This document shows positions 1 through 64,000 of a stretch of 64,000 nt of DNA, piece after piece. This DNA comes from Candidatus Undinarchaeota archaeon (GTDB taxonomy: Archaea > SpSt-1190 > JASMDC01). The first letter of the stretch is position 1. Each line of letters begins with the position of its first letter. The DNA is taken from assembly GCA_964519305.1 (NCBI GenBank), contig CAZFHY010000004.1, positions 64,001 through 128,000 on the forward strand, written 5' to 3'. The notes under the pieces were generated by a model that saw nothing but the letters and a program-made list of their open reading frames with translations, was not told where the DNA came from and made no database searches. Made by a program: the position numbers and the translations under genes.

Positions 1-1
1 G

Positions 2-403
2 GGCACCCTCGACTTCGTCGAAGCCAAGCGGTTCGAGAGCCGGGCACCAAAAGAAGTGAGTATCAACGTCAACTTTCAGGAAATTACGCAGGAAGGCTCG
101 TCCAACACTTATACGATCCATTTCGGATTCGATGTGCAGTACTCCCCGAGCATCGGATATATCCGGATGAAGGGGACCATGCTGTTCGAAGGCAAAGAAG
201 CGGATACCGAGCATTTCGAGAGCACCAAGCGTTTGCCTGATGCGAGTGTTCAGACCGTCGCGAACTCCATTCTCCAGAACTGCACTGTCCAGACCGTAAT
301 GCTTTCGAGCATGCTCAAGCTCCCTCCACCCATCAATCTCCCGTCAGTCAACATCAAGCGGCCCGGGAAAAAGCCCGAGGCAGATGTGACCTACATTGGC
401 TGA
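2..403 (+). CDS. conserved archaeal hypothetical protein (5'-partial)
   Basis: Frame is open from the window start (GTLDFVEAKRF...). It ends in an LPPPINLP-type motif and its stop overlaps the lhr start. Confidence 0.7.
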   Translation, partial: GTLDFVEAKRFESRAPKEVSINVNFQEITQEGSSNTYTIHFGFDVQYSPSIGYIRMKGTMLFEGKEADTEHFESTKRLPDASVQTVANSILQNCTVQTVMLSSMLKLPPPINLPSVNIKRPGKKPEADVTYIG

Positions 404-3209
404 GGCCTCGCCCAACCCCTTCTCCCTGCTCGCGGACCCGGTCCGCCATCTGCTAGACTGTAAGGGGATCGCCGCGCCAACGCCTGCACAAGCTGAGGCT
501 ATCCCCAGGATCTTCTCCGGGACCAACGTGCTCCTCATCTCGCCCACCGGATCAGGAAAGACAGAAGCAGCCGTCCTTCCCGCGTTCCACAGGATGCTCC
601 AATGGCGGAATGAAGGTCACACAGGTAACCTCGTGCTGTACATCACACCCCTCCGCGCCCTCAACAGGGACATCATGGAGAGGATGAAGTGGTGGGGTGA
701 AGAGCTGGGATTCAGCGTGGAGGTCCGTCATGGGGACACGACGCCCGCGGCACGCCGGCGCCAGGCGCTAAAGCCCCCCGATATGCTCATCACTACACCG
801 GAGACGGTCCAGGCCATGCTCCTGGGAAAGCGGCTGCGCACCCACCTTGCGAACCTGCGCATGGTCATCGTTGACGAGGTCCATGAGCTTGCAGTTGACA
901 AGCGCGGCAGTCAGCTCTCCGTGGCACTCGAGCGATTGTGCAGGCTCGCCGGCAGCCCTATCCAACGTGTAGGGCTTTCGGCCACGGTAGGGACACCGGA
1001 AGAGGTGGCCGCGTTCCTAAGGGGTTCGGGGAGCCCTGTCGAGGTCGTGCATGCCGAGACCGAGAAGCGGCTCGAGATCGAGGTCGCCATGCCCACGGTA
1101 ATCGAAGGGGACGAGGAGCTTGCGGAACACCTTATGGTCGCTCCCCAGCTGGCATCAGCAGTGCGTACGATCGAGGGGAACGTCCGACAAGAGCGCTCGG
1201 TGCTAACGTTCGTGAACACACGCCAGCAAGCCGAGGTGCTATCTTCCCGGTTCGCTATCTGGGACGAGTCATCGGGTACAGATGTCCATCACTCATCCCT
1301 GTCCAAGGCCGCCCGTATCGAAGCGGAACGTGCGTTCAAGGCGGGTGAAATCACGAACCTCGTTTGCACGAGCTCAATGGAGCTTGGCATCGATGTCGGT
1401 TCAGTGGACCGGGTCATCCAATACACTTCACCACGCCAGGCCACCAGGCTTGTGCAGCGCGTGGGCCGTGCTGGCCATAGGGCGGATGTTGTCTCCCGGG
1501 GGCTAGTGCTCGCCATGGACGCGGACGACTGCATTGAGGCCGCGGTGGTCGCGCGTAGGACCATGGCCGGTGAACTCGAACCTATCCAGGTCTTCCGGAT
1601 TCCCCTGGACGTTGTTGCGAATCAAGTAGTCGGGCTTGCCAAGGAGGATAGGACCGTGGACGCCCGGGACGCATTGCGCACGATCTCATCGGCCGCGCCC
1701 TTCAATGACCTCTCCCGCGACGACTTCATCGAGCTCGTTGACCTGCTCTGTGACCTGGGCATCCTATGGCGGGATGGTGAGACCATCGGTGCACGACGCA
1801 AGGGGTCCACCTACTTCTATAACAATCTCTCAATGATCCCTGACCAGCGCAGCTACTCGGTGGTCACTGTGGATGGACAAGAGCGCATCGGGGTACTCGA
1901 CGAGCGCTTCGTGGTCCAGAACGTGGAACCCGGTTCGGTGTTCATATGCAAGGGTCGACCATGGCGGATAGTCGGGATGGATGAGGAAGCGCTCTTCGTC
2001 GAACGCGTGGGACGCTCTGTTGGGACCATCCCCCGATGGGAGGGTGAGCTCATCCCGGTGGAATGGGATGTCGCCCGGGAGGTCGGGACGCTGCGCGGCA
2101 GGCTGGCAGCAGCTCATGATAAGGATGCGCTGAGCATCCTCACAAGCGAGTATCCTCTTGACAATGCGGGTGCAAAGGCCGTGCTCAAATCGGTCCGGGA
2201 TACTCCGTTCAAAGCGGACCAGAAGTCCATCGTTATCGAGCGAGTAGGTTCAGCTGTTGTGGTCCATGCCTGCTTCGGTTCGCGAGTGAACACCACCCTC
2301 GGTCTCCTGCTATCCTCCTACATAACCCTGCACCATGGCAGCGCCGTGACCATGCGCTCGGACCCGTACCGCATCCTGCTGGAGTTCCCCGGGGCCCCCG
2401 ACACTGAACTTGTGGAGCGATTGATACTCAACCTCGGAACAGAGCATCTCATGAGTGACCTTACACGTATCGTGGAGGACAGCGCTCTCTATCGCTGGCG
2501 CTTCCTGCACGTTGCCCGACGCTTCGGCGCCATCAAGAAGGACGCCGACCATGCCCATATTAGCTTCAAACGCATAATAGATGCCTATTCTGGCACGCTC
2601 CTCGCCCGTGAGACACGCAACGAGGTGTTCACCGAGAAGCTCGACATCCCGCATACCAATGAGGTGGTCGGAATGATCGCCGAGGGAACCCTATCAGTCG
2701 GTCATGCTAGCGGTTGTTCACCCCTTGCACGGTCGATCATCGAGCACCCCAAGAGGACGGTGGTATCCCCCGAACGCCCTGATGCCGAGATCATGCGTAT
2801 CTTCCGCGAACGCCTTCTCTCCACTCGCATCTATCTATTCTGTATGCATTGCAACGCGTGGGAGACTTCGCTCATGGTGAAGACCGTACCAGAAGACCTG
2901 GAATGCGGGAACTGCGGTGCTCGTCTGCTCGCCACCGTAGGACCTGACGATAGTGCACTCCTCAAGCGGGACGCCCGCGGTGAGAAACTGGGTGCTAAAG
3001 ATGGACGCCGCGTGCGGTCCCTCAGGCTATCAGCGGACCTTTTCATCTCATACGGACCACGAGCTTTACTGGTCCTTGCCGGGAAGGGAATCGGTCCACG
3101 CACTGCGGCCCGCGTCCTCGGACGCCCTCATGAAAGCGAGAACGAGCTCCTGCGTGATATCATGGAAGCTGAGAGGACATTCTTCCGCACGAAGCGCTTC
3201 TGGGGATAA
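396..3209 (+). CDS. lhr: Lhr-type ATP-dependent DEAD/DEAH helicase with C-terminal Zn finger
   Basis: SPTGSGKT (motif I), PLRALNRD, RHGDT, TTPET, DEVH, LSAT, SSMELGID and QRVGRAGH; C-terminal CMHC...CGNC. Confidence 0.95.
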   Translation: MAEASPNPFSLLADPVRHLLDCKGIAAPTPAQAEAIPRIFSGTNVLLISPTGSGKTEAAVLPAFHRMLQWRNEGHTGNLVLYITPLRALNRDIMERMKWWGEELGFSVEVRHGDTTPAARRRQALKPPDMLITTPETVQAMLLGKRLRTHLANLRMVIVDEVHELAVDKRGSQLSVALERLCRLAGSPIQRVGLSATVGTPEEVAAFLRGSGSPVEVVHAETEKRLEIEVAMPTVIEGDEELAEHLMVAPQLASAVRTIEGNVRQERSVLTFVNTRQQAEVLSSRFAIWDESSGTDVHHSSLSKAARIEAERAFKAGEITNLVCTSSMELGIDVGSVDRVIQYTSPRQATRLVQRVGRAGHRADVVSRGLVLAMDADDCIEAAVVARRTMAGELEPIQVFRIPLDVVANQVVGLAKEDRTVDARDALRTISSAAPFNDLSRDDFIELVDLLCDLGILWRDGETIGARRKGSTYFYNNLSMIPDQRSYSVVTVDGQERIGVLDERFVVQNVEPGSVFICKGRPWRIVGMDEEALFVERVGRSVGTIPRWEGELIPVEWDVAREVGTLRGRLAAAHDKDALSILTSEYPLDNAGAKAVLKSVRDTPFKADQKSIVIERVGSAVVVHACFGSRVNTTLGLLLSSYITLHHGSAVTMRSDPYRILLEFPGAPDTELVERLILNLGTEHLMSDLTRIVEDSALYRWRFLHVARRFGAIKKDADHAHISFKRIIDAYSGTLLARETRNEVFTEKLDIPHTNEVVGMIAEGTLSVGHASGCSPLARSIIEHPKRTVVSPERPDAEIMRIFRERLLSTRIYLFCMHCNAWETSLMVKTVPEDLECGNCGARLLATVGPDDSALLKRDARGEKLGAKDGRRVRSLRLSADLFISYGPRALLVLAGKGIGPRTAARVLGRPHESENELLRDIMEAERTFFRTKRFWG

Positions 3210-3242
3210 GGTTCTTAAGGGATGGACGGCACTATGTGTCCA

Positions 3243-3419
3243 ATGGGTCTTCTTGAGGATGTGGAGCGGGATATTAAGCGTGCAGAGGAGTTATTGGACC
3301 AGGAGCAGGAAGAGATCGAGAACCTGGAAAAGGAAGAAATGGAGAAGGAGCGCAATCCCGCCAAGGCGATCGTGGATGCCCTTGAGGACGCTCACGAGGA
3401 AAGTGAGGGCAACCCATAA
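3243..3419 (+). CDS. small acidic coiled-coil hypothetical protein
   Basis: E/D-rich helical ORF. ATG 3243 lies 29 nt after the TATA-like CTTAAG at 3214; the ORF track start is 3222. Confidence 0.6.
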   Translation: MGLLEDVERDIKRAEELLDQEQEEIENLEKEEMEKERNPAKAIVDALEDAHEESEGNP

Positions 3420-3589
3420 CGGACTTGTTTTTCAAGATTAGTAAGCGTAAGTTGTGCTTAGTTAAGTTTTCCTTTTATACTTAATGAATATTACGCAGGT
3501 TTTCGCACCCGATTTCTACGCTCCCCAGAAGGTCCCCGCGCCCCCTTCCGGGAAGGTTCTTATACCTTTCCCGTCGAGCCAACCCCAGC

Positions 3590-4126
3590 ATGGTCGTGTA
3601 CGAGCTACGAGAGGATGACCTCGATGTGCTCCGCATGGTCCATGGTAAGTTGTTCGAGGATAACAGCTCATTCGTAGTATGGCTCGATGAGCGTCAAGGT
3701 CCGGTCGTGACCATTGGTGATCGCGTTACCTTCACCCTTCTATCACTTGGCATCGTACCAGACCTAGCGATCATCGATTTACTGGAGCGCCGCCGCCCAA
3801 TTAACGAGGAACATAGACAGGCCTTGGACTATGGATCCAGGGAACTGAAATGTGAGAATCCAGCTGGCGTGGTCACGCAGGCATTGTGGGACGCTGTGTC
3901 CGAGGGTCTTCGTGAACCACCGGCACGGGTAGTCGTATCCGGAGAGGAGGACCTCGCCGCCATCCCCGTCACGATGCTGGCGCCCCTCGGTTCCATTGTC
4001 GTCTACGGAATGCCCGGACGAGGGATGGTCGCCTACGCTATCAATGAAGGGCATAAAGAGGCCGTGAGTTCGCTACTTGCGGACCACGGGGACAGGGACG
4101 ATCATCGTCCGGATAAAGCTGATTGA
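3590..4126 (+). CDS. GTP-dependent dephospho-CoA kinase (DUF359 family)
   Basis: VTIGDRVT, ENPAG, VSGEEDLAAIP and VVYGMPGRGMV motifs. Confidence 0.85.
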   Translation: MVVYELREDDLDVLRMVHGKLFEDNSSFVVWLDERQGPVVTIGDRVTFTLLSLGIVPDLAIIDLLERRRPINEEHRQALDYGSRELKCENPAGVVTQALWDAVSEGLREPPARVVVSGEEDLAAIPVTMLAPLGSIVVYGMPGRGMVAYAINEGHKEAVSSLLADHGDRDDHRPDKAD

Positions 4127-5107
4127 TAAGGCCACGACGATTGGTCCGAGCACAAGCCCCTTGAATCCCCATACCAGAAGACCTCCCAACAGACCTACAA
4201 GCGTAAACACCGGATGCACACCATGGCGACTCATCCGGTCACCCACTATCAGCGAGTAGACCACATTGTCCAACAGGCCGATCGCGATACCTAGAACGAG
4301 GATGAGCGCACCTCGTCCCGGCATACCGAGAGATGCCCAGTATGCCGAAAGGGGTATGTAGAGGATCCACACCCCGATCTGAGGTATGATGAAGATAATG
4401 CCTGCTGCCACCCCCAACAGAGTGGCGTTGGGGATACCTAGTATAAAGAGCCCCGAAGCGGAGGTGAACGCACAGACGATCCCCGTGATGAACCGTCCGA
4501 AGATGGTGGCGTATATCGCTATGTCGGCCACATGGAGGTATTCCTCCACACGCTTCCGTTGCTTCTTTGGTAGGAAATCGAGGACCTTGTCGTGAAGCTC
4601 CGGACCGTCACGGATGAAGTAGAAGAGGAAGACGAGGAACATGAAGAGATGGATGACGCGCTCCGGTAGCGTGGCTACAAGGAGAGCGAACTGGTCGAGA
4701 ACGGGACCGATATAGGGTTCGTCGAACACGGCATTGAGGAGGGTGGTCATCTCCTGGAACTGCTCCCATTCCTGGAAGAGGAGCATTACCAGCGGATGTT
4801 CGCTGGAGAGGATGTCCTGGTTCACAAGGTACCGTACACCCACAACGATCTTGCCCTGCATGAAGCGCAATCCAAGCAGGGCGGGGAGCACGATACCGAG
4901 TATTATCAGGGTTGTCGTGATGAAGGCCATCAAGTCACGGTGGCCCACGTGCCCCTTGATAGAACGCCGCAGTGGAAGCGCTACATAGGCGAGCAGAAGT
5001 GCGAACACTATGTCCCCGATGAAGGGCGAGAATAGGTACAGAGTGAGGATAACGAGCAGGGCACCGGCTACTTTAACACCAGTGTCCCACGCCTTATCAA
5101 GCTCCAC
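4073..5107 (-). CDS. AI-2E (PerM) family transporter
   Basis: Polytopic membrane protein with FYFIRDG, IPQIG, LLDNVVY and HPVFTLVGLLGGL..WGFKGLVLGP. Probable start is the GTG at 5107, overlapping the upstream stop. Confidence 0.9.
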   Translation of the reverse strand: MELDKAWDTGVKVAGALLVILTLYLFSPFIGDIVFALLLAYVALPLRRSIKGHVGHRDLMAFITTTLIILGIVLPALLGLRFMQGKIVVGVRYLVNQDILSSEHPLVMLLFQEWEQFQEMTTLLNAVFDEPYIGPVLDQFALLVATLPERVIHLFMFLVFLFYFIRDGPELHDKVLDFLPKKQRKRVEEYLHVADIAIYATIFGRFITGIVCAFTSASGLFILGIPNATLLGVAAGIIFIIPQIGVWILYIPLSAYWASLGMPGRGALILVLGIAIGLLDNVVYSLIVGDRMSRHGVHPVFTLVGLLGGLLVWGFKGLVLGPIVVALSISFIRTMIVPVPVVRK

Positions 5108-6404
5108 TTTTCCGTCCCAGCACCGAGAGCATATAGGTGAACGCAGAGGACGAAGCGTCGCCAGCACCCACCTCGGACTCAAAGTCCAGACATTCCAGAC
5201 CGGGTACTATGCTCCCTTCCATGCCACCGACGGTGAAAGTGCCATCCTTCTCTTCCGTGCCGTACTGCTCCACTATCTTCTCGGCGGCGGTGATACCCTC
5301 CTCGGAGAAGTTGAGCGTGTCAAAGCGATCGATCATCTCGTCCATTCGAGGATACCGACCGGTCTCTACCCTGAGCACACCGGCCACGGCAGCGAAGTTC
5401 TGCGCCTTGATGATGGTATCCTGGGTGAGGAATTCCTTCTTTTTCACACAGACATGGTGTGTCCTCGTGTGGAGCCAGATGGCCTTCAGGTTCTTGGCAG
5501 CACCGAGTATATCTGCCATTTGGGTCACTTGGTCACCTTTTCGAGGGAAGAGGGCTTCGTGGAGCTGCTCGAGCTCAATCTCGTTCACTGAGAGCACGTC
5601 GAACTTGTCGTAGACCTTCTCGAAGAGGAACTTGCGGTCCATGTTGGATGTCTTGGTTAGCGCTCCCGTGTCGGTGAAGAGGAACTGCGCGTTCCCGCGC
5701 ACCTTGTCAACTAGGTTTGATACCTTGTCAAGGCCGTTCTTGTCAGTCGCAAACACGACATGCCAACCCACGAGGTTTACCGAGTCGATGGTCCCATATG
5801 TCTCGCTGACCTCATCAACTATGTTGGGGATGCTGTCAACGTAGTCGCGAAGGTGTTCCCAGCGTCGCCCCTCCCCGTCACAGAGGATGAAGCGGTCAGT
5901 GCCACCGGCCTGGATGATGAGCGACTTGGGATCGAGCTCGTCAAAAGTTATTGCGAAATCGAAGTCGACGGACTCGAAATATTTCTTCGTGCGATTGGGG
6001 AGCCGCTTGAGAACCTTGGGGAATATGTTCCCCAGGAAGACGACGTTGGCCCCGAGTGCCTTGAGGGCTGAGGACTCCAGAGCACCGTTACCGCCAAGTG
6101 AGTTCTTGATGTTAACTCCCTTGTCACGGAGCGCTCTAATAAGCTCATCCGCCTCTTGTGAGTTGCCGTCAATGACACGCTCATCTCCCTTGCCCTTGGA
6201 AATCCACATATGAGCAAGGTCGAGGTACGGTTTGAGCTTACCCTCATACCTTTCCGAGAACCGTTTGATCTCGTCAAGGCTGGAGAAGTTGATCCACACG
6301 TCCCTCGTGGACTCGCACCCGACGACCATCGTGGGAATGATGCGGGTACTGGTCTCGAGATGCTTGCGGGTAGCGGCGAACTGCTGAACGTAAAAGGCCT
6401 CCAT
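5097..6404 (-). CDS. ADP-dependent glucokinase/phosphofructokinase (ribokinase superfamily)
   Basis: GKGDE, LGGNG, DRFI, SVNEIEL, WLHT and the C-terminal VGAGD anion-hole motif. Confidence 0.8.
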   Translation of the reverse strand: MEAFYVQQFAATRKHLETSTRIIPTMVVGCESTRDVWINFSSLDEIKRFSERYEGKLKPYLDLAHMWISKGKGDERVIDGNSQEADELIRALRDKGVNIKNSLGGNGALESSALKALGANVVFLGNIFPKVLKRLPNRTKKYFESVDFDFAITFDELDPKSLIIQAGGTDRFILCDGEGRRWEHLRDYVDSIPNIVDEVSETYGTIDSVNLVGWHVVFATDKNGLDKVSNLVDKVRGNAQFLFTDTGALTKTSNMDRKFLFEKVYDKFDVLSVNEIELEQLHEALFPRKGDQVTQMADILGAAKNLKAIWLHTRTHHVCVKKKEFLTQDTIIKAQNFAAVAGVLRVETGRYPRMDEMIDRFDTLNFSEEGITAAEKIVEQYGTEEKDGTFTVGGMEGSIVPGLECLDFESEVGAGDASSSAFTYMLSVLGRKSGA

Positions 6405-6502
6405 CGTGTGCGGCTACCGTCCCAAGATTTTTAAATCGTTCGCAGAAGGCGACCACAAGCCCTGACGGCGGGTTTTTATTTCTTTGCCCATCCCCCCCCG
6501 CC

Positions 6503-7144
6503 ATGGGCAAGCCGTTCTTCTGCGTGCTCGAGGGTATCGATGGGTCTGGAAAGGGCACTCAGCTCTGGCTCATGGAACGACGTATGCGCAAGGAGGGTTT
6601 CGAGATTCTCGCGACCCGCGAGCCCACACAGACCCTCACTGGATACTTCCTGAAGATCGTCCTTAAGATGGGTGACATCCACCCTCTTACCGACTGCTTC
6701 CTCTTCGCGGCGGACCGTGCCGAGCACGTGGACAAGCTCATCCTCCCAGCCCTGAAGGAGAACAAGGTGGTCCTGTGCGAGCGCTATCTGTTCTCGTCCA
6801 TCGCCTACCAGACCATGAAGGGTGTGAAGGAGTCGCTTATCCGTAGTATGCACGAGTTCGCGCTCATGCCCGACCTCACCATCCTTATCGACGTATCTCC
6901 TGAGATAACCATGCAGCGGAAGGAACAGGTCCTCCACTACGAAGGCGAGAAGTTCGAGAACGTGGAGTTCCTCACGGGAGTCCGGGAGAAGTACCACGAG
7001 CTCGCGCGCCGCCATCACATGGTCATCGTGGACGGCAATCGTGACGAGATGGTAGTGCACGAGGACATCTGGCGTATCTTCAAGGAGCGCTACGACGCCA
7101 AGTCGGTCCAGACGGATATCGCAAGGTTCGTGGACGAAGAGTAG
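6503..7144 (+). CDS. tmk: thymidylate (dTMP) kinase
   Basis: EGIDGSGKGTQ P-loop, TREP, LFAADRAEH, ERYLFSSIAYQ and PDL. Confidence 0.95.
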   Translation: MGKPFFCVLEGIDGSGKGTQLWLMERRMRKEGFEILATREPTQTLTGYFLKIVLKMGDIHPLTDCFLFAADRAEHVDKLILPALKENKVVLCERYLFSSIAYQTMKGVKESLIRSMHEFALMPDLTILIDVSPEITMQRKEQVLHYEGEKFENVEFLTGVREKYHELARRHHMVIVDGNRDEMVVHEDIWRIFKERYDAKSVQTDIARFVDEE

Positions 7145-7145
7145 C

Positions 7146-7895
7146 ATGGACGAGCTCGCTGCCGCCCTGGCACCCCTTGCAGGCAGGGTGTGCGATGCGC
7201 ATGTCCATCTAGGTCCTTCGGACCCGTGGATACCCGAGCTTGATCCATCCGGTCAACTTGTCGACATGGACGACGCCCTTTCCCCCTTGGGGACGGAACG
7301 GACTCTCGTGTTCCCCAATCCGTCCACACACACCTACCCAGAGCGTAACCGCGAGCTCGCGCGTGCCGCCCGTGAACGCGATGACCTCATCCCGTTCGGC
7401 AGGGTGGACCCCCGCCACCCTGACGCTGTTGCGCATGTGGAGGAGGCAGGACAACTCGGGCTCGTTGGTATCAAGCTCCACCCGGTCGTCGAGTGCTTCC
7501 GTCCAGACCACCCGGAGCTTGCGGACGTCTTCGAGCGTGTCCAAGACCTAGGCCTTGCGCTGGCGTTCCATACGGGAGCGGGATTCGCATCGCCCAAGTA
7601 TTTGACCAAGCTTGCTGGCGGTCCAACTCCGCTCATCCTCTGTCATCTCTCAAGAGCTTGTCTGCCCCTGCTCAAGAAGCGGAACGTGTACGTCGACACA
7701 TCGGGTGCGAGCGTCAGGTTGATCGCAGAAGCCGTGCGGGCATCACCGCGAAGAGTGCTCTATGGCTCGGACCATCCGTACTTGGATGCTCGGATCGAAC
7801 TCGCAAAGGTGCTGGCCGCCGTACCCCGTGGTCGAGCTCGCCGTCTGGTGCTCGCGGGCAACCTCGACAGGCTGTTCCGCTCTAAAGGGAAATAG
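7146..7895 (+). CDS. amidohydrolase-2 family metal-dependent hydrolase
   Basis: DAHVH, GIKLHP, FHTG, ILCH, YVDTS and YGSDHPY. Confidence 0.88.
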   Translation: MDELAAALAPLAGRVCDAHVHLGPSDPWIPELDPSGQLVDMDDALSPLGTERTLVFPNPSTHTYPERNRELARAARERDDLIPFGRVDPRHPDAVAHVEEAGQLGLVGIKLHPVVECFRPDHPELADVFERVQDLGLALAFHTGAGFASPKYLTKLAGGPTPLILCHLSRACLPLLKKRNVYVDTSGASVRLIAEAVRASPRRVLYGSDHPYLDARIELAKVLAAVPRGRARRLVLAGNLDRLFRSKGK

Positions 7896-7952
7896 CCAGC
7901 TTCGGAGACCTCACCCCAATCCCTTTAAACCTTGACGCACACGGCCAGCACC

Positions 7953-10244
7953 GTGAACATCCTCGGGGTGTCCTTCAAAGCCCATGACAGATCGGCATGC
8001 ATCGTCCGCGATGGTCATGTGTTGGCCGCAGTGGAGGAGGAGCGGCTCAATAGGGACAAGCACACCGGCCACTTCCCCAAGAACTCCATCTTCGAGGTAC
8101 TGCGCCTGGCAGGGCTCACTCCCGATGATATCGACCTCGTCGCATATGGGGGTGAGGGGGCACGACCCATCGAACCTCCGCACCGCAGGTCCCGGGCTCA
8201 GCTAGCATCACTGTTCACCACGAACGTTCGTCTTCGCAATCAGGAGGAAGTGGACCGGATCCGGACTTTCTTTGCGGGCGAGCGTTCCAAACCGGTCGAG
8301 GTGGCCGCTGTCGACCATGAGACGGCACACTTGGCTTCAGCGGCCCTGTGCTCGGGATTCGATGGATGCACTGCTTTGGCTGTGGATGGGTATGGGGATG
8401 ATCGCTCGGCCGCCGTTGGCCGATGGGCTGACGGCTCCCTAGAGCTAGTAGCACCCTCCCCCCTACGCTCTTCCGTCGGGCTCGTGTACGGTTTGACTAC
8501 CCTCCTCCTCGGGCTGTCCATATGGCACGATGAGGGCAAGGTCACCGCCATGAGTTCGTTCCCGGGCGAGGTCCCGGATGGGATCGAACAACTATATGAG
8601 GCTCTCATGCCCCTTCCAAAAGAGGCAGAGCTGCAACCAACGGCCGAAGCCCTATTTGGGCTCCTTGATATTTCACCCGTCCCTCCCAGGGACCTGCGCA
8701 CTACACTCCATGGTTCGGAAGTGGTCCGACCCTCCCCCCGGTGGAGGCCGGAGCGCACGACGGAAGGGTATCTGTTACGACCTCCGTCCGGCAATCCATT
8801 GTCTGTAGAACCGCTCAAGGACGAGGAGTTCCGGGCACTATGGTACGTGCTCCGTCGCTCCCCCTCGGCACATGTTGATGAGGTCGTCCAGCTTGCCGCA
8901 CCTCTTGTTGGTATGAAGGACGAGGATGTTTGGGCCTGCCTCCTGCCCAGCGTCGAACTGCACAAGCGCCAAGGTGTGTTCTCGGCTTCCATGAGCGGTG
9001 GCCTGTCGCTCAGGCTCATCGAGCGTGACCACGCTGTGTACTCCCTGTGCGATGGGACGCGGACGACAACGAGCATTGCGGAGATGCTGGATATGGATGA
9101 AGGTGAGGTGCGGGACCTCGTTGAGTTCTCACCGCTCTGTCGCACTCTGTGGACGGGTGGTAACTCGTCCGGCGCCCCCGACACGGCAAGATTTGCGGAA
9201 AGGGCACTCAAAGCATTCCGGTCCTGGTACGACGCACGCGCAGTTGAGAAACCTCCCCTTGGGAAGCACAAAGGAACATTCATCGACGCCCCCGCGTACG
9301 CCGCGGTCCGAAGAGGGCTCTTTGAGAACACGACACGGCCTGCTGTGTCCAAGGCACTCCAGCGTAGGCTGGAGAAGGTGCTAACGTCGCTGGCGTCCCA
9401 AGCGGTCGAGCGCACGGGAGAGGCAAAGGTCGCCACCGCGGGAGGGGTGTTCCTCAATGTGCTGGCCAACATGAACATACGTCGACTGGATTGTGTCGAG
9501 GACCTGTTCATCCAACCTGCCGCAAGCGATGCAGGCACTTGTTTGGGTGCTGCGCTGTATGCTTGGCATCATCTGTGTCGCGAGGAGGGACAAAGACCCA
9601 CATCCCATCGCCTCGAGAGCGCATCCCTCGGCCCATCCTATACCGAGGACGATGTGCTGACGGCCCTCCGAGGGACACAGGGAATCACTTGGGATGCAAC
9701 TGACGATATGGCGGGTACAGCTGCGGACCTTGCTGCGGGAGGTGCTATTGTCGGTTGGTTCGAGGGACGAATGGAGTTCGGCCCTCGCGCCCTCGGCAAC
9801 CGTTCCGTGCTCGCCGATCCCGCTAACGCATCCACCAAGGACCGTATCAACCTCCTCCTCAAGGGCAGGGAATGGTACCAACCGTTCTGTCCCAGCCTCC
9901 CCCTGGCGCGGGCAGAAGAGTATCTGGTGGAAGGGCGGGAGGCGCCGTTCATGATCGAGGCCTATGATGTGCGTGCTGAGAAACGTGGTGAGATCCCGGC
10001 CGTCGTCCATGTCGATGGCACGACCCGGCCTCAGACAGTGCGGCGGGACCTACAGCCCGCCTACCACAGGGTGCTCACCGAGCTTGAGTCCCACACAGGT
10101 ATCCCCGTCGTGCTCAATACGTCCTTCAACATCCATGGTGAACCGATCGTGTGCACACCCCGGGATGCGCTCTCGGTGCTGGTCAGGCGTGGAGTGGACG
10201 TCCTTGTGATGGAGGGCTTCGTTGTCCGACGGACCAAGGACTAG
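7953..10244 (+). CDS. NodU/CmcH-type carbamoyltransferase with a large internal insertion
   Basis: NILGVS..HD, EEERLNRDKH, HETAH, VDGYGD, EGKV, GGVFLNV, EFGPRALGNRS, VHVDGTTRPQ and LNTSFNIHGEPIV. GTG 7953 lies 29 nt after TTTAAA. Confidence 0.92.
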   Translation: MNILGVSFKAHDRSACIVRDGHVLAAVEEERLNRDKHTGHFPKNSIFEVLRLAGLTPDDIDLVAYGGEGARPIEPPHRRSRAQLASLFTTNVRLRNQEEVDRIRTFFAGERSKPVEVAAVDHETAHLASAALCSGFDGCTALAVDGYGDDRSAAVGRWADGSLELVAPSPLRSSVGLVYGLTTLLLGLSIWHDEGKVTAMSSFPGEVPDGIEQLYEALMPLPKEAELQPTAEALFGLLDISPVPPRDLRTTLHGSEVVRPSPRWRPERTTEGYLLRPPSGNPLSVEPLKDEEFRALWYVLRRSPSAHVDEVVQLAAPLVGMKDEDVWACLLPSVELHKRQGVFSASMSGGLSLRLIERDHAVYSLCDGTRTTTSIAEMLDMDEGEVRDLVEFSPLCRTLWTGGNSSGAPDTARFAERALKAFRSWYDARAVEKPPLGKHKGTFIDAPAYAAVRRGLFENTTRPAVSKALQRRLEKVLTSLASQAVERTGEAKVATAGGVFLNVLANMNIRRLDCVEDLFIQPAASDAGTCLGAALYAWHHLCREEGQRPTSHRLESASLGPSYTEDDVLTALRGTQGITWDATDDMAGTAADLAAGGAIVGWFEGRMEFGPRALGNRSVLADPANASTKDRINLLLKGREWYQPFCPSLPLARAEEYLVEGREAPFMIEAYDVRAEKRGEIPAVVHVDGTTRPQTVRRDLQPAYHRVLTELESHTGIPVVLNTSFNIHGEPIVCTPRDALSVLVRRGVDVLVMEGFVVRRTKD

Positions 10245-10693
10245 ACAAGGACATCGTCCCGTGCGATGACCTCACCATCGCACAAGAGGAGCGCCTCGAT
10301 CACCTCACCCGCCCCAATGCTCTCGAACAGAAGGTCAGCGCTGACGACCGTCCTTCCTTCGGATTTATCAGGCGAGATGTCCGCCCAAATATTCTGCCCA
10401 TAGAGGGAGGGAGCGATATCCTTCGGGACCGACACGTGCCATGCGTCATCCTGGCCGTTGTGGTCGAACGCCAGCACAAGTATCGCACATCGCCTGTCGA
10501 CCGGGCTTCCTTCCCAAGAGAGTTCGAGCGTTGTGCGATAGATCCCCTCTCCCGCAGGACTGGGCCGGTCCAGGATACGGGCGTTCACCGATGCGGTAGA
10601 TGATGGGGTGAACCGGGTGGAACCCATGACCACAAGGGCAACTAGCCCGACCACCAGTATCACCAGTAATATGTGCTCACGCAGGTGGACCAT
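10241..10693 (-). CDS. membrane-anchored/exported hypothetical protein (last gene of the redox operon)
   Basis: N-terminal hydrophobic helix after ATG 10693, which lies 4 nt downstream of the NapH-like stop. Confidence 0.6.
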   Translation of the reverse strand: MVHLREHILLVILVVGLVALVVMGSTRFTPSSTASVNARILDRPSPAGEGIYRTTLELSWEGSPVDRRCAILVLAFDHNGQDDAWHVSVPKDIAPSLYGQNIWADISPDKSEGRTVVSADLLFESIGAGEVIEALLLCDGEVIARDDVLV

Positions 10694-10697
10694 GACA

Positions 10698-11486
10698 TCA
10701 CCCGTACTTGAAGCTGAAGGACAGGGCATCCTTGGGACACACATCGATGCACCGTCCGCAGCGGATACACTCTCCCGTGGGTACTGTCCGATGACCGCGA
10801 CGGATAGAGTCCTCAATGACGAGGATGTCCATGGGACACTCGCGCTGGCAGACCATGCACTCGATGCATGTATCCTCATCAACCAATACGCGGAACGCGC
10901 TCACCTTGTCCAAGATAGCGGCCAGCCCCCCGAGCGGACAGATCGATTTGCACCAGAACCGTCGATGATAGATTATCACGAAGAGCGCAGATATGAAGGT
11001 GATGGTCAGACCGGGGATCATGGCAAGGTCGAAGGTCTGAGGACCCGCGGTCCGGTACAGGGCACCGTACGGGCACACCTGGCAGAACACAGGATATCCA
11101 AAGACCATGGCCGCCCCTATGAAGACTGCCAAGAGCTCGTACTTGAAGGAATAGCCCTGTAGGATGCGTGGAGGACTGCGCTCCCTGACGGGGAGCTTGA
11201 GCGCGTTCGCGGCGCTCATGATGGTGCCGAACGGACAAACCCATCCACACCACACACGTCCGAAGACGATCACGAAGAGCGTGAATCCACCAACTAGTAA
11301 TGTGAGGCGGGAGAAGCCGCGGATAGTACCAGCATCAAAGGCCTCGTCGAAAAGACCTGAACCTATAGCGCCCGCTACCTGCTGTACACCGATGAACGGA
11401 CAGTACCGTGCGATCCCACCGAGAATTAATACGGCGATGAGGAGGAATATCGCCTGGATCGGCCGACGGTACGTTTGGACGGTCAT
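10698..11486 (-). CDS. NapH/MauN-like membrane polyferredoxin
   Basis: TM helices, GRVWCGWVCPFG, FCQVCPYG and RFWCKSICPLG; two CxxCxxCxxxCP motifs at the C-terminus. Confidence 0.9.
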   Translation of the reverse strand: MTVQTYRRPIQAIFLLIAVLILGGIARYCPFIGVQQVAGAIGSGLFDEAFDAGTIRGFSRLTLLVGGFTLFVIVFGRVWCGWVCPFGTIMSAANALKLPVRERSPPRILQGYSFKYELLAVFIGAAMVFGYPVFCQVCPYGALYRTAGPQTFDLAMIPGLTITFISALFVIIYHRRFWCKSICPLGGLAAILDKVSAFRVLVDEDTCIECMVCQRECPMDILVIEDSIRRGHRTVPTGECIRCGRCIDVCPKDALSFSFKYG

Positions 11487-12112
11487 GAGCGCACCACCTT
11501 ACGATCACTGGGCTTCAGAACGAGCACATCTGTCGGACAAACGTTCACGCAATGGCCACATCCCCTGCAGAAGTCCTCAAGGCGGGCGGTCTCACGTTCC
11601 AACGCGCCTTCCGAGATGGGCTCAAGGAGCTTGCGGTAGCGCATTACCTGCTCACCTTTCCCGGTAAGGTCGTTCTCAACGACCGTGTAGGGACAGGCCT
11701 CGTCGCATCGGTCACATTTGATACACCGCTCGGGATGGGCGAGAAACGCGGTGCCCAGCTTCGGTTGTCTACCGCTCTGCTGAAGTCCGGTCACGGTCCC
11801 GAGGTCGAGCACCTGGGTCGGACAGACCTCATTGCACTCATAACAGAACGTGCACGGACCCGGTTGGCCCGTAACGCGCGGTAGTCCGACCTCTTCTATC
11901 GGACCGGCAGACACGAGCTCAATAGCCTTGGTCGGACAGACCTGGGCGCACTGGCCACACCTGAGACAGAGGAGAGTTAACTGGCGAGGCTCCACGGCGC
12001 CGGGCGGACGTACATCTGTACCATTGCCCGTGGGTGGCGCCAGGGAGAGCGCCGCCGCCAGCGCAGCCCCGTACCCGAGAGCGGACCGCAGGAAGTCGCG
12101 TCGGTCGGCCAT
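11483..12112 (-). CDS. NapG/MauM-like Tat-exported polyferredoxin
   Basis: Twin-arginine signal DRRDFL, VRPPGA and four 4Fe-4S motifs. Confidence 0.9.
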   Translation of the reverse strand: MADRRDFLRSALGYGAALAAALSLAPPTGNGTDVRPPGAVEPRQLTLLCLRCGQCAQVCPTKAIELVSAGPIEEVGLPRVTGQPGPCTFCYECNEVCPTQVLDLGTVTGLQQSGRQPKLGTAFLAHPERCIKCDRCDEACPYTVVENDLTGKGEQVMRYRKLLEPISEGALERETARLEDFCRGCGHCVNVCPTDVLVLKPSDRKVVRS

Positions 12113-12113
12113 T

Positions 12114-12554
12114 TCACACAAACCTCCCATCGTTCTTCAGATCATCGATGGCGCTCATGATGGGGAGCCCGAGAGGGCATGCCTGCTCACAGAGCCCGCA
12201 CCTTACGCATAGACGGGCCGCCTCCCGCACAGGCATGGCATGCTTTCCGTCCACTTGACCTGGTAGGTCAGGATTGTTCGTGCGCGCTGCGACAACGAAC
12301 CGCGAGGGATCGAGCCCCCGAGGGCAGACTGGCCGGCAGGCCTGGCACTCGTAGCAGGTGAGCGCCCACATATGACGTGTGCGCAATGCCTTCACCGCAT
12401 TGCTGCCAAGGAGGACCGCGAGAGCAAGAGAGGCCATGACGTTCCGCCTGACCTCATCAACGGGCATGGTAACGGTCCGTCGGGCTCGACGTCCAACGAA
12501 ACCTGCCACTCCCGCGCTCGCCGCCAGCAGCACCGCGATAATGACAGGTTCCAT
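12114..12554 (-). CDS. membrane-anchored 2x[4Fe-4S] (HdrC-like) protein
   Basis: N-terminal TM segment; CYECQACRPVCP and CVRCGLCEQACP. Confidence 0.8.
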   Translation of the reverse strand: MEPVIIAVLLAASAGVAGFVGRRARRTVTMPVDEVRRNVMASLALAVLLGSNAVKALRTRHMWALTCYECQACRPVCPRGLDPSRFVVAARTNNPDLPGQVDGKHAMPVREAARLCVRCGLCEQACPLGLPIMSAIDDLKNDGRFV

Positions 12555-12565
12555 TTTTGAAGCAC

Positions 12566-12709
12566 CTAGAACAGGAACATCAGCAGCCCGGTCACAAGGC
12601 CGCCCATGATACCTCCGGGCTTGTAGAACGTATAGCCCAGGGCATAGTTGAACATTGCACCACAGAGGGCGCCGATCCCGACCATCGTCAGCAAGAGTCT
12701 CGTGTTCAT
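12566..12709 (-). CDS. 47-aa two-helix membrane microprotein (not in the ORF track)
   Basis: MNTRLLLTMVGIGALCGAMFNYALGYTFYKPGGIMGGLVTGLLMFLF*. It fills the operon gap with 7-nt and 11-nt spacers. Confidence 0.7.
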   Translation of the reverse strand: MNTRLLLTMVGIGALCGAMFNYALGYTFYKPGGIMGGLVTGLLMFLF

Positions 12710-12716
12710 AGCAAAA

Positions 12717-13457
12717 TCACCCCGAAAGGGTTCCGTTGGATATCAGTAGCATTATGAGGGCGGTCACAGCCGTCATCAACAGGATGCCCGCCTGCTGGGC
12801 CCTGGTGCTGGCACCTGGTTCGAGCCCAAGCTCACCCTCGCCCACGGCAGCGATCCCGCCGAGGCGTGAGGGGGCACAGGACGCGGCGGCGTTGACGATG
12901 AAAGCGGCCACGAGCACGTGGGTCGCGAACGGAGCATGATCTGCAGCCCCTGTGGCAGCGATACCGGGCGTGAGGACTTCGTTCCCGAACCTCACGACGC
13001 CCGGCAGGAAGGCCGCCGCAGTGATGCGGCCACAGGGCAATGGAATGAGCGCAGGTATGTTCGCTAACAGAACGGCCGTCCCGACCAGTCCCAGAGGTGT
13101 TGTCATCGCAAGCCTCTCGAGGACCTCGACCATCGCATCATATCCTCCTGCGAATCCCAGTGCACCCGCGGCCATGAAGCCACCGGTCATGGCCATGATG
13201 GGATGGAGCATTATCCCTGCCAAGAGGTCAGCAAGCGTCGCCTCCGATACCACCAGCATGAACAATGCTAGTGCCACCAGAACGGTCTGAATAGGGATCG
13301 GAGGAGGTGCCACCTGGGCGTACGCGAGCGTCGTTGCGAACACCAACAGGCAGATGTACCCTGTCCTGAGGTGCTTATCGTCGATGCGGGAACGGATGAT
13401 CACCAGGGCCACAGCAATCCAGACAACCGCTCCGATTAAAGGAATAGAGAGATCCAT
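12717..13457 (-). CDS. polytopic membrane protein, paralog of 13462-14148
   Basis: Hydrophobic; shares LHP, LPCGRI, NAAASCAPS and GEG motifs with its neighbour. Confidence 0.8.
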   Translation of the reverse strand: MDLSIPLIGAVVWIAVALVIIRSRIDDKHLRTGYICLLVFATTLAYAQVAPPPIPIQTVLVALALFMLVVSEATLADLLAGIMLHPIMAMTGGFMAAGALGFAGGYDAMVEVLERLAMTTPLGLVGTAVLLANIPALIPLPCGRITAAAFLPGVVRFGNEVLTPGIAATGAADHAPFATHVLVAAFIVNAAASCAPSRLGGIAAVGEGELGLEPGASTRAQQAGILLMTAVTALIMLLISNGTLSG

Positions 13458-13461
13458 TACC

Positions 13462-14148
13462 TTATCGCCCTCCTGCCTTCAGGGGCGCAAGCCGCCCGAG
13501 GACCACTGCAGTAAAAGCGGTCCCCGCCATTATTCCCGCGCGTAGAGGGTCCGAGAAAGCACCGACAGGCTGACCGGTCATGCCCTCACCAATCATTCCT
13601 AGGCCCCCTAAGATTGAAGGTGCACATGATGCGGCGGCATTGACCGTGAAAGCGAACACAACGACCGCTACTAAGCGATCGTCACCCTGACGTTCTGCGA
13701 CTGCCCGACCGAGGAAGAGTGCGGCCGGGAGCAGCGCGGCACCAAGTATTCGGCCACAGGGGAGGGCGATTATGGCGGGCGAATTGACGAGCAGGACCAC
13801 CACTCCTGGAAGGCCGAATACTTCCATCCCACCGATCTTGAACGAGGCGAGCCGGTCAAGGGCATCCACCAGTGCCTCGAAGGCACCGGAAACTTCCAGG
13901 CCACCAACTACCAGGAATCCGGCTATCAGAGCTGTGATGGGATGGAGCTGGATGGAAGCTAATAGGTCCGCAGGAGTGATGGTGCGCGCCAGTCCCTGAC
14001 GAGCACCTACTACGGAGATGAGCACAATAAGGAGCGTCACACCGAGCAACGCCGTATGAATGGGTATATGGTTCTGAGGGATGATCCCCTTCAATGAGAG
14101 AACGATGGTCGCGAGGAACAGAGCGAGCGCAAGGTATCCGACGATCAT
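13462..14148 (-). CDS. polytopic membrane protein, paralog of 12717-13457
   Basis: Hydrophobic; LHPITAL, LPCGRI and NAAASCAPSILGG..IGEG. Confidence 0.8.
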   Translation of the reverse strand: MIVGYLALALFLATIVLSLKGIIPQNHIPIHTALLGVTLLIVLISVVGARQGLARTITPADLLASIQLHPITALIAGFLVVGGLEVSGAFEALVDALDRLASFKIGGMEVFGLPGVVVLLVNSPAIIALPCGRILGAALLPAALFLGRAVAERQGDDRLVAVVVFAFTVNAAASCAPSILGGLGMIGEGMTGQPVGAFSDPLRAGIMAGTAFTAVVLGRLAPLKAGGR

Positions 14149-14978
14149 ATCATCCCCTCCTCGGCCGCTTTCCGGGCAGCACGGCGCTCCTTGGCCTCGT
14201 TGACCACACGTTCGAGGTTCTTTGTGAAGTCGTCCATACCGAATGCCACCAAGAAGGCCAATGATACGACCTTCATGTTCGCAGCTGCTTTGCGCAGGGC
14301 AGGATCGGTATCTTCGTCAGCCACCACTTCCGCGAGAGCTTCGCTCAGGGAAATCTCGCATCGGGGGCAGGCGGTCACGATTAGGTCGGCCTTGGTCGCC
14401 AGGGCATTACGTATCTTGCTGGAGCGTAAGGATGTGGCCACTTCAGGATCACTCGCCCGGAGGCCTCCAGAGCCGCCGCAACAGGACTCGGCCTCCTCCA
14501 TTTCGATAACCTCAAGGCCACGAATAGCGTCAAGGACATCCCTCATGACCGCATTGTCCACACCCATCCCCCGGTTGAGATGGCAAGGATAATGAACGGT
14601 AACTCGAGCGTTCACCTCTCCGAGCCCGCTCTTGCGGAGGAACTCCATTTTCTCAGGAAGTAGTTCGATGAAATGGGTGACCTCGATACCTCTTCGTGCT
14701 ACGTCCGCAGAATCCATGAGCGCGGTCCCGCAACCAGGGCATGACACCAGTACTTCGTCCACAGGACCTTGCAATCGACCCCAGCCACTGACGGAGATGT
14801 TGATGAGCTTGTCCTTTGCTGCCATATCGCCGATGAACGATGACGGTCTCCCACAACAGATGTCCCTGGGGGGTTCGGTCACTTCAATCCCGAGCTTCTT
14901 CAGAAGGTATCGTACCGCATATCTTGTGTCAAGTAGCTGGAGCCCGTAGAAACAACCGTCGAAGACCAGGCGTTGCAT
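14145..14978 (-). CDS. heterodisulfide reductase subunit B-like CCG-domain Fe-S protein
   Basis: Two CCG domains: GC..ICCG..SCPGC and YPCH..SCCG..TACPRC. Confidence 0.85.
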   Translation of the reverse strand: MQRLVFDGCFYGLQLLDTRYAVRYLLKKLGIEVTEPPRDICCGRPSSFIGDMAAKDKLINISVSGWGRLQGPVDEVLVSCPGCGTALMDSADVARRGIEVTHFIELLPEKMEFLRKSGLGEVNARVTVHYPCHLNRGMGVDNAVMRDVLDAIRGLEVIEMEEAESCCGGSGGLRASDPEVATSLRSSKIRNALATKADLIVTACPRCEISLSEALAEVVADEDTDPALRKAAANMKVVSLAFLVAFGMDDFTKNLERVVNEAKERRAARKAAEEGMI

Positions 14979-15763
14979 TACGATCCCTCCAAAGACCTTG
15001 TCGAACGCTTCCGTCCTCCAGTGCCCTTCTTCGCAGACCTTTTCGAGGCTTTCTTCTTCACTGATTTCTTTGAACGATCGCTCTTCGAGTTCTTTTTCGG
15101 CTCCACTGTCTCTTTCTCGGCAACCGTACGTTCAGGCTCTGTATCAGCGGTCCCGTCGTTAGTATCGTCAGGCCTGTCCTTGTCGAGCGTCGTTTCCGGA
15201 CCGTCCGCTGACGAGACCTCTTGTTCTTTTTCTTCAAGGTGTCGCTCAAGCTGTCGTGCGCTCCTTAGGATGGACCGGGCCTGCGATGCAGGATCGGGTC
15301 GGCTCTTGATCTCGCCGAGGACGTTCCTTGCTTTTTCTAGCCTTTCGAGTAGTTTTACCTGACCATCGGTCGCCCCATCCTTACCGAACCGGATACCTCT
15401 ACCTGCGAGCACCATTGCTTCAGCGTCCAGTCCTCGAGGGCATCGTTCCACGCAGTTACGACATGTAGAACAAATATGGAGCCCTCCAGCCATTATCCGC
15501 GCGTCATGTCCAGCACGGAGCGAGCGCATGACCTCGGCAGGCCCTATGAATGTGGCCCTGCCCTCCCCTTCCTTGTTATCGATCTCTTTTGCGATAGCCA
15601 CTACAGGACATACTGCAGTACATTGACGACAGTCGGTGCATAACAGGGTCCTTGAGACCTCGCGGAAGATGGCCGAGAGGATAAGGAGGGTCGGTACTGT
15701 CATCAGGAGGAGTGCGACACCCCCGTGCAGTGCCGTGGGCCCTCCCGGGAGAAAGGAGACCAT
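14978..15763 (-). CDS. HdrC-like 2x[4Fe-4S] protein with N-terminal TM helix and charged low-complexity tail
   Basis: CTDCRQCTAVCP and CSTCRNCVERCPRG; N-terminal hydrophobic helix; K-rich C-terminus. Confidence 0.82.
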   Translation of the reverse strand: MVSFLPGGPTALHGGVALLLMTVPTLLILSAIFREVSRTLLCTDCRQCTAVCPVVAIAKEIDNKEGEGRATFIGPAEVMRSLRAGHDARIMAGGLHICSTCRNCVERCPRGLDAEAMVLAGRGIRFGKDGATDGQVKLLERLEKARNVLGEIKSRPDPASQARSILRSARQLERHLEEKEQEVSSADGPETTLDKDRPDDTNDGTADTEPERTVAEKETVEPKKNSKSDRSKKSVKKKASKRSAKKGTGGRKRSTRSLEGS

Positions 15764-15853
15764 CGGGATGCGGGCGGTGCCACATGCTTAAATGTATTCA
15801 CCCGGAGAGTTTAACCGAAATATTTAAATAGCAAGATTGTATTATTACTACTA

Positions 15854-17122
15854 TTGAGTAGTGATGTTGGTGAGCTGCGTGAGCTCCTTGGCTCCGTCAT
15901 CGCTTCATACTTCGAGGACACACCAGCGGCGGCACTACCGGACAACGCTCCGGATTATCTCAATGATGTGGCATCTTCTTCGTCGGCAAAGGAGGCCGTT
16001 AACACTCTCGCGAAGCACATGGAGGAGGTCTATAATGACCTGGGTTCATTCTCTGTCCGCTCAAGGGACACCCTTCTCGACGTCGGTGGAAGTTCGCTCG
16101 GCGTGTACCACATCAACGAACACGAACGCGACGATGCCCGCGGTATCGATGTCTACGAAGTGGCGACCCTGGCTGAGAGCGATGGACGACAGGGCACGAC
16201 CGGTCTCACAGAACGCCACCCTGACGGCACGACCGTTCTCATCAAAGATGATTCTCTGATCGATCAAGGCATGACCAACTACAAGGAACGGGACATAATC
16301 GAATCGACCCACCTGCCGGAAAAATTCGTCCAGAAGGTTAATAATGCGATTACTGGCCTCCACCGGGATGACGTGAGCCGGGACGAGTACAAGGCCGCGA
16401 CCCGGTACCACGAGCTCGGTCATGCTGACCTCGTGGCGGGTCTTGATGCCACTACGGCGAACGAGTTCCTGCGCAGCTACGAGGATATCGGACTGAGCGA
16501 AGCTTACGCTACGGTAAAAGGTCTTGAGCTCGCGGAACGTGACGGTGCTGGTCAAAACGTTCGCTCGCTCCTCGTCCGGGACCTGCTGCAGTGGACGACC
16601 ACTGTGAAGGAAGGCTTTACCTGCCCCTATGCAAAGGCCGCGTTCCACGTGCTCAACCGCTTCGATAAAGCGTACGGGATCGACAAGATACCCGACCACT
16701 TAGATGATATCGCCCGCGATGCAGGAACGCTCGCAAAAGAGCTGGGCGGGATAGCACGACAGCGCATGGACGGCTCCCTCTCATGGAAGGAGCTTGAACG
16801 GACGTACGAGAAGGACGAGAACGAGCTCACGGGACAGAACCGTTATGTTCTTGATGACGGTCTGGCCGAGCGGGACCCGAAGGCCATGCTGACATACATC
16901 GCGGAGAACGCCCCCGAGCGACTGCCCAATCCCCTCTACCAGCCCATAACACCCCAATCCCTTCAACAGGCGCTCCACACATTCCAGCACAACGTGACGT
17001 TCAACGTGTTCTACATGGAGGGCGAGGAGGTTCAGAAGGCCACGGCGGTCGACGCCGGGACCTTCGACGCCTACTTCATGCGCGACGCGGAGGGGCAGCT
17101 CTACTACATGCCCATGGGATAG
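15854..17122 (+). CDS. hypothetical protein with HExxH zincin-like motif
   Basis: Long acidic ORF with RYHELGHA followed by SEAYA; TTTAAATA box 31 nt upstream. Confidence 0.6.
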   Translation: MSSDVGELRELLGSVIASYFEDTPAAALPDNAPDYLNDVASSSSAKEAVNTLAKHMEEVYNDLGSFSVRSRDTLLDVGGSSLGVYHINEHERDDARGIDVYEVATLAESDGRQGTTGLTERHPDGTTVLIKDDSLIDQGMTNYKERDIIESTHLPEKFVQKVNNAITGLHRDDVSRDEYKAATRYHELGHADLVAGLDATTANEFLRSYEDIGLSEAYATVKGLELAERDGAGQNVRSLLVRDLLQWTTTVKEGFTCPYAKAAFHVLNRFDKAYGIDKIPDHLDDIARDAGTLAKELGGIARQRMDGSLSWKELERTYEKDENELTGQNRYVLDDGLAERDPKAMLTYIAENAPERLPNPLYQPITPQSLQQALHTFQHNVTFNVFYMEGEEVQKATAVDAGTFDAYFMRDAEGQLYYMPMG

Positions 17123-17170
17123 GTTCGAACGCCCATCGATATTTAAACACCCGCGCGCATCGGGCCGGAT

Positions 17171-17590
17171 ATGACCGTTCATGCCGAGGACTTCTCTATC
17201 GAGACCAAGGGGGCTGTCCACATAATCGATATCAGCGGCAAGGTCGCCGACATCGTACGCTCGTCCGGACTGGACGATGGTATAGTATGTGTGTTCGTTC
17301 CCGGATCCACCGGTGCTCTCACGACCATCGAGTACGAACCCGGTCTCCTCAAGGATATCCCACGGGCGCTCGAGGTAATAGCCCCACGAAAAGCGGATTA
17401 CGCACACCATATGACCTGGGGGGACGACAACGGCTCTTCCCACGTCAGGGCCGCCTTCCTTGGACCAAGCCTCACCATCCCATTCCGCAAGGGTGAGCTC
17501 GTTCTTGGTACATGGCAACAAGCTGTGTTCGTCGAACTTGATACCCGCTCCAGACGTCGAAGTCTCGTGTGTCAGGTCATCGGCGAATAG
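17171..17590 (+). CDS. yjbQ: YjbQ/UPF0047 family protein
   Basis: GSTGALTTIE, HH....DNGSSHVRA and LGTWQ...ELD. Confidence 0.92.
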   Translation: MTVHAEDFSIETKGAVHIIDISGKVADIVRSSGLDDGIVCVFVPGSTGALTTIEYEPGLLKDIPRALEVIAPRKADYAHHMTWGDDNGSSHVRAAFLGPSLTIPFRKGELVLGTWQQAVFVELDTRSRRRSLVCQVIGE

Positions 17591-17599
17591 ACCTGGACC

Positions 17600-19396
17600 C
17601 TATGCACAGCGTCTGAGCGCGAGCACACCATCCAGATGGCCAGCATGCACGCCTAATATGTAGAGCGCTGTAATAACGAGGATAATCCACGGTTCGCTCC
17701 CGTATCGCTCCCACCATTGTTCCCTGACCTCAACGAGACCTTCAGCGGCCAGTAGGAGGAGGACCGGGTAGATGAACAATAGATGCCTGTGGGAGGTGCA
17801 GTAGGCGATGGGGACCCTGTGTACCGCCAGGAATATGGATATGACAAGCGGGAAGGCGACGAGCGATATCGCAGTGCCTGGGCTCCGTCGGCGAAGGGAT
17901 AGCACACCGACCATGGCAAGGAGAGTGAGGAGAGAGGCGTGGTGGTCTCCACCGAACAAGTAGTACACCATCCAGGCCGTGTTGGTGGCTACATAGTCGG
18001 GGGTAAGGACCATGCCACCAAGGATGGGGGTCTCTCCCAGCCACAGCATGGCGTCGAGTATCAGAAGGAGGGCGGGGATGACACTGGCCAGGAAGAGGAA
18101 TGCAAGTGGCCCGCGCTGCTCTTGCGGTCGCAGGTCGCAGGAAAGAAGTAGGAACACCAGCCAGAGCGGTATAAGAACGAGCATAGCCCTGATAGTGAAC
18201 AACGTCATACCTAGTGCGGCAGCGGCAGCGTAAAGGTGGGTTCGGGAACGCAAGCGGCCCCCTCGCACAGCGAAAAGGAGCGATATGGTCAGGAACACCA
18301 TGGCAAGGCCGTCGCGACGCACGGCCATACCATAGAGCAGGTCGAGCGGGAGCGTGGCAAGGAAAAAAGAGGCCACGAGCCCGGCCCGAGGGCTAAGAAG
18401 AGCTGCCCCGAGCATACCAAGGACCAGGATGTGAAGCAACGAAACGGCAAGAGACACGGCCATACCGATCCCTTCAGCACCCCACGCAGCTAGTTCCGTT
18501 CCAACGGTAGCGTAAGCCAATGCGAGCACGTAGGAATGGCCCGAGCCCACTGCCCAAGTGATCGGTTCACCCGCGGCCAGAAGCTCGGCCCACCGGACGT
18601 TCCGAGCGTTGTTCAGCAGGAGAGCGTCATGGTACCGTGCACCGTATACCAGGCGCAGCCCAAGAGCAAGTACGAGGACAATGATCATGAGGACCCACCA
18701 GTCCGGTCCGAGGCCCCGGAACCAAGCAGAGTCACGCCGGACCGCAAGAACTGAGAGGAAGATGAGAAGCGTCAGGAGCACAGGGATAGCTGTAGCTTCG
18801 ATCCGTCGAAGGACCGAGGGTCGGGCCCGTTCATGAAAGTCAGTAGAGAAGTTATCCTGTGCAAGGTACGTCCGTCCCGATAGGCGGTAGGGTTCAAGGT
18901 CCAATGTCGAACCGGGCTCAAGAAAAGATGGTAGCCGGTAGGTGGCGTTGACGCCGGCGAGCCCCGTTCGTGGATCGGGGACCAGCCCTATCTCCACAAT
19001 AGATGTCGGACCCAGGTCGACTATGGGATCAATCTCTTGGATTAGCTCGAAGGCGCGTCCACGGGTGAACACCATATCTGATACATCTGATACAATACGG
19101 CCATCTGCTGGTCGCCAATGAAAGTTACGCCAGAACAGTAGCTGTCGGGTGACATTGAGGTATAGAGGTCGCACAGCCTGGTCGATGACCGGGAGAGTAT
19201 CCTCGCCGTAATAGGTCACCGTGGTCCGGAGCACGGTCGGCCGCCCGTGCTCGTCCAGGTCCATGACCCCCGAGATGGTGAAAGGGGATCCCTGGGATGT
19301 TGGCATGCGTCCTTCCAACGAGAGGAGTGAGAGTGCGTCGAACAGGAACACGCACGCCACGAGGAGGGCCATGAGGTGCCGGTCGTACCGGACCAT
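17600..19396 (-). CDS. GT-C fold (ArnT/PMT-2-like) membrane glycosyltransferase with N-terminal extracellular domain
   Basis: About 12 TM segments, AGLVASFFLATLP, RRDGLA and HRHLLFIYP; paralog of the next gene. Confidence 0.7.
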   Translation of the reverse strand: MVRYDRHLMALLVACVFLFDALSLLSLEGRMPTSQGSPFTISGVMDLDEHGRPTVLRTTVTYYGEDTLPVIDQAVRPLYLNVTRQLLFWRNFHWRPADGRIVSDVSDMVFTRGRAFELIQEIDPIVDLGPTSIVEIGLVPDPRTGLAGVNATYRLPSFLEPGSTLDLEPYRLSGRTYLAQDNFSTDFHERARPSVLRRIEATAIPVLLTLLIFLSVLAVRRDSAWFRGLGPDWWVLMIIVLVLALGLRLVYGARYHDALLLNNARNVRWAELLAAGEPITWAVGSGHSYVLALAYATVGTELAAWGAEGIGMAVSLAVSLLHILVLGMLGAALLSPRAGLVASFFLATLPLDLLYGMAVRRDGLAMVFLTISLLFAVRGGRLRSRTHLYAAAAALGMTLFTIRAMLVLIPLWLVFLLLSCDLRPQEQRGPLAFLFLASVIPALLLILDAMLWLGETPILGGMVLTPDYVATNTAWMVYYLFGGDHHASLLTLLAMVGVLSLRRRSPGTAISLVAFPLVISIFLAVHRVPIAYCTSHRHLLFIYPVLLLLAAEGLVEVREQWWERYGSEPWIILVITALYILGVHAGHLDGVLALRRCA

Positions 19397-19447
19397 TCAT
19401 CCCACAGGACCTTTTTTCTTTATAAAGGGACGCCCAGAAGTATGCTG

Positions 19448-21232
19448 TCATATACACCTTCTGAGTGCCAAGATACCTGCTAGATGAATCCAGTGGACAA
19501 TGGCCACATAGCAGGCCACGATAAGGAGCAGGAACCACGATTTCTCGCCGAAGCGCTCCCGACAGCGCCCCCACAACTCGGCAATACCCTCACTCGACAT
19601 CAGAAGGAGAGTCGGATAAAGGAACATCAGATGGCGGTGCTGGCTACAGTAAGCGATGGGTACACGATGAACTATGAAGAAGAGCGACAGCACAATTGGG
19701 AATGCAGCTACTGATACCGCTGCTCCTGTACCTCGACGTCTCAGGGAGAGCACACCCACCATGGCCAGAAGGGTGATGAGCGACGCATGGTGGTCGCCCC
19801 CGAACAGATAGTATATCATCCATCCTGCATTGGCCGTCAGGTATTCCGGAGTGAGTATCATCCCTCCCAGAACGGGTGTTTCGTCAACAAAGGCCATGGC
19901 CTCGAGCATGAGGGCTAGGGCGGGTAGGGCCGCGGCCAGGAGAAGGAAGACGAGCGGGGCCTTGAGCTTGCGGGGAGGAAGGTCGCATGCTAGAAGGAGG
20001 AAAGCTAACCATGGGACCAGAGTAACGAGGAGAGGTCTGATGGTGAACAAGGCCATCCCCATGGCCGCAGCACCCGCGTACAGGTGGGAGCGGGAGCTCG
20101 ACCGTGAACCACGCACCATGAGGAACAACGAGACGGTCATGAAGAGGCTAGCCAGCCCGTCCCGTCGGACCGCCGTGGCGTACAATAGATCGAGAGGAAG
20201 AGCAGTAAGAAGGGCTGCTGCGGCCAGGCCTGCGCGCGGGCTGAAGAACGCGGCACCGAGGAGACCGAGAGCGAGCACGTGGGCCAGCGATACGGTAAGT
20301 GACGCGGCCATGGCCGTCCCTTCGGCTCCCCAAGAAGATACACCCGTCCCGAAAGCGGCATACACGAGGGACAAGAAATAGGGATGGCCTGAACCGAAAG
20401 GCCAGAATACCGTCGATCCCCCCAATAAGTACTGAGCGAACCATGCGTTGCGCATATTATTGATCATATGTGTACGCTGGAACAGGTCCCCGTACCACAC
20501 ACGCAGAACGAGGGCGGCAAAGAGGATGATGACCATCGCGGTCCACCAGGACCTTCCAAGGGAACGGAACCATAGCATGTCCCGTCTAATGGACAGGACA
20601 AGTAGGACGAGCAGGAACATGAGCATGATAGGGACCGCCGTGCTCTCCACCTGCATCATCGATGTCGTGTTTCGCTGTTCCTCGGTGTGGATGGCGAAGT
20701 TGTCCTGCTCCAGATAGACTATGTCCTGCAAACGTGCTGAAGTGAGATCGATCGTGGTCCCATGCACGAGGGATGGAGGGAGGCGATACGTGGCGTTGAT
20801 GCTGGAGAATCCCGTTCGCGGATCGGGATCAAAGGAGACCGTCAGCACCATCGCACTATCCAATGCATGATCGTCCGGGACGTGAAGAACGTGCTCAATA
20901 ACATCCCCGTCCCTGTACATCGTGTCATTCACACCATTGAGCTTTCTCCAGCCGATCCTGTCGATGACCAATGGACGTATCGTGAAATTATAGGTGTAGA
21001 GCTGCAGCGTCTGGAAAAGGGCAGGAAGTTCCCCGTCCCCAGAGAATGATGATATGACACGGAAGGTGTCAATCCTTCCCTTTGCGTTCACGTCCCCATG
21101 GACGGCTAGGATCGAGAACGGTCTATCGCGAGGCTGAGGGAGACGAGGTTCCAGAGAGAGGATAGAGAGTACATCGAAGGCGAGGACAGAGAGGATGAGG
21201 GCGATTACCAAAGGCCCTACATAGCGCGACAT
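19448..21232 (-). CDS. GT-C fold (ArnT/PMT-2-like) membrane glycosyltransferase, tandem paralog
   Basis: Same architecture; shares the segments YYLFGGDHHASL and HRVPIAYC with the neighbouring copy. Confidence 0.7.
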   Translation of the reverse strand: MSRYVGPLVIALILSVLAFDVLSILSLEPRLPQPRDRPFSILAVHGDVNAKGRIDTFRVISSFSGDGELPALFQTLQLYTYNFTIRPLVIDRIGWRKLNGVNDTMYRDGDVIEHVLHVPDDHALDSAMVLTVSFDPDPRTGFSSINATYRLPPSLVHGTTIDLTSARLQDIVYLEQDNFAIHTEEQRNTTSMMQVESTAVPIMLMFLLVLLVLSIRRDMLWFRSLGRSWWTAMVIILFAALVLRVWYGDLFQRTHMINNMRNAWFAQYLLGGSTVFWPFGSGHPYFLSLVYAAFGTGVSSWGAEGTAMAASLTVSLAHVLALGLLGAAFFSPRAGLAAAALLTALPLDLLYATAVRRDGLASLFMTVSLFLMVRGSRSSSRSHLYAGAAAMGMALFTIRPLLVTLVPWLAFLLLACDLPPRKLKAPLVFLLLAAALPALALMLEAMAFVDETPVLGGMILTPEYLTANAGWMIYYLFGGDHHASLITLLAMVGVLSLRRRGTGAAVSVAAFPIVLSLFFIVHRVPIAYCSQHRHLMFLYPTLLLMSSEGIAELWGRCRERFGEKSWFLLLIVACYVAIVHWIHLAGILALRRCI

Positions 21233-21277
21233 GCGTGCCTCTATACGCCCTACACCTAATATAAGCTTAGAGAGCGC

Positions 21278-22522
21278 CTAGGACATAAGACCTGATTGTA
21301 AGGCCTTTTGGCATTCCTCGGCCTGTTCCCATTCAACAAGGAGGGTAAGCTCAGCTGTCGAAGTGTTCACCCCTATGAGCTGGCGCCCCTGCTCCTCGAG
21401 AAGGGTGCCGATGCGAGAGAGCATTGACGCTTTGTCCTGAAGGTCCTGAGCCGCCACTGTGATGAGCCCTATACCGCCCCGGGATGTGACCGCTTTGAGC
21501 AGGTCGTCTTCAACAACGAGTTCATGGAGGCAGGCCACCGCTGCGCGCTCCTTGGTCTCATCCACATAGAACGTGATGGAGTAGGTAGATGCCGAGATCG
21601 AGTAGATGGTGACGTCCGCCTCTGACAGCTGCTGGGAGAACATGTATAGGAGGCCACGGCGCTGGTCCATGCGGTCGCCTACAACGGTCACTGCTGCTTT
21701 CGGTTCCGAATCCAGCCCCACAAGGACACCTACACTTTCAAGCTCACCGGTTATCTTTGTACCCTTTATCATGATATCTCCCTTCTCGTTGTTCACTACC
21801 CTGATGACAGTCCCCTCCCGCTTGTACCTTAGGGAAAGGTGGTGCATGACGCGTGCCCCGTTCACTGCCAGGTCCCACAGTTCCTGGACAGTTATACAGT
21901 TCAGGATCTGCGCATCAGGGACCACGCGGGGATCGGCGGAGAGTATCCCGTCCACATCGGTCACGATAACGACCTCGTCGGCATGGAGCACGTTCCCCAT
22001 AAGGGACGCGCTTGTGTCCCCACCCCCACGGCCGATAGTGGTAATGCGGTTCGCTCCGTCGATACCTATGAATCCGGCCACGACAGGGATCTTCCCTTCC
22101 TCAAGCAACGGCAGCATGGTCTCCCGTGCACGGACCGCTGACTTGGCCAGGTCGGGCTTTGCACTCCCGGGGGTTGAGTCGGTGATAACGGGCCAGAGCG
22201 AGGTCTGAGGGTCCACTACTACGGGTTTTGCACCCAGAGAGTGAAGGGCGGCCGCGAACATACGTATCGAGATACGTTCGCCCATGGCCAGGATCTCGTC
22301 AAGATCCTCAGGTGCGGGGGTGCCCCCACAGGCCTCCTTCGCAATGGCCAGAAGACGGTTGGTGGAATCACCCATGGCCGATACCACGACCACGATACGG
22401 CTCCCGCGCTCGTAGTCCTGTACGATTGACTTCGCCGCACGAGCAATCTTCTCACCCGAAGCAACACTCGTGCCTCCGAACTTCACGACCTTTAGCAAAA
22501 TAACCGCCTTCGCGACCGACAC
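21278..22522 (-). CDS. lysC: aspartate kinase (two ACT domains)
   Basis: VVKFGGTSV, VVVSAMG, TTIGRGGGD, TDVDGILSADPR and GARVMH. The exact start is uncertain. Confidence 0.92.
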   Translation of the reverse strand: MSVAKAVILLKVVKFGGTSVASGEKIARAAKSIVQDYERGSRIVVVVSAMGDSTNRLLAIAKEACGGTPAPEDLDEILAMGERISIRMFAAALHSLGAKPVVVDPQTSLWPVITDSTPGSAKPDLAKSAVRARETMLPLLEEGKIPVVAGFIGIDGANRITTIGRGGGDTSASLMGNVLHADEVVIVTDVDGILSADPRVVPDAQILNCITVQELWDLAVNGARVMHHLSLRYKREGTVIRVVNNEKGDIMIKGTKITGELESVGVLVGLDSEPKAAVTVVGDRMDQRRGLLYMFSQQLSEADVTIYSISASTYSITFYVDETKERAAVACLHELVVEDDLLKAVTSRGGIGLITVAAQDLQDKASMLSRIGTLLEEQGRQLIGVNTSTAELTLLVEWEQAEECQKALQSGLMS

Positions 22523-22608
22523 CGTGTAAGAGCGCCAGAGTCAGGTCCCCGGCGCCTGACTAAGCTATAAATTGTTTTCCCCCCTTATAAGGATTATAGG
22601 TGCCCGTG

Positions 22609-22785
22609 ATGATTCGCATCAAGACCTTCGGCGGCAGCTTGCTACCAGGCTCCAACGAGAAGACGCTCAGGGAATCGGAGGCATTCCTCAATTCGGTCAA
22701 GCGGGCCAATATCATCGATGTGAATTACTGCTATATCGGGACGTCAGGGACCCTCCGGGTCTTTCTGACGTACGACTCGCCTTGA
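22609..22785 (+). CDS. 58-aa small protein, tandem paralog 1
   Basis: MIRIKTFGGSLLPGSNEKTLRESEAFLNS...YIGTSGTLRVFLTY; matches the downstream copy; AGGTG SD-like element upstream. Confidence 0.8.
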   Translation: MIRIKTFGGSLLPGSNEKTLRESEAFLNSVKRANIIDVNYCYIGTSGTLRVFLTYDSP

Positions 22786-22809
22786 GAGCACTAACTAGAA
22801 GGTGGTACA

Positions 22810-22986
22810 ATGATCAAGATTAAAGGATTCGGCGGGAGCATACTCCCTGGTGCTAACGAGAAGTCACTAGCTGAAGCAGAGAAGTTCCTCAACAGCATAG
22901 GCCGAGAGAACATCATAGCCATCAGCTACAATTATATCGGTACGACCGGTACACTGCGTATCTTCATCACCTATAACGAAGAATAG
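22810..22986 (+). CDS. 58-aa small protein, tandem paralog 2 (not in the ORF track)
   Basis: MIKIKGFGGSILPGANEKSLAEAEKFLNSIGRENIIAISYNYIGTTGTLRIFITYNEE*; AGGTGG SD-like element upstream. Confidence 0.8.
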   Translation: MIKIKGFGGSILPGANEKSLAEAEKFLNSIGRENIIAISYNYIGTTGTLRIFITYNEE

Positions 22987-23003
22987 GTGAAGGGGACTCG
23001 GTC

Positions 23004-23726
23004 CTACTCTATTGTCCGAAGGGTCTGGAGTATCTCGTCTAGGCTCCCCAGTCGAGATATCGCCAACGGTATTCGCTCGACCTCAGCCAGTTTTACCGCC
23101 ACCGGATCCTCGATGTCCGTTCCGTGGATCACAACGATGCTCGGTTTGAGGTTCGTCACCCTTATGGCCACCATAGGGGAGCGCCCCGTGGAGACGCGGG
23201 AGAACACGACCGCCCGCTGAGTGGTGGAACCATAGATACGGGCGAGCTCCAAGGGTGAGAACTCAAGGATGGCTTTGAGGCTATCCACCACGGTGTATCC
23301 GTAGAGCTCCCGGTCGATGAGCTCCTCGCAAGCGATGACATCCGCTTTGAGCTTGTCACAGAAGTCCATGGCATTGATCGGCGTCATCAACTCCCGGATA
23401 TCGTGCACGATCTCGCCCCAGCTCTCTCCTGTGAGTAGCGAACCGAACTTCGTGATCATAGGACCACCACGGTCCTCGTCCACGGCGAGCATCGTGTCTA
23501 CGATCCGGCGGACAACGTTGATGCCGGGAGACTTCCTACGTCCACCCTCATAGTCGCTAATCACCGAAGATGTGACCTCGAGGTTCTCTGCCAGCTCCTT
23601 CTGTGAGATCTTGAACTGCTCCCTCCACTTCCTGATAGTGGAGCCCGGTTGGTCAGAGAGCACTATCTCTCCCGCCATGAGCTTGGCGAGCTTCTGCTTG
23701 GAACCCATCCGACTTTGTGGCGACAT
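23004..23726 (-). CDS. conserved archaeal XRE-HTH transcriptional regulator (COG1709-like)
   Basis: AGEIVLSDQPG..IRKWRE, SVISDYEGGRRKSPG, YGYTVVDS and STGRSPMVAIRV. Confidence 0.9.
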   Translation of the reverse strand: MSPQSRMGSKQKLAKLMAGEIVLSDQPGSTIRKWREQFKISQKELAENLEVTSSVISDYEGGRRKSPGINVVRRIVDTMLAVDEDRGGPMITKFGSLLTGESWGEIVHDIRELMTPINAMDFCDKLKADVIACEELIDRELYGYTVVDSLKAILEFSPLELARIYGSTTQRAVVFSRVSTGRSPMVAIRVTNLKPSIVVIHGTDIEDPVAVKLAEVERIPLAISRLGSLDEILQTLRTIE

Positions 23727-23771
23727 TCCCTCTTATTTAAGGTTGTCGTAGGCAGTGAGGAGGGTTGTCGA

Positions 23772-24488
23772 GTGAAAAGGCGACACTACCGAAAAATAGT
23801 TAAACTCGGAGCGTGTCTAATTCCGTTGATGGGAGCTATAACCTATCATCTCACCCTAGGTTGCGGGAACGTGGACCAGCATACCAAGACCAAGGTTATG
23901 GACCTTATCCGCAATATATCCAATGCGCTCATGGGTGATGTATCCAAGAATCTTGACTTCCATCCTCCCGATCATCTGACGCTCACCTACTTCAATCCCT
24001 ACGGGGCAGAGATGAACCTCTACAGGCGCAGTCTTGACGACGGCACCCTGGCGGAGCTTTGCCAATGTTCGAAGATGGAGCTCTCCCTCCAGATGACGTG
24101 CAAGGAACGCGCACCCCGCGAGGTATCTGACTTCGATCCGGATGAGCACAGCGTGGTCAAGGTCCAGTTCCAGTACGATGCTGATGAGCACGGACCCAAT
24201 ACGTTCGACGTCCTCATTACTAAGGGATTCCCTGAGCCCCTCATCAATTACTTCGGGGGCACCATGCAGGTCAAGCACCCTGGTCTGGACTACCTAAACC
24301 GTGACATCTACGCCATCGTGAAGCTGGACAAGGTCAAGAACTACATGGTCGGTTTCGCCGGCAACTGGTTCGGCCCGACCTTCTTCATGCACTTCCTGAA
24401 GTGGACCAAGCACCGGTACGCTCCGGACCGTATCTACTTCAACATGTTCGGCCAGAAGTTCTCATTCCGCAGACTGCTGATGCCATAG
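23772..24488 (+). CDS. hypothetical membrane-anchored/exported protein
   Basis: Basic N-terminus plus hydrophobic helix after GTG 23772; coding-like codon bias. Confidence 0.6.
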   Translation: MKRRHYRKIVKLGACLIPLMGAITYHLTLGCGNVDQHTKTKVMDLIRNISNALMGDVSKNLDFHPPDHLTLTYFNPYGAEMNLYRRSLDDGTLAELCQCSKMELSLQMTCKERAPREVSDFDPDEHSVVKVQFQYDADEHGPNTFDVLITKGFPEPLINYFGGTMQVKHPGLDYLNRDIYAIVKLDKVKNYMVGFAGNWFGPTFFMHFLKWTKHRYAPDRIYFNMFGQKFSFRRLLMP

Positions 24489-24614
24489 GTCCTGCGATGC
24501 AGGTAAGCACGGCACTTTCCGGTTGAGCCCGAGCTCTGGATCGGCGGCAATTCCCAAGCTTAATAAAACAAGAAGCCAAAGCGTTGGATTGGTAGTTAGA
24601 GGTAGGTTTGTTGA

Positions 24615-27600
24615 ATGAAAGGTGCCCGCCGACGCATCCTGTTGATGGCAGTGGTCCTTGCCATGAGCCTCGGCTGCAGCGCATGGTGCTTCAGCACTTC
24701 CACAACGAGCTGCCTCCCTCAAGCAAGAAGTAGCCTCTGTTACTACAGCGGATACTATCAATATCCGAAATGCTGCTACAGCTACCGGAACTCCAAGCCC
24801 TCATGCGCTCAGACCATCAGTGGCACTACCTGTAAGTACGGCGGGAGCACATCCTGCACGTCCACCGGCTGGTCGACGTGCTCCTACTCATACCAGGACA
24901 CGAACAAGCCCGGTTGCGCTTACAAGGTGGACGGTAACATATGCTATTACTCGGGCAGCGCGCAGTGTACCGCTGGCGGTTGGGAGTGCGACTACCAGAG
25001 CACCTCGAAACCGGCCTGCGCCCACTACCCGGACCAGAGCACATGCTACCATTCCGGTACGACCGGATGCACCGCATCCGGATGGTCGACATGTGACTTC
25101 CAGACCGACAGTAAACCCGCATGCGCGAACTACGCAAGCGGGAACACATGCTACCACTCGGGATCGACCCAGTGCACTGCAACTGGGTGGTCCGCCTGCG
25201 ATTTCCAGACAGAGACCAAGCCCGCGTGCGGGAATTATGCGAGCGGGAGCACATGCTTTCACTCAGGAACATCACAATGCAAGGCGACAGGATGGGAATG
25301 CAGCTACCAGACGGAGACCAAGCCCACCTGTGGCAATTACGCGGACGGGAACACATGCTATCATTCGGGCACGGCACAGTGCACCGCCTCAGGATGGGAG
25401 TGCGACTACCAGACAGAGTCCAAGCCAGCGTGCGGTAACTATGCCGACGGGAACACATGCTATCATTCGGGCACGGCGCAGTGCACCGCCTCGGGATGGG
25501 AGTGCGACTACCAGACCGAGACCAAGCCAGCCTGTGCGTCCTATCTAGATGGCAACATCTGCAAGCACTCGGGAGTTAGCGAATGTACAGCGTCGGGATG
25601 GTCCGGCTGCTCTTTCGAGAGCGAGACCCGACCTACATGCGGACATTACCCTAACGGGAACTCCTGCTACCACACGGCCAATCCAGAGTGCCAGGCCGGG
25701 GGATGGTCGGACTGCAAGTACGAGATCGACTTTAGTCCCGATTGCTCTGCCACTGCCAGTGACCGTCTTTGCCAATATGGCGGTAGTACGACATGCACGT
25801 CTACGGGTTGGGATGTGTGCGCCTTCCCCCACCAGGATACCAACAAGCCCGATTGTGGGCCGCAACCGGACGGGAACACCTGTAGTTATTCTGGGGAGAC
25901 GGATTGCACGGAGAGCGGATGGGCGTCATGTAATTACCAGAGCGACACGACGAAGCCCGACTGCAGCCCCCGGGAGAGCGGAACTAATTGTGACTATGGT
26001 GGGATCACGTCATGCACATCGTCAGGGTGGTCCCAATGCACGCATTCCTCCGATTCGAACAAGCCTGTCTGCAATCCCGTTGCATCTGGCGACACATGTT
26101 ATTACGGCAGGTACACCCGGTGCGGTTCCAGCGGGTGGAGCGAGTGCACTCACACTTATCAGGATACTAACCAGCCCAGTTGCGAACCCGATCCCGTGGG
26201 GGACACCTGTCGATACTCGGGCAGCACGTCCTGTAGTGAGTCTGGATGGAAGAGTTGTATCTACAGCCAGCAGGACAGTGGCAAGCCCGCATGTAATCCG
26301 AAGCCCGTGGGAGACACCTGCCAATACCAGGGCTCAACAGAGTGCACGTCGAGCGGATGGGAAGGTTGTACTTACGCGGCCTCGGACGCTTCACGCCCCA
26401 CCTGCACCCCCACCGCCGACGGTGACTCCTGCCATTATGGTGGCGTAAGCGTGTGCGGCAGCTCCGGATGGACCCCCTGTTCGGACAATGTGGACAATGA
26501 TCGGCCGAACTGTGAACCCGAGTCCGTCGGGAACACATGCAGCTACTCGGGATCCAGCTCGTGCACAACCACAGGATGGTCTGGTTGCGATTATGCGCAC
26601 GAGGACGCCGGCAAGCCGGATTGCGGACCAAAGGACGAGGGGAACACATGCAGCTATGGAGGGAATGCACAGTGCACGACCGCCGGATGGTCGAGCTGTT
26701 CCTACTCGCTGACCGATACGAACAAGCCGACCTGCAATCCTTCGCCCTTGGATAGTACGTGTCGGTACAGCGGGCATACCACCTGTGGGAGCGGAGGATG
26801 GGAGGCGTGCGCCTTCGACTACTCCGACACGAACCCCCCCGACTGCTCTCCTTACACGGAAGGTACCTATTGCTACTACCAGGGCAGCTCCTCGTGCGGG
26901 AGCGGAGGATGGACGGAGTGTAGTCACAGCGGGTCCGACTCGCAGCGACCGGCATGCCCGCCCAAGCCCGAGGGCAACGCATGCAAGTTCGGTGGTTCGC
27001 CGGAGTGTACGGAGTCGGGATGGGGCGAATGTGCGTACACCTCGAGCGATACACAGCGACCCGCGTGCGCACCGTACACGGACGGCAACATCTGCTATTA
27101 TGGGGGGACACCACAGTGCGGTACCGACGGATGGTCCGAGTGCGACTACGAAAGCTCCGACCATCAGCGACCAGCATGTCCGCCCGATGAGGACGGGAAC
27201 ACCTGTAAGTTCGGTGGCTCTCCCGCATGCACGGAATCGGGCTGGGGTGGCTGTACATTCACATCCCAGGAGTCCAACAAACCCGACTGTGGCCCGGTGG
27301 CCCAGGTGGACGTGTGCCAGTTCGATGGGTGGACCCAGTGCACAGCGTCCGGCTGGGCTACCTGCACCTTCAACCAGCAGGATGCGAGCAGACCTGCCTG
27401 CGAACCAGAGGCCTCTGGCACTAACTGCCGTCACAGTGGGACTGCTACATGTAAAACGGACGGCTGGTCGGACTGCGAGTACACCATAGACACTTCGATG
27501 CCAGCCTGCCCCCACTACTCTTCGGGCCGGACCTGCAACTACAGAGGCACAACGTCATGCACGGCCTCAGGATGGTCCACTTGCGACTATAACGAGGACA

Positions 27601-30600
27601 CCGAAAAACCGGCTTGCGGTCATTATGAGGAGGGTGGCATATGCTACTTCGGCGGCGGTACATTGTGCACGTCCGACGGATGGTCGTCTTGCGACTACGC
27701 TCAGCTGATCGGTGACAAGCCCTCATGCCCGCCCCTCGCCAATGGAGGCACCTGCCAGTTCGACGGCTCGACCTCATGCACCAAGGAAGGCTGGGCCTCC
27801 TGCGCTTTCGCGAGCACGGACCCGACAAAACCACCCTGTCTTCCAAAGGCGGTCGATAACAACTGCTACTTCAGCGGCCTTACCAACTGCGCTGTAGGTG
27901 GTTGGACCCGCCCCTGCGAGTTCAAGGAGTCCAGCTCGAGCCGCCCCGTCTGTGACAACTACATCGACGCACAGGCGCTCGAGTGCCACTTCAGTGGATT
28001 CACGGACTGCAAGGAAGGAGGGTGGTCCGTGTGCGATTACTCGCGGTGCGAGATAGACGTGCTCGGTTCCACTGACGAAAGCTGCTCCGATATGGAATGC
28101 TCGGTGTGCGCGTCCTCGAACGGGGACACAAACTATTACACGTGCGTTGTGTGCGCGAAAGAGGAATGGCGGGAGAACCAGTGCTGCGGTGACGATCCTG
28201 ACGAAGGGTGGTGCGGTCTCTCCGGCTATTGTCATGAGGGTGCTTGGACGATGGTCGCGGAGAGCGATCCCGACAATAACGCGCACTTCTGCGAAGTATG
28301 CTCGTCCTTTGCCTGGCGGGAGAACCGCTGCTGCGGGGACGATCCCGATGAGGCCTGGTGCGGAGTGACCGGGTACTGCCAGACCGGCAGCTGGATCGCT
28401 GTCAAGGACGGGAACGCCGACCTGGACGCAGAGTACTGCCGGACATGCAAGGGCGGTACCTGGCAGTTCTCGACCGCGGACCGGACCGCTGCGTGCTGCG
28501 GGGACGATCCCGATGAGGAGTGGTGCGGTGCTGGAGGTTTCTGTAAAGTCGGTGAATGGATCGCGGTCGCCGACGCGGACGATGACCAGCATTTCTGTGA
28601 GAACTGCATGGCAAATACCATGTGGGCGGACGGACGGTGCTGCGGGGATGACGGCGCAACGGAGTACTGGAACAGTACCGACGGCGTCTGCTGCGGAGGC
28701 GAGTTCCACGTAGGCACGGGCGTCTGCTGCAACAATACATGGGCTGACGGTGGGAACTGCTGCCTGATCAGCGACTGTCTCGAGCGCCCGTTCGCATCGT
28801 GCTCATTGGTGGGCTGCACTGCGAACCGCTGCTCCTACGACAGGGTGTGCTCAGGCAATGCTTGTGCTATCGATACGGACGACTGGTGCGCTGCATGTTC
28901 CAGCCCTGACGGGGACGCCAATGAGGACTCATGCTCATGTTTTAACGGTAGCTGGCACATCTCGACCGCCGATCAGAAGGAGATGTGCTGCGGGGACGAC
29001 AAGGGCGAGGATTGGACCGGTATAGATGGTCTCTGTCTCGACGGCCGGTGGGGTGTCAGCGACGAGCCATGTCTCACGAGCGACAGTTGTACCAAATCGC
29101 CCTATGACGTCTGTACCAACAACCAGTGCGTGTGCACTTCCGATGAGTGCCCGTCGAAGATGTGCTTGTACTCCCTCGATTGTGAAGCCACCAACTGCCG
29201 GGACGATGCCTGGTGCGACCTGTGCAGCAAGGACGGGGACAACGACATGAATAGCTGTGAGTGCGCCGGGGGCGAGTGGATCGACGGGAGATGCTGCGGG
29301 GACGATAAGGAGAAGGACAGCTGGTGCGGCGCCACCGCCCGCTGCCTCAAGGGGATCGTACAGCGGGACCAGTGCAAGGAGTGCGATGCCTGTCTGTTCG
29401 GTAACTGCACCACTTTCTGCGATGGTACCACGTGCGCCCAGGGCAGCAAGGTATGGTGCTCTGCGTGCGCCAATCTGGAGGGCGATGCAGACCCGTTCTC
29501 CTGTCAGTGCAAAGGAGGTATCAACGCCCGTTGGATCGATGAGCAATGCTGCGGGGACGACATCCTGGAGCGCTGGAACTCGACATCCGGTATCTGCTGC
29601 GCAGGTGCGTTCACAGCTGGAGGAAACTGCTGCTCGGACGCCGATTGCATCGGAAACTATACCTGTCAGGAGGACTTCACCTGCTCGCGGTCATGCCGCT
29701 TCGGGTTCAAGTCATGCGGCGGGAACTGCTACATGGGCGACGGTGTATGCTGCAACTCGACCTGGATCAAGAGCGGCACATGCTGCGGCGACCAGGACTG
29801 CCCGCACGACCGTCCTGTCTGTGATGGTGACATCGCCATCTGTCGTACCTGCACTGCCTCCATCGAGTGTGGACCCGATAGCGAGTGCTGTGGAGGAAAA
29901 TGCTACGGCGGACACGGATTGTGCTGTGATGACTCCTGGTATACCGGGGACGGCGTATGCTGTGGTGACGCGGACTGCACCGAGGGTACGACGTGCTTTG
30001 TGAGCGGACACCGTTGCTCGGCCATAGAGTGCCAGGAAGGATTCTCCCCCTGTGGGAAACGGTGCGAGGAGGGCGAGGGCACGTGCTGCGACGAGAAGTG
30101 GTACACTGCAGAAGGCAACTGCTGTGATGATACGTGGATCGAGGGTTCCGACTGCTGCAACGACAACGACTGCGGTACGTTCCTTTGCGACAACCACCAG
30201 TGCTCCAAGGTGTGCAAAGGCCGGTTCACCTTCTGTGGCGAGCAGTGCTGGCTCGGCCAGGGTGCATGCTGCGACAGCTCGTGGGTCGAGCACGGCCAGT
30301 GCTGCACTTCGGCCAACTGCACACGGACCCTGCCTGTGTGCGAGGATAACATCTGCCGCTCATGCGCCGAGGATAGCGAGTGCAGTGAGGGTGAGATCTG
30401 CTGCCAAGGTCAGTGCTACCCTCCACAACTCGGAGCATGCTGCAACAGCACCTGGTTCCATGGCATGTCCAGTTGCTCACAAGTCTCTTGCGAGGTGGAA
30501 CGTGGTGGTGTTCTCTGTGCGGGCTCCTGCATCATGCAAAAGGGCGCATGTTGCGAGGACCGGTTCCTCATGGGGATAACCAGATGCCCTGAGTGCGGCG

Positions 30601-32021
30601 ACGAGTTCTGTGAAAGGTACGAGGACGCTCCAGATAGGCGGTGCATCGAGGACTGTTGCCGTGCCCAGGAGATGCGATGCTACGGATATGATGAGAAGAC
30701 ACGTGGCTGCTTCCAGGGAGAGGCGGTGTTCTGTAACCGGTGCGAGTTCGCCCAGCAATTCGAGGTGTGTCGACGCGTGAGCCCAGAGAACATCGACAAG
30801 CTCCTCCTCAGTTCAATCGCTACGGCGGACGATGAGACCCGCACAATGCTCAAGGAGCTCTACAGCACACTCGTGAACCACCGCAAGCTGGACAAGATGG
30901 ACTTCGATGAGCGTACGGTCCTTGTGGAGAACCTCACGCATATCTCCCGTTCCCTGGGAGGCGAGGACGCAGTTGCCATGGAACGAGGTAATGCCCTGGC
31001 CTTGGAACTGTCGACGACGCACATCTGTACATTGGGAACCCTCCCCTGCCTCCAGACCTGCATAACCAGCATCTCCACGTCATGCATCGACCACATCGAC
31101 TGGATCAAGTTCGTCGAAGAGATCAAGGACCATGTCGAGCTCGTCATTATCGGAGCTTCGCTCTTTATTGGTCTCTTCCTCGTGGTTAAACGAAAGACAT
31201 TGGGCGAAGAGAAGGTAGTAGTGAAACGGGGCATGGACCGGGAAGGCGCTCTCCTCAAGATCTTCGTCAAGGTGGAGAACGGTTCCACGTTCCCGCTCCG
31301 GGACGTGAAGGTCGAACTGACATCGCCTGCGGCCCTGGCATACCTTGAGCCCGAGTCCAATGTCTACATGCTCGGTGATCTTGAGAGCGGGGACCTCCAG
31401 TCGGCCATCTTCAAGATGTACCCGCTCCGATGCGTGTCAGGTGAGATCTCCGGGGTCGTGACATACAAGGACGACCGCGGGAGGATGAAGTCCCAGAACG
31501 TCAAACCGGTGAAGGTGTCCTCGGTCTGCCCCGTCCTGGAGGGCTATGAGGTTGAATTCGAGAAGTACGATAACGTTTACGGGAAGTACAAGGCGCACTC
31601 ACACTCGGTGAGCCTTGGTACTGACTGGCGGGTCGCCTGGCCGGCCATCGAAGCGAGGACCTCACCTCTACATGTTGTTAGTGAAGCTTCGAACATGTTC
31701 AATGGGAAGGCCATATGGACCGGTCGAGGCAAGTTCTCCAAGAAGCGGGTCTCACTTGAGGTCTCCACTTACCAGGCCGCCACAGGGTGGACACTGAACC
31801 TCGTTGCCAGGGCCGAGGAACCTGCCATGGCAACAGGACTGCTGTCCGACCTCGTCCAGGAAATCACCAAGGCCATGCGCTCCTCCTACTACGCAAATCG
31901 GTACTATGGTTCGTATGGTTACCAATCTGGTGTTGCCCGGACTCCACAGGCCGGTACGGCCCAGGGGCAGCAGAACGGGACGGTACAAACCCCGGTTACA
32001 GGCCGACCGTCGACCGGATGA
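24615..32021 (+). CDS. giant (2468 aa) cysteine-rich single-pass surface protein
   Basis: Signal peptide MKGARRRILLMAVVLAMSLG, Cys-rich repeats, one TM helix (LVIIGASLFIGLFLVVKRK) near nt 31135-31195 and a ~275-aa cytoplasmic region. Confidence 0.9.
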   Translation: MKGARRRILLMAVVLAMSLGCSAWCFSTSTTSCLPQARSSLCYYSGYYQYPKCCYSYRNSKPSCAQTISGTTCKYGGSTSCTSTGWSTCSYSYQDTNKPGCAYKVDGNICYYSGSAQCTAGGWECDYQSTSKPACAHYPDQSTCYHSGTTGCTASGWSTCDFQTDSKPACANYASGNTCYHSGSTQCTATGWSACDFQTETKPACGNYASGSTCFHSGTSQCKATGWECSYQTETKPTCGNYADGNTCYHSGTAQCTASGWECDYQTESKPACGNYADGNTCYHSGTAQCTASGWECDYQTETKPACASYLDGNICKHSGVSECTASGWSGCSFESETRPTCGHYPNGNSCYHTANPECQAGGWSDCKYEIDFSPDCSATASDRLCQYGGSTTCTSTGWDVCAFPHQDTNKPDCGPQPDGNTCSYSGETDCTESGWASCNYQSDTTKPDCSPRESGTNCDYGGITSCTSSGWSQCTHSSDSNKPVCNPVASGDTCYYGRYTRCGSSGWSECTHTYQDTNQPSCEPDPVGDTCRYSGSTSCSESGWKSCIYSQQDSGKPACNPKPVGDTCQYQGSTECTSSGWEGCTYAASDASRPTCTPTADGDSCHYGGVSVCGSSGWTPCSDNVDNDRPNCEPESVGNTCSYSGSSSCTTTGWSGCDYAHEDAGKPDCGPKDEGNTCSYGGNAQCTTAGWSSCSYSLTDTNKPTCNPSPLDSTCRYSGHTTCGSGGWEACAFDYSDTNPPDCSPYTEGTYCYYQGSSSCGSGGWTECSHSGSDSQRPACPPKPEGNACKFGGSPECTESGWGECAYTSSDTQRPACAPYTDGNICYYGGTPQCGTDGWSECDYESSDHQRPACPPDEDGNTCKFGGSPACTESGWGGCTFTSQESNKPDCGPVAQVDVCQFDGWTQCTASGWATCTFNQQDASRPACEPEASGTNCRHSGTATCKTDGWSDCEYTIDTSMPACPHYSSGRTCNYRGTTSCTASGWSTCDYNEDTEKPACGHYEEGGICYFGGGTLCTSDGWSSCDYAQLIGDKPSCPPLANGGTCQFDGSTSCTKEGWASCAFASTDPTKPPCLPKAVDNNCYFSGLTNCAVGGWTRPCEFKESSSSRPVCDNYIDAQALECHFSGFTDCKEGGWSVCDYSRCEIDVLGSTDESCSDMECSVCASSNGDTNYYTCVVCAKEEWRENQCCGDDPDEGWCGLSGYCHEGAWTMVAESDPDNNAHFCEVCSSFAWRENRCCGDDPDEAWCGVTGYCQTGSWIAVKDGNADLDAEYCRTCKGGTWQFSTADRTAACCGDDPDEEWCGAGGFCKVGEWIAVADADDDQHFCENCMANTMWADGRCCGDDGATEYWNSTDGVCCGGEFHVGTGVCCNNTWADGGNCCLISDCLERPFASCSLVGCTANRCSYDRVCSGNACAIDTDDWCAACSSPDGDANEDSCSCFNGSWHISTADQKEMCCGDDKGEDWTGIDGLCLDGRWGVSDEPCLTSDSCTKSPYDVCTNNQCVCTSDECPSKMCLYSLDCEATNCRDDAWCDLCSKDGDNDMNSCECAGGEWIDGRCCGDDKEKDSWCGATARCLKGIVQRDQCKECDACLFGNCTTFCDGTTCAQGSKVWCSACANLEGDADPFSCQCKGGINARWIDEQCCGDDILERWNSTSGICCAGAFTAGGNCCSDADCIGNYTCQEDFTCSRSCRFGFKSCGGNCYMGDGVCCNSTWIKSGTCCGDQDCPHDRPVCDGDIAICRTCTASIECGPDSECCGGKCYGGHGLCCDDSWYTGDGVCCGDADCTEGTTCFVSGHRCSAIECQEGFSPCGKRCEEGEGTCCDEKWYTAEGNCCDDTWIEGSDCCNDNDCGTFLCDNHQCSKVCKGRFTFCGEQCWLGQGACCDSSWVEHGQCCTSANCTRTLPVCEDNICRSCAEDSECSEGEICCQGQCYPPQLGACCNSTWFHGMSSCSQVSCEVERGGVLCAGSCIMQKGACCEDRFLMGITRCPECGDEFCERYEDAPDRRCIEDCCRAQEMRCYGYDEKTRGCFQGEAVFCNRCEFAQQFEVCRRVSPENIDKLLLSSIATADDETRTMLKELYSTLVNHRKLDKMDFDERTVLVENLTHISRSLGGEDAVAMERGNALALELSTTHICTLGTLPCLQTCITSISTSCIDHIDWIKFVEEIKDHVELVIIGASLFIGLFLVVKRKTLGEEKVVVKRGMDREGALLKIFVKVENGSTFPLRDVKVELTSPAALAYLEPESNVYMLGDLESGDLQSAIFKMYPLRCVSGEISGVVTYKDDRGRMKSQNVKPVKVSSVCPVLEGYEVEFEKYDNVYGKYKAHSHSVSLGTDWRVAWPAIEARTSPLHVVSEASNMFNGKAIWTGRGKFSKKRVSLEVSTYQAATGWTLNLVARAEEPAMATGLLSDLVQEITKAMRSSYYANRYYGSYGYQSGVARTPQAGTAQGQQNGTVQTPVTGRPSTG
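24800..28050 (+). repeat. intragenic array of about 30 copies of a 34-38 aa four-cysteine repeat
   Basis: Consensus P-x-C-x8-C-x-(Y/H/F)-x-G-x3-C-x3-GW-x1-2-C-x-(Y/F). Two adjacent units at about 25330-25530 are near-identical 102-nt DNA copies. Confidence 0.9.
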
Positions 32022-32066
32022 TCGCTACCGTAATCCATTTAACCTGCGGTCCGTTCACCCGGCCGC

Positions 32067-32933
32067 ATGAAGCTGGCCGAGGAGTGCATCCCCTGTCTCA
32101 TGGACCGGGCCTTGTTCGAAGCGCGTCTGGCCTCGGACAATGAGGATGTCCACCGCAAGTGCCAGGAGGAGTTCGGTCATTGGGCCCGGGACAATGCCCG
32201 GATCGGTAGTAAGGTGGCCGCCGAGGTGGGCACCCACCGGTTCCGCACCGTGGTCCGTCTCTCTGGTTGTCCGGATCCGTTCAGGGAACTGAAGGCACGT
32301 TCGGATGAGGTGGCAGCAACGCTCCTCCCCGAGGCCCGTTCATTCATCGACAGGTCCGAGGACGAGCAGCGAGCTCTTGTCCGGGTGTTGTGCGCCGGCA
32401 ATGCCATGGACTTCGGTGTTGCTGATTATGCCTTCGATGTCAACGACTTTGCTCAGGGTTTCAGAGAGCTCCTTTCGACCCCCTTCGGTGTTGACGAGAC
32501 CGATGAGCTCTTCGAAAGGCTCGAGAAGGCATCGTGGGTGGTGCTGCTCCTCGACAACCATGGTGAGTGTGTGTTCGATCTGCTCCTGGCCAAGCGCCTG
32601 ATGGAAGCGAACGTCCGAGTGACGACCGTTGCCAAGGGCGTCCCCATACTCAACGACGTCACCGTATCGGAAGCGCGTGCCATGGGTTTCCCTGAAGTGA
32701 TATCCGACGGCGATAGCGTAGGAGTGAACCTCGACGAGGCCGATCCCGCGTTCCTTGATGCCCTGGCCCACGCCGATGTGCTCATCGCCAAGGGTATGGG
32801 TAACTTCGAGACCATGAGCGAGTTCCATGAAATGGTAGAGGGGCGGCTCGTCTACCTTCTCAAGGCCAAATGCGCTCCGGTCGCCAGGGCACTAGGAGTG
32901 CCGAGAGGGTGCCTGGTCGTAAAGTGCCTCTGA
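32067..32933 (+). CDS. DUF89/ARMT1-like damage-control phosphatase
   Basis: ECIPC, DPF..LK, AGNAMDFG, LLDNHGE, PILNDVT, IAKGMGNFET and LLKAKC. Confidence 0.92.
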   Translation: MKLAEECIPCLMDRALFEARLASDNEDVHRKCQEEFGHWARDNARIGSKVAAEVGTHRFRTVVRLSGCPDPFRELKARSDEVAATLLPEARSFIDRSEDEQRALVRVLCAGNAMDFGVADYAFDVNDFAQGFRELLSTPFGVDETDELFERLEKASWVVLLLDNHGECVFDLLLAKRLMEANVRVTTVAKGVPILNDVTVSEARAMGFPEVISDGDSVGVNLDEADPAFLDALAHADVLIAKGMGNFETMSEFHEMVEGRLVYLLKAKCAPVARALGVPRGCLVVKCL

Positions 32934-32937
32934 TTCG

Positions 32938-35900
32938 CTAGAGCGGGGGAGGTCGGTATGTATAGTATGTCCTGTAGGCCTTAGTGTAGTAGGACTTCGG
33001 TCCTGCCGCCCGTGTGGTGGTCGCCATCTCGGCCTTGCCACCGGGGATCGGTGCGAGGTCGGTGGTAGAGGTGGCCTTGACCTGATGGAGCTTGAGGTAC
33101 CCTATACCGCCGCCCACGAGCACAAGGAAGATGAGGAGATAGGACATAATGCTGCTTCCTTCATCCTCCGGGGTCGGAGGTGGTAGCGGGACCCATGTCC
33201 CCCCCTCTTCTTCGGTATCGTTACTGCCCTCATCATCATCATCATCGTCCTCGGGCGGACGTATCGCTACACCGGGCACCTTCACCGTGTAGCTACGGGC
33301 TTGACCGCTCACCATGACGGTCAGGTTGATGATATCGGAGGGACAGGACTCGCCCGGTGCGAGTTTCACGCGTTCGTCACGGTTAGGCTCCATGGTGAAC
33401 TCGCCGTCCTTGCTGAGGTATACGCATGAATAGGCCTCGTCCGGTACGAGTATCTCGATCACCTCACGGCCTTCGCCCTTGTTGCGGATCGTTAGATATG
33501 AGCCGTCCCCCACTTCATCGGGCATGAGAACTTCCACTTCGGACCGCACCGGGCGGGCGCGCACGGTGACGCGGTAGGCGAGGGATTCGTTGCCCACCGG
33601 TACAACGAGGAGCACGCACGTCTGGTCCCCGGTCGCGTTGAAACCCGAGATCGAGGCGGTGAGGTTGATCGTCTCTCCCACCTCGAGCACTTCTGGAGGG
33701 ACCGCTGCGAGCTCGGCGCCGCCCTCCGGAGCTATATCCATGTTCACCTGCTGTTCATCTGTGCCCCGGTTGGTGACCGGGACCTGGACCTTGCAGACGC
33801 CAGAATAGATGGTGCAACCTACCTCATCGATCGTCTCGAGAGCGATGTAACGCTCATCAGAAACGTGTAGAAGTACGGTCGTCGTCCGGCCCACCTCGTC
33901 CTGCCCCGACGGGAAGGCGGAGGCATGGAACTGAACGTCCCCTAGCTCGCCCTCTGTCATCTTGAATATGAATGTCCGGGAGCCGTCCACCGTGCCTTCC
34001 TTCTCCAAGGCTTCACGGGAGGCAGAGGAGAGACGCACGACGAAGGGCGCCGGATTGGAAAGCGAACTGGTCACCTTTACAGGGATCTCGACCTCCCTGC
34101 CCTGTCGGGTGAAGACGGACGCGGGCGCAGTCACCGTGAAATCGACCGATGCACGGGCGTCCAGGATAGTCTCGTTGGCGATGCAGCGCACTATAGCTGC
34201 GCCGGCCCGTTTGTAGGGACGGTTGCACATCACGACCTTGACGGGTACTTCCAGGCGCTTGGCGAGCACTGTGACCGATGCGTTGAGCATCTCCTTACGG
34301 AAAGTGATTAATGGCTCGAGCACATCGGTCAGGGGCGACTCCCGCGAGACCGCTCTGGCGAGCGCCCGGTAGACAGGCTCCTTTACTGCGGGATCGATAT
34401 TGTACCGGTCGATATCGCCCCGCACTCTGTCCGCGAGAGCGAGCACGTCGGTGAACTCCGGGGTCTCTGCGAAAAGGGCTTCCGCCTTTGCTAAGGAAAT
34501 GTAGAAGTGGAGCAGGTCCAGGTCCTGCGCCAGCTCGCGGTCATCAGCAGCGATATCATAGAGCAGCACCTCCTTATCAGCAGGCCCGCTGAGCGTCTTG
34601 GACGTGAACATGGGCTCAGAGCTCATTGCCGCAGGTGCGATGGTGTAGTAGAAGCGGTCCTCTAGCGTGCCCGATGGTGCAATTTCGAACAGACATCGCA
34701 CACGTCCTAGTAGCCACTCACATCCTATCCTACCTTGATAATCCCGGAAGTCACCAGGGTTGACGTCGAGAGCGATGGAAACAGCTCCCTCAGGTGACTC
34801 GGGGGGCTGGAATGAGACGGTGACGTTCCCGCCAGGACCCCGGTCGTACCCGACGACCACTTCCACCTCCAATTCGTTCCCCGGCGCTAGGTCCCATTCA
34901 TGGCATGTATCACCAGACACCGTAGCGTTGAAACCATCCGCTTCGGCGCACACACGCAGCCCCGGGACCGACCGGAGGTTCTTGACCTTGAACCTTAATC
35001 CTGTTCTTTCTCCCGGATATATGGTCACCGGGTCCGGCGCATCGACCTCAAAGGACCTTCCCGCGGTATAGGTGAGTGTGGCGTTCCACACGTATCTATA
35101 TGTGGTCGACTCGATAGAGTAGCGGACATCGCCCGGCTGGTCCGTCTCGATCACAGTACCGATGATGAGGGGTCGGCCCGTGTGGACGGCGACGTTGTCC
35201 GTCCGTGTCCCCGAGGGCAACTCCGTCACGAGTGTGAGGGTGTCGTCCATATAGGGAAGGATGGTCAGGTTGAGCTGGCGTCTTCCGTACACTCTGTCCT
35301 CGTACGTAACCTCCTCGACCATGCGCTCGGTGTCCGCTATCAAGGAACGTGACATGAGCTCTGCGTTGAGTGAGACGATGATGCCCCGATATAGCATCCG
35401 TGGCCGCACGTACCCCACAGCAGTTCCTGAGCGTGCGAGCACAACGGCTTCTAATCCCTTTGCATCCTCCCGGCTCACCGCCGACCACGCGACCTCGTCT
35501 TTGCATGGTATAGCGGCGACGCCGAGCTTCCCACAATGGTATGTATAATCGAAGAGACCCTTGAACGGTGCAGTCTCACCTTCCTTGTACAGACCGGCGT
35601 ACACCTCGGTCGCCGATGTCCCCGGACCGAGTTTTGCGGAACCGGTGGTGTTGTCGAACACGAGGGTAGATGTGAGGCTTAAACCACCACCCGGGGCGGA
35701 TACGGTCGCGTCGATATCTGCCGATCCCTGGAGCCCCGGCGAGCCCACGATCAGGTGGCATGCCAGCTGGCCGGGTGGTGTCCCCGGGATGACCGCCGCT
35801 GCCTTGAGCCGGCTCGGTATCCCTGCCACCGGAGGCGTGAGGAAGAAGACGGTCCGCACCTGCGAGCCGCCACAGCTCAGCCGGGTGAGGGATGGGGTGA

Positions 35901-36045
35901 ACGCGAGAAATCCTTCGAGCGAAGCGTTGATGAATAGCGCGGTCGCCGAGGGGAGGGCGAAGGCCTCCGCCGACTCGATTGTCACGGTCGCTGCCTGTCC
36001 TACTGTGAAAAGGAGTAGGACCGCTAAGAGGGTCGCGCGGCTCAT
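32938..36045 (-). CDS. large secreted surface protein with Ig-like domains and C-terminal membrane anchor
   Basis: Signal peptide; beta-rich repeats (KVKN, VTNRG, IRNKG); acidic/Pro linker; TM helix YLLIFLVLVGGGIGYL; Tyr-rich tail. Confidence 0.8.
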   Translation of the reverse strand: MSRATLLAVLLLFTVGQAATVTIESAEAFALPSATALFINASLEGFLAFTPSLTRLSCGGSQVRTVFFLTPPVAGIPSRLKAAAVIPGTPPGQLACHLIVGSPGLQGSADIDATVSAPGGGLSLTSTLVFDNTTGSAKLGPGTSATEVYAGLYKEGETAPFKGLFDYTYHCGKLGVAAIPCKDEVAWSAVSREDAKGLEAVVLARSGTAVGYVRPRMLYRGIIVSLNAELMSRSLIADTERMVEEVTYEDRVYGRRQLNLTILPYMDDTLTLVTELPSGTRTDNVAVHTGRPLIIGTVIETDQPGDVRYSIESTTYRYVWNATLTYTAGRSFEVDAPDPVTIYPGERTGLRFKVKNLRSVPGLRVCAEADGFNATVSGDTCHEWDLAPGNELEVEVVVGYDRGPGGNVTVSFQPPESPEGAVSIALDVNPGDFRDYQGRIGCEWLLGRVRCLFEIAPSGTLEDRFYYTIAPAAMSSEPMFTSKTLSGPADKEVLLYDIAADDRELAQDLDLLHFYISLAKAEALFAETPEFTDVLALADRVRGDIDRYNIDPAVKEPVYRALARAVSRESPLTDVLEPLITFRKEMLNASVTVLAKRLEVPVKVVMCNRPYKRAGAAIVRCIANETILDARASVDFTVTAPASVFTRQGREVEIPVKVTSSLSNPAPFVVRLSSASREALEKEGTVDGSRTFIFKMTEGELGDVQFHASAFPSGQDEVGRTTTVLLHVSDERYIALETIDEVGCTIYSGVCKVQVPVTNRGTDEQQVNMDIAPEGGAELAAVPPEVLEVGETINLTASISGFNATGDQTCVLLVVPVGNESLAYRVTVRARPVRSEVEVLMPDEVGDGSYLTIRNKGEGREVIEILVPDEAYSCVYLSKDGEFTMEPNRDERVKLAPGESCPSDIINLTVMVSGQARSYTVKVPGVAIRPPEDDDDDDEGSNDTEEEGGTWVPLPPPTPEDEGSSIMSYLLIFLVLVGGGIGYLKLHQVKATSTTDLAPIPGGKAEMATTTRAAGPKSYYTKAYRTYYTYRPPPL

Positions 36046-36047
36046 TG

Positions 36048-37007
36048 TCAAGAACGCTTCCCGAGGAGGGTGAGGTTCGCCAAGAGAGCATCGAGCTGTA
36101 CGTACTCGTTTGCCCCTTCGGCCATGCGGAACTCGTACTCTCCGAGCCGGTCAAGGATGGTGACCTTGATCTCTTGGGCGACATCCAACGCAAGGACGGC
36201 CCGATGTATGGCGCGCACCACATCCTCCCCCGCCATGCCACGCGTTACCATCAGGTCCTGGAGCTGGCCTCGTGCTGTCAGAAAGTCCCCATCCAGAGCG
36301 GTCGTCAGCACGTCTCGCACCTCGCCGCCCTTCAGTTCAGAGGTGATCTGATAGACCTCGTCCTCGGTTATCTCCTTGCCCAAGGCGGCAGATGCCTGGA
36401 GCACGTTAACGGTCCGGCGCAGGTCACCCCGAGAGAGGTCGACGACAGCCGCAAGAGCCTTATCGCCCATCTTCAATCCCTCCCCGTCACGGATGCGTTC
36501 GGCCATCACCTTGACACCCTCGGGAGCGAGCCTTGCGAAGCGGAACACCGCACACCGCGACTGGATGGGATCAATGATACGACTGGAGTAGTTGCACGAC
36601 AGGATGAACCTGCAAGTGAGCGAGTAGTTCTCCATGGTACGCCGGAGGGCGTTCTGGGCGTCCCTGGTGAGAGCGTCGCACTCGTCCAGGAAGATTATCT
36701 TGAAGGCAGTGCCGATGGCCTTCGTGCGGGCGAAGTCCTTGATGGTGGAACGGACCACGTCGATGCCGCGTTCGTCGGACGCGTTCTTCTCGAGGAAGTT
36801 ATACCGCCACTGGTCACCGAAGAGCTCGCGAGCCACGGCGATGGCGGTCGTGGTCTTACCCGTCCCCGCAGGCCCTGCGAAGAGCATATGGGGTATCGAT
36901 CCGGATTCTACGAATCCGTTGAGACGAGCGACTATCTCGCTGTGCCCGACTACATCCTCAAGTGACCTTGGCCGATATTTTTCTGTCCAAACCTCGCTCA
37001 GGTCCAT
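36048..37007 (-). CDS. rfcS: replication factor C small subunit
   Basis: WTEKYRP, GPAGTGKT, NASDERGIDVVR, LDECD and IQSRC; no intein. Confidence 0.97.
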   Translation of the reverse strand: MDLSEVWTEKYRPRSLEDVVGHSEIVARLNGFVESGSIPHMLFAGPAGTGKTTTAIAVARELFGDQWRYNFLEKNASDERGIDVVRSTIKDFARTKAIGTAFKIIFLDECDALTRDAQNALRRTMENYSLTCRFILSCNYSSRIIDPIQSRCAVFRFARLAPEGVKVMAERIRDGEGLKMGDKALAAVVDLSRGDLRRTVNVLQASAALGKEITEDEVYQITSELKGGEVRDVLTTALDGDFLTARGQLQDLMVTRGMAGEDVVRAIHRAVLALDVAQEIKVTILDRLGEYEFRMAEGANEYVQLDALLANLTLLGKRS

Positions 37008-37963
37008 TTGTTACTGAACCTCCCCAGGAGTGAGAGCCCGAACAGGGTTCGAAGCCAATATGATATAAACCTATCCACGACGGTGAAGGTCGGCCCTCGG
37101 GCGAGGTCCAGCATCGCAGTGAAGGTGACAAGGCCACCCTCCACTACACCAAGGCCGCCAGGGGTGAGTGGGACGGACGAGAGCATGGTCTCTAGGATGG
37201 CGATCATGCAGCAGACCACCAATCCCACGTTCTCCACACCCAATCCCGCCAGGATGAACCATGTGCGGAGTGTGAGGAATACTATTGACAGGAGCGTGGA
37301 TAGCACGCATATGGTCAGGGTGGAAGGGTCATGGAGCAGTGTGCGCAGTTCTATGAACACGTCCTCGACCACCTCCTGACGTTCATGCACGACCCTGCCT
37401 AGAGCGATTCTTTCGAGCCGGTCCAGGTTGAACACGATCGCCACGAGCATAAGGAGCGGTACCAACGAAACGGCAACGACAGGCCATCCCACGAAATCCT
37501 TTGAGATGGCAAGGTGTGCGAGGAAGACGGTGCTGAGAAGGAAGGCGAATCCGAAGTCGAACGCCTTGTCGACGAAAACACTGGCGTACCCCTGCCGTTT
37601 CCGGACACCAAAGGCCTTCTCAAGGAGGATGGGGCGGACCAGATCGCCCGCGATGCGGCCCGAGGGGAGGACGTTGTTGAGGGCGATAGAGCCCGCCACC
37701 ATGTCGAGCTCAGGTGCGAACGGTACACGCACGCCCTGACGCTTGAGGAGCACATGCCAGCGCCACGTGACCAGTACTATCACAAGTATGTCGGCGAGCA
37801 CAGCGAAAGCGATATACGTGACGTCCGCGTCCCCCAAGGTAGTTAGCAGGGCCTCTCGCTCTTCCATAAGGAGGAGCAGTATGAAAATGAGAGCGCTGAC
37901 CACCAATGCCACGACCAACGTCCGCTTCCGGGGACGAAATGCCGCGAGCTCCTGCGGAGTCAC
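36998..37963 (-). CDS. lysylphosphatidylglycerol synthase TM / flippase-like protein (UPF0104)
   Basis: WRWHVLL, NNVLPSGRIAGD, PLTPGGLGVVEG and DRFISYW. Confidence 0.88.
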   Translation of the reverse strand: MTPQELAAFRPRKRTLVVALVVSALIFILLLLMEEREALLTTLGDADVTYIAFAVLADILVIVLVTWRWHVLLKRQGVRVPFAPELDMVAGSIALNNVLPSGRIAGDLVRPILLEKAFGVRKRQGYASVFVDKAFDFGFAFLLSTVFLAHLAISKDFVGWPVVAVSLVPLLMLVAIVFNLDRLERIALGRVVHERQEVVEDVFIELRTLLHDPSTLTICVLSTLLSIVFLTLRTWFILAGLGVENVGLVVCCMIAILETMLSSVPLTPGGLGVVEGGLVTFTAMLDLARGPTFTVVDRFISYWLRTLFGLSLLGRFSNKWT

Positions 37964-38016
37964 TGGCCGCGATGTGGTGGAAAGAATTAAAACTCTTGTC
38001 GGTCCGGAACCCAGCG

Positions 38017-38253
38017 ATGACGACGAACACGGTGGTCACTCTCTTCACCGTGGCGCTCGCGATGGTCGCGGGCTACCTCTCGTCCCAGCAGGAAGAACTT
38101 GTCATGGCCTATATCGTGGCAGTTCCTCTGCTTGCGGCCGTAGTGCTCGCCTCTAAGCGCCTATTGCCGACCAAGGGGGCTGGTGGGTGGGTGGCATCGT
38201 TCGCCTTCGTCTGGGGTGTGGTGTGGACGCTCATCCACAACATGCACTTGTGA
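38017..38253 (+). CDS. small 3-TM membrane protein (possibly EMC6-like)
   Basis: Three hydrophobic segments ending W..VWTLIHN; TATA-like ATTAAA 31 nt upstream. Confidence 0.6.
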   Translation: MTTNTVVTLFTVALAMVAGYLSSQQEELVMAYIVAVPLLAAVVLASKRLLPTKGAGGWVASFAFVWGVVWTLIHNMHL

Positions 38254-38275
38254 GAACCAATGGAAGTGTAGCATC

Positions 38276-39595
38276 ATGGCACTGAGGACAAAGTGGACCT
38301 GTGAGCTGACCGATGACCTCGACGGCAAGACCGTGAACGTAGCTGGCTGGGTGCATAGTAAGAGAAATCTGGGCGGGATCAGGTTCCTTCTCCTGAGGGA
38401 CAAGACCGGAATCGTCCAGGTGACCGCTGTCAAGAAAAAGCTCGATCCTGAGCTCTTCGCCAAGATAGCATCGCTCTCCAAGGAATCGGTCGTATCCGTT
38501 TCGGGGCTTATCCAGATGAACAAGCAGGCCCCCAACGGCGTAGAGGTCATCCCTGAGGCGCTTACGGTGCTCAATCCCGCCGACACCCCCCTCCCCCTTG
38601 ACGTGACAGGAAAAGTGCACGCCGAGCTCGACACACGCCTGGACAACCGAATCGTTGACCTCCGTCGGCAGAACGTAACGCGTGTGTTCATTATCAAGGA
38701 CGCCATGCTCGCGGAGTTCCGCCGGAAGTGCGAGGATGAGGGTTTCGTGGAAGTTCACACCCCCAAGATCGTGGCTGCCGGTGCTGAGGGCGGCTCCACC
38801 CTTTTCCCGATCGCCTATTTCGACCGGGAGGCCTACCTTGCCCAGTCACCACAGCTCTACAAGCAGATGCTCATGGGATCAGGGCTCGACCGGATCCTGG
38901 AGATCGCCCCTGCCTGGCGGGCTGAGAAGTCGGACACCATCCGACACCTGTCCGAGTTCATCTCGATCGACATGGAGATGGCATTCATCGAGAGCGAGGA
39001 GGATGTCATGGGAATGCTGGAGCGGGTGCTCGCCCAGTCGCTCGAATACGTCAGGACCAGCTGCTCCCCCCAGCTCGAGGAGATGGGCGTGGAGCTACCA
39101 AAGGTAAGCACACCCTTCCCCCGAGTGACGTACTCCGAAGCAGTCGAGCTCATCAACGCCTCCGGCGAGTCAGAGGTCGAATGGGGCGAGGACCTCTCGA
39201 CCGAGGCCGAGAAGGTCCTCGGTAAGATCATGGCCGAGAAGGGCCACGACCTCTACTTCATCACCGAATACCCATCGCGCATCAAACCATTCTATATCAT
39301 GGTCAATGACGAGCGTCCCGAAGTGTGTCGCGCCTTCGACCTTGAGTTCCGCGGTATGGAGATCACATCGGGCGGCCAGCGCGAGCACCGGTACGACATT
39401 CTCCTCAACCGGATGAAGGAACAGGGTCTGGACACGAGCGACTTCACATTCTACCTGGACGCCTTCCGGTACGGAATGCCGCCCCACGGCGGTCTGGGAC
39501 TGGGAATCGAGCGCGTGGTCCAGATCCTCCTGGACGTCAAGAACATCCGGGAGACCGTGCTCTTCCCCCGTGACCGCTCCCGGCTCGTACCATAA
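38276..39595 (+). CDS. aspS: aspartyl-tRNA synthetase, archaeal type, probably non-discriminating (Asp/Asn)
   Basis: AGWVH..R, LDTRLDNR, LAQSPQLYKQ, RAEKS..RH, GGQREH and YGMPPHGG. The anticodon-loop sequence APNG has the Pro typical of non-discriminating AspRS. Confidence 0.96.
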   Translation: MALRTKWTCELTDDLDGKTVNVAGWVHSKRNLGGIRFLLLRDKTGIVQVTAVKKKLDPELFAKIASLSKESVVSVSGLIQMNKQAPNGVEVIPEALTVLNPADTPLPLDVTGKVHAELDTRLDNRIVDLRRQNVTRVFIIKDAMLAEFRRKCEDEGFVEVHTPKIVAAGAEGGSTLFPIAYFDREAYLAQSPQLYKQMLMGSGLDRILEIAPAWRAEKSDTIRHLSEFISIDMEMAFIESEEDVMGMLERVLAQSLEYVRTSCSPQLEEMGVELPKVSTPFPRVTYSEAVELINASGESEVEWGEDLSTEAEKVLGKIMAEKGHDLYFITEYPSRIKPFYIMVNDERPEVCRAFDLEFRGMEITSGGQREHRYDILLNRMKEQGLDTSDFTFYLDAFRYGMPPHGGLGLGIERVVQILLDVKNIRETVLFPRDRSRLVP

Positions 39596-39607
39596 GGTGG
39601 TATATTC

Positions 39608-39781
39608 GTGGTCGCCGTCGTGAACAAGGAGATTTGCCTGCACTGCGGCGGTTGCGTGGTGACCTGCCCGGTAGACGCCAATACCTTCCGCGATCCGGAT
39701 ATCATCATCGACAGCAAGAAGTGCGTCTCCTGCGGAGCCTGTGTAAGCGTATGCCCCGTGGGTGCTATCTCACTGAGGTGA
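39608..39781 (+). CDS. 57-aa 2x[4Fe-4S] ferredoxin (not in the ORF track)
   Basis: CLHCGGCVVTCP and CVSCGACVSVCP; AGGTGG SD-like element upstream; directly precedes the GGR genes. Confidence 0.9.
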   Translation: MVAVVNKEICLHCGGCVVTCPVDANTFRDPDIIIDSKKCVSCGACVSVCPVGAISLR

Positions 39782-39788
39782 GGGGAGC

Positions 39789-40955
39789 ATGCACGACGTC
39801 ATCGTCATCGGAGTGGGCCCCGCGGGTGCCAGCGCGGCGCGATTCGCCGCCCGCCAAGGTCTTGATGTGCTGGCCGTGGACCAGCGCCAAGAGATAGGGG
39901 CACCAAAAAGGTGCGCTGAGGGCGTCGTTCTCAAAGTCCTGGAGCGGGACCAAGTGCCCATCGATGAACGATGGGTGGCACAGCGGATCCGTGGGCTGAC
40001 CTTCGTCGCCCCCAATGGCCGCCGCGTATCTGCCCGGGAGGAACACGATGTCGGCATGATCGTGGAGCGGAAGTTGTTCGACAAACATCTGGCCATGCTC
40101 GCCGTTCGCGACGGTGCTCGCATACAAGCTCGGACCCGTGCGGAGGCCGTGGTGCGTGACGGCGACACCATTCGCGTCACGCTGTCCTCCGGTGGTCGCA
40201 CTTGGGAGGAAGAGTCGGCTATCGTCATCTGCGGCGGCGGTGTCGATGGGACCATGGCCAACATCCTGGGATTGGCCGACCCTATCCCGCCCAAGGACCT
40301 GGGCTGCGGAGCCCAGTACGAGATGGCAGGGATCGATATCGATGATCCCACCATGTGCTCCTGTTGGGTTGGTCGGAAGGTGTCCAGCGGCGGTTATGCA
40401 TGGGTGTTCCCCAAAGGCGAGGACGTGGCCAACGTGGGTGTCACGGTCCTTGGCTCGGAGAAGGAGAACGCCCTCACACAGCTCGACCGGTTCATCGCCA
40501 GCCAACCCGGACTGGCACAGGGTAGTATCCTAGAGGTGAACGCGGGCACCATCCCGGTCGGCGAGTCGCTCAAGCACCTCGTAGCCGATGGGTTCATGGT
40601 CGTCGGCGATGCGGCCCGCCAGGTGAACCCCATTCATGCCGGGGGGATCAGCGAGGCAATGGAAGCGGGCATGTATGCTGGTGAGACTGCCGCAAAGGCG
40701 ATCGAACGCGGGGACACATCAAAAAAGGTCCTTAAAGAGTACGAGGACCGCTGGAACAACAACTATGGCACGTTCCAGGACAGCCTCGTGCGCGCCAGAC
40801 GGGCCATCCACTCCCTCTCTGACGAGGACCTCGACTACCTCATCACCCGGATAACTCCCAAGGACATAGTGGACTTCCTGATCGGTAAGGGTTTCACCCG
40901 GGCCATCAAGCTCTTCGCACGACGTCCTTCATTGCTCAAGGTGTTCTTGTACTAA
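39789..40955 (+). CDS. digeranylgeranylglycerophospholipid reductase (GGR family), copy 1
   Basis: GVGPAG, EIGAPKRCAEG, GGYAWVFPK and VGDAARQVNP..AGGI. Confidence 0.9.
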   Translation: MHDVIVIGVGPAGASAARFAARQGLDVLAVDQRQEIGAPKRCAEGVVLKVLERDQVPIDERWVAQRIRGLTFVAPNGRRVSAREEHDVGMIVERKLFDKHLAMLAVRDGARIQARTRAEAVVRDGDTIRVTLSSGGRTWEEESAIVICGGGVDGTMANILGLADPIPPKDLGCGAQYEMAGIDIDDPTMCSCWVGRKVSSGGYAWVFPKGEDVANVGVTVLGSEKENALTQLDRFIASQPGLAQGSILEVNAGTIPVGESLKHLVADGFMVVGDAARQVNPIHAGGISEAMEAGMYAGETAAKAIERGDTSKKVLKEYEDRWNNNYGTFQDSLVRARRAIHSLSDEDLDYLITRITPKDIVDFLIGKGFTRAIKLFARRPSLLKVFLY

Positions 40956-40976
40956 TCGCTCTCAGGGTGCTATGCC

Positions 40977-42143
40977 ATGTACGACGTCATCGTGATCGGG
41001 GCAGGGCCTGGAGGCTCGAGCGCGGCCAGGTTCGCCGCCCGCGCCGGTCTTGACGTTCTCGCCGTCGATAAGCGTCAGGAGATAGGGAGCCCGAAACGAT
41101 GCGGGGAGTTCTTCGCATTCGAGGTGTTCGAGCGCGACATGGTCCCGCCCATCGACCGCGTCATCGCCCAGCACATCCACGGCATGCGCCTCGTGGCGCC
41201 AAGCGGTAAGGACCTGTCAGCACGATGGGACGATCCCCTGGCGGTCGTCCTAGAGCGCAAGCAGTTCGACAAGTACCTGGCAACGCTCGCGGTGCGGGAT
41301 GGAGCCCGCGTGCAGGCACGGACTACTGCTGAGTCGGTGGAACGTGACGGCGACCTCCTGCGCGTCACGCTCTCGTCCCGGACGGAGCAGTGGGTGGAAG
41401 AAGCGCGTATCCTTATCTGTGCCGATGGCGTCGATGCACCCATCGCCCGGGCCCTCGGTCTTGCCGAGCCGCTCGCTCACGAAGCGGTGGGCAGCGGCGC
41501 CCAGTTCGAGATGGTCGGCATCGAGATGGACGATCCCACCATCGTCACTTGCTGGGTCGGTCGCGAGGTCGCTGGTACGGGGTACGCATGGCTCTTTCCC
41601 AAGGGGGAGGACCGGGCCAACGTGGGGGTCGGGATTCCGGGCTCGGACCCTGGAACGGCCATCACCCTGCTCGAAAGTCTCGTCGCCTCGAAGTCGGAAC
41701 TATCCCAAGGGAGCATCCTCGAGGTGAACGCAGGGACCGTGCCGGTATGCAATATGCCCTCGCGGTTAGTGTGCGATGGCGTCATGGTGGTCGGTGACGC
41801 CGCACGTCAAGCGAACCCTATCCATGCGGGAGGGATATGCGAGGCAATGGAGGCGGGACGGTTCGCGGGCGAGACCGCCGCCAACGCGATCAATTCCGGG
41901 GACATCTCAGCGAAGTTCCTCAAGGAGTACGAGGATAGATGGAGCAAAGGGTACGGTTCGTTCCACCATCACCTTGTGAGGGCCCGTCGTGCCATGGCGG
42001 CCCTCTCTGACGACGATATCAACTACATTGTGGATAGGTTATCCCCCGAGGAGATCGTGGAGTTCGTCAGCGGGAGGGGTATTACCAGAGCCGCGCTCCT
42101 CTTCGCCGGACGTCCCTCGTTATTGAGGATCTTCCTCCAGTAA
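40977..42143 (+). CDS. digeranylgeranylglycerophospholipid reductase (GGR family), copy 2
   Basis: GAGPGG, EIGSPKRCGE, GYAWLFPK and VGDAARQANP; tandem paralog of copy 1. Confidence 0.9.
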   Translation: MYDVIVIGAGPGGSSAARFAARAGLDVLAVDKRQEIGSPKRCGEFFAFEVFERDMVPPIDRVIAQHIHGMRLVAPSGKDLSARWDDPLAVVLERKQFDKYLATLAVRDGARVQARTTAESVERDGDLLRVTLSSRTEQWVEEARILICADGVDAPIARALGLAEPLAHEAVGSGAQFEMVGIEMDDPTIVTCWVGREVAGTGYAWLFPKGEDRANVGVGIPGSDPGTAITLLESLVASKSELSQGSILEVNAGTVPVCNMPSRLVCDGVMVVGDAARQANPIHAGGICEAMEAGRFAGETAANAINSGDISAKFLKEYEDRWSKGYGSFHHHLVRARRAMAALSDDDINYIVDRLSPEEIVEFVSGRGITRAALLFAGRPSLLRIFLQ

Positions 42144-42204
42144 CAGCGATAGTTTGTCGCTCTTTACGAAAACTATTAATTATTGATTAGATATTCCTCC
42201 CTCC

Positions 42205-42654
42205 ATGTCGGCCCCTCTCAAGGAGATCACACTACGTAAGTACGAGCGCCCCCGAGCTGCCCAAGAGAGGGAGCTCTTCCGCCGCATCTGCCTCTCGCTC
42301 GGCGTGCTCCAGCCCAACGATCGGCGTGACACCGTTGTTGACGTGCTCCATGCCCTGTTCCGCACCTATGCCAGAGGGGAACAGCCCAATTTAGAGGAGC
42401 TCATGGACGAGTTGAAGGCCATGGACGTTACTGAAGGCCTGGCTGCCTCGAACCTGCGTCGCCACCTAAGGCGGTTAGCGGCCCTTCATCTGGTCGAGCG
42501 GTCGAAGAACCGGTACCGTTTCACTGAGGGCGTTAGCCCCGTGGAGGCGTTCTCGTTCACCAGACGCTACCTCATCGACGACGTCACGGAACGGATCGAG
42601 GAATACCTTCGAGCTGGCGAAGAGGCCGTCGGCATCGAGAGAGATGGACCCTAA
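42205..42654 (+). CDS. winged-helix DNA-binding protein
   Basis: EITLRKYERP, CLSLGVLQP.D.RD and ASNLRRHLRRL..LHLVE (wHTH). Confidence 0.78.
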   Translation: MSAPLKEITLRKYERPRAAQERELFRRICLSLGVLQPNDRRDTVVDVLHALFRTYARGEQPNLEELMDELKAMDVTEGLAASNLRRHLRRLAALHLVERSKNRYRFTEGVSPVEAFSFTRRYLIDDVTERIEEYLRAGEEAVGIERDGP

Positions 42655-42713
42655 GGACCACCCACACAGTGCGATATGGATGTAATCCGTGCTGATAGCG
42701 TGGGACAAGAGTA

Positions 42714-45260
42714 CTAGAACCGGGCCAGGTACTCTTCCTTCTTACGATCGTAGTCCTCCGGCATGATGAGGCCGTTGTCCAAGAGCTCCTTGAGGGTCTT
42801 GAGCTTCTCCATCAGTTCTTTGCGGTCGATGGTCTCGTACCGGACCGCCTGTGAGACTGCCTGACGCGAGTAGGGGCTGCCCGAATCCTGTAGGGTAGCG
42901 GGCACAGCGGCCTGAGCAGGACCGGTTGTCGGAGCTACTTCCGCGGCGGTCGTGGCCGCGGTCCCTTCTATGAGATGGGTAATGGAAGGCCGGACGCTCG
43001 TGGTGTACGTGCGGTAGACGGAGAGCTTCAGTGAATCGAATCCTGCTGGATTCTCCTGGTCGGCCACGGTGATGCCCATAACGCTGCCATCCACGGCGCG
43101 AGCGATAGGGGCCCGCTTGAGGTATGTCAACAAGAGCGTGAGCAGGAGGCATCCTGCCACCAGAAGGGTCGTGGTGTCGCCCAGGGCAGAAGTCACACCT
43201 GTCGCTTGTGTTGGCTGAGTGGGTGCTGCGGGTACGGGCGTCGGGGTCGTGGCAGATGTAGCTACAGCAGCTGCCTCCGGGACAGGTGTCCCGGTAGGCG
43301 GATTCGCCACGCTCGCATCCACAGTGGGCTCGGGCGTGGCCTCGGTCGCGGCCGCTTCTGGCTCCGGGGTGGTCTCCTGGACGACGGCTTGGAGAGTAGG
43401 CTCGGGAGTGACCTGTGCCGGATCGGCGGATAGCAGGTACTGGTACCCCACGCCATTGCTCTGTGCATCCATGACCAGGTCCCACTCTCCGGCCTCCAGC
43501 ACGTTGAAAGTGGCCTCAAAGCGGTCGTCGCCGACTGGTTGCCAGTCGAGGTTGATAATGGCGGCGTCCGGCCCCTTCATTCGGGAGATACTGGAGTTAG
43601 CTGTGGTGATCCCCAGACCGGGCGGGAACGTCCAGGCCAGCTGATAGGTCCACCCCGGCTCCAGAGCAGCGGTGTAGCACAGGACACCCTCACGTGTCGA
43701 ACCCCCGCTGTCGCCAGTGATGAACACCTCAGCACCGGGCGTCAGGGCGGTCCCGTTGGCAGGGTAGACCTTGATGACGTCGTAGAGGGCCTTGCATTCA
43801 CCGGCAGCACAGCATACCTCGCCATCGACGCACTGGTCGTCGGTCGTGCAACAGACCTTGTCGGCAGCACAGCATACCTCGTTGGTGCAATGGCTCGTGT
43901 CGCACTCAGCGTCCTGAGTGCATGAATCGCCTTCGGTACGGACCCGACACGAATGCGTATCGAGGTCGCAGATACCCTGCGAGCAGTCCCCATCGGATCC
44001 ACAGCACGTCTCGTCGGCAGCACAGCACACACTGTTACCGCAGTTACTAGAGGTGCAGTCGCTGGCCGCATCACAGACCGATCCATCAGAACCATCGGTG
44101 CATGCGCCCCCCGCACAGATACCCGAACCGCACTGGTTGTCGCGCTCGCATGTCTCGCCCAGGTCCAGCCGGGCGGCGAAGAGGCGAACCTTTGTACCCA
44201 GACGCACCGCGACCATGCGGTCGCCGTTAGAATGCACGACCTTCACCTGGGTCGCACCCGTGCCTCCACCTGAGATGTACAGGGGTGACGATGAGAGCTT
44301 GCCGCTGTCGATAATGCTCTCGACGAGCGAGCTGTCGGAGGCGTTGCCCGACACCAGGGATGGATGGGATTCATTGAGCACCCCGACATCGAACGCGCCC
44401 GAGGCGGGCGTTTCGACACTCCTCCGCTCGCACGAGGAGCTGTCGCAGCTGTAGACGTAAAGGTTTGTTTCGCTCCTTGTCACAAGCTCGCTCTTCCCAT
44501 CGCCGTCAAGGTCGCCGACGGCCGTGTAGGTTCCGAGGAAGTCGCCGTCCTGGATGTCCTCGGGATCGACGGAGCTCCCGTCATTGGTCTTGTCGCACCG
44601 GTTGCTCTCGCAGGCGAGCACGTTGCGGGCAGCTAGTACCTCGTTCTTCCCGTCATTGTCCACGTCCACGATATCGATGTCGTCGACGGTACCCTTCATC
44701 TCGTAGAACCATTGGTCCATGCACCCGTCGGCGTCGCAAGTGTAACTGATGAGCAGGCCCCAGCTCTTCGTGCCATCGGTGCAAGTTCCCGGGACGCGAC
44801 CGGCACCGCATTCCTTGACGGGATTGGTACCCACCATGAGGATATTGGTGCCATCGTTGTTCACATCGCCAGCAGCGAACCCGACCGCACGGCCACTGTA
44901 AAGGGTCTCGCCCTGGCCTGCCTCGACGCACCGGGAGTTGTCGCACCGGTACACAGAGAAGCCACCCGTCTTCCCCAGATAGATCTCATTGTTCCCGTCG
45001 TTGTCACCATCACCCACTGCCAAGGACCAAACGTCCGAAGCGGTGGCTCCACATGAATAATCGCGCTTACATCCTGCTGCGGAACAGCTGTAAATATCGC
45101 ACGGGAGCACGATGATCTCGTCCTTCCCGTCATTATCGGCGTCACCAACGGTGAACAGGTCACCATCTACGCTCCAGACCTCAGCATAGGTCGCCGCTAC
45201 CGCGGGGGTGGACAGCAGGAGCGTTAAGAGCAGGACAAGCATAGGGATACTACGGGCCAT
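42714..45260 (-). CDS. secreted FG-GAP/VCBS-repeat, Cys-rich surface protein with TM anchor and SHOCT-like tail
   Basis: Signal peptide; repeated GD(A/G/V/L)DNDG..E motifs; Cys-rich modules; Pro/Thr linker; TM helix; C-terminal LKTLKELLDNGLI..EDYDRKKEEYL. Confidence 0.82.
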   Translation of the reverse strand: MARSIPMLVLLLTLLLSTPAVAATYAEVWSVDGDLFTVGDADNDGKDEIIVLPCDIYSCSAAGCKRDYSCGATASDVWSLAVGDGDNDGNNEIYLGKTGGFSVYRCDNSRCVEAGQGETLYSGRAVGFAAGDVNNDGTNILMVGTNPVKECGAGRVPGTCTDGTKSWGLLISYTCDADGCMDQWFYEMKGTVDDIDIVDVDNDGKNEVLAARNVLACESNRCDKTNDGSSVDPEDIQDGDFLGTYTAVGDLDGDGKSELVTRSETNLYVYSCDSSSCERRSVETPASGAFDVGVLNESHPSLVSGNASDSSLVESIIDSGKLSSSPLYISGGGTGATQVKVVHSNGDRMVAVRLGTKVRLFAARLDLGETCERDNQCGSGICAGGACTDGSDGSVCDAASDCTSSNCGNSVCCAADETCCGSDGDCSQGICDLDTHSCRVRTEGDSCTQDAECDTSHCTNEVCCAADKVCCTTDDQCVDGEVCCAAGECKALYDVIKVYPANGTALTPGAEVFITGDSGGSTREGVLCYTAALEPGWTYQLAWTFPPGLGITTANSSISRMKGPDAAIINLDWQPVGDDRFEATFNVLEAGEWDLVMDAQSNGVGYQYLLSADPAQVTPEPTLQAVVQETTPEPEAAATEATPEPTVDASVANPPTGTPVPEAAAVATSATTPTPVPAAPTQPTQATGVTSALGDTTTLLVAGCLLLTLLLTYLKRAPIARAVDGSVMGITVADQENPAGFDSLKLSVYRTYTTSVRPSITHLIEGTAATTAAEVAPTTGPAQAAVPATLQDSGSPYSRQAVSQAVRYETIDRKELMEKLKTLKELLDNGLIMPEDYDRKKEEYLARF

Positions 45261-45342
45261 TGTACTCACCGGGGGGGTACCCTTTGAAAATGGGCAACCA
45301 AAGTATATAAAAACATGGATAGGGCTGCGGAGAGCTGCGACC

Positions 45343-46254
45343 ATGCTCCCCCTTCAGACCTACGTCACGTTCCTCGGGCTAGTGGCCGCAGGCCATCTTC
45401 TACGAAGGAAAGGGATTCTCTCGGAAGAACTGGTCCGGCGGGCGCTTCTGGTACTGTTCTTCGTGTTCATCCCTGCGTCGGTGCTCACCGGTGCCGCCGG
45501 GCTCGAGCTGGACGTTGCCTTCTCACTATGGCGACTCGGGCTGGTTGCTGTGGGCCAGTACATAGTGTTCTTAGGACTTACTCTGGCCACCGCTCGTGCG
45601 TTCGGGCTCTCGGGCGCGTCCCGGGATACGCTCGTTTTCCTCGTGGCGCACCACAACGGCATATTCGTCCCGCTCCCCTTCATCCGTTCAGCTGCCGGGG
45701 AGGCTGGGGCGCTGGCCGCGGTGTTCTACTCACAGGCCTACTTCCTCACGTTCCTGGTCCTGACCCCGCTGTTCATGGACCGGGACGTGTTCGATCCCCG
45801 CGCTGTGTACGCACAGTTCTGGCCGCTCCTGGCCGCCATGGCACTTGCGGTCATCGTGGTGCTCGCACCGGGTTCCCCACCGGACCGCCTTGTACGCCTT
45901 GCTGTCCCAGTACTCTCCCGCATCGCTGCTGCCACCGGACCTCTGGCCCTGTTCGTCGTGGGTGCAAGCCTCCGCCCGGCCCCTGGTGGTATCGGGATGG
46001 ACCGTGTCACTGCATTAGCAGTCGGGCTGCGTCTGGTCGTCGGCGCGTTCCTGGGCGTGACTGTGTCCCGCCTGGTGGACCTCCCTCTCGCATGGCGCAC
46101 CTGTATAGCTGTGGAGTTCGCCAGCGCCAGCGCCACGGTGAACGTCATCCTCATCGAACGGCTCGGGCTGGAGGCCGAGGTAGGGGCCCGTGCGGTGTTC
46201 TTCACCACCATAATCTCGACCATCACCATCCCGATCGTGCTCGCCCTCGTCTAG
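45343..46254 (+). CDS. AEC (auxin efflux carrier/MdcF) family transporter
   Basis: About 10 TM segments, HNGIFVPLP, PLALFVVGASL and VFFTTIIS. Confidence 0.85.
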   Translation: MLPLQTYVTFLGLVAAGHLLRRKGILSEELVRRALLVLFFVFIPASVLTGAAGLELDVAFSLWRLGLVAVGQYIVFLGLTLATARAFGLSGASRDTLVFLVAHHNGIFVPLPFIRSAAGEAGALAAVFYSQAYFLTFLVLTPLFMDRDVFDPRAVYAQFWPLLAAMALAVIVVLAPGSPPDRLVRLAVPVLSRIAAATGPLALFVVGASLRPAPGGIGMDRVTALAVGLRLVVGAFLGVTVSRLVDLPLAWRTCIAVEFASASATVNVILIERLGLEAEVGARAVFFTTIISTITIPIVLALV

Positions 46255-46293
46255 GCGAGATATTCTTATAGGATGGCCGCCATCACGCCCACC

Positions 46294-47286
46294 ATGGACG
46301 ATCCCACGGCGGACATCGAGGAACTGCTCCGCCAGGGGAGGGACGCTTTCGAGGAAGGCCGCATCGGCGTTGCTATCGAACGGTTCAAAGATGTCCTGTC
46401 GAGGGATCCTGACGACCCAACAGCGCTCAACAACCTCGGATCATGTCTTGTGCGGGCAGGTCGTTTCGAGGATGCGGTCCGTACTTACTCCGAAGCGCTC
46501 GAGGTGGACGCTACACAACCGGAGACGCTCCTGAACCTCGCCACCGCTCTCGAACGCCTGGTGATCGAGGAGGGAAAGGACGACCATCGGGCCCTCTGGG
46601 TCCGGACCCTTGAGTCCCTGACCCTTGTAGCTCCGAAAAATCCTGATATCTGGATCGATCTGGGAGTGGCCCTCGGCGGTACGGGAGAACAGGCCGAGAA
46701 GTGCTTTCGACGTGTCCTATCTCTTGAGCTGGGACGGCCCGAGGGGGCCGAGCGTCTAGGCGAGGCACTCATCGCACGGGAGGCGTTCGATGAAGCGGAG
46801 GTCGTGTACCGCGAGCTGGTTGAACGCGATCCGAAGAGCGTACTGGGCTGGGCCGGCCTTGGAATAGTCGACTTCCGTCAGGGGAAGCCCGCCTCTGCAG
46901 AGGAGCATCTGCGTCGCGCATTGAAGCTAGATCCGGACAACGAGAAGGCAAATCGGGGCATGGCCTTGGTGCTCGAGGCCACCGAACGACCTGACCTCGC
47001 CATCCTCCATGAAGAACTGTGCGGTATGCTCGCTCCAGAGAGGGTTCCTGACGCTTGGGCAACAGCGGGCGTGCTCCTTGAAGGGAAGGGCGAGATAGCG
47101 CGGGCACGTCGCTGCTTCGCACGGGAGCGGCTCTATCGGGATATCATGCTCCACGAGGCTACAGCACGACTGCGACCGGACGACGCAGAGGTGGCAATGC
47201 GACTGGCCGAGCTCTATTCGTCATATGGTGACGATCGCCGCGCCGCCATGTGGAGAGAGCGTGCCGGGAAGCCCGCCGAAGCATAG
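46294..47286 (+). CDS. tetratricopeptide repeat protein
   Basis: Several TPR units (ALNNLG, ALEVD, ALKLDPDN). ATG 46294 lies 29 nt after CTTATA. Confidence 0.85.
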   Translation: MDDPTADIEELLRQGRDAFEEGRIGVAIERFKDVLSRDPDDPTALNNLGSCLVRAGRFEDAVRTYSEALEVDATQPETLLNLATALERLVIEEGKDDHRALWVRTLESLTLVAPKNPDIWIDLGVALGGTGEQAEKCFRRVLSLELGRPEGAERLGEALIAREAFDEAEVVYRELVERDPKSVLGWAGLGIVDFRQGKPASAEEHLRRALKLDPDNEKANRGMALVLEATERPDLAILHEELCGMLAPERVPDAWATAGVLLEGKGEIARARRCFARERLYRDIMLHEATARLRPDDAEVAMRLAELYSSYGDDRRAAMWRERAGKPAEA

Positions 47287-47319
47287 CATTTAAAAAACAT
47301 AGCCGCGTCCTCGTCCGCG

Positions 47320-48216
47320 GTGCCCATTATGATCCACGACCAAGAGCTTGTCAGTGAGATTCGCCGCCGGTTCGGCCTCAACCTCTACGAGACTAAGGTA
47401 TGGCTCGCCCTTCTTTCGAAAGGGAGCGCAACCGCCGGAGAACTTGCGGACATATCGAACGTACCGCGCTCGCGCACCTATGACGTTCTCGAGAGCCTCG
47501 AATCCAAGAAGTTCATCTCACAGAAGCCGGGCAAGCCCATCAAGTACGTGGTCGTGCCGCCAAAGGACATCATAACGGCCGTCAAGGACTACACTGAGAC
47601 CGAGCGCATGAAACAGCTCGAAGAGGTCGACCGCATCGAGAAGAGCAACGTTCTGGGCAAGCTCAAGGGCCTCTACTCCCAGGGATCCGAGTTCATCGCA
47701 CCTCCCGAGGAATCGGGCGCCGTACGCGGACAGACGAACATGCGCGACCATCTCGATCTGATGATCCGGGACGCCAAGGATTCCATCATCATCCTCACGA
47801 CCTCAGACGGGATCACCTATCTGGCCCAGGAGCACTTCGACGCTTTGAAGAAGGCGAGCAAGAACGGCACCGACATCAAGATGGCCGCCCACCTGAACGA
47901 GACGAACGTAGCGGACGCCAAGCTCCTCCTGAACGTCGGAAAGCTCCGTCACTCTGAGGACATCCACGCCCGAATTTACGTGATCGACAACGACGAGGTC
48001 ATGTTCATGGTGGTGCCCGAGAACGCCGTGCACCCCTCCTACGACACGGGTATCTGGCTGCGGTCCTCCTTCTTCGCCCAGGCGCTAACCGATCTCTTCG
48101 AGCACGCTTATGAGTTCTGGGAGCACGGTGAGAAGGCCATCAAGAAGCTTGATGATAAGATGAAGGCCTCCGAGAAGGCCGCCAGCCGTAAGGACGCTGT
48201 GGTAAACCCTATCTAG
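47320..48216 (+). CDS. TrmB family transcriptional regulator
   Basis: GLNLYETKVWLALL and NVPRSRTYDVLESL; C-terminal effector domain. Confidence 0.92.
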   Translation: MPIMIHDQELVSEIRRRFGLNLYETKVWLALLSKGSATAGELADISNVPRSRTYDVLESLESKKFISQKPGKPIKYVVVPPKDIITAVKDYTETERMKQLEEVDRIEKSNVLGKLKGLYSQGSEFIAPPEESGAVRGQTNMRDHLDLMIRDAKDSIIILTTSDGITYLAQEHFDALKKASKNGTDIKMAAHLNETNVADAKLLLNVGKLRHSEDIHARIYVIDNDEVMFMVVPENAVHPSYDTGIWLRSSFFAQALTDLFEHAYEFWEHGEKAIKKLDDKMKASEKAASRKDAVVNPI

Positions 48217-48271
48217 GGACGCGCCCTCCACGAAAGACTTTAATGTTCTTCCCGCCAGCCCGGGCACTATC

Positions 48272-49411
48272 ATGGCAAAGATCATCGTGCTCGGCGGTGG
48301 GCTCGTAGGCCAGGTCATGGCCCGCGACCTCGCTGCGGACAAGGACATCGACGTGACCGTTGCGGACCTCGATCCTTCCATTAAGGAACAACTCGCTCCA
48401 CACGGTATCGAATTCGTCAAGGCCGACCTATCGGACGCTGACACAGTCACACAGCTCATCCAGGGATACGATCTCGTTATCGGCTCTCTTCCCGGTTTCC
48501 TGGGATTCAAGAACCTCGAGACGGTCATCCGCGCTGGCAAGGACATCGTGGACATCTCGTTCATGCCCGAGGACGCAATGGCGCTGGACGGCCTGGCCAA
48601 GGAACATGGTATCACCGCGGTGGTGGACTGTGGTGTGGCACCCGGGATGAGCAACATGATCCCCGGGTACGTCGACTCCATACTTGACAAGACGACCGAT
48701 CTAACCATCATGGTCGGTGGCCTCCCCAAGGAGCGCAGCTGGCCCTACGAGTACAAGGCTCCGTTCTCCCCAATCGACGTGCTCGAGGAGTACACCCGGC
48801 CCGCGCGGCTCGTGCGCGACGGGAAAGTGGTCGTACTCCCGGCCCTCTCCGAGCCCGAACTGGTGGACTTCCCCGACATCGGAACTCTCGAGGCGTTCAA
48901 CACGGACGGCCTGCGCTCGCTCATCACCACGATCGACGCTCCGAACATGAAGGAGAAGACAATGCGATATCCCGGGCACATCGAGCTCATGCGTGTGCTG
49001 CGGGAGACCGGATTCTTCTCCCAGAAGAAGATCGAGCTCAAGGACGGGACTAAGGTCAAACCGCTCGACCTCACAACGCGTCTCCTCTTCCCTATGTGGA
49101 AGCTTGGGCCGGAGGACCGCGAGTTCACGGTCATGCGTGTCGAGGTCTCGGGTCTAAAGGACGACAAGCAGGTCACTTATGTCTACGACCTGATGGACCG
49201 GTACGATGAGAACACGGGATTCTCCTCGATGTCACGGACAACGGGTTTCCCGGCGGTCATCATGGCCCGCCAGGTCCTTGCCGGCCGCTTCACGGATAAG
49301 GGTGTGTTCCCACCTGAGTTCCTCGGACGCGACCACGAGCTCTTCCGGCTCTTACTTGCCGAGCTTACAAAGCGTGGCGTTGAGTTCACCGAGCGTATCG
49401 AGTCCGCGTGA
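48272..49411 (+). CDS. saccharopine dehydrogenase / lysine 6-dehydrogenase family protein
   Basis: LGGGLVG, DCGVAPGMSN, VGGLP, EAFNTDGLRSL, EKTMRYPGH and SMSRTTG. Confidence 0.9.
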   Translation: MAKIIVLGGGLVGQVMARDLAADKDIDVTVADLDPSIKEQLAPHGIEFVKADLSDADTVTQLIQGYDLVIGSLPGFLGFKNLETVIRAGKDIVDISFMPEDAMALDGLAKEHGITAVVDCGVAPGMSNMIPGYVDSILDKTTDLTIMVGGLPKERSWPYEYKAPFSPIDVLEEYTRPARLVRDGKVVVLPALSEPELVDFPDIGTLEAFNTDGLRSLITTIDAPNMKEKTMRYPGHIELMRVLRETGFFSQKKIELKDGTKVKPLDLTTRLLFPMWKLGPEDREFTVMRVEVSGLKDDKQVTYVYDLMDRYDENTGFSSMSRTTGFPAVIMARQVLAGRFTDKGVFPPEFLGRDHELFRLLLAELTKRGVEFTERIESA

Positions 49412-49442
49412 ACCAGTCGACGGAACGCGTATGTGATGGGCG

Positions 49443-50711
49443 TCAGCCCCATCGGGTCCGCGGGGGGCGGTTGGACATACGGTCCAGCCGCGCCTCGTTC
49501 CGCTCCTCCAGCACGACGTTGTGGAGTTCATGAGGATTGGTGATATGGTAGAACCGTCCTCCGGCTATACGGGTTAACGTACGACCGATATCCTCCCCTT
49601 CCTCGGAGAGCTCGATGCCTACTAACGAGATGGTGATATCAGCGGCAGCGGTTATGGAGGCCTCCTCGTAGGAACGCTCCACCGGGTCCTCGTCCCCGGT
49701 GGTGGGAATGGCGTCCGAGATCACTATGATGTGACGGCCTCTATGCGGTGTCGATGCGTCCATGAGCATCTCTCGTCCGGCCCGGATGGCGGCAGCGATA
49801 TCGGTACCTAGGGCCGGACTGAGGGCCGCTACTTCCCGGGCCACCTGCTCCACCTGTGGTGTCGGCTCCACTACCCGTGTAGGTCTGACGTTGAACGCCA
49901 CGACGCCCACGCGGTCACCTGACTTCGTGCCCGTGAACGCGAGACCGACAGCGGCCTTCTTACCAGCATCGAGCTTGTCACCATGCATGCTCCCGGAGAC
50001 GTCCAAGGCATACACGATGTCCAATGAGACGCTGCGTGTGCGCTCGTACACACGAAGATCATCGGTCCGGGGGAAGTTGCGTCCCCTCACCACCGCACGC
50101 TTGAGGCTCTGGCGCACGGATATATCCCTATAGGAGTCACCCTTACGATAGGGGCGAATGGACATGGGGTACCCGTGCTCACGCTCCCCTAATGTATGGA
50201 TCGCATGGTCGCCGCGACCCATCCGGGAGAGCCCTTCCAGCTCGTCGATGAGGAGGCTCACAGCGGCCAGCTCTTCTCCCTGCTCGCTGATCTCGAATCC
50301 CTCTCCCTCGCGTGCCGAAAAATAACCGGCCTGCATCATAGCGCCGACCTGTTCATCAATGCGCCGGGTAAGCTCACCCTTGCGATCAGGATGGCCCTCG
50401 TACGCATCGAAGTCCAACACCATGAGCCCTGTCATCGCTTCCAAGAACGGCTCGCCGTACACGCCCACGGCTGCCTTCGTATTGGAGGTCAGGAGCCTGG
50501 CGAGATGGGACGGATCGAAGGACGAGACGCCCCGGTTCATCATGGTGCGCAGGACCTGAGCATCCTGGCTCTCCTTGCTGGCAGCATCCAAGAGGCGCTG
50601 CCTCTCCTGAGGCTCGAGTCCATCGAAATAGGATAGGTCGATATCCGTCGGCGGATTGCCCCCACTGCCCTTCCCATCACCCGGAGGAGCGTCCTCCGGC
50701 TCATCGCTCAC
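49443..50711 (-). CDS. VWA domain protein (ChlD-like partner of the AAA ATPase)
   Basis: MIDAS motif DVSGSM, GTDI and ISDAIPT; RPYRKGD..RDIS. Confidence 0.88.
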   Translation of the reverse strand: MSDEPEDAPPGDGKGSGGNPPTDIDLSYFDGLEPQERQRLLDAASKESQDAQVLRTMMNRGVSSFDPSHLARLLTSNTKAAVGVYGEPFLEAMTGLMVLDFDAYEGHPDRKGELTRRIDEQVGAMMQAGYFSAREGEGFEISEQGEELAAVSLLIDELEGLSRMGRGDHAIHTLGEREHGYPMSIRPYRKGDSYRDISVRQSLKRAVVRGRNFPRTDDLRVYERTRSVSLDIVYALDVSGSMHGDKLDAGKKAAVGLAFTGTKSGDRVGVVAFNVRPTRVVEPTPQVEQVAREVAALSPALGTDIAAAIRAGREMLMDASTPHRGRHIIVISDAIPTTGDEDPVERSYEEASITAAADITISLVGIELSEEGEDIGRTLTRIAGGRFYHITNPHELHNVVLEERNEARLDRMSNRPPRTRWG

Positions 50712-51748
50712 GCTCGTTTTTTTTTTGCTTCGCGGAGAGCGGTGTCCACTATTTCCCCGAGGACCTCTTCGGGGCTCTTGACGTGGCTCACACGGCCGGA
50801 TAGATGGATGCGATGGGCCAGCACGGACTCCACGACGTCCAGTACATCCTGTTGTGTGACCTTGTCGCGGCCTTGTAGCATGGCGTTCGTCTGTGCCCGC
50901 TCATACAATCCGATCGAGGCACGGACACCAGCAGGTCGCTCGATGTCCTTGTGGTCGCGGGTAGCCCGGACGATGGCGATCATGAGTGCTAGCAGGTCAT
51001 CGGGGACCGTAAGCCCCTCCACGGCCTTACCGCGTTCCAGGACGATATTACGCTCGTCGTCGGTTGTAGCGGGGTAGGTCATGGTCGTGGTGTCGAACCG
51101 GTCCAGCAGTACCTCCGAGAGCTTCTCGGTACCCACGTACTCGGACGGATTCATGGTGGCGATAAGGATGAACCGGGCCGGGTAGTCCACGTCGTAACCG
51201 CCAAGTGTCGCGACACCCTCCTCGAGCACCTGGAGCAGCGCGTTCTGGAGCCGTTCAGGGCACCGGTTGAGCTCGTCAAAGAAGAGCACACCGCGGTTGG
51301 CCTTCAGGAGCTTGCCCGGAGTGAACGCCCGGGGATCGGTCGGACCGTACTTCATGGCCTTCACGGGATCTATATCACCAAGAAGGTCCTCGGCCTGGAG
51401 GTCCGGGCTCCCTTGGACACGGATGAACCGCTGGGCGCCGGTGACCTTCATCTTCTTCGCCTCACCCTCCCTTGAGCGACATAATGGGCATACAGGCCGT
51501 TCGGGATCGCAATGATAGGGACAGCCCTCAACCGCCTTCACGGAAGGCAGTAGCCCAGCTATCGTGCGGGCGAGCGTGGTCTTTCCGACACCGGGATAAC
51601 CCTTGATTATGATGTGACGTCCGGCAAGAATCGCCGAGAGCACATCGCGCTTGGTCCCACTCTGGCCGATGATCCCAGGTATGTCGATACCCTCGTCCCG
51701 CGTCCGTTCCCGCAGGGCCGTGAGGAGCTCGTCCACGGGTGTGCCCAT
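50708..51748 (-). CDS. MoxR/Mg-chelatase ChlI-like AAA+ ATPase
   Basis: GYPGVGKT, CPYHCDP..PVCPLC, LLGDIDP, FFDELNR, ATMNP and LLDRF; start at ATG 51748. Confidence 0.9.
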   Translation of the reverse strand: MGTPVDELLTALRERTRDEGIDIPGIIGQSGTKRDVLSAILAGRHIIIKGYPGVGKTTLARTIAGLLPSVKAVEGCPYHCDPERPVCPLCRSREGEAKKMKVTGAQRFIRVQGSPDLQAEDLLGDIDPVKAMKYGPTDPRAFTPGKLLKANRGVLFFDELNRCPERLQNALLQVLEEGVATLGGYDVDYPARFILIATMNPSEYVGTEKLSEVLLDRFDTTTMTYPATTDDERNIVLERGKAVEGLTVPDDLLALMIAIVRATRDHKDIERPAGVRASIGLYERAQTNAMLQGRDKVTQQDVLDVVESVLAHRIHLSGRVSHVKSPEEVLGEIVDTALREAKKKRA

Positions 51749-51788
51749 GGGACTAAAATTGATAAAGCTTGGGAACCCTAGCCTTTCC

Positions 51789-52157
51789 GTGCCCACGGGG
51801 ACCCTGTACTTCAAGGCCAAGATCGCCGAGCTCAACGACCGCATCGAGACCCTCAAGGTAGAGAACGATACGCTCACAGCCAAGCTCCGCGAGGCCGAAG
51901 CACGAAGAATCAATGCTGACGTACGTCGCTCTGCCGCTACCGTGTCGACGGAGGACATTGAGTCCAAGCTTGTAGAGTCAGAGGAGCGACGTGCTCTGGA
52001 GATCGAACGTATCCACGAGCTCGAAGAACAGCTCAGGCAGCTGGAGGGGAAACAGGCAGAGTACGAGTCCCTCATCGCCGAACTCATGGAAAAGAGGGTC
52101 GAGAGCCTCTCCCGGAATGTGAAGGAGCTTGGCGCCGAGTTCGCGGATGAAGAGTGA
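51789..52157 (+). CDS. coiled-coil hypothetical protein
   Basis: E/K/R heptad-rich ORF, divergent from the AAA gene; GTG start 28 nt after GATAAA. Confidence 0.6.
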   Translation: MPTGTLYFKAKIAELNDRIETLKVENDTLTAKLREAEARRINADVRRSAATVSTEDIESKLVESEERRALEIERIHELEEQLRQLEGKQAEYESLIAELMEKRVESLSRNVKELGAEFADEE

Positions 52158-52175
52158 CCTCTTTATTGTAGGTTC

Positions 52176-52195
52176 TGCCCCCGCGCACGGGGGCA
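52176..52195. terminator. GC-rich hairpin between the convergent CDS and tRNA
   Basis: TGCCCCCG-CGCA-CGGGGGCA, a perfect 8-bp stem. Confidence 0.5.
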
Positions 52196-52203
52196 ATAAG
52201 AAA

Positions 52204-52278
52204 TGCGACTGCCGGGATTTGAACCCGGGCAGCAGGCTTGGGAAGCCTGAGTCCTAGACCAGACTGGACCACAGTCGC
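52204..52278 (-). tRNA. tRNA-Gly (anticodon CCC), no intron, CCA not encoded
   Basis: Acceptor stem GCGACTG/CAGTCGC, anticodon arm CAGGC-TTCCCAA-GCCTG and T arm CCGGG-TTCAAAT-CCCGG. Confidence 0.96.
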
Positions 52279-52405
52279 AACCATCTCCTTTCGATGAATA
52301 CATTAAAACCTTTTGGAAGGGCAGGAACGGACCGCGGCACTGGAATCTATTCGTACTCCTTTGAAGAAAGTGGGTATCGATACCAGTAGATTCGAAGGTC
52401 AACGA

Positions 52406-53692
52406 TCAAGGGACTACGCGCACCCTGGAGCCGACCAGGGATGTCGCTATCCGTCCGATGTTCACCAGGTCAGCGTCCCGTCTGCGGTCGACAATATCCG
52501 CTTCACGTTCAATGGATTTGAGCTCACGGTCCACCTTCTCTGTCTCGCGCTCCAGTTCCCGCATCCGCGCATCCTGCTCGTGGGCGCGCTGGACCACCGG
52601 ATGCTCCTCAAGCTTGCGTTCCTTCTTCTGGACATCCTCGGCCACTTGCGCGTAAGTAGTGATATAGGGAGCTAGTGCTCCGGACTGAAGATGCTTCAGG
52701 GCGGCCTTGGTCTTTGCGGCCTTGTCCTTCTTGATACCCAAGGCACGACCGTCACAGGCGGTCGCGAGTCCATCGAGGAGCCTGGAGAACTGTGGGTGTT
52801 GTGGACCCTCACCGACCAGAGTGGCGACAGGCCGTTTGAGGTATGCTGCGGCCAATTGGGACTCATCGCCCGTGTCTAGCGATTTTTGATACTTCTTTAA
52901 CGCTTTCTTAACGCCTCCAAGAGCTGTCTCGATACGGCGTCCGGCCTCGCGAAGTCGCTCGCGCGCGTCCTCCAACTCCTTTTCCACCTCGGCCAGTTCA
53001 CTCTCTGTGGCCTGACGTTCAGTGTTCAGCGCTTCGACCTTGCCATTCAATTCATCAAGGTGGTCCTGGAGCCGTTCAGTCTCTCCGACCATACGCTGGC
53101 CTATCAAGTCCGCTTCCTGAGCGTCGGCCACCAGTTCGGCAAGCTCGTCTAGACCTCCAAGGGACCGTAGACCTTTCATGGCCTTGGATAACGCTTTATG
53201 GAGCTCGACAAGCTCCCTCACCTCCTCCCCAATAGCCTTGGTCTCATTGGGGAAAACCACAGAGAGATAGTAGACATGGGCCTGACTTGCCTTCGTGAGC
53301 ATACGGAGCGACGCATCAAGGGAATCGGTGAACTCAGCAATCGATCCCAATCGCTCATCTTGTGGAAAGGCGACCTTTTGCATGGCCTTTCCCACCTTAC
53401 GCTGGAGATGACGTCGGGATTCGCCTACTGCCTTGATGAGACGAGCGTCCACTTCTTCATTATCGATTTCCCCCTCTTCCAGCCCTTCGACAAGCTCCTC
53501 AAGGGCCTCGAGCCGACTGCGGATATTGGATGCCAGCTCGTTCACGCGGTCGATCGAGTCGCGGGCCTCGCCCCGGGTACGCTCGCGAACGAGATCGACC
53601 ACCTCGTCGACCCCGACCTTGATCGGCCCGGGAGGTGGGGGTGGCTCTTCCTCGCGCCCACCGAGCAAGGAGCGCAGGAAATCAAGGACCAT
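52406..53692 (-). CDS. long coiled-coil hypothetical protein
   Basis: Extensive heptad repeats; no ATPase motifs. Confidence 0.75.
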   Translation of the reverse strand: MVLDFLRSLLGGREEEPPPPPGPIKVGVDEVVDLVRERTRGEARDSIDRVNELASNIRSRLEALEELVEGLEEGEIDNEEVDARLIKAVGESRRHLQRKVGKAMQKVAFPQDERLGSIAEFTDSLDASLRMLTKASQAHVYYLSVVFPNETKAIGEEVRELVELHKALSKAMKGLRSLGGLDELAELVADAQEADLIGQRMVGETERLQDHLDELNGKVEALNTERQATESELAEVEKELEDARERLREAGRRIETALGGVKKALKKYQKSLDTGDESQLAAAYLKRPVATLVGEGPQHPQFSRLLDGLATACDGRALGIKKDKAAKTKAALKHLQSGALAPYITTYAQVAEDVQKKERKLEEHPVVQRAHEQDARMRELERETEKVDRELKSIEREADIVDRRRDADLVNIGRIATSLVGSRVRVVP

Positions 53693-53937
53693 TGAACGGC
53701 CACAGGTGCCTTAATTTGAAATAGTTGTGCCACTAAACGTTAAATAGAAGTTACATGGAAAAAACCGGCGTTAATTCCGAGTTAGGCGATTTTAATGGAT
53801 TTTCATCGTTTTTTCGTATACAAAGCTTTAAAACTGAAGAGCGGGACCATAAAAAACGCCCTTTTGGGGTTTGAGCGAGATAAAACGCAAGGAAATCGCT
53901 CCGTTTACCTTCGGTCCATTGGGATGGAAGGTCGGTC

Positions 53938-54432
53938 ATGGAGGAAACAATGAGAGACGAGGAGTTCATCGAGATTGCGCGAAATTTGTTCGAGAAGAAG
54001 GAATTCTCAGTAGCGGACCTTATGCTGGCGGTCTATGATATGAAGCCACGGTCCGATACTCCCGAATACCGGACGCTCACTAGCAAACTCCGTGTTCTCG
54101 AGAAGCGCAAGCTCCTCTATTCACGCAAGGTAGGTAACCTCAAGCGTTACCGGCTCCAGGAAGAGATCCCGGGTCAGCTGAAGAAGCGTGTGCCGCCCAT
54201 CAGCGCCAAGGACCGCCTTCTGCCAGACGAGTACCTTGCTCTTCGGGAGATGGTCATAGATGGTCTCCGTACAGGGAGGATCCCTCTCAGCGGAGTAATG
54301 GGGCCGGAGAAGCATCTCCTTCCGTATCTATACAACAACATCCACAGAATTATCGCTAGTGTAAAAGCTCCGTATGAGGAGATACACATCAAGACAACAC
54401 CCCTCTACATAGAACTTGTTCCCATGGCATGA
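53938..54432 (+). CDS. hypothetical protein with N-terminal winged-helix domain
   Basis: FSVADL...LTSKLRVLEKRKLLYSRKVGNLKRYRL wHTH pattern. Confidence 0.6.
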   Translation: MEETMRDEEFIEIARNLFEKKEFSVADLMLAVYDMKPRSDTPEYRTLTSKLRVLEKRKLLYSRKVGNLKRYRLQEEIPGQLKKRVPPISAKDRLLPDEYLALREMVIDGLRTGRIPLSGVMGPEKHLLPYLYNNIHRIIASVKAPYEEIHIKTTPLYIELVPMA

Positions 54433-54458
54433 GGGGGAGTGGACTCCCCCCTCATGCC
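54426..54458 (+). terminator. long GC hairpin followed by a pyrimidine tract
   Basis: GGCATGAGGGGGAGT-GG-ACTCCCCCCTCATGCC, then CCCCTTCTTCTTTC. Confidence 0.5.
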
Positions 54459-54641
54459 CCCCCTTCTTCTTTCAACTGTTGAAGGCCCAGGGTCATCCTC
54501 CCAGTCTATCGCTATCGACTCATCAGTCTGAAAGCGTAAAGAACAGGATACTGACGTCCTTGCCGAGACCGGCTCATGGACGGTTTGGCGCGGCGAGGAC
54601 AAACCTTAAAAATACATCCTCACTCCCTTTGCCCGGTCATC

Positions 54642-54809
54642 ATGGAAGCAGCTACCTGCGCCTCGTGCGGGATGAATTCCCTTCTCGCACAATATTTTGT
54701 GATATTCCCCTGTCCGAACTGTGGCAAGGCCACCGTCGCGCGTTGCGGTCGGTGCAAGGCCCTTGGCAGGAACTACGAATGTGGGGAATGCGGATTCGAG
54801 GGACCTTAG
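54642..54809 (+). CDS. zinc-ribbon protein (DUF1610/HVO_2753 family)
   Basis: CASCG..FPCPNCG..RCGRC..YECGECGFEGP, in its usual position before EF-1beta. Confidence 0.92.
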   Translation: MEAATCASCGMNSLLAQYFVIFPCPNCGKATVARCGRCKALGRNYECGECGFEGP

Positions 54810-54810
54810 A

Positions 54811-55080
54811 ATGGGAGAAGTAATTACGACTTTCAAGGTTATGCCTGACGGACTCGATATCGATCTGGACGGGCTCAAGGAAACGATCAAGAAGGATGTG
54901 GGCGTCATCGTGAAGGTCCACGACCTCCGCGAGCAGCCTATCGCTTTCGGGCTCAAAGCGCTCTTAGTGATGGTCACCATCCCCGAGCAGGAGGGTGTCC
55001 TCGAGAAGGTCGAGAGCGCTCTTGAGGCCATCGAAGGGGTCAGCCAGGTCGACACGGTGGACGCACGCCGCGCCCTCTAG
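54811..55080 (+). CDS. ef1b: translation elongation factor 1-beta
   Basis: MGEV...KVMP and EQPIAFGLKAL. Confidence 0.93.
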   Translation: MGEVITTFKVMPDGLDIDLDGLKETIKKDVGVIVKVHDLREQPIAFGLKALLVMVTIPEQEGVLEKVESALEAIEGVSQVDTVDARRAL

Positions 55081-55089
55081 GGACGGCCC

Positions 55090-56115
55090 ATGGGCGTACA
55101 GCTCCGGGACCTTCTAGCCCCGCGGGAGCTGGCCATCTCCGACCTTGCCGGCCTGAAGATCGCGATCGACGGGTACAACGCCCTCTACCAGTTCATATCC
55201 AGCATCCGTCAGAGGGACGGCACTCCCCTCCACGATGTCAAAGGGAACATAACGAGCCATCTTTCCGGCACGTTCTATCGCACAGCCAACCTCGTAGAGA
55301 AGGGTGTGCAGCCGGTATACGTGTTCGATGGCCCTCCGCCACCCGAGAAGCGCGCTGTCCTAGATGAGCGACGTGCCGTTCGGGAGGAGGCCAAGCTCCA
55401 GTGGGAGAAGGCGCTCCGCGAGGGGCGCATCGAGGATGCGCGCAAGTACTCCCAGCAAGCCGTGTTCCTTACAAAAGACATGGTGAACGAGGCCAAGACG
55501 CTCTTGGACCACATGGGCATCCCTTGGGTGGACGCTCCCGCCGAGGGCGAGGCCCAAGCGGCCCAGATGGCGGCGAAGGGCATCGTGGACGCTGCTGCGT
55601 CCCAGGACTACGATTCCCTCCTGTTCGGCTCCCCCACATTCGTCCGCAATGTCACCTTATCAGGCCGACGCAAGCTTCCCGGCCGTAACATCTACGTCCC
55701 CGTCGTCCCCGAACGCCTTGATCTGGCTGAGAGCCTCGAGAGCCTAGGCATCACACAGGAACAGCTCGTGCTGCTCGGTGTGCTCATCGGTACGGACTAC
55801 AATCCTGGCGGCGTGAAGGGAATCGGGCCAAAGAAAGGGCTCAAGCGGGTCAAGGAGCATGGTACGCTCGAGCGCGTCCTAGAGACTGTCGACTGGGAGT
55901 TCGATCTAGCGCCGGACCGCATCATGGATATGTTCCTCGATCCGGACGTCGATGTTGACGTTTCTCCCACTTGGGGCCGCGCCAACGTCCCCAAGATCGT
56001 ACGGTTCATGGCCGAGGGACATGACTTCTCCGACGAGAGGATCGAACGGACCGCCAAGCGCATGGCCAAGAACCAGTCGTCGGGCACACAAGGAAAGCTC
56101 GACCAGTGGTTCTGA
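55090..56115 (+). CDS. fen: flap endonuclease 1
   Basis: MGV, IDGYNALYQF, EGEAQAA, SQDYDSLLFG and GTDYNPGG; C-terminal PIP box QGKLDQWF. Confidence 0.97.
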   Translation: MGVQLRDLLAPRELAISDLAGLKIAIDGYNALYQFISSIRQRDGTPLHDVKGNITSHLSGTFYRTANLVEKGVQPVYVFDGPPPPEKRAVLDERRAVREEAKLQWEKALREGRIEDARKYSQQAVFLTKDMVNEAKTLLDHMGIPWVDAPAEGEAQAAQMAAKGIVDAAASQDYDSLLFGSPTFVRNVTLSGRRKLPGRNIYVPVVPERLDLAESLESLGITQEQLVLLGVLIGTDYNPGGVKGIGPKKGLKRVKEHGTLERVLETVDWEFDLAPDRIMDMFLDPDVDVDVSPTWGRANVPKIVRFMAEGHDFSDERIERTAKRMAKNQSSGTQGKLDQWF

Positions 56116-56161
56116 GCCGCGACCGTAGGGTTTTTATTCTTGCCCCTGCGACGCACTCCCG

Positions 56162-56821
56162 GTGAACAGGATGGATGATGAACCGACCGGACTGCTCCGC
56201 AGCGTGCTCCCCTTCGTGGCGCTGGCCTTCGCGGCCGAGGCGTACATGAAGCGCGACGTCCTCATGCCGGCCCTCTCAGCTGGCGATATTGGAATCGGGG
56301 ACGAGGATATTCTCCCCGAGGACGAAATGGAGGAAGAGAGCTGTGGCGGCCCCAGCAAGCTAAAGTCATTCCTCAAGTTCGCGGCCACCGAGGTGTTCAA
56401 GAACGCCATGGCATCCCAAGGGATCTCTCCCGACATGAAGGAGAACGTGCTCGCCGAGATCATGACCCTCAAGGACAGGGTCACTGAGGGCATGGCGGGC
56501 GGTAGCATCCCCGTGGACGTCCACCAGACGGCCAAGGAGATCATCATCCAGGCAGAGCTCCCCGGTGTTTTGAAGGAGGACATCACCCTCGAGACCAACG
56601 AGATGTACCTCCACATAGCGGCCAACGTAAAGCGACCTACAGAAGTGCCCGAGGAGGACGTGCTCGTTTCCGAGCGGACCCTCGGTCTCATCGAGCGCGA
56701 TGTTGAGCTGCCTATCCCCGTAGTACCCCAGGGTGCAAAGGCCGCGCTCGATAACGGCATCCTCACCATCACACTGAAGAAGAGTCCCGCCGTCATTATG
56801 CGGGAGATCAAGCTGAAATAA
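56162..56821 (+). CDS. Hsp20/alpha-crystallin family protein with long N-terminal extension
   Basis: PVDV..T, AELPGV.KEDI, ER...LP and A.LDNGILTITL; C-terminal I-x-L motif. Confidence 0.85.
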   Translation: MNRMDDEPTGLLRSVLPFVALAFAAEAYMKRDVLMPALSAGDIGIGDEDILPEDEMEEESCGGPSKLKSFLKFAATEVFKNAMASQGISPDMKENVLAEIMTLKDRVTEGMAGGSIPVDVHQTAKEIIIQAELPGVLKEDITLETNEMYLHIAANVKRPTEVPEEDVLVSERTLGLIERDVELPIPVVPQGAKAALDNGILTITLKKSPAVIMREIKLK

Positions 56822-56834
56822 GCGAGGGATCGAC

Positions 56835-57038
56835 ATGACAGACGCAAAGCCCAAAATCGATAAGAAACTCGTCGATGATGTCCTGGACATCATCAAGGCA
56901 CATCCTCTCGAGGTCGACCTGAAGGTGGCCAAGAAGGAGTTCGTCAACGTCAAGCTCACAGACAAGAAGATCGACGTCGACCTGCGCGATCCTGAAGAGC
57001 TCGCCCACCTCATGCGCATCATGCAGTCGCTCAAGTGA
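56835..57038 (+). CDS. small hypothetical protein
   Basis: Strong coding bias, GAGG SD-like element, stop overlaps the next ORF. Confidence 0.65.
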   Translation: MTDAKPKIDKKLVDDVLDIIKAHPLEVDLKVAKKEFVNVKLTDKKIDVDLRDPEELAHLMRIMQSLK

Positions 57039-57262
57039 CCACCATGCTCGATGAGTTGTTGAACGCCAAAGAGGAGCTGAACGAGGTCAGCCGCCTCCTG
57101 CGGAACAAGGGTATGGCCGTGGAACTCTACTCCCGCGGCGTCTCCCTCATACGGATCGGAAGGAACAGCGACAGCCTTGCTATGGGCATTCTCGGTATCG
57201 AGAACGTCTCCATCAACAACAAGATCAAGCTGGTCCAGACCCTCAACGAGATCCGGCCATGA
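57035..57262 (+). CDS. small hypothetical protein
   Basis: GTGA and ATGA overlaps with the flanking genes, implying translational coupling. Confidence 0.65.
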   Translation: MTTMLDELLNAKEELNEVSRLLRNKGMAVELYSRGVSLIRIGRNSDSLAMGILGIENVSINNKIKLVQTLNEIRP

Positions 57263-57705
57263 GGACCGTCGACCTCACACCCGAGCAGCGGGAGCTCGTT
57301 GACGCGGCCATAGCCGCCATGCAGAACTCCTACTGCCCCTATTCAGGGTTCAGGGTAGGAGCCGCTGCCCGTACGACCACGGGGAACGTCCACGTCGGCT
57401 GCAACGTCGAATCCGCTGACTACACACTCACCAGTCACGCCGAGATGAACGCGATCAATGCCGCGGCAGTGCATGGCGAGTATCAGGTCACCTCTATGGC
57501 CGTAGTGCTCGAGGAGGGGCTCATCCCCGGCTGCGGTCTCTGTCGCCAGAAGATGATGGAGTTCAAGCCACCTGGCGGGGACATGGAGGTCATCGCCGCC
57601 AACCTTCAGGGGGAGGCGCGGGTGTTCAAGCTCTCCGAGCTCATCCCTCATGGCTTCGGGCCCGAGGACCTTGATGTCGACCGGTCCAAGTGGCTCGAAA
57701 AGTAA
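57259..57705 (+). CDS. cdd: cytidine deaminase
   Basis: SYCPYSGFRVGAA, GCNVE, HAE and GCGLCRQ. Confidence 0.93.
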   Translation: MRTVDLTPEQRELVDAAIAAMQNSYCPYSGFRVGAAARTTTGNVHVGCNVESADYTLTSHAEMNAINAAAVHGEYQVTSMAVVLEEGLIPGCGLCRQKMMEFKPPGGDMEVIAANLQGEARVFKLSELIPHGFGPEDLDVDRSKWLEK

Positions 57706-57747
57706 GGCAGTTTCATTTAACGATTTCATAACGTTCGATTGACTCAG

Positions 57748-58743
57748 CTACTCTTTCGTGCGCTTCAACCGCTTTCCGCAGAACCTGCAGAACTTCGCCC
57801 AGTGAGGGTTGTCCTCGCAGCAGTTGGGCTTAACGGCGATCTGGTGGCCGCATACAGGGCAGTAGTCAGCGGTTATGTCGATCCGATCATACCCGCATTT
57901 TTCATTTGTACATCGCTGAGCGCGCTTGTGCACCATCTGCTCGATGAAGATGGCTCCGAACACACCACCGAAAACGCACACGATGCCGATGCGCAGGAAG
58001 ATCACCATGAAGCCGGCGATGAGCTGGCCTATTGACGTGACCGGCTGGACCGGGGAGCCCACCTGTGCTACGGTGTAGAGGGACCAGAGGAAGGCGTGAG
58101 GGATGTTCTCAAAGGTCCCTGACTTCTCCTCCACCGAGTATAAAATTGAGGAGGAGGCCAGGAGCACCACGAACACCAGGAATCCCAGCAGCTGGAACAC
58201 CCGGTAGCGCTTGAAGAACACCATGCCCAGTGACTCCAGGGCCAGAGAGTAGCGGGCGAGCTTGAAAACCCTAAACACCCGGAACATACGCAACACCCGA
58301 AGAGGCCGGAGATCGATCATCCCCGTTCCCGTGAACATCCGAAAGAGATAGAAGGGGGCGATGGCCAGCAGATCTATCAGGGGCATGGGACGGAACATGA
58401 AGGTAACCTTCTCCTTGAGCACGAACAGCAGGGTCCGCTCCTCGGTCCCTTTGCTCACATTGAGGTCGCACAGCCACAACCGGAGCAGATACTCCACGGT
58501 GAAGAGGGCAACGATGATGATCTCCGAGTTCGTGAAGTACCACTCGTATCGCTCGTGGATGTGGTTGAAACTTTCGAGGATTATGGAGACGATGGACACG
58601 GCGATGAGAGCGATGATGACGAGGTCGAAGGCCTTCCCCGTGGGAGTGTCGGTCTCGAATATGATGTTGTACAACCGCTCACGGGGCGTGCGTGGCGCCT
58701 CCTTCTCGACCATTATGCCCCTGGGAGAGTCATCGTCCACCAT
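57748..58743 (-). CDS. voltage-gated ion channel (Kv-like 6TM) with degenerate filter and C-terminal double zinc ribbon
   Basis: LFTVEYLLRLW, IDLLAIAPFY, S4 RPLRVLRMFRVFRVFKLARY, pore region WSLYTVAQVGSP, and YCPVCG / FCRFCG. Confidence 0.85.
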   Translation of the reverse strand: MVDDDSPRGIMVEKEAPRTPRERLYNIIFETDTPTGKAFDLVIIALIAVSIVSIILESFNHIHERYEWYFTNSEIIIVALFTVEYLLRLWLCDLNVSKGTEERTLLFVLKEKVTFMFRPMPLIDLLAIAPFYLFRMFTGTGMIDLRPLRVLRMFRVFRVFKLARYSLALESLGMVFFKRYRVFQLLGFLVFVVLLASSSILYSVEEKSGTFENIPHAFLWSLYTVAQVGSPVQPVTSIGQLIAGFMVIFLRIGIVCVFGGVFGAIFIEQMVHKRAQRCTNEKCGYDRIDITADYCPVCGHQIAVKPNCCEDNPHWAKFCRFCGKRLKRTKE

Positions 58744-58752
58744 GTTCGCACC

Positions 58753-59430
58753 TCACGTGAACAGCCCGGGAACGAGCTCCTGTAGCCCGCCCAGGGTCAT
58801 CTGGAGCCCGATGCAGCAGATGAGCACAGCGACGAACCGGGAGATGAACTCCAGCTTGTGAAGGTCGAAGGTCGCTTCAGTGAAGGCCTTGGTCTTCCCC
58901 AGGGTCAGTCCGATGACGAACCCGCCCTTGCGGTCCTTCTTGTGACTGCTGGCCGTTGCGAAACGTGTAGCAATGTACATCACGACGAAGAGCACCGCCA
59001 GTGCAGCAAAAGTGTATCCAAGGACCGTGGTGCGACCGATGGCGGGATCGGCCACCTGTGTCAGGAGCACGGTGATGAACCCGGGACCTGTGGAGAGAGG
59101 GAAGGCAAGCATCGTCGACAGTGTCTCCACACCCTCGGCCTTCGTGTCCAGTACGCGCTTCGAACCCTTGGTCGCCACGTTGAAGCCCAGGTAGAATACG
59201 AGGATCCCACCTACGGTCCGGAGGGTCGGGAGCTTCACGTGGAAGAGCTCCAGCAGGAGGGGACCGGTGACGATGAAGAAGAGCGAGATGAGCACACATG
59301 AGATGGCTGTTATGTGCAGCAGACGTCCCATGTCCTTCTTGGACAGGTCCTTGCCCAGGAACAGCATGACAAAGAACTTGTCCAGGGGATTGATGATGAC
59401 CAGTAGCTCGAGCAACTGGGCAGGGATCAT
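58753..59430 (-). CDS. MarC family membrane protein
   Basis: IINPL, LLELF.V, GGIL, LAFPLSTGPG and ISRFVAVL...IGLQM. Confidence 0.88.
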   Translation of the reverse strand: MIPAQLLELLVIINPLDKFFVMLFLGKDLSKKDMGRLLHITAISCVLISLFFIVTGPLLLELFHVKLPTLRTVGGILVFYLGFNVATKGSKRVLDTKAEGVETLSTMLAFPLSTGPGFITVLLTQVADPAIGRTTVLGYTFAALAVLFVVMYIATRFATASSHKKDRKGGFVIGLTLGKTKAFTEATFDLHKLEFISRFVAVLICCIGLQMTLGGLQELVPGLFT

Positions 59431-59570
59431 GAGGGAGGGCTCGGGCGTTCAGACTTATAAAGCCTGACGTGGGGCTCGATGCGAGACCTCACGAGTAAAT
59501 ACCATACATTTTTGTTATATACTTCGACATATTCACAACTCTTAAATATCATTAACTTGACATTTTTGTC

Positions 59571-61766
59571 ATGTCACCCCCCAAGGAACGCTCATCATCA
59601 AAGAACGAGAAGGCCATGCTGCGGGTGGTGTCCGGAGGCACCTCCGGCGAGCTCCAGGACTTCAAGCCAAGTCGCATCAAGGCATCCCTAATGACGGAGG
59701 TGGGTCTCGATGAAGAGACCGCCCATCGCATCGCGTTCAATGTATCGCGCACACTTCACAAGCGTGCTGACCAGGACGGGGAGGGCGTTTTCAACGTCGA
59801 GGAGGTCAGGTCGCTCGTCAACACCCAACTGTGGAAAATGGGTCTCCAGGACGAGGCCCGTAACTACACACGCCTAGGGCTGTCGGTGTTCGACATCCAG
59901 CGCCTCCTGGACGGGAGCCACGACTGGTTCCAGGAGAACGGTAACCTCACACCTGACGTGAACACGGTGCAGAAGTTCATGAGCGATATGCTCCTAAAAG
60001 AGTACACCCTGAAATATCTCATCCCCCAGCGTATAGGTGACGAGCACGCTCTCGCGCACCTGGACGGACGCATCCATATCCACGACCTCGACTACTTCAT
60101 GCTCCGCCCCTACTGCTCCAACCTCGATCTCCGACTCCTCCTCCGGAAGGGATTCGCCGTCCCTGCTGGTGGTGCGGTCTCCAAGCCCCCCAAGCACCTT
60201 GGTGTGGCAGCAGTGGCCGCCGCTAACTTCCTGGCCATCATGCAGACACAGATGGCCGGCGGTGTTGGCTATTCTTACTGGAACATGTTCCTTGCGCCGT
60301 TCCTGGCACGCAGTGACGCCCGTGATAAGTACCGTGCAGCACGCCAGGCGGTCCAGACCTTCATCTTCCAGGTGGGTCAGCTCTGGGGTGCCTACCGCGG
60401 CTCCCAGCTCATCTTCGCCGATATCGACTTCGTCTCCAACATACCACGCATCTGGCAGGACGTGCCGGCCGTTCTGCCCGGAGGCCACGTATCGGACGGG
60501 CTCACCTATGGCGACTTCGAGGAGGAGGCGCGCATCCTCATGCGTGCAGCGCTCCACGAATACTATGACGGCGACGGTTCAGGGGCGCCCTTCAAGTTCC
60601 CCAAGCCCGCATTCAAGATCACGGAGAGAACGCTCAAGGACGATCTCCTGGACGACATCGCCCGCACCATCGCCCAGAACGGCACTCCCTACCTCGCCAA
60701 CGGCGTGCAGTATGATCTGGAGAACAAGTGCATCCAGTGCTGTCGATACGTGACGGACTTCGATGAGTCGGTCATCCAGCAGGGCCATTACCTCCGCCTG
60801 GGGGCGCTCCAGGTGGTCTCCCTCAACTTCCCCAACGCGGCCCTTCTGGCCAAGGGCGATGACGATAAACTGGTGGAACAGCTCACCTCCCGTGTGGACC
60901 TCGCGCGGGACATCTTCACGACCAAGGCAGAGATCATCAAGAACAAGATCGATAGTGGCATGCTTCCGATCCTGGGACGGACGGTGTACCCTGACGCCAC
61001 CGGCGGCTATATCGCTGACAAGAAACGGGACGGTGAACCGCTCTGGAACATCGACCGCCTTGACCGCATCGTGGGCGTTGTCGGTCTCAACGAGTGCCTC
61101 AAGCTCCACACCGACGAGGAGCTGCACGAGAGCGATGATGCCTGGCGGACCGGGCTCAAGCTCGTGCAACAGGTGAGCGACTACTGCAAGGAGGTCCGGG
61201 AAGAGACTGGCGAGCGCATCATCTTCGGCCAGACCCCCGCGGAGTCCGCTGCAGGACGCCTTGCGATGATCGACGCTCGTAACCATCCGAACGCCATATC
61301 CCAGGGGACGGGAGATGCCAAGTACTACACTAACTCCACCTTCGTGCGCCAGGGGGCCGATGTCCCCCTCCCCCGGAAGGTCCAGATCGAGTCGGCGTTC
61401 CATCCCATGGAGCAGGCAGAGACCATGCTCCACATATGGCTCGGAGAGGCCCACCCCGATCCCGAGGGCATCAAGACGCTCATCGAGAAGACGGTGCGCA
61501 ACACGCTAGCGGCCGTGTTCTCGTTCACCAAGGACTTCGCCATATGCATGAGCTGCAACCGCCACTATCCTGTGGTCGCACCGGAGGACCTCAGGTCGCT
61601 CGTGTGCTCATGTGGAAGCCACCGGTTCGATGTGGTGTCGCGGGTGACCGGGTACTACTCATCCATCGGCGTGTTCGACCGCGGGCAGCTCGTGACCCAG
61701 AACTGGAACAACGGGAAGGTGGCGGAGTGGCACGAGCGTCTCCACTACGGCCTGGCGTCCCCGTGA
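59571..61766 (+). CDS. nrdD: anaerobic (class III) ribonucleoside-triphosphate reductase with ATP cone
   Basis: ATP cone, H..G.IHIHDLD, RPYC, FPKP, QCCR, TPAES, YYTNS, Zn ribbon and glycyl-radical motif SRVTGYY. Confidence 0.95.
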   Translation: MSPPKERSSSKNEKAMLRVVSGGTSGELQDFKPSRIKASLMTEVGLDEETAHRIAFNVSRTLHKRADQDGEGVFNVEEVRSLVNTQLWKMGLQDEARNYTRLGLSVFDIQRLLDGSHDWFQENGNLTPDVNTVQKFMSDMLLKEYTLKYLIPQRIGDEHALAHLDGRIHIHDLDYFMLRPYCSNLDLRLLLRKGFAVPAGGAVSKPPKHLGVAAVAAANFLAIMQTQMAGGVGYSYWNMFLAPFLARSDARDKYRAARQAVQTFIFQVGQLWGAYRGSQLIFADIDFVSNIPRIWQDVPAVLPGGHVSDGLTYGDFEEEARILMRAALHEYYDGDGSGAPFKFPKPAFKITERTLKDDLLDDIARTIAQNGTPYLANGVQYDLENKCIQCCRYVTDFDESVIQQGHYLRLGALQVVSLNFPNAALLAKGDDDKLVEQLTSRVDLARDIFTTKAEIIKNKIDSGMLPILGRTVYPDATGGYIADKKRDGEPLWNIDRLDRIVGVVGLNECLKLHTDEELHESDDAWRTGLKLVQQVSDYCKEVREETGERIIFGQTPAESAAGRLAMIDARNHPNAISQGTGDAKYYTNSTFVRQGADVPLPRKVQIESAFHPMEQAETMLHIWLGEAHPDPEGIKTLIEKTVRNTLAAVFSFTKDFAICMSCNRHYPVVAPEDLRSLVCSCGSHRFDVVSRVTGYYSSIGVFDRGQLVTQNWNNGKVAEWHERLHYGLASP

Positions 61767-61779
61767 AATGTAAAGCCAC

Positions 61780-62077
61780 GTGAACTACCCCTCGCGTAGT
61801 AGAGGGGCTTCCCGCTTCGACGCTGTTCCCAGCTCCACGGGCGCATCGGGTGGTCCCCACCCGGATCGATCCTGAATGATGATCGCTGCGTTCAGGTCGC
61901 GGTCTATCGTTAGCTCGCTGTTCCAGCAGCTACGTACTCGAGCCGATAATCCTTCTTAACTAGCATGCCGCACCGGCTGCATATCTGAGTGGTGTTCTTC
62001 GAATCAACCAGTACTACCTTCCCACCAGCCTCTTCCGCTTTGTAGGTCGTGTACTGGAGGAGTTGGTTCCAGGAACA
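61780..62077 (-). mobile_element. tnpB: IS200/IS605-family tnpB 3' remnant (frameshifted) with right end and putative omega-RNA region
   Basis: SWNQLLQYTTYKAEEAG..V..VD..NTTQICSRCG, a frameshift near 61948, then IDRDLNAA (RuvC-III). Right end reads GAAGCCCCTC..GAGGGGTAGTTCAC. Confidence 0.88.
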
Positions 62078-62321
62078 ATAACAAGGGACTTTGCATTGGC
62101 CGGACCTAAGTCTGCAGGATGTGATTGCTGGTTTTAGTACAATAATCGTCCTTGGTTATGACCCCCAATAGATAATTGGCCGTTCATCATTATTTATCAG
62201 AGGGAGGTGGCGTACCGGTACTCGTCCGGCAAGTAACTTTCAGGTCCATCCCCACCCTCTCGAAAGGTGACTTCCCGCCGAAACAAAAAAGAGTTAAAGG
62301 GTGGCCCGTTCACGGGGGACC

Positions 62322-62681
62322 ATGGGAGATGAGGAGTCAGTGCAGGAGGGTGCATGGCCCGAGAGCGTGCCAGACCTCACCGAAGATAGCTTCGAATCGT
62401 TCATCACGAAGTATGACAAGGTCGTCGTCGACTGCTGGGCTGAGTGGTGCGGGCCCTGCAAGATGATGGGTCCCGTGATCGACAAGATGGCCGAGGACCA
62501 CAAGGGCAGCATCGCTTTCGCCAAGCTCAACGTGGACAAGAACAGCTCGGTGTCCACCAAGTACGCCATCATGGCGATCCCTGCGTTCCTGGTGTTCAAG
62601 AACGGCGAGTTCGTCAACAGCATCGTGGGGGCGCTCCCCCAGGCCTCGATGGAGGCTAAGCTGGACAAGCTGTTCGGGTGA
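62322..62681 (+). CDS. trxA: thioredoxin
   Basis: DCWAEWCGPCK, AKLNVD, IP and FKNG. Confidence 0.95.
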   Translation: MGDEESVQEGAWPESVPDLTEDSFESFITKYDKVVVDCWAEWCGPCKMMGPVIDKMAEDHKGSIAFAKLNVDKNSSVSTKYAIMAIPAFLVFKNGEFVNSIVGALPQASMEAKLDKLFG

Positions 62682-62869
62682 TCCCTTTGTCCGTCTCGGT
62701 CGATAAGGACGTCTGTATAGGCTGTGGCCTCTGCACCAGTGTGTGCGAAGAGGTCTTCGAGCTAGGCGACGACGGGAAGTCCCAGGTCATCGATGGGGCC
62801 GACACGTCACTATCATGTGTCGAGGACGCTGCGGACCAGTGTCCAGCTTCCGCTATTACCGTTGAATAG
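62678..62869 (+). CDS. single-cluster ferredoxin (4Fe-4S/3Fe-4S)
   Basis: CIGCGLC..VCEEVF...AADQCPASAI. Confidence 0.92.
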   Translation: MIPLSVSVDKDVCIGCGLCTSVCEEVFELGDDGKSQVIDGADTSLSCVEDAADQCPASAITVE

Positions 62870-62890
62870 CGGTCTGGCACACCCGCGAGC

Positions 62891-64000
62891 CTAGATGTCG
62901 TAGCTGACGTCCCGCTCCTGGATGGCCACGTCCACGGTGTCACCGTAGTTAGCGGCCAGCCGCTCGTGGAACGCCTCGAGCTGGTCAGGATCACCGTGCA
63001 CGAGGTGGACGTTGGGTGTCTGCCCGTACTCCTTCGAAACGAAGTCCGCATACGTGTCCACGCGCTCGTCCAGGTCGGACATGTCCGCATGCCCGCTGTA
63101 CAGGCCGTTGAGGGCCGCGGTCTCACTGTGCACGGGGTAGGTGCCCCTGATGTACTGCATGTCCTGGTTAGGCCCATCGCCCACGGGCTTGTTGAACCTG
63201 AGCGAGACAGTGTCCTCCCCGTCGAGGAGGGAGCGTCCGGGGGTTCCGTCGCCCTGGTAGCCGACCGTTATGACGGTGGCCGACGGGTCCATGAGCACCC
63301 GTGACGCATAGAAGGGGGACTTCCCTCCCGTGATCATGCCCGATGCCGCCAGGACGATCTTCACATCGTCCCTGGGCGGACCGTTCCTGTCGTCGATGTC
63401 GCGCGCCAGGTAGATATTGGGTGAGTCGAAGATATGCTTCATACCGAAGCGCTTGAGGTCCGCGTTCGTCTTGTCACTGTACTCCTCGCGGTGCTTGCTG
63501 TAGATCTCGGTGGCAGCCTCTCCCAGGGACGAGTCGATGACGAGCGATACATCCTTGGGGATCTGGCCTTCCTTCTGAAGTCGGATGATGTCCCAAGCGA
63601 CCTCTTGGAGCCGGTCCACTGAGAACACCGGAATGAGAACGTGACCCTTCTCGGCACCCAGAGGGTAGTCACCGCGTCCCGAAAGAAGGTCCTTGCTGAC
63701 CTCCAACTGGTCATTGAGCGCATCGGGACCGTATTCTTTTATGATCGCCCGTCGCTCCCGACCTCCGCGAGCATGGCGGAGCTTCTCCTCCATCTCGGCG
63801 AGGCGGGCCTCGACGTGCTTCTGATGCCCTTTTAGGACGCTCCTGCGTCCGCTGGTGTCCTGGGCATTCTGGTAAGCGGAGTTGAGGACGTCTGCGAGCT
63901 TGGACGTGTCCGACTTGTCCTGGTGCTCGCGGGCGCCGTATGTCGATTCGATGAGCATGATGTTCTCGGTGACATCCTTATGGATCCCGACATCCTCGGG
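62891..64000 (-). CDS. beta-CASP metallo-beta-lactamase ribonuclease (5'-partial)
   Basis: IESTYG, LIPVFSVDRLQE, ASGMITGG, VGYQ..GTPG, SGHAD and LVHGD; the frame stays open to the window end. Confidence 0.88.
   Translation of the reverse strand, partial: PEDVGIHKDVTENIMLIESTYGAREHQDKSDTSKLADVLNSAYQNAQDTSGRRSVLKGHQKHVEARLAEMEEKLRHARGGRERRAIIKEYGPDALNDQLEVSKDLLSGRGDYPLGAEKGHVLIPVFSVDRLQEVAWDIIRLQKEGQIPKDVSLVIDSSLGEAATEIYSKHREEYSDKTNADLKRFGMKHIFDSPNIYLARDIDDRNGPPRDDVKIVLAASGMITGGKSPFYASRVLMDPSATVITVGYQGDGTPGRSLLDGEDTVSLRFNKPVGDGPNQDMQYIRGTYPVHSETAALNGLYSGHADMSDLDERVDTYADFVSKEYGQTPNVHLVHGDPDQLEAFHERLAANYGDTVDVAIQERDVSYDI

Follow-up and report, generated by a model that had tools for sequence, protein, structure and literature searches.

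A candidate transmembrane iron-sulfur redox complex built around a split, predicted transporter-fold protein with four invariant cysteines

RnfA/RnfE and NqrD/NqrE are paralogous, oppositely oriented membrane subunits, each of which gives two cysteines to an intramembrane Fe or Fe-S center, and through this center a redox-driven ion pump passes electrons between Fe-S carriers in the cytoplasm and flavin carriers in the periplasm. CcdA/DsbD proteins are built as an inverted repeat with one cysteine per repeat, and an elevator-like motion carries reducing equivalents across the membrane. We know of no redox cofactor in any member of the IT (ion transporter) superfamily. Five classes of transmembrane electron-transfer apparatus have been proposed, and NapH-like proteins form one of them, according to the accessible part of PMC8238504. 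An operon in a 64,000-nucleotide stretch of archaeal DNA (the window, meaning the whole stretch analyzed) was compared with these systems, including the NapH-like extracytosolic electron-transfer systems NapH, NosR/NosH, and PceC/RdhC, and with CCG disulfide reductases (HdrABC, HdrDE, TfrB, DsrK, and the LdhH/GlcF family). It shows a rare, undescribed combination, in which Fe-S proteins predicted on both membrane faces surround a transporter-shaped protein with four invariant cysteines, and it may be a new way to move electrons across a membrane without heme or quinone. No publication on such a complex was found in the literature, nor was a matching characterized complex found in Pfam or NCBIfam, in line with the sequence-only reading that had called it uncharacterized.

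All nine genes (g1 to g9; Table 1) were found as minus-strand open reading frames between 10241 and 15763, overlapping or at most 11 nt apart as first described. Overlaps of 1 nt (g1/g2) and 4 nt (g2/g3) are followed by gaps of 4 nt (g3/g4), 7 nt (g4/g5), and 11 nt (g5/g6), overlaps of 17 nt (g6/g7) and 4 nt (g7/g8), and a 4-nt gap (g8/g9); the g6/g7 junction is a 1-nt gap if g7 begins at its second Met, 12112. The longest g9 frame starts at TTG 10882 and would give a 185-nt overlap with g8; the start is likely ATG 10693, 4 nt past the g8 stop and followed by a hydrophobic N-terminus. The intergenic region upstream of g1 (90 nt) is common to a divergent gene at 15854. It contains a TATA-like TATTTAAATA at 15821 to 15830, a putative promoter element that agrees with the TATA box noticed earlier, and a second A/T-rich box, ATACATTTAAGC, about 25 to 35 nt upstream of the g1 ATG. 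A Shine-Dalgarno-like sequence is absent from g1; this would be compatible with an mRNA that has a short leader or none. Compared with the congeneric genome L003, dN/dS was 0.07 to 0.32 across all nine genes, g5 and g9 included, and all nine are under purifying selection. Pfam and NCBIfam scans of the products bore out the earlier domain calls and matched no HdrA, hydrogenase, molybdoenzyme, or cytochrome family.

Table 1. Positions of the operon genes, putative promoter region, and flanking genes in the window
Feature	Position	Strand	Length	Description
g1	14978-15763	minus	261 aa	membrane-anchored HdrC-like 2x[4Fe-4S] protein
g2	14145-14978	minus	277 aa	HdrB-like, two complete CCG domains
g3	13462-14148	minus	228 aa	N-terminal half of split membrane protein with predicted IT-superfamily fold
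g4	12717-13457	minus	246 aa	C-terminal half of the g3/g4 protein
g5	12566-12709	minus	47 aa	two-helix membrane peptide, glycine-zipper motif
g6	12114-12554	minus	146 aa	membrane-anchored HdrC-like dicluster protein
g7	11483-12130	minus	215 aa	NapG/NapF-like ferredoxin; alternative start 12112
g8	10698-11486	minus	262 aa	NapH-like membrane Fe-S protein
g9	10241-10693	minus	150 aa	hydrophobic N-terminus; lineage-specific
Putative promoter region	15786-15830	minus		read from sequence
Carbamoyltransferase	7932-10244	opposite to operon		flanking gene
Unknown ORF	15854-17122	opposite to operon		flanking gene

The products of g3 and g4 had been read as two paralogous Cys-bearing membrane proteins. 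They are such paralogues (41% identity, E 3e-35), but together they make up one membrane protein, each supplying one half of its inverted repeat. This protein is a single fused chain in 33 of 52 sources and comes as two parts in 16; g4 carries an extra N-terminal TM helix. The family is very rare, with 71 matches among 1.84 billion representatives. Neither g3 nor g4 matched a Pfam or NCBIfam family at E ≤ 0.01, the fused homologues matched none at E ≤ 0.001, and the best E in a profile search of the PDB was 0.21. The fold was assessed on a fused homologue, one half of which shares 41% identity with the window's g3 and the other 48% with its g4. The homologue's AlphaFold2 model (31-sequence alignment) had a pLDDT of 86 and a pTM of 0.87. 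In VIA-align this model matched ArsB (10tp_A) at Z 24.6, with 396 residues aligned at an rmsd of 4.3, VcINDY (4f35_A) at Z 22.4 over about 395 residues, and TRAP SiaQM at Z 19.5, compared to Z ≤ 6 for unrelated rows. Foldseek gave 36 matches at E ≤ 0.001 (best E 8e-6), and all among the matches listed were IT-superfamily transporters. The hallmarks of these transporters, namely an inverted repeat, a scaffold and a transport domain, two helical hairpins, and two discontinuous helices, are present in the model, which confidently points to the elevator transporter fold of the IT superfamily for the g3/g4 protein.

Four cysteines stand out in this protein. The invariant residues of g3 are H69-P70, P130-C131-G132-R133 at a hairpin tip, and N170-AAAS-C175-x-P-S at a broken helix; those of g4 are H85-P86, P141-C142-G143-R144, and A191-x-S193-C194. 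C131 and C175 are invariant in 30 of 30 sequences and C142 and C194 in 32 of 32 (alignments A3 and A4, which include the window's g3 and g4, respectively), as are C121, C165, C348, and C392 in 31 of 31 fused sequences, and all four are kept even in three distant high-GC relatives. By DSSP on the fused model, the PCGR cysteines are in the turns of the helical hairpins, between helices 102-117 and 122-144 and between 340-343 and 349-371, and the SCGPS cysteines are in the helix breaks 164-172 and 391-399. In the modeled fold, each of the four is on an element that helps to form the IT substrate pocket, two at hairpin tips and two at broken helices. These elements are exactly the HP1-L1 and HP2-L2 that enclose the substrate pocket of ArsB according to the accessible text of PMC13381914.

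Because g3 and g4 are halves of a transporter fold, transport is a serious rival function. In the main rival explanation, which we consider rather unlikely, g3/g4/g5 would be a genuine secondary transporter of the elevator type. Its substrate would be a solute that binds thiols (for example sulfide, polysulfide, selenide, arsenite, antimonite, or a soft metal ion), and the Fe-S partners would reduce or oxidize this solute at either face of the membrane or at both. The whole-length match of the model to ArsB, DASS, and TRAP transporters and the location of the cysteines on canonical substrate-pocket elements are what this would predict, as are the Asn, Arg, Glu, and His residues that are also invariant in the family, beside the Cys, as in ion-coupled carriers. 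Atlas features likewise lead to Dcu, CitMHS, and DctM clusters (score 0.93, 160 to 165 shared features), and one homologue weakly matches CitMHS (E 3.8e-4), at 20.1 bits against a cut-off of 31.9. However, ArsB binds a neutral metalloid by hydrogen bonds, contrasted in the available text of PMC13381914 with As-S binding in Cys-rich proteins, and four thiolates would probably hold soft metals too tightly for turnover. Moreover, the recurring neighbor families scanned are mostly Fe-S electron carriers and include no enzyme with a sulfur, selenium, arsenic, or metal substrate.

The iron-sulfur subunits are predicted to occupy both faces of the membrane. First, g1 has one N-terminal TM helix, two CxxCxxCxxxCP motifs (CTDCRQCTAVCP and CSTCRNCVERCP), and a K/E/S-rich C-terminal tail, and it matches Pfam Fer4_8 (7e-10). 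In its family the N-terminus is uncharged or acidic and R/K residues follow the TM helix; the Fe-S domain is predicted to be cytoplasmic. Second, g2 has CX31CCGX37CXXC twice with all 10 Cys (Pfam CCG, 1.5e-28, two stretches), and since it is without a signal peptide, it is also predicted to be cytoplasmic. Its closest solved chains are HdrB (9sfi_C, 1.3e-19; 5odc_B, 8.7e-16), and its best NCBIfam scores were 136 bits for the TfrB C-terminal part (cut-off 385), 109 for LdhH (800), and 66 for HdrB TIGR03288 (345.15), with 26.8 bits for NF041780 (450). Third, g6 combines TM segments with a dicluster domain (Pfam Fer4_17, 1.3e-11), and its N-terminus runs VRRNVM, a hydrophobic stretch, AVKA, and then the Fe-S domain. 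RR immediately precedes the TM helix in 13 of 23 family sequences (alignment A5), all 13 archaeal; the Thermoplasmata-type proteins have a canonical TRREFMG, and TatC is present in the window's genome. The earlier call of a second TM-anchored dicluster ferredoxin stands, with its Fe-S domain now predicted outside the cell, by Tat targeting, rather than inside. The g6-type protein is without RR in the eight bacterial loci of the alignment, so there the membrane side is read from charge bias alone. Fourth, g7 has a twin-arginine signal, MADRRDFLRS (RRDFLR), and four CxxCxxCxxxCP 4Fe-4S motifs, and scored 71.6 bits (5.5e-20) for NapG NF007012 and 67 bits for NapF (cut-off 102); other Tat-signal ferredoxins (c21, c22, and c17) fill its role in other lineages. 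Finally, g8 has four TM helices, CxxxCP motifs, and two C-terminal 4Fe-4S motifs (Pfam Fer4_5, 1.3e-15). A long g8-like form at locus L027 (748 aa) supports this sidedness in that the NapH-like protein is fused to a C-terminal, cytoplasmic GltD-like NAD(P)H flavoprotein domain; the domain scan covered this form, and forms of like length (745 to 795 aa) occur at L022, L040, L042, and L048.

Two small proteins complete the set. The glycine-zipper motif of g5 reads G..G.M.N.A ... GG..GG...G..M, and its Cys is not conserved (dN/dS 0.32). g5-like sequences occur in 39 of the 52 sources, and in seven bacterial loci the core protein carries such a segment as a C-terminal fusion (HMM positions 9-50 matching residues 444-485); g5 is likely a subunit of the g3/g4 protein. 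The sole homologue of g9 is in L003 (81% identical, dN/dS 0.28), no Pfam or NCBIfam family matched, and the best Atlas score, 0.83, was uninformative; g9 had been called exported, and the hydrophobic N-terminus is the sole basis of that call.

Among 50 loci outside the window's genus, a TM-anchored HdrC-like dicluster gene lies beside the core gene in 44, which span at least nine labeled lineages and several gene orders. The dicluster-less loci either have a contig end within ~1.1 kb of the core gene (L006, L007, L017, and L031) or have only one half of that gene (L049 and L051). Gene order differs among Thermoplasmata-type, Altiarchaeota-type, Spirochaetota, Desulfobacterota, Coatesbacteria-type, and Planctomycetota loci. 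The co-conservation implied by the idea of one complex was found, in that the g3/g4 family accompanies g1-like (33/50), g2-like (26/50), g5-like, g6-like (25/50), and g8-like (24/50) genes in archaea and bacteria. Nevertheless, g2 is missing from 24 and g8 from 26 loci, and g7 and g9 in the window's form are confined to its genus, so the nine-gene set as such is not a conserved unit. This patchiness would fit a NapGH-like pair, an HdrBC-like pair, and a transporter with independent functions in one operon, which we regard as improbable given that the core stays beside the diclusters across both domains, that the genes overlap or are translationally coupled, that g5 is fused to the core at some loci, and that the core family is never alone where flanking DNA suffices.

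The other recurring neighbors scanned include, at some bacterial loci, membrane-bound reductive-dehalogenase-like proteins, a TM-anchored DUF59 protein (FeS_assembly_P, 4.7e-18), a DsbD_2 protein, and a PpiC-type foldase; four families (c5, c14, c20, and c25) had no Pfam or NCBIfam match. DsbD_2 is also found in Altiarchaeota-type loci and, next to a c5-like gene, as a conserved partner pair at another site in the window's genome (E 1.2e-22). The DUF59, DsbD_2, and PpiC-type partners, and the Sec-like N-termini without RR ahead of the Fe-S domains of bacterial g6-type proteins and c8, would fit a cofactor-maturation system rather than a respiratory conduit, in which the core would export iron, sulfide, or a ready-made Fe-S cluster for the assembly or repair of Fe-S proteins outside the cell. 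We think there is little chance of this. The outside Fe-S proteins of archaea, with their twin-arginine motifs, should be exported folded with clusters already in, yet archaea keep the core, and the cytoplasmic HdrBC-like and GltD-like input modules are hard to explain by pure export.

The window's genome is 99.8% complete, and its RnfA/E, MvhD-like domains, and [NiFe] hydrogenases are what a ferredoxin-based anaerobe should have. McrA was not found in it. Matches to MenA, MqnA/D, or NuoH were not found either, which makes a quinol-dehydrogenase role for NapH unlikely in this organism; the complex would probably be quinone-independent here. We give an even chance to the reading that the operon encodes a heme-free, quinone-independent transmembrane Fe-S redox complex with a redox-active four-Cys center in its core. 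In such a complex, the four cysteines would line the central pocket and hold an Fe ion, an Fe-S cluster, or redox-active Cys pairs; g1 (with g2) would dock from the cytoplasm and g6 (with g7) from outside. Electrons would enter or leave on the cytoplasmic side at the CCG clusters of g2, via a thiol/disulfide couple, along the path g2, g1, g3/g4/g5, g6, g7. The NapH-like g8 would be a second membrane Fe-S element and partner of g7, and g9 may be a lineage-specific adaptor. We infer the physical association of the subunits from synteny and the g5-core fusion. The sequence-only reading had proposed a self-contained transmembrane conduit linked to a cytoplasmic thiol/disulfide reaction. The predicted two-faced Fe-S proteins and co-conserved genes favor a conduit, against which the transporter-fold core has to be weighed; the c5-like/DsbD_2 pair elsewhere means that it may not be fully self-contained; and the HdrB-like module, often paired with the cytoplasmic dicluster type, is found in only about half of the loci, which makes it one choice among several exchangeable modules for cytoplasmic input rather than the reaction that defines the system. 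Ion translocation is pure speculation.

Compared with HdrBC, g2 retains both CCG domains, with Cys for two noncubane 4Fe-4S clusters, and g1 has the HdrC-type double motif but is membrane anchored. Both were rejected as equivalogs, as scores were far below the NCBIfam cut-offs (30.5 versus 160 for g1 with HdrC TIGR03290, and as above for g2), and so was a CoB-CoM heterodisulfide reductase setting, with no HdrA, HdrE, or flavoprotein in the operon and no McrA in the genome. Compared with NapGH, g7 and g8 share the napG-napH order, a Tat-exported four-cluster ferredoxin followed by a four-helix CxxxCP membrane protein, and g8, like NapH, has two cytoplasmic 4Fe-4S motifs. However, g7, although it has the twin arginines and four 4Fe-4S motifs of NapG, is far below the equivalog cut-off of 269, and g8 was rejected as a NapH equivalog (120.8 bits, 7e-35, versus 213.05 for TIGR02163; 118.4 versus 234 for NF007013). 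A NapGH quinol dehydrogenase is also unlikely, with no NapAB or NapC partner among the nine genes and the quinone markers unmatched genome-wide; NapA/B/C, NosZ, and RdhA were absent from the window. The operon's conserved partner, a predicted transporter-fold protein, is not among the five apparatus classes as given in the accessible part of PMC8238504.

CcdA/DsbD proteins differ from g3/g4, which are larger, have a different predicted fold and two Cys per repeat, and match neither the DsbD_TM nor the DsbD_2 model; DsbD_2 genes accompany the core system in 18 of 50 loci. g3/g4 were rejected as Rnf-Nqr (PF02508) members, with no match, whereas the genome's own RnfA/E at C10 do match (2e-64 and 2e-59). 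No Nqr or Rnf chain is among the fold matches listed for the core model, a list that does not exclude one and that does have IT transporters. Like Rnf/Nqr, Coatesbacteria-type loci have an FMN_bind protein, together with a dicluster protein. The closest likeness of the core model is to the IT transporters, a whole-length fold match with ArsB, DASS/VcINDY, TRAP DctM, and AbgT (Z 24.6 to 17), and, as in ArsB, the N- and C-termini of the core are predicted to lie outside the cell, with the linker on the inner side. The core differs from them in three ways. First, it is without membership of the described families (ArsB, CitMHS, DASS, DctM, DcuA/B, and others). Second, it has Cys where these have polar Asn, Ser, or Thr, on all four pocket elements of the model. 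Third, its gene is split in almost a third of sources and is consistently tied to Fe-S proteins and a small peptide subunit.

The nine closely spaced minus-strand genes proposed in the sequence-only reading were confirmed as open reading frames (g1 to g9), with neighboring genes either overlapping by up to 17 nt or separated by no more than 11 nt; only the start of g9 was revised (see the table). GGAGG-like sequences were found 5′ of the internal genes and none 5′ of g1. Upstream of g1 lies a putative promoter, as read from the sequence, with an A/T-rich box at a distance of 25 to 35 nt and TATTTAAATA at ∼60 nt. Across all nine genes, dN/dS was 0.07 to 0.32 (window versus the congeneric genome L003, protein identity 81 to 93%), which means that g5, with its 47 aa, and g9, an orphan, also behave as coding sequence. 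A sequencing-run search gave, among the matches listed, eight DNA runs from two studies and no RNA run.

Coordinates of the operon, its flanking genes, and other features discussed in the text
Feature	Location	Coordinates	Strand	Remark
Operon g1-g9	Window	10241-15763	-	
g1	Window	14978-15763	-	First gene
C-terminal tail of g1	Window	14978-15300	-	
g9	Window	10241-10693	-	Last gene; ATG at 10693 is the likely start, TTG at 10882 is not
Carbamoyltransferase	Window	7932-10244	Opposite to g1-g9	Flanks operon
ORF without assigned function	Window	from 15854	Opposite to g1-g9	Flanks operon
Single ORF of 2468 aa (ORF list)	Window	24615-32021	+	
c5 homologue	Contig C6 of the window's genome (G000)	132275-133266 (8276-9267 in L054)		Stretch with the c5 homologue (114 aa, TM plus CxxC...CxxC) and the DsbD_2 gene that follows it
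NapH-like/GltD-like fusion	Locus L027	10926-13172		748 aa
c14/cytochrome-b561-like fusion	Locus L050 (Planctomycetota)	10024-11541		

Among the products, g1 and g6 are dicluster proteins of the HdrC type that carry transmembrane (TM) segments at the N terminus. The g2 product contains two CCG domains, both complete, and has HdrB chains as its closest solved relatives, g7 is NapG/NapF-like with an RRDFLR sequence and four cluster motifs, and g8 is NapH-like. No Pfam or NCBIfam model matched g3, g4, g5, or g9. Every named match of the operon products missed the curated NCBIfam equivalog cutoffs by far. For instance, g2 scored 136 against a cutoff of 385 for TfrB and 66 against 345 for HdrB, and g8 scored 121 against 213 for NapH. 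Therefore, these products are relatives, not orthologues, of characterized enzymes. A language-model atlas look-up of g9 led to clusters without names (best score, 0.83) and was uninformative. The C-terminal ∼110 aa of g1 are rich in K, E, S, and D and are absent from most homologues, which are 110 to 200 aa long. The g5 cysteine was rejected as an additional ligand because it is not conserved.

The proteins encoded by g3 and g4, which are 41% identical, correspond to the two halves of what is elsewhere often one fused protein, referred to here as the core protein. The family is rare. Only 25 clusters among 5.8 billion matched at E ≤ 0.001, and a core profile run against 1.84 billion representatives gave 71 matches at E ≤ 0.001, of which 59 had E ≤ 1e-10 and 34 had E ≤ 1e-30. 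A pattern scan that covered 185,579 species with a single genome each recovered 51 loci. With the window included, the halves were fused into a single protein of 418 to 609 aa in 33 of 52 sources and were encoded by adjacent genes in 16, the window among them; the remaining three were odd, two having one half only (L049 and L051) and one being too diverged for the motif patterns (L053). The pair is single copy in the window's genome. A confident AlphaFold2 model of a fused homologue (pLDDT 86, pTM 0.87) matched elevator transporters of the IT superfamily along its entire length, and Foldseek concurred. The Z scores were 24.6 for ArsB, 22.4 for VcINDY, 19.5 for TRAP SiaQM, 18.0 for NaS1, 17.4 for Pho90, and 17.2 for the AbgT-type YdaH, compared to ≤6 for unrelated entries. 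A language-model look-up returned Dcu, CitMHS, and DctM clusters, and a PDB sequence search with the g3/g4 profile gave chance-level matches only (best E of 0.21, GABA receptor chains). As modeled, the core protein is of the IT fold and is a member of no described sequence family.

Each core half carries the motifs HP[ILV][TM]A, PCGR, and NAAASC(G/A)PS, and the four cysteines in them are invariant. They were present in 31 of 31 fused sequences and, counted by halves with the window's g3 and g4 included, in 30 of 30 N-terminal and 32 of 32 C-terminal sequences, and all four were kept in three distant high-GC relatives despite drift of the surrounding motifs. In the model, the PCGR cysteines are located in the turns of two helical hairpins and the SCGPS cysteines in the breaks of two discontinuous helices. 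According to the available text of PMC13381914, the corresponding HP1-L1 and HP2-L2 elements enclose the metalloid pocket of ArsB, in which Asn111, Asn158, Asn337, and Ser380 contact As(OH)3; the spacings of these residues, 47 and 43, are close to the cysteine spacings of 44 and 44 in the core protein. The position of the cysteines on these pocket-enclosing elements leads us to infer from the model a mobile transport domain whose central pocket is lined with the four thiols. Charge counts over 31 core sequences place both termini on the outer side and the linker between the repeats on the inner side, an arrangement shared with ArsB. Some Thermoplasmata-type g3 homologues have N-terminal extensions, which contain beta-helix/NosD-like domains in L014 and give a weak CARDB-like match in L004; such extensions fit an outside N terminus. 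The transporter fold also fits a different explanation, in which the core is a genuine transporter of a thiol-binding solute and the Fe-S proteins process that solute; we consider this unlikely, though it deserves to be kept in view.

The gene neighborhood was analyzed by all-against-all BLASTP clustering of the ORFs of all loci, with counts taken over the 50 loci outside the window's genus and one representative scanned per neighbor family for domain names. The core gene adjoined at least one TM-anchored HdrC-type dicluster gene at 44 of the 50 loci. Of the six others, four (L006, L007, L017, and L031) have a contig end within ∼1.1 kb of the core gene, and two are the loci with a single core half. 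The neighbors counted were g1-like (33 loci), g5-like (32 loci, and 39 of 52 sources by HMM), c5 (27 loci; a 124-aa TM protein with CxxC...CxxC), g2-like (26), g6-like (25), g8-like (24), c8 (19; signal/TM plus Fer4), and DsbD_2 (18). Gene order varied with lineage. It was g6, Tat-ferredoxins, g1, g2, c5, core, g5, c20, g8 at Thermoplasmata-type loci and c5, core, g5, g6, c8, c17, g8, g1, g2, DsbD_2 at Altiarchaeota-type loci. In Spirochaetota and Desulfobacterota it was DUF59, DsbD_2, two TM-anchored reductive-dehalogenase-like genes, core, g6, c8, g1, PpiC, and in Coatesbacteria-type and Planctomycetota loci it was core, c14, c26 (FMN_bind plus dicluster), c47, where c14 encodes a Cys-rich, TM-anchored protein that gives a weak match of the RnfC type.

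As judged from gene content, what is conserved as a unit comprises the core protein together with the small peptide and the membrane-anchored diclusters, and the HdrB-like, NapH-like, GltD-like, FMN_bind, and reductive-dehalogenase-like modules around it are interchangeable. A g5-like segment is fused to the C terminus of the core protein at seven bacterial loci, so g5 is likely a core-protein subunit. The sequence-only reading had proposed a self-contained transmembrane electron conduit tied to an HdrB-type thiol/disulfide reaction. Its co-conservation across archaea and bacteria, its uncharacterized status, and its predicted two-faced arrangement stood, but the core turned out to have a transporter fold, and the HdrB link is optional. 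That these are unrelated modules which merely share an operon is quite improbable.

Several loci carry further associations. First, the NapH-like protein of L027 is fused at its C terminus to a GltD-like NAD(P)H-binding flavoprotein (473 bits, PRK12778), which implies an NAD(P)H cytoplasmic partner and a cytoplasmic C terminus; NapH-like ORFs of comparable length (745 to 795 aa) occur at the Thermoplasmata-type loci L022, L040, L042, and L048. Second, ORFs of one further family lie next to the core module in Spirochaetota (L018, L023, L029, L031 to L033, and L036) and Desulfobacterota (L013, L043, and L047), near DsbD_2, PpiC foldase, and TM-anchored DUF59 genes. The two members scanned, both from L018, are reductive-dehalogenase-like with an N-terminal membrane anchor and scored 155 and 138 bits for TIGR02486 (cutoff, 160). 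The core module may supply electrons to the "hybrid" membrane-bound dehalogenases described in PMC6797604. The text of the paper on TM-anchored reductive dehalogenases is silent on neighbors and ferredoxin. The DUF59, DsbD_2, PpiC, and Sec-like Fe-S proteins of bacteria would also suit a core that exports iron, sulfur, or clusters so that Fe-S proteins outside the cell can mature, a role we regard as very unlikely. Third, the core-adjacent c14 of L050 carries a fused cytochrome-b561-like domain (Ni_hydr_CYTB, 1.3e-10), which means that at least this version may not be heme-free; L052 has a c14 homologue of similar length, 512 aa. Finally, c5 is directly upstream of the core gene at 27 of the 50 loci. 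The window's operon lacks it, and the c5 homologue of this genome lies on a separate contig, where a DsbD_2 (CcdA-like) gene (E of 1.2e-22) comes directly after it. The two may be a thiol-reductant export pair belonging to the core system.

The Fe-S proteins are predicted to be two-sided. In the g6 family, basic residues precede one TM helix and then the Fe-S domain, and an RR pair occurs in 13 of 23 sequences, archaeal without exception (canonical TRREFMG at Thermoplasmata-type loci, VRRNVM...AVKA in the window); bacterial g6-type proteins lack it. TatC is present in the window's genome. Members of the g1 family start with an N terminus that is uncharged or acidic and carry basic residues after the TM helix, and g1 is followed by g2, which lacks a signal. 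Together, these features predict one dicluster protein per membrane face with the four-Cys protein in between. In Altiarchaeota-type g6 (alignment columns about 300 to 320), the second CxxCxxCxxxCP motif retains the last two cysteines only, and the window's copy retains all four; the former may bind one full cluster and offer a further site that a partner subunit completes.

The reading we favor, at about even odds, is a transmembrane Fe-S redox complex: a redox-active center held at the four-Cys site would pass electrons between g1(/g2) on the inner side and g6/g7 on the outer side, and g8 would be a second membrane Fe-S element. A more specific form is possible but doubtful: a mobile IT-fold transport domain of g3/g4/g5 would act as an electron elevator, carrying a four-Cys Fe or Fe-S center between g1 and g6, so that alternating access moves electrons across the membrane, possibly with a coupling ion. 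If true, this would add to the transmembrane electron carriers a class that depends on neither heme, quinone, nor flavin and may be a redox-driven ion pump, with a function parallel to that of NqrDE/RnfAE but an independent origin. A categorically new mechanism is a genuine possibility, though less likely than not, and ion pumping is speculative. A complex prediction of g3, g4, and g6 with three 4Fe-4S clusters scored 0.12 and 0.10 against a mark of 0.32, which weighs neither way on binding.

The window's genome is 99.8% complete by marker genes, and the check for mcr and quinone pathways suggested earlier gave no match in it to McrA, MqnA/D, NuoH, or MenA. A quinol-dehydrogenase role of g8 is unlikely in this organism because the last three are unmatched, and a methanogen-type Hdr role was ruled out by the lack of McrA. 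The genome has RnfA/E, two [NiFe] hydrogenase loci, and four MvhD-like domains, one of them adjoining a second HdrB-like gene. The organism appears to be an anaerobe that relies on ferredoxin. The genome is 3.63 Mb and that of one congener is 3.8 Mb, compared to only 0.6 to 1.2 Mb for 15 genomes of the same GTDB class; it would be a large, metabolically rich genome where the rest of the class is reduced and DPANN-like. Among the 17 genomes of that class, just 2 yielded the core gene. The L003 record is labeled Candidatus Undinarchaeales.

Few routes are known by which anaerobes without quinones or cytochromes link cytoplasmic redox pools to the cell exterior: Rnf/Nqr, NapH/NosR-like, MsrQ-like, PepSY-like, and DsbD-like. 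The core family is rare yet kept across domains, with a transporter fold, an invariant four-Cys site, and genes consistently placed between those of Fe-S proteins predicted on opposite faces. If that site holds a redox center, it would be a further, structurally unrelated route across the membrane and the first redox use of an elevator fold. The system also adjoins membrane-bound reductive-dehalogenase-like genes in Spirochaetota and Desulfobacterota.

In NqrD/E and RnfA/E, two paralogous, oppositely oriented subunits give four cysteines to an intramembrane Fe or Fe-S center, and CcdA moves by elevator motion. Both would be analogues, for the four-Cys center and the motion of the core, respectively. 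Homology of g3/g4 to Rnf/Nqr was rejected on sequence, since the genome's own RnfA/E match the model and g3/g4 do not, as was homology to CcdA/DsbD; no Nqr/Rnf chain was among the fold matches listed, an absence that does not exclude the family. The g1/g2 pair is HdrBC-like, yet falls short of HdrBC in equivalog scores and in partners. The available text of PMC8238504 describes five classes of extracytosolic electron-transfer systems (NapH-like, MsrQ-like, PepSY-like, DsbD-like, and NQR/RNF-like). The NapGH-like g7/g8 pair belongs to the first, whereas none of the five, as described there, includes an IT-fold protein such as the core. We found no published description of such a cluster, although the gene-cluster tables of that paper could list such loci. 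The operon is a new architecture within a known kind, the membrane Fe-S electron-transfer complexes.
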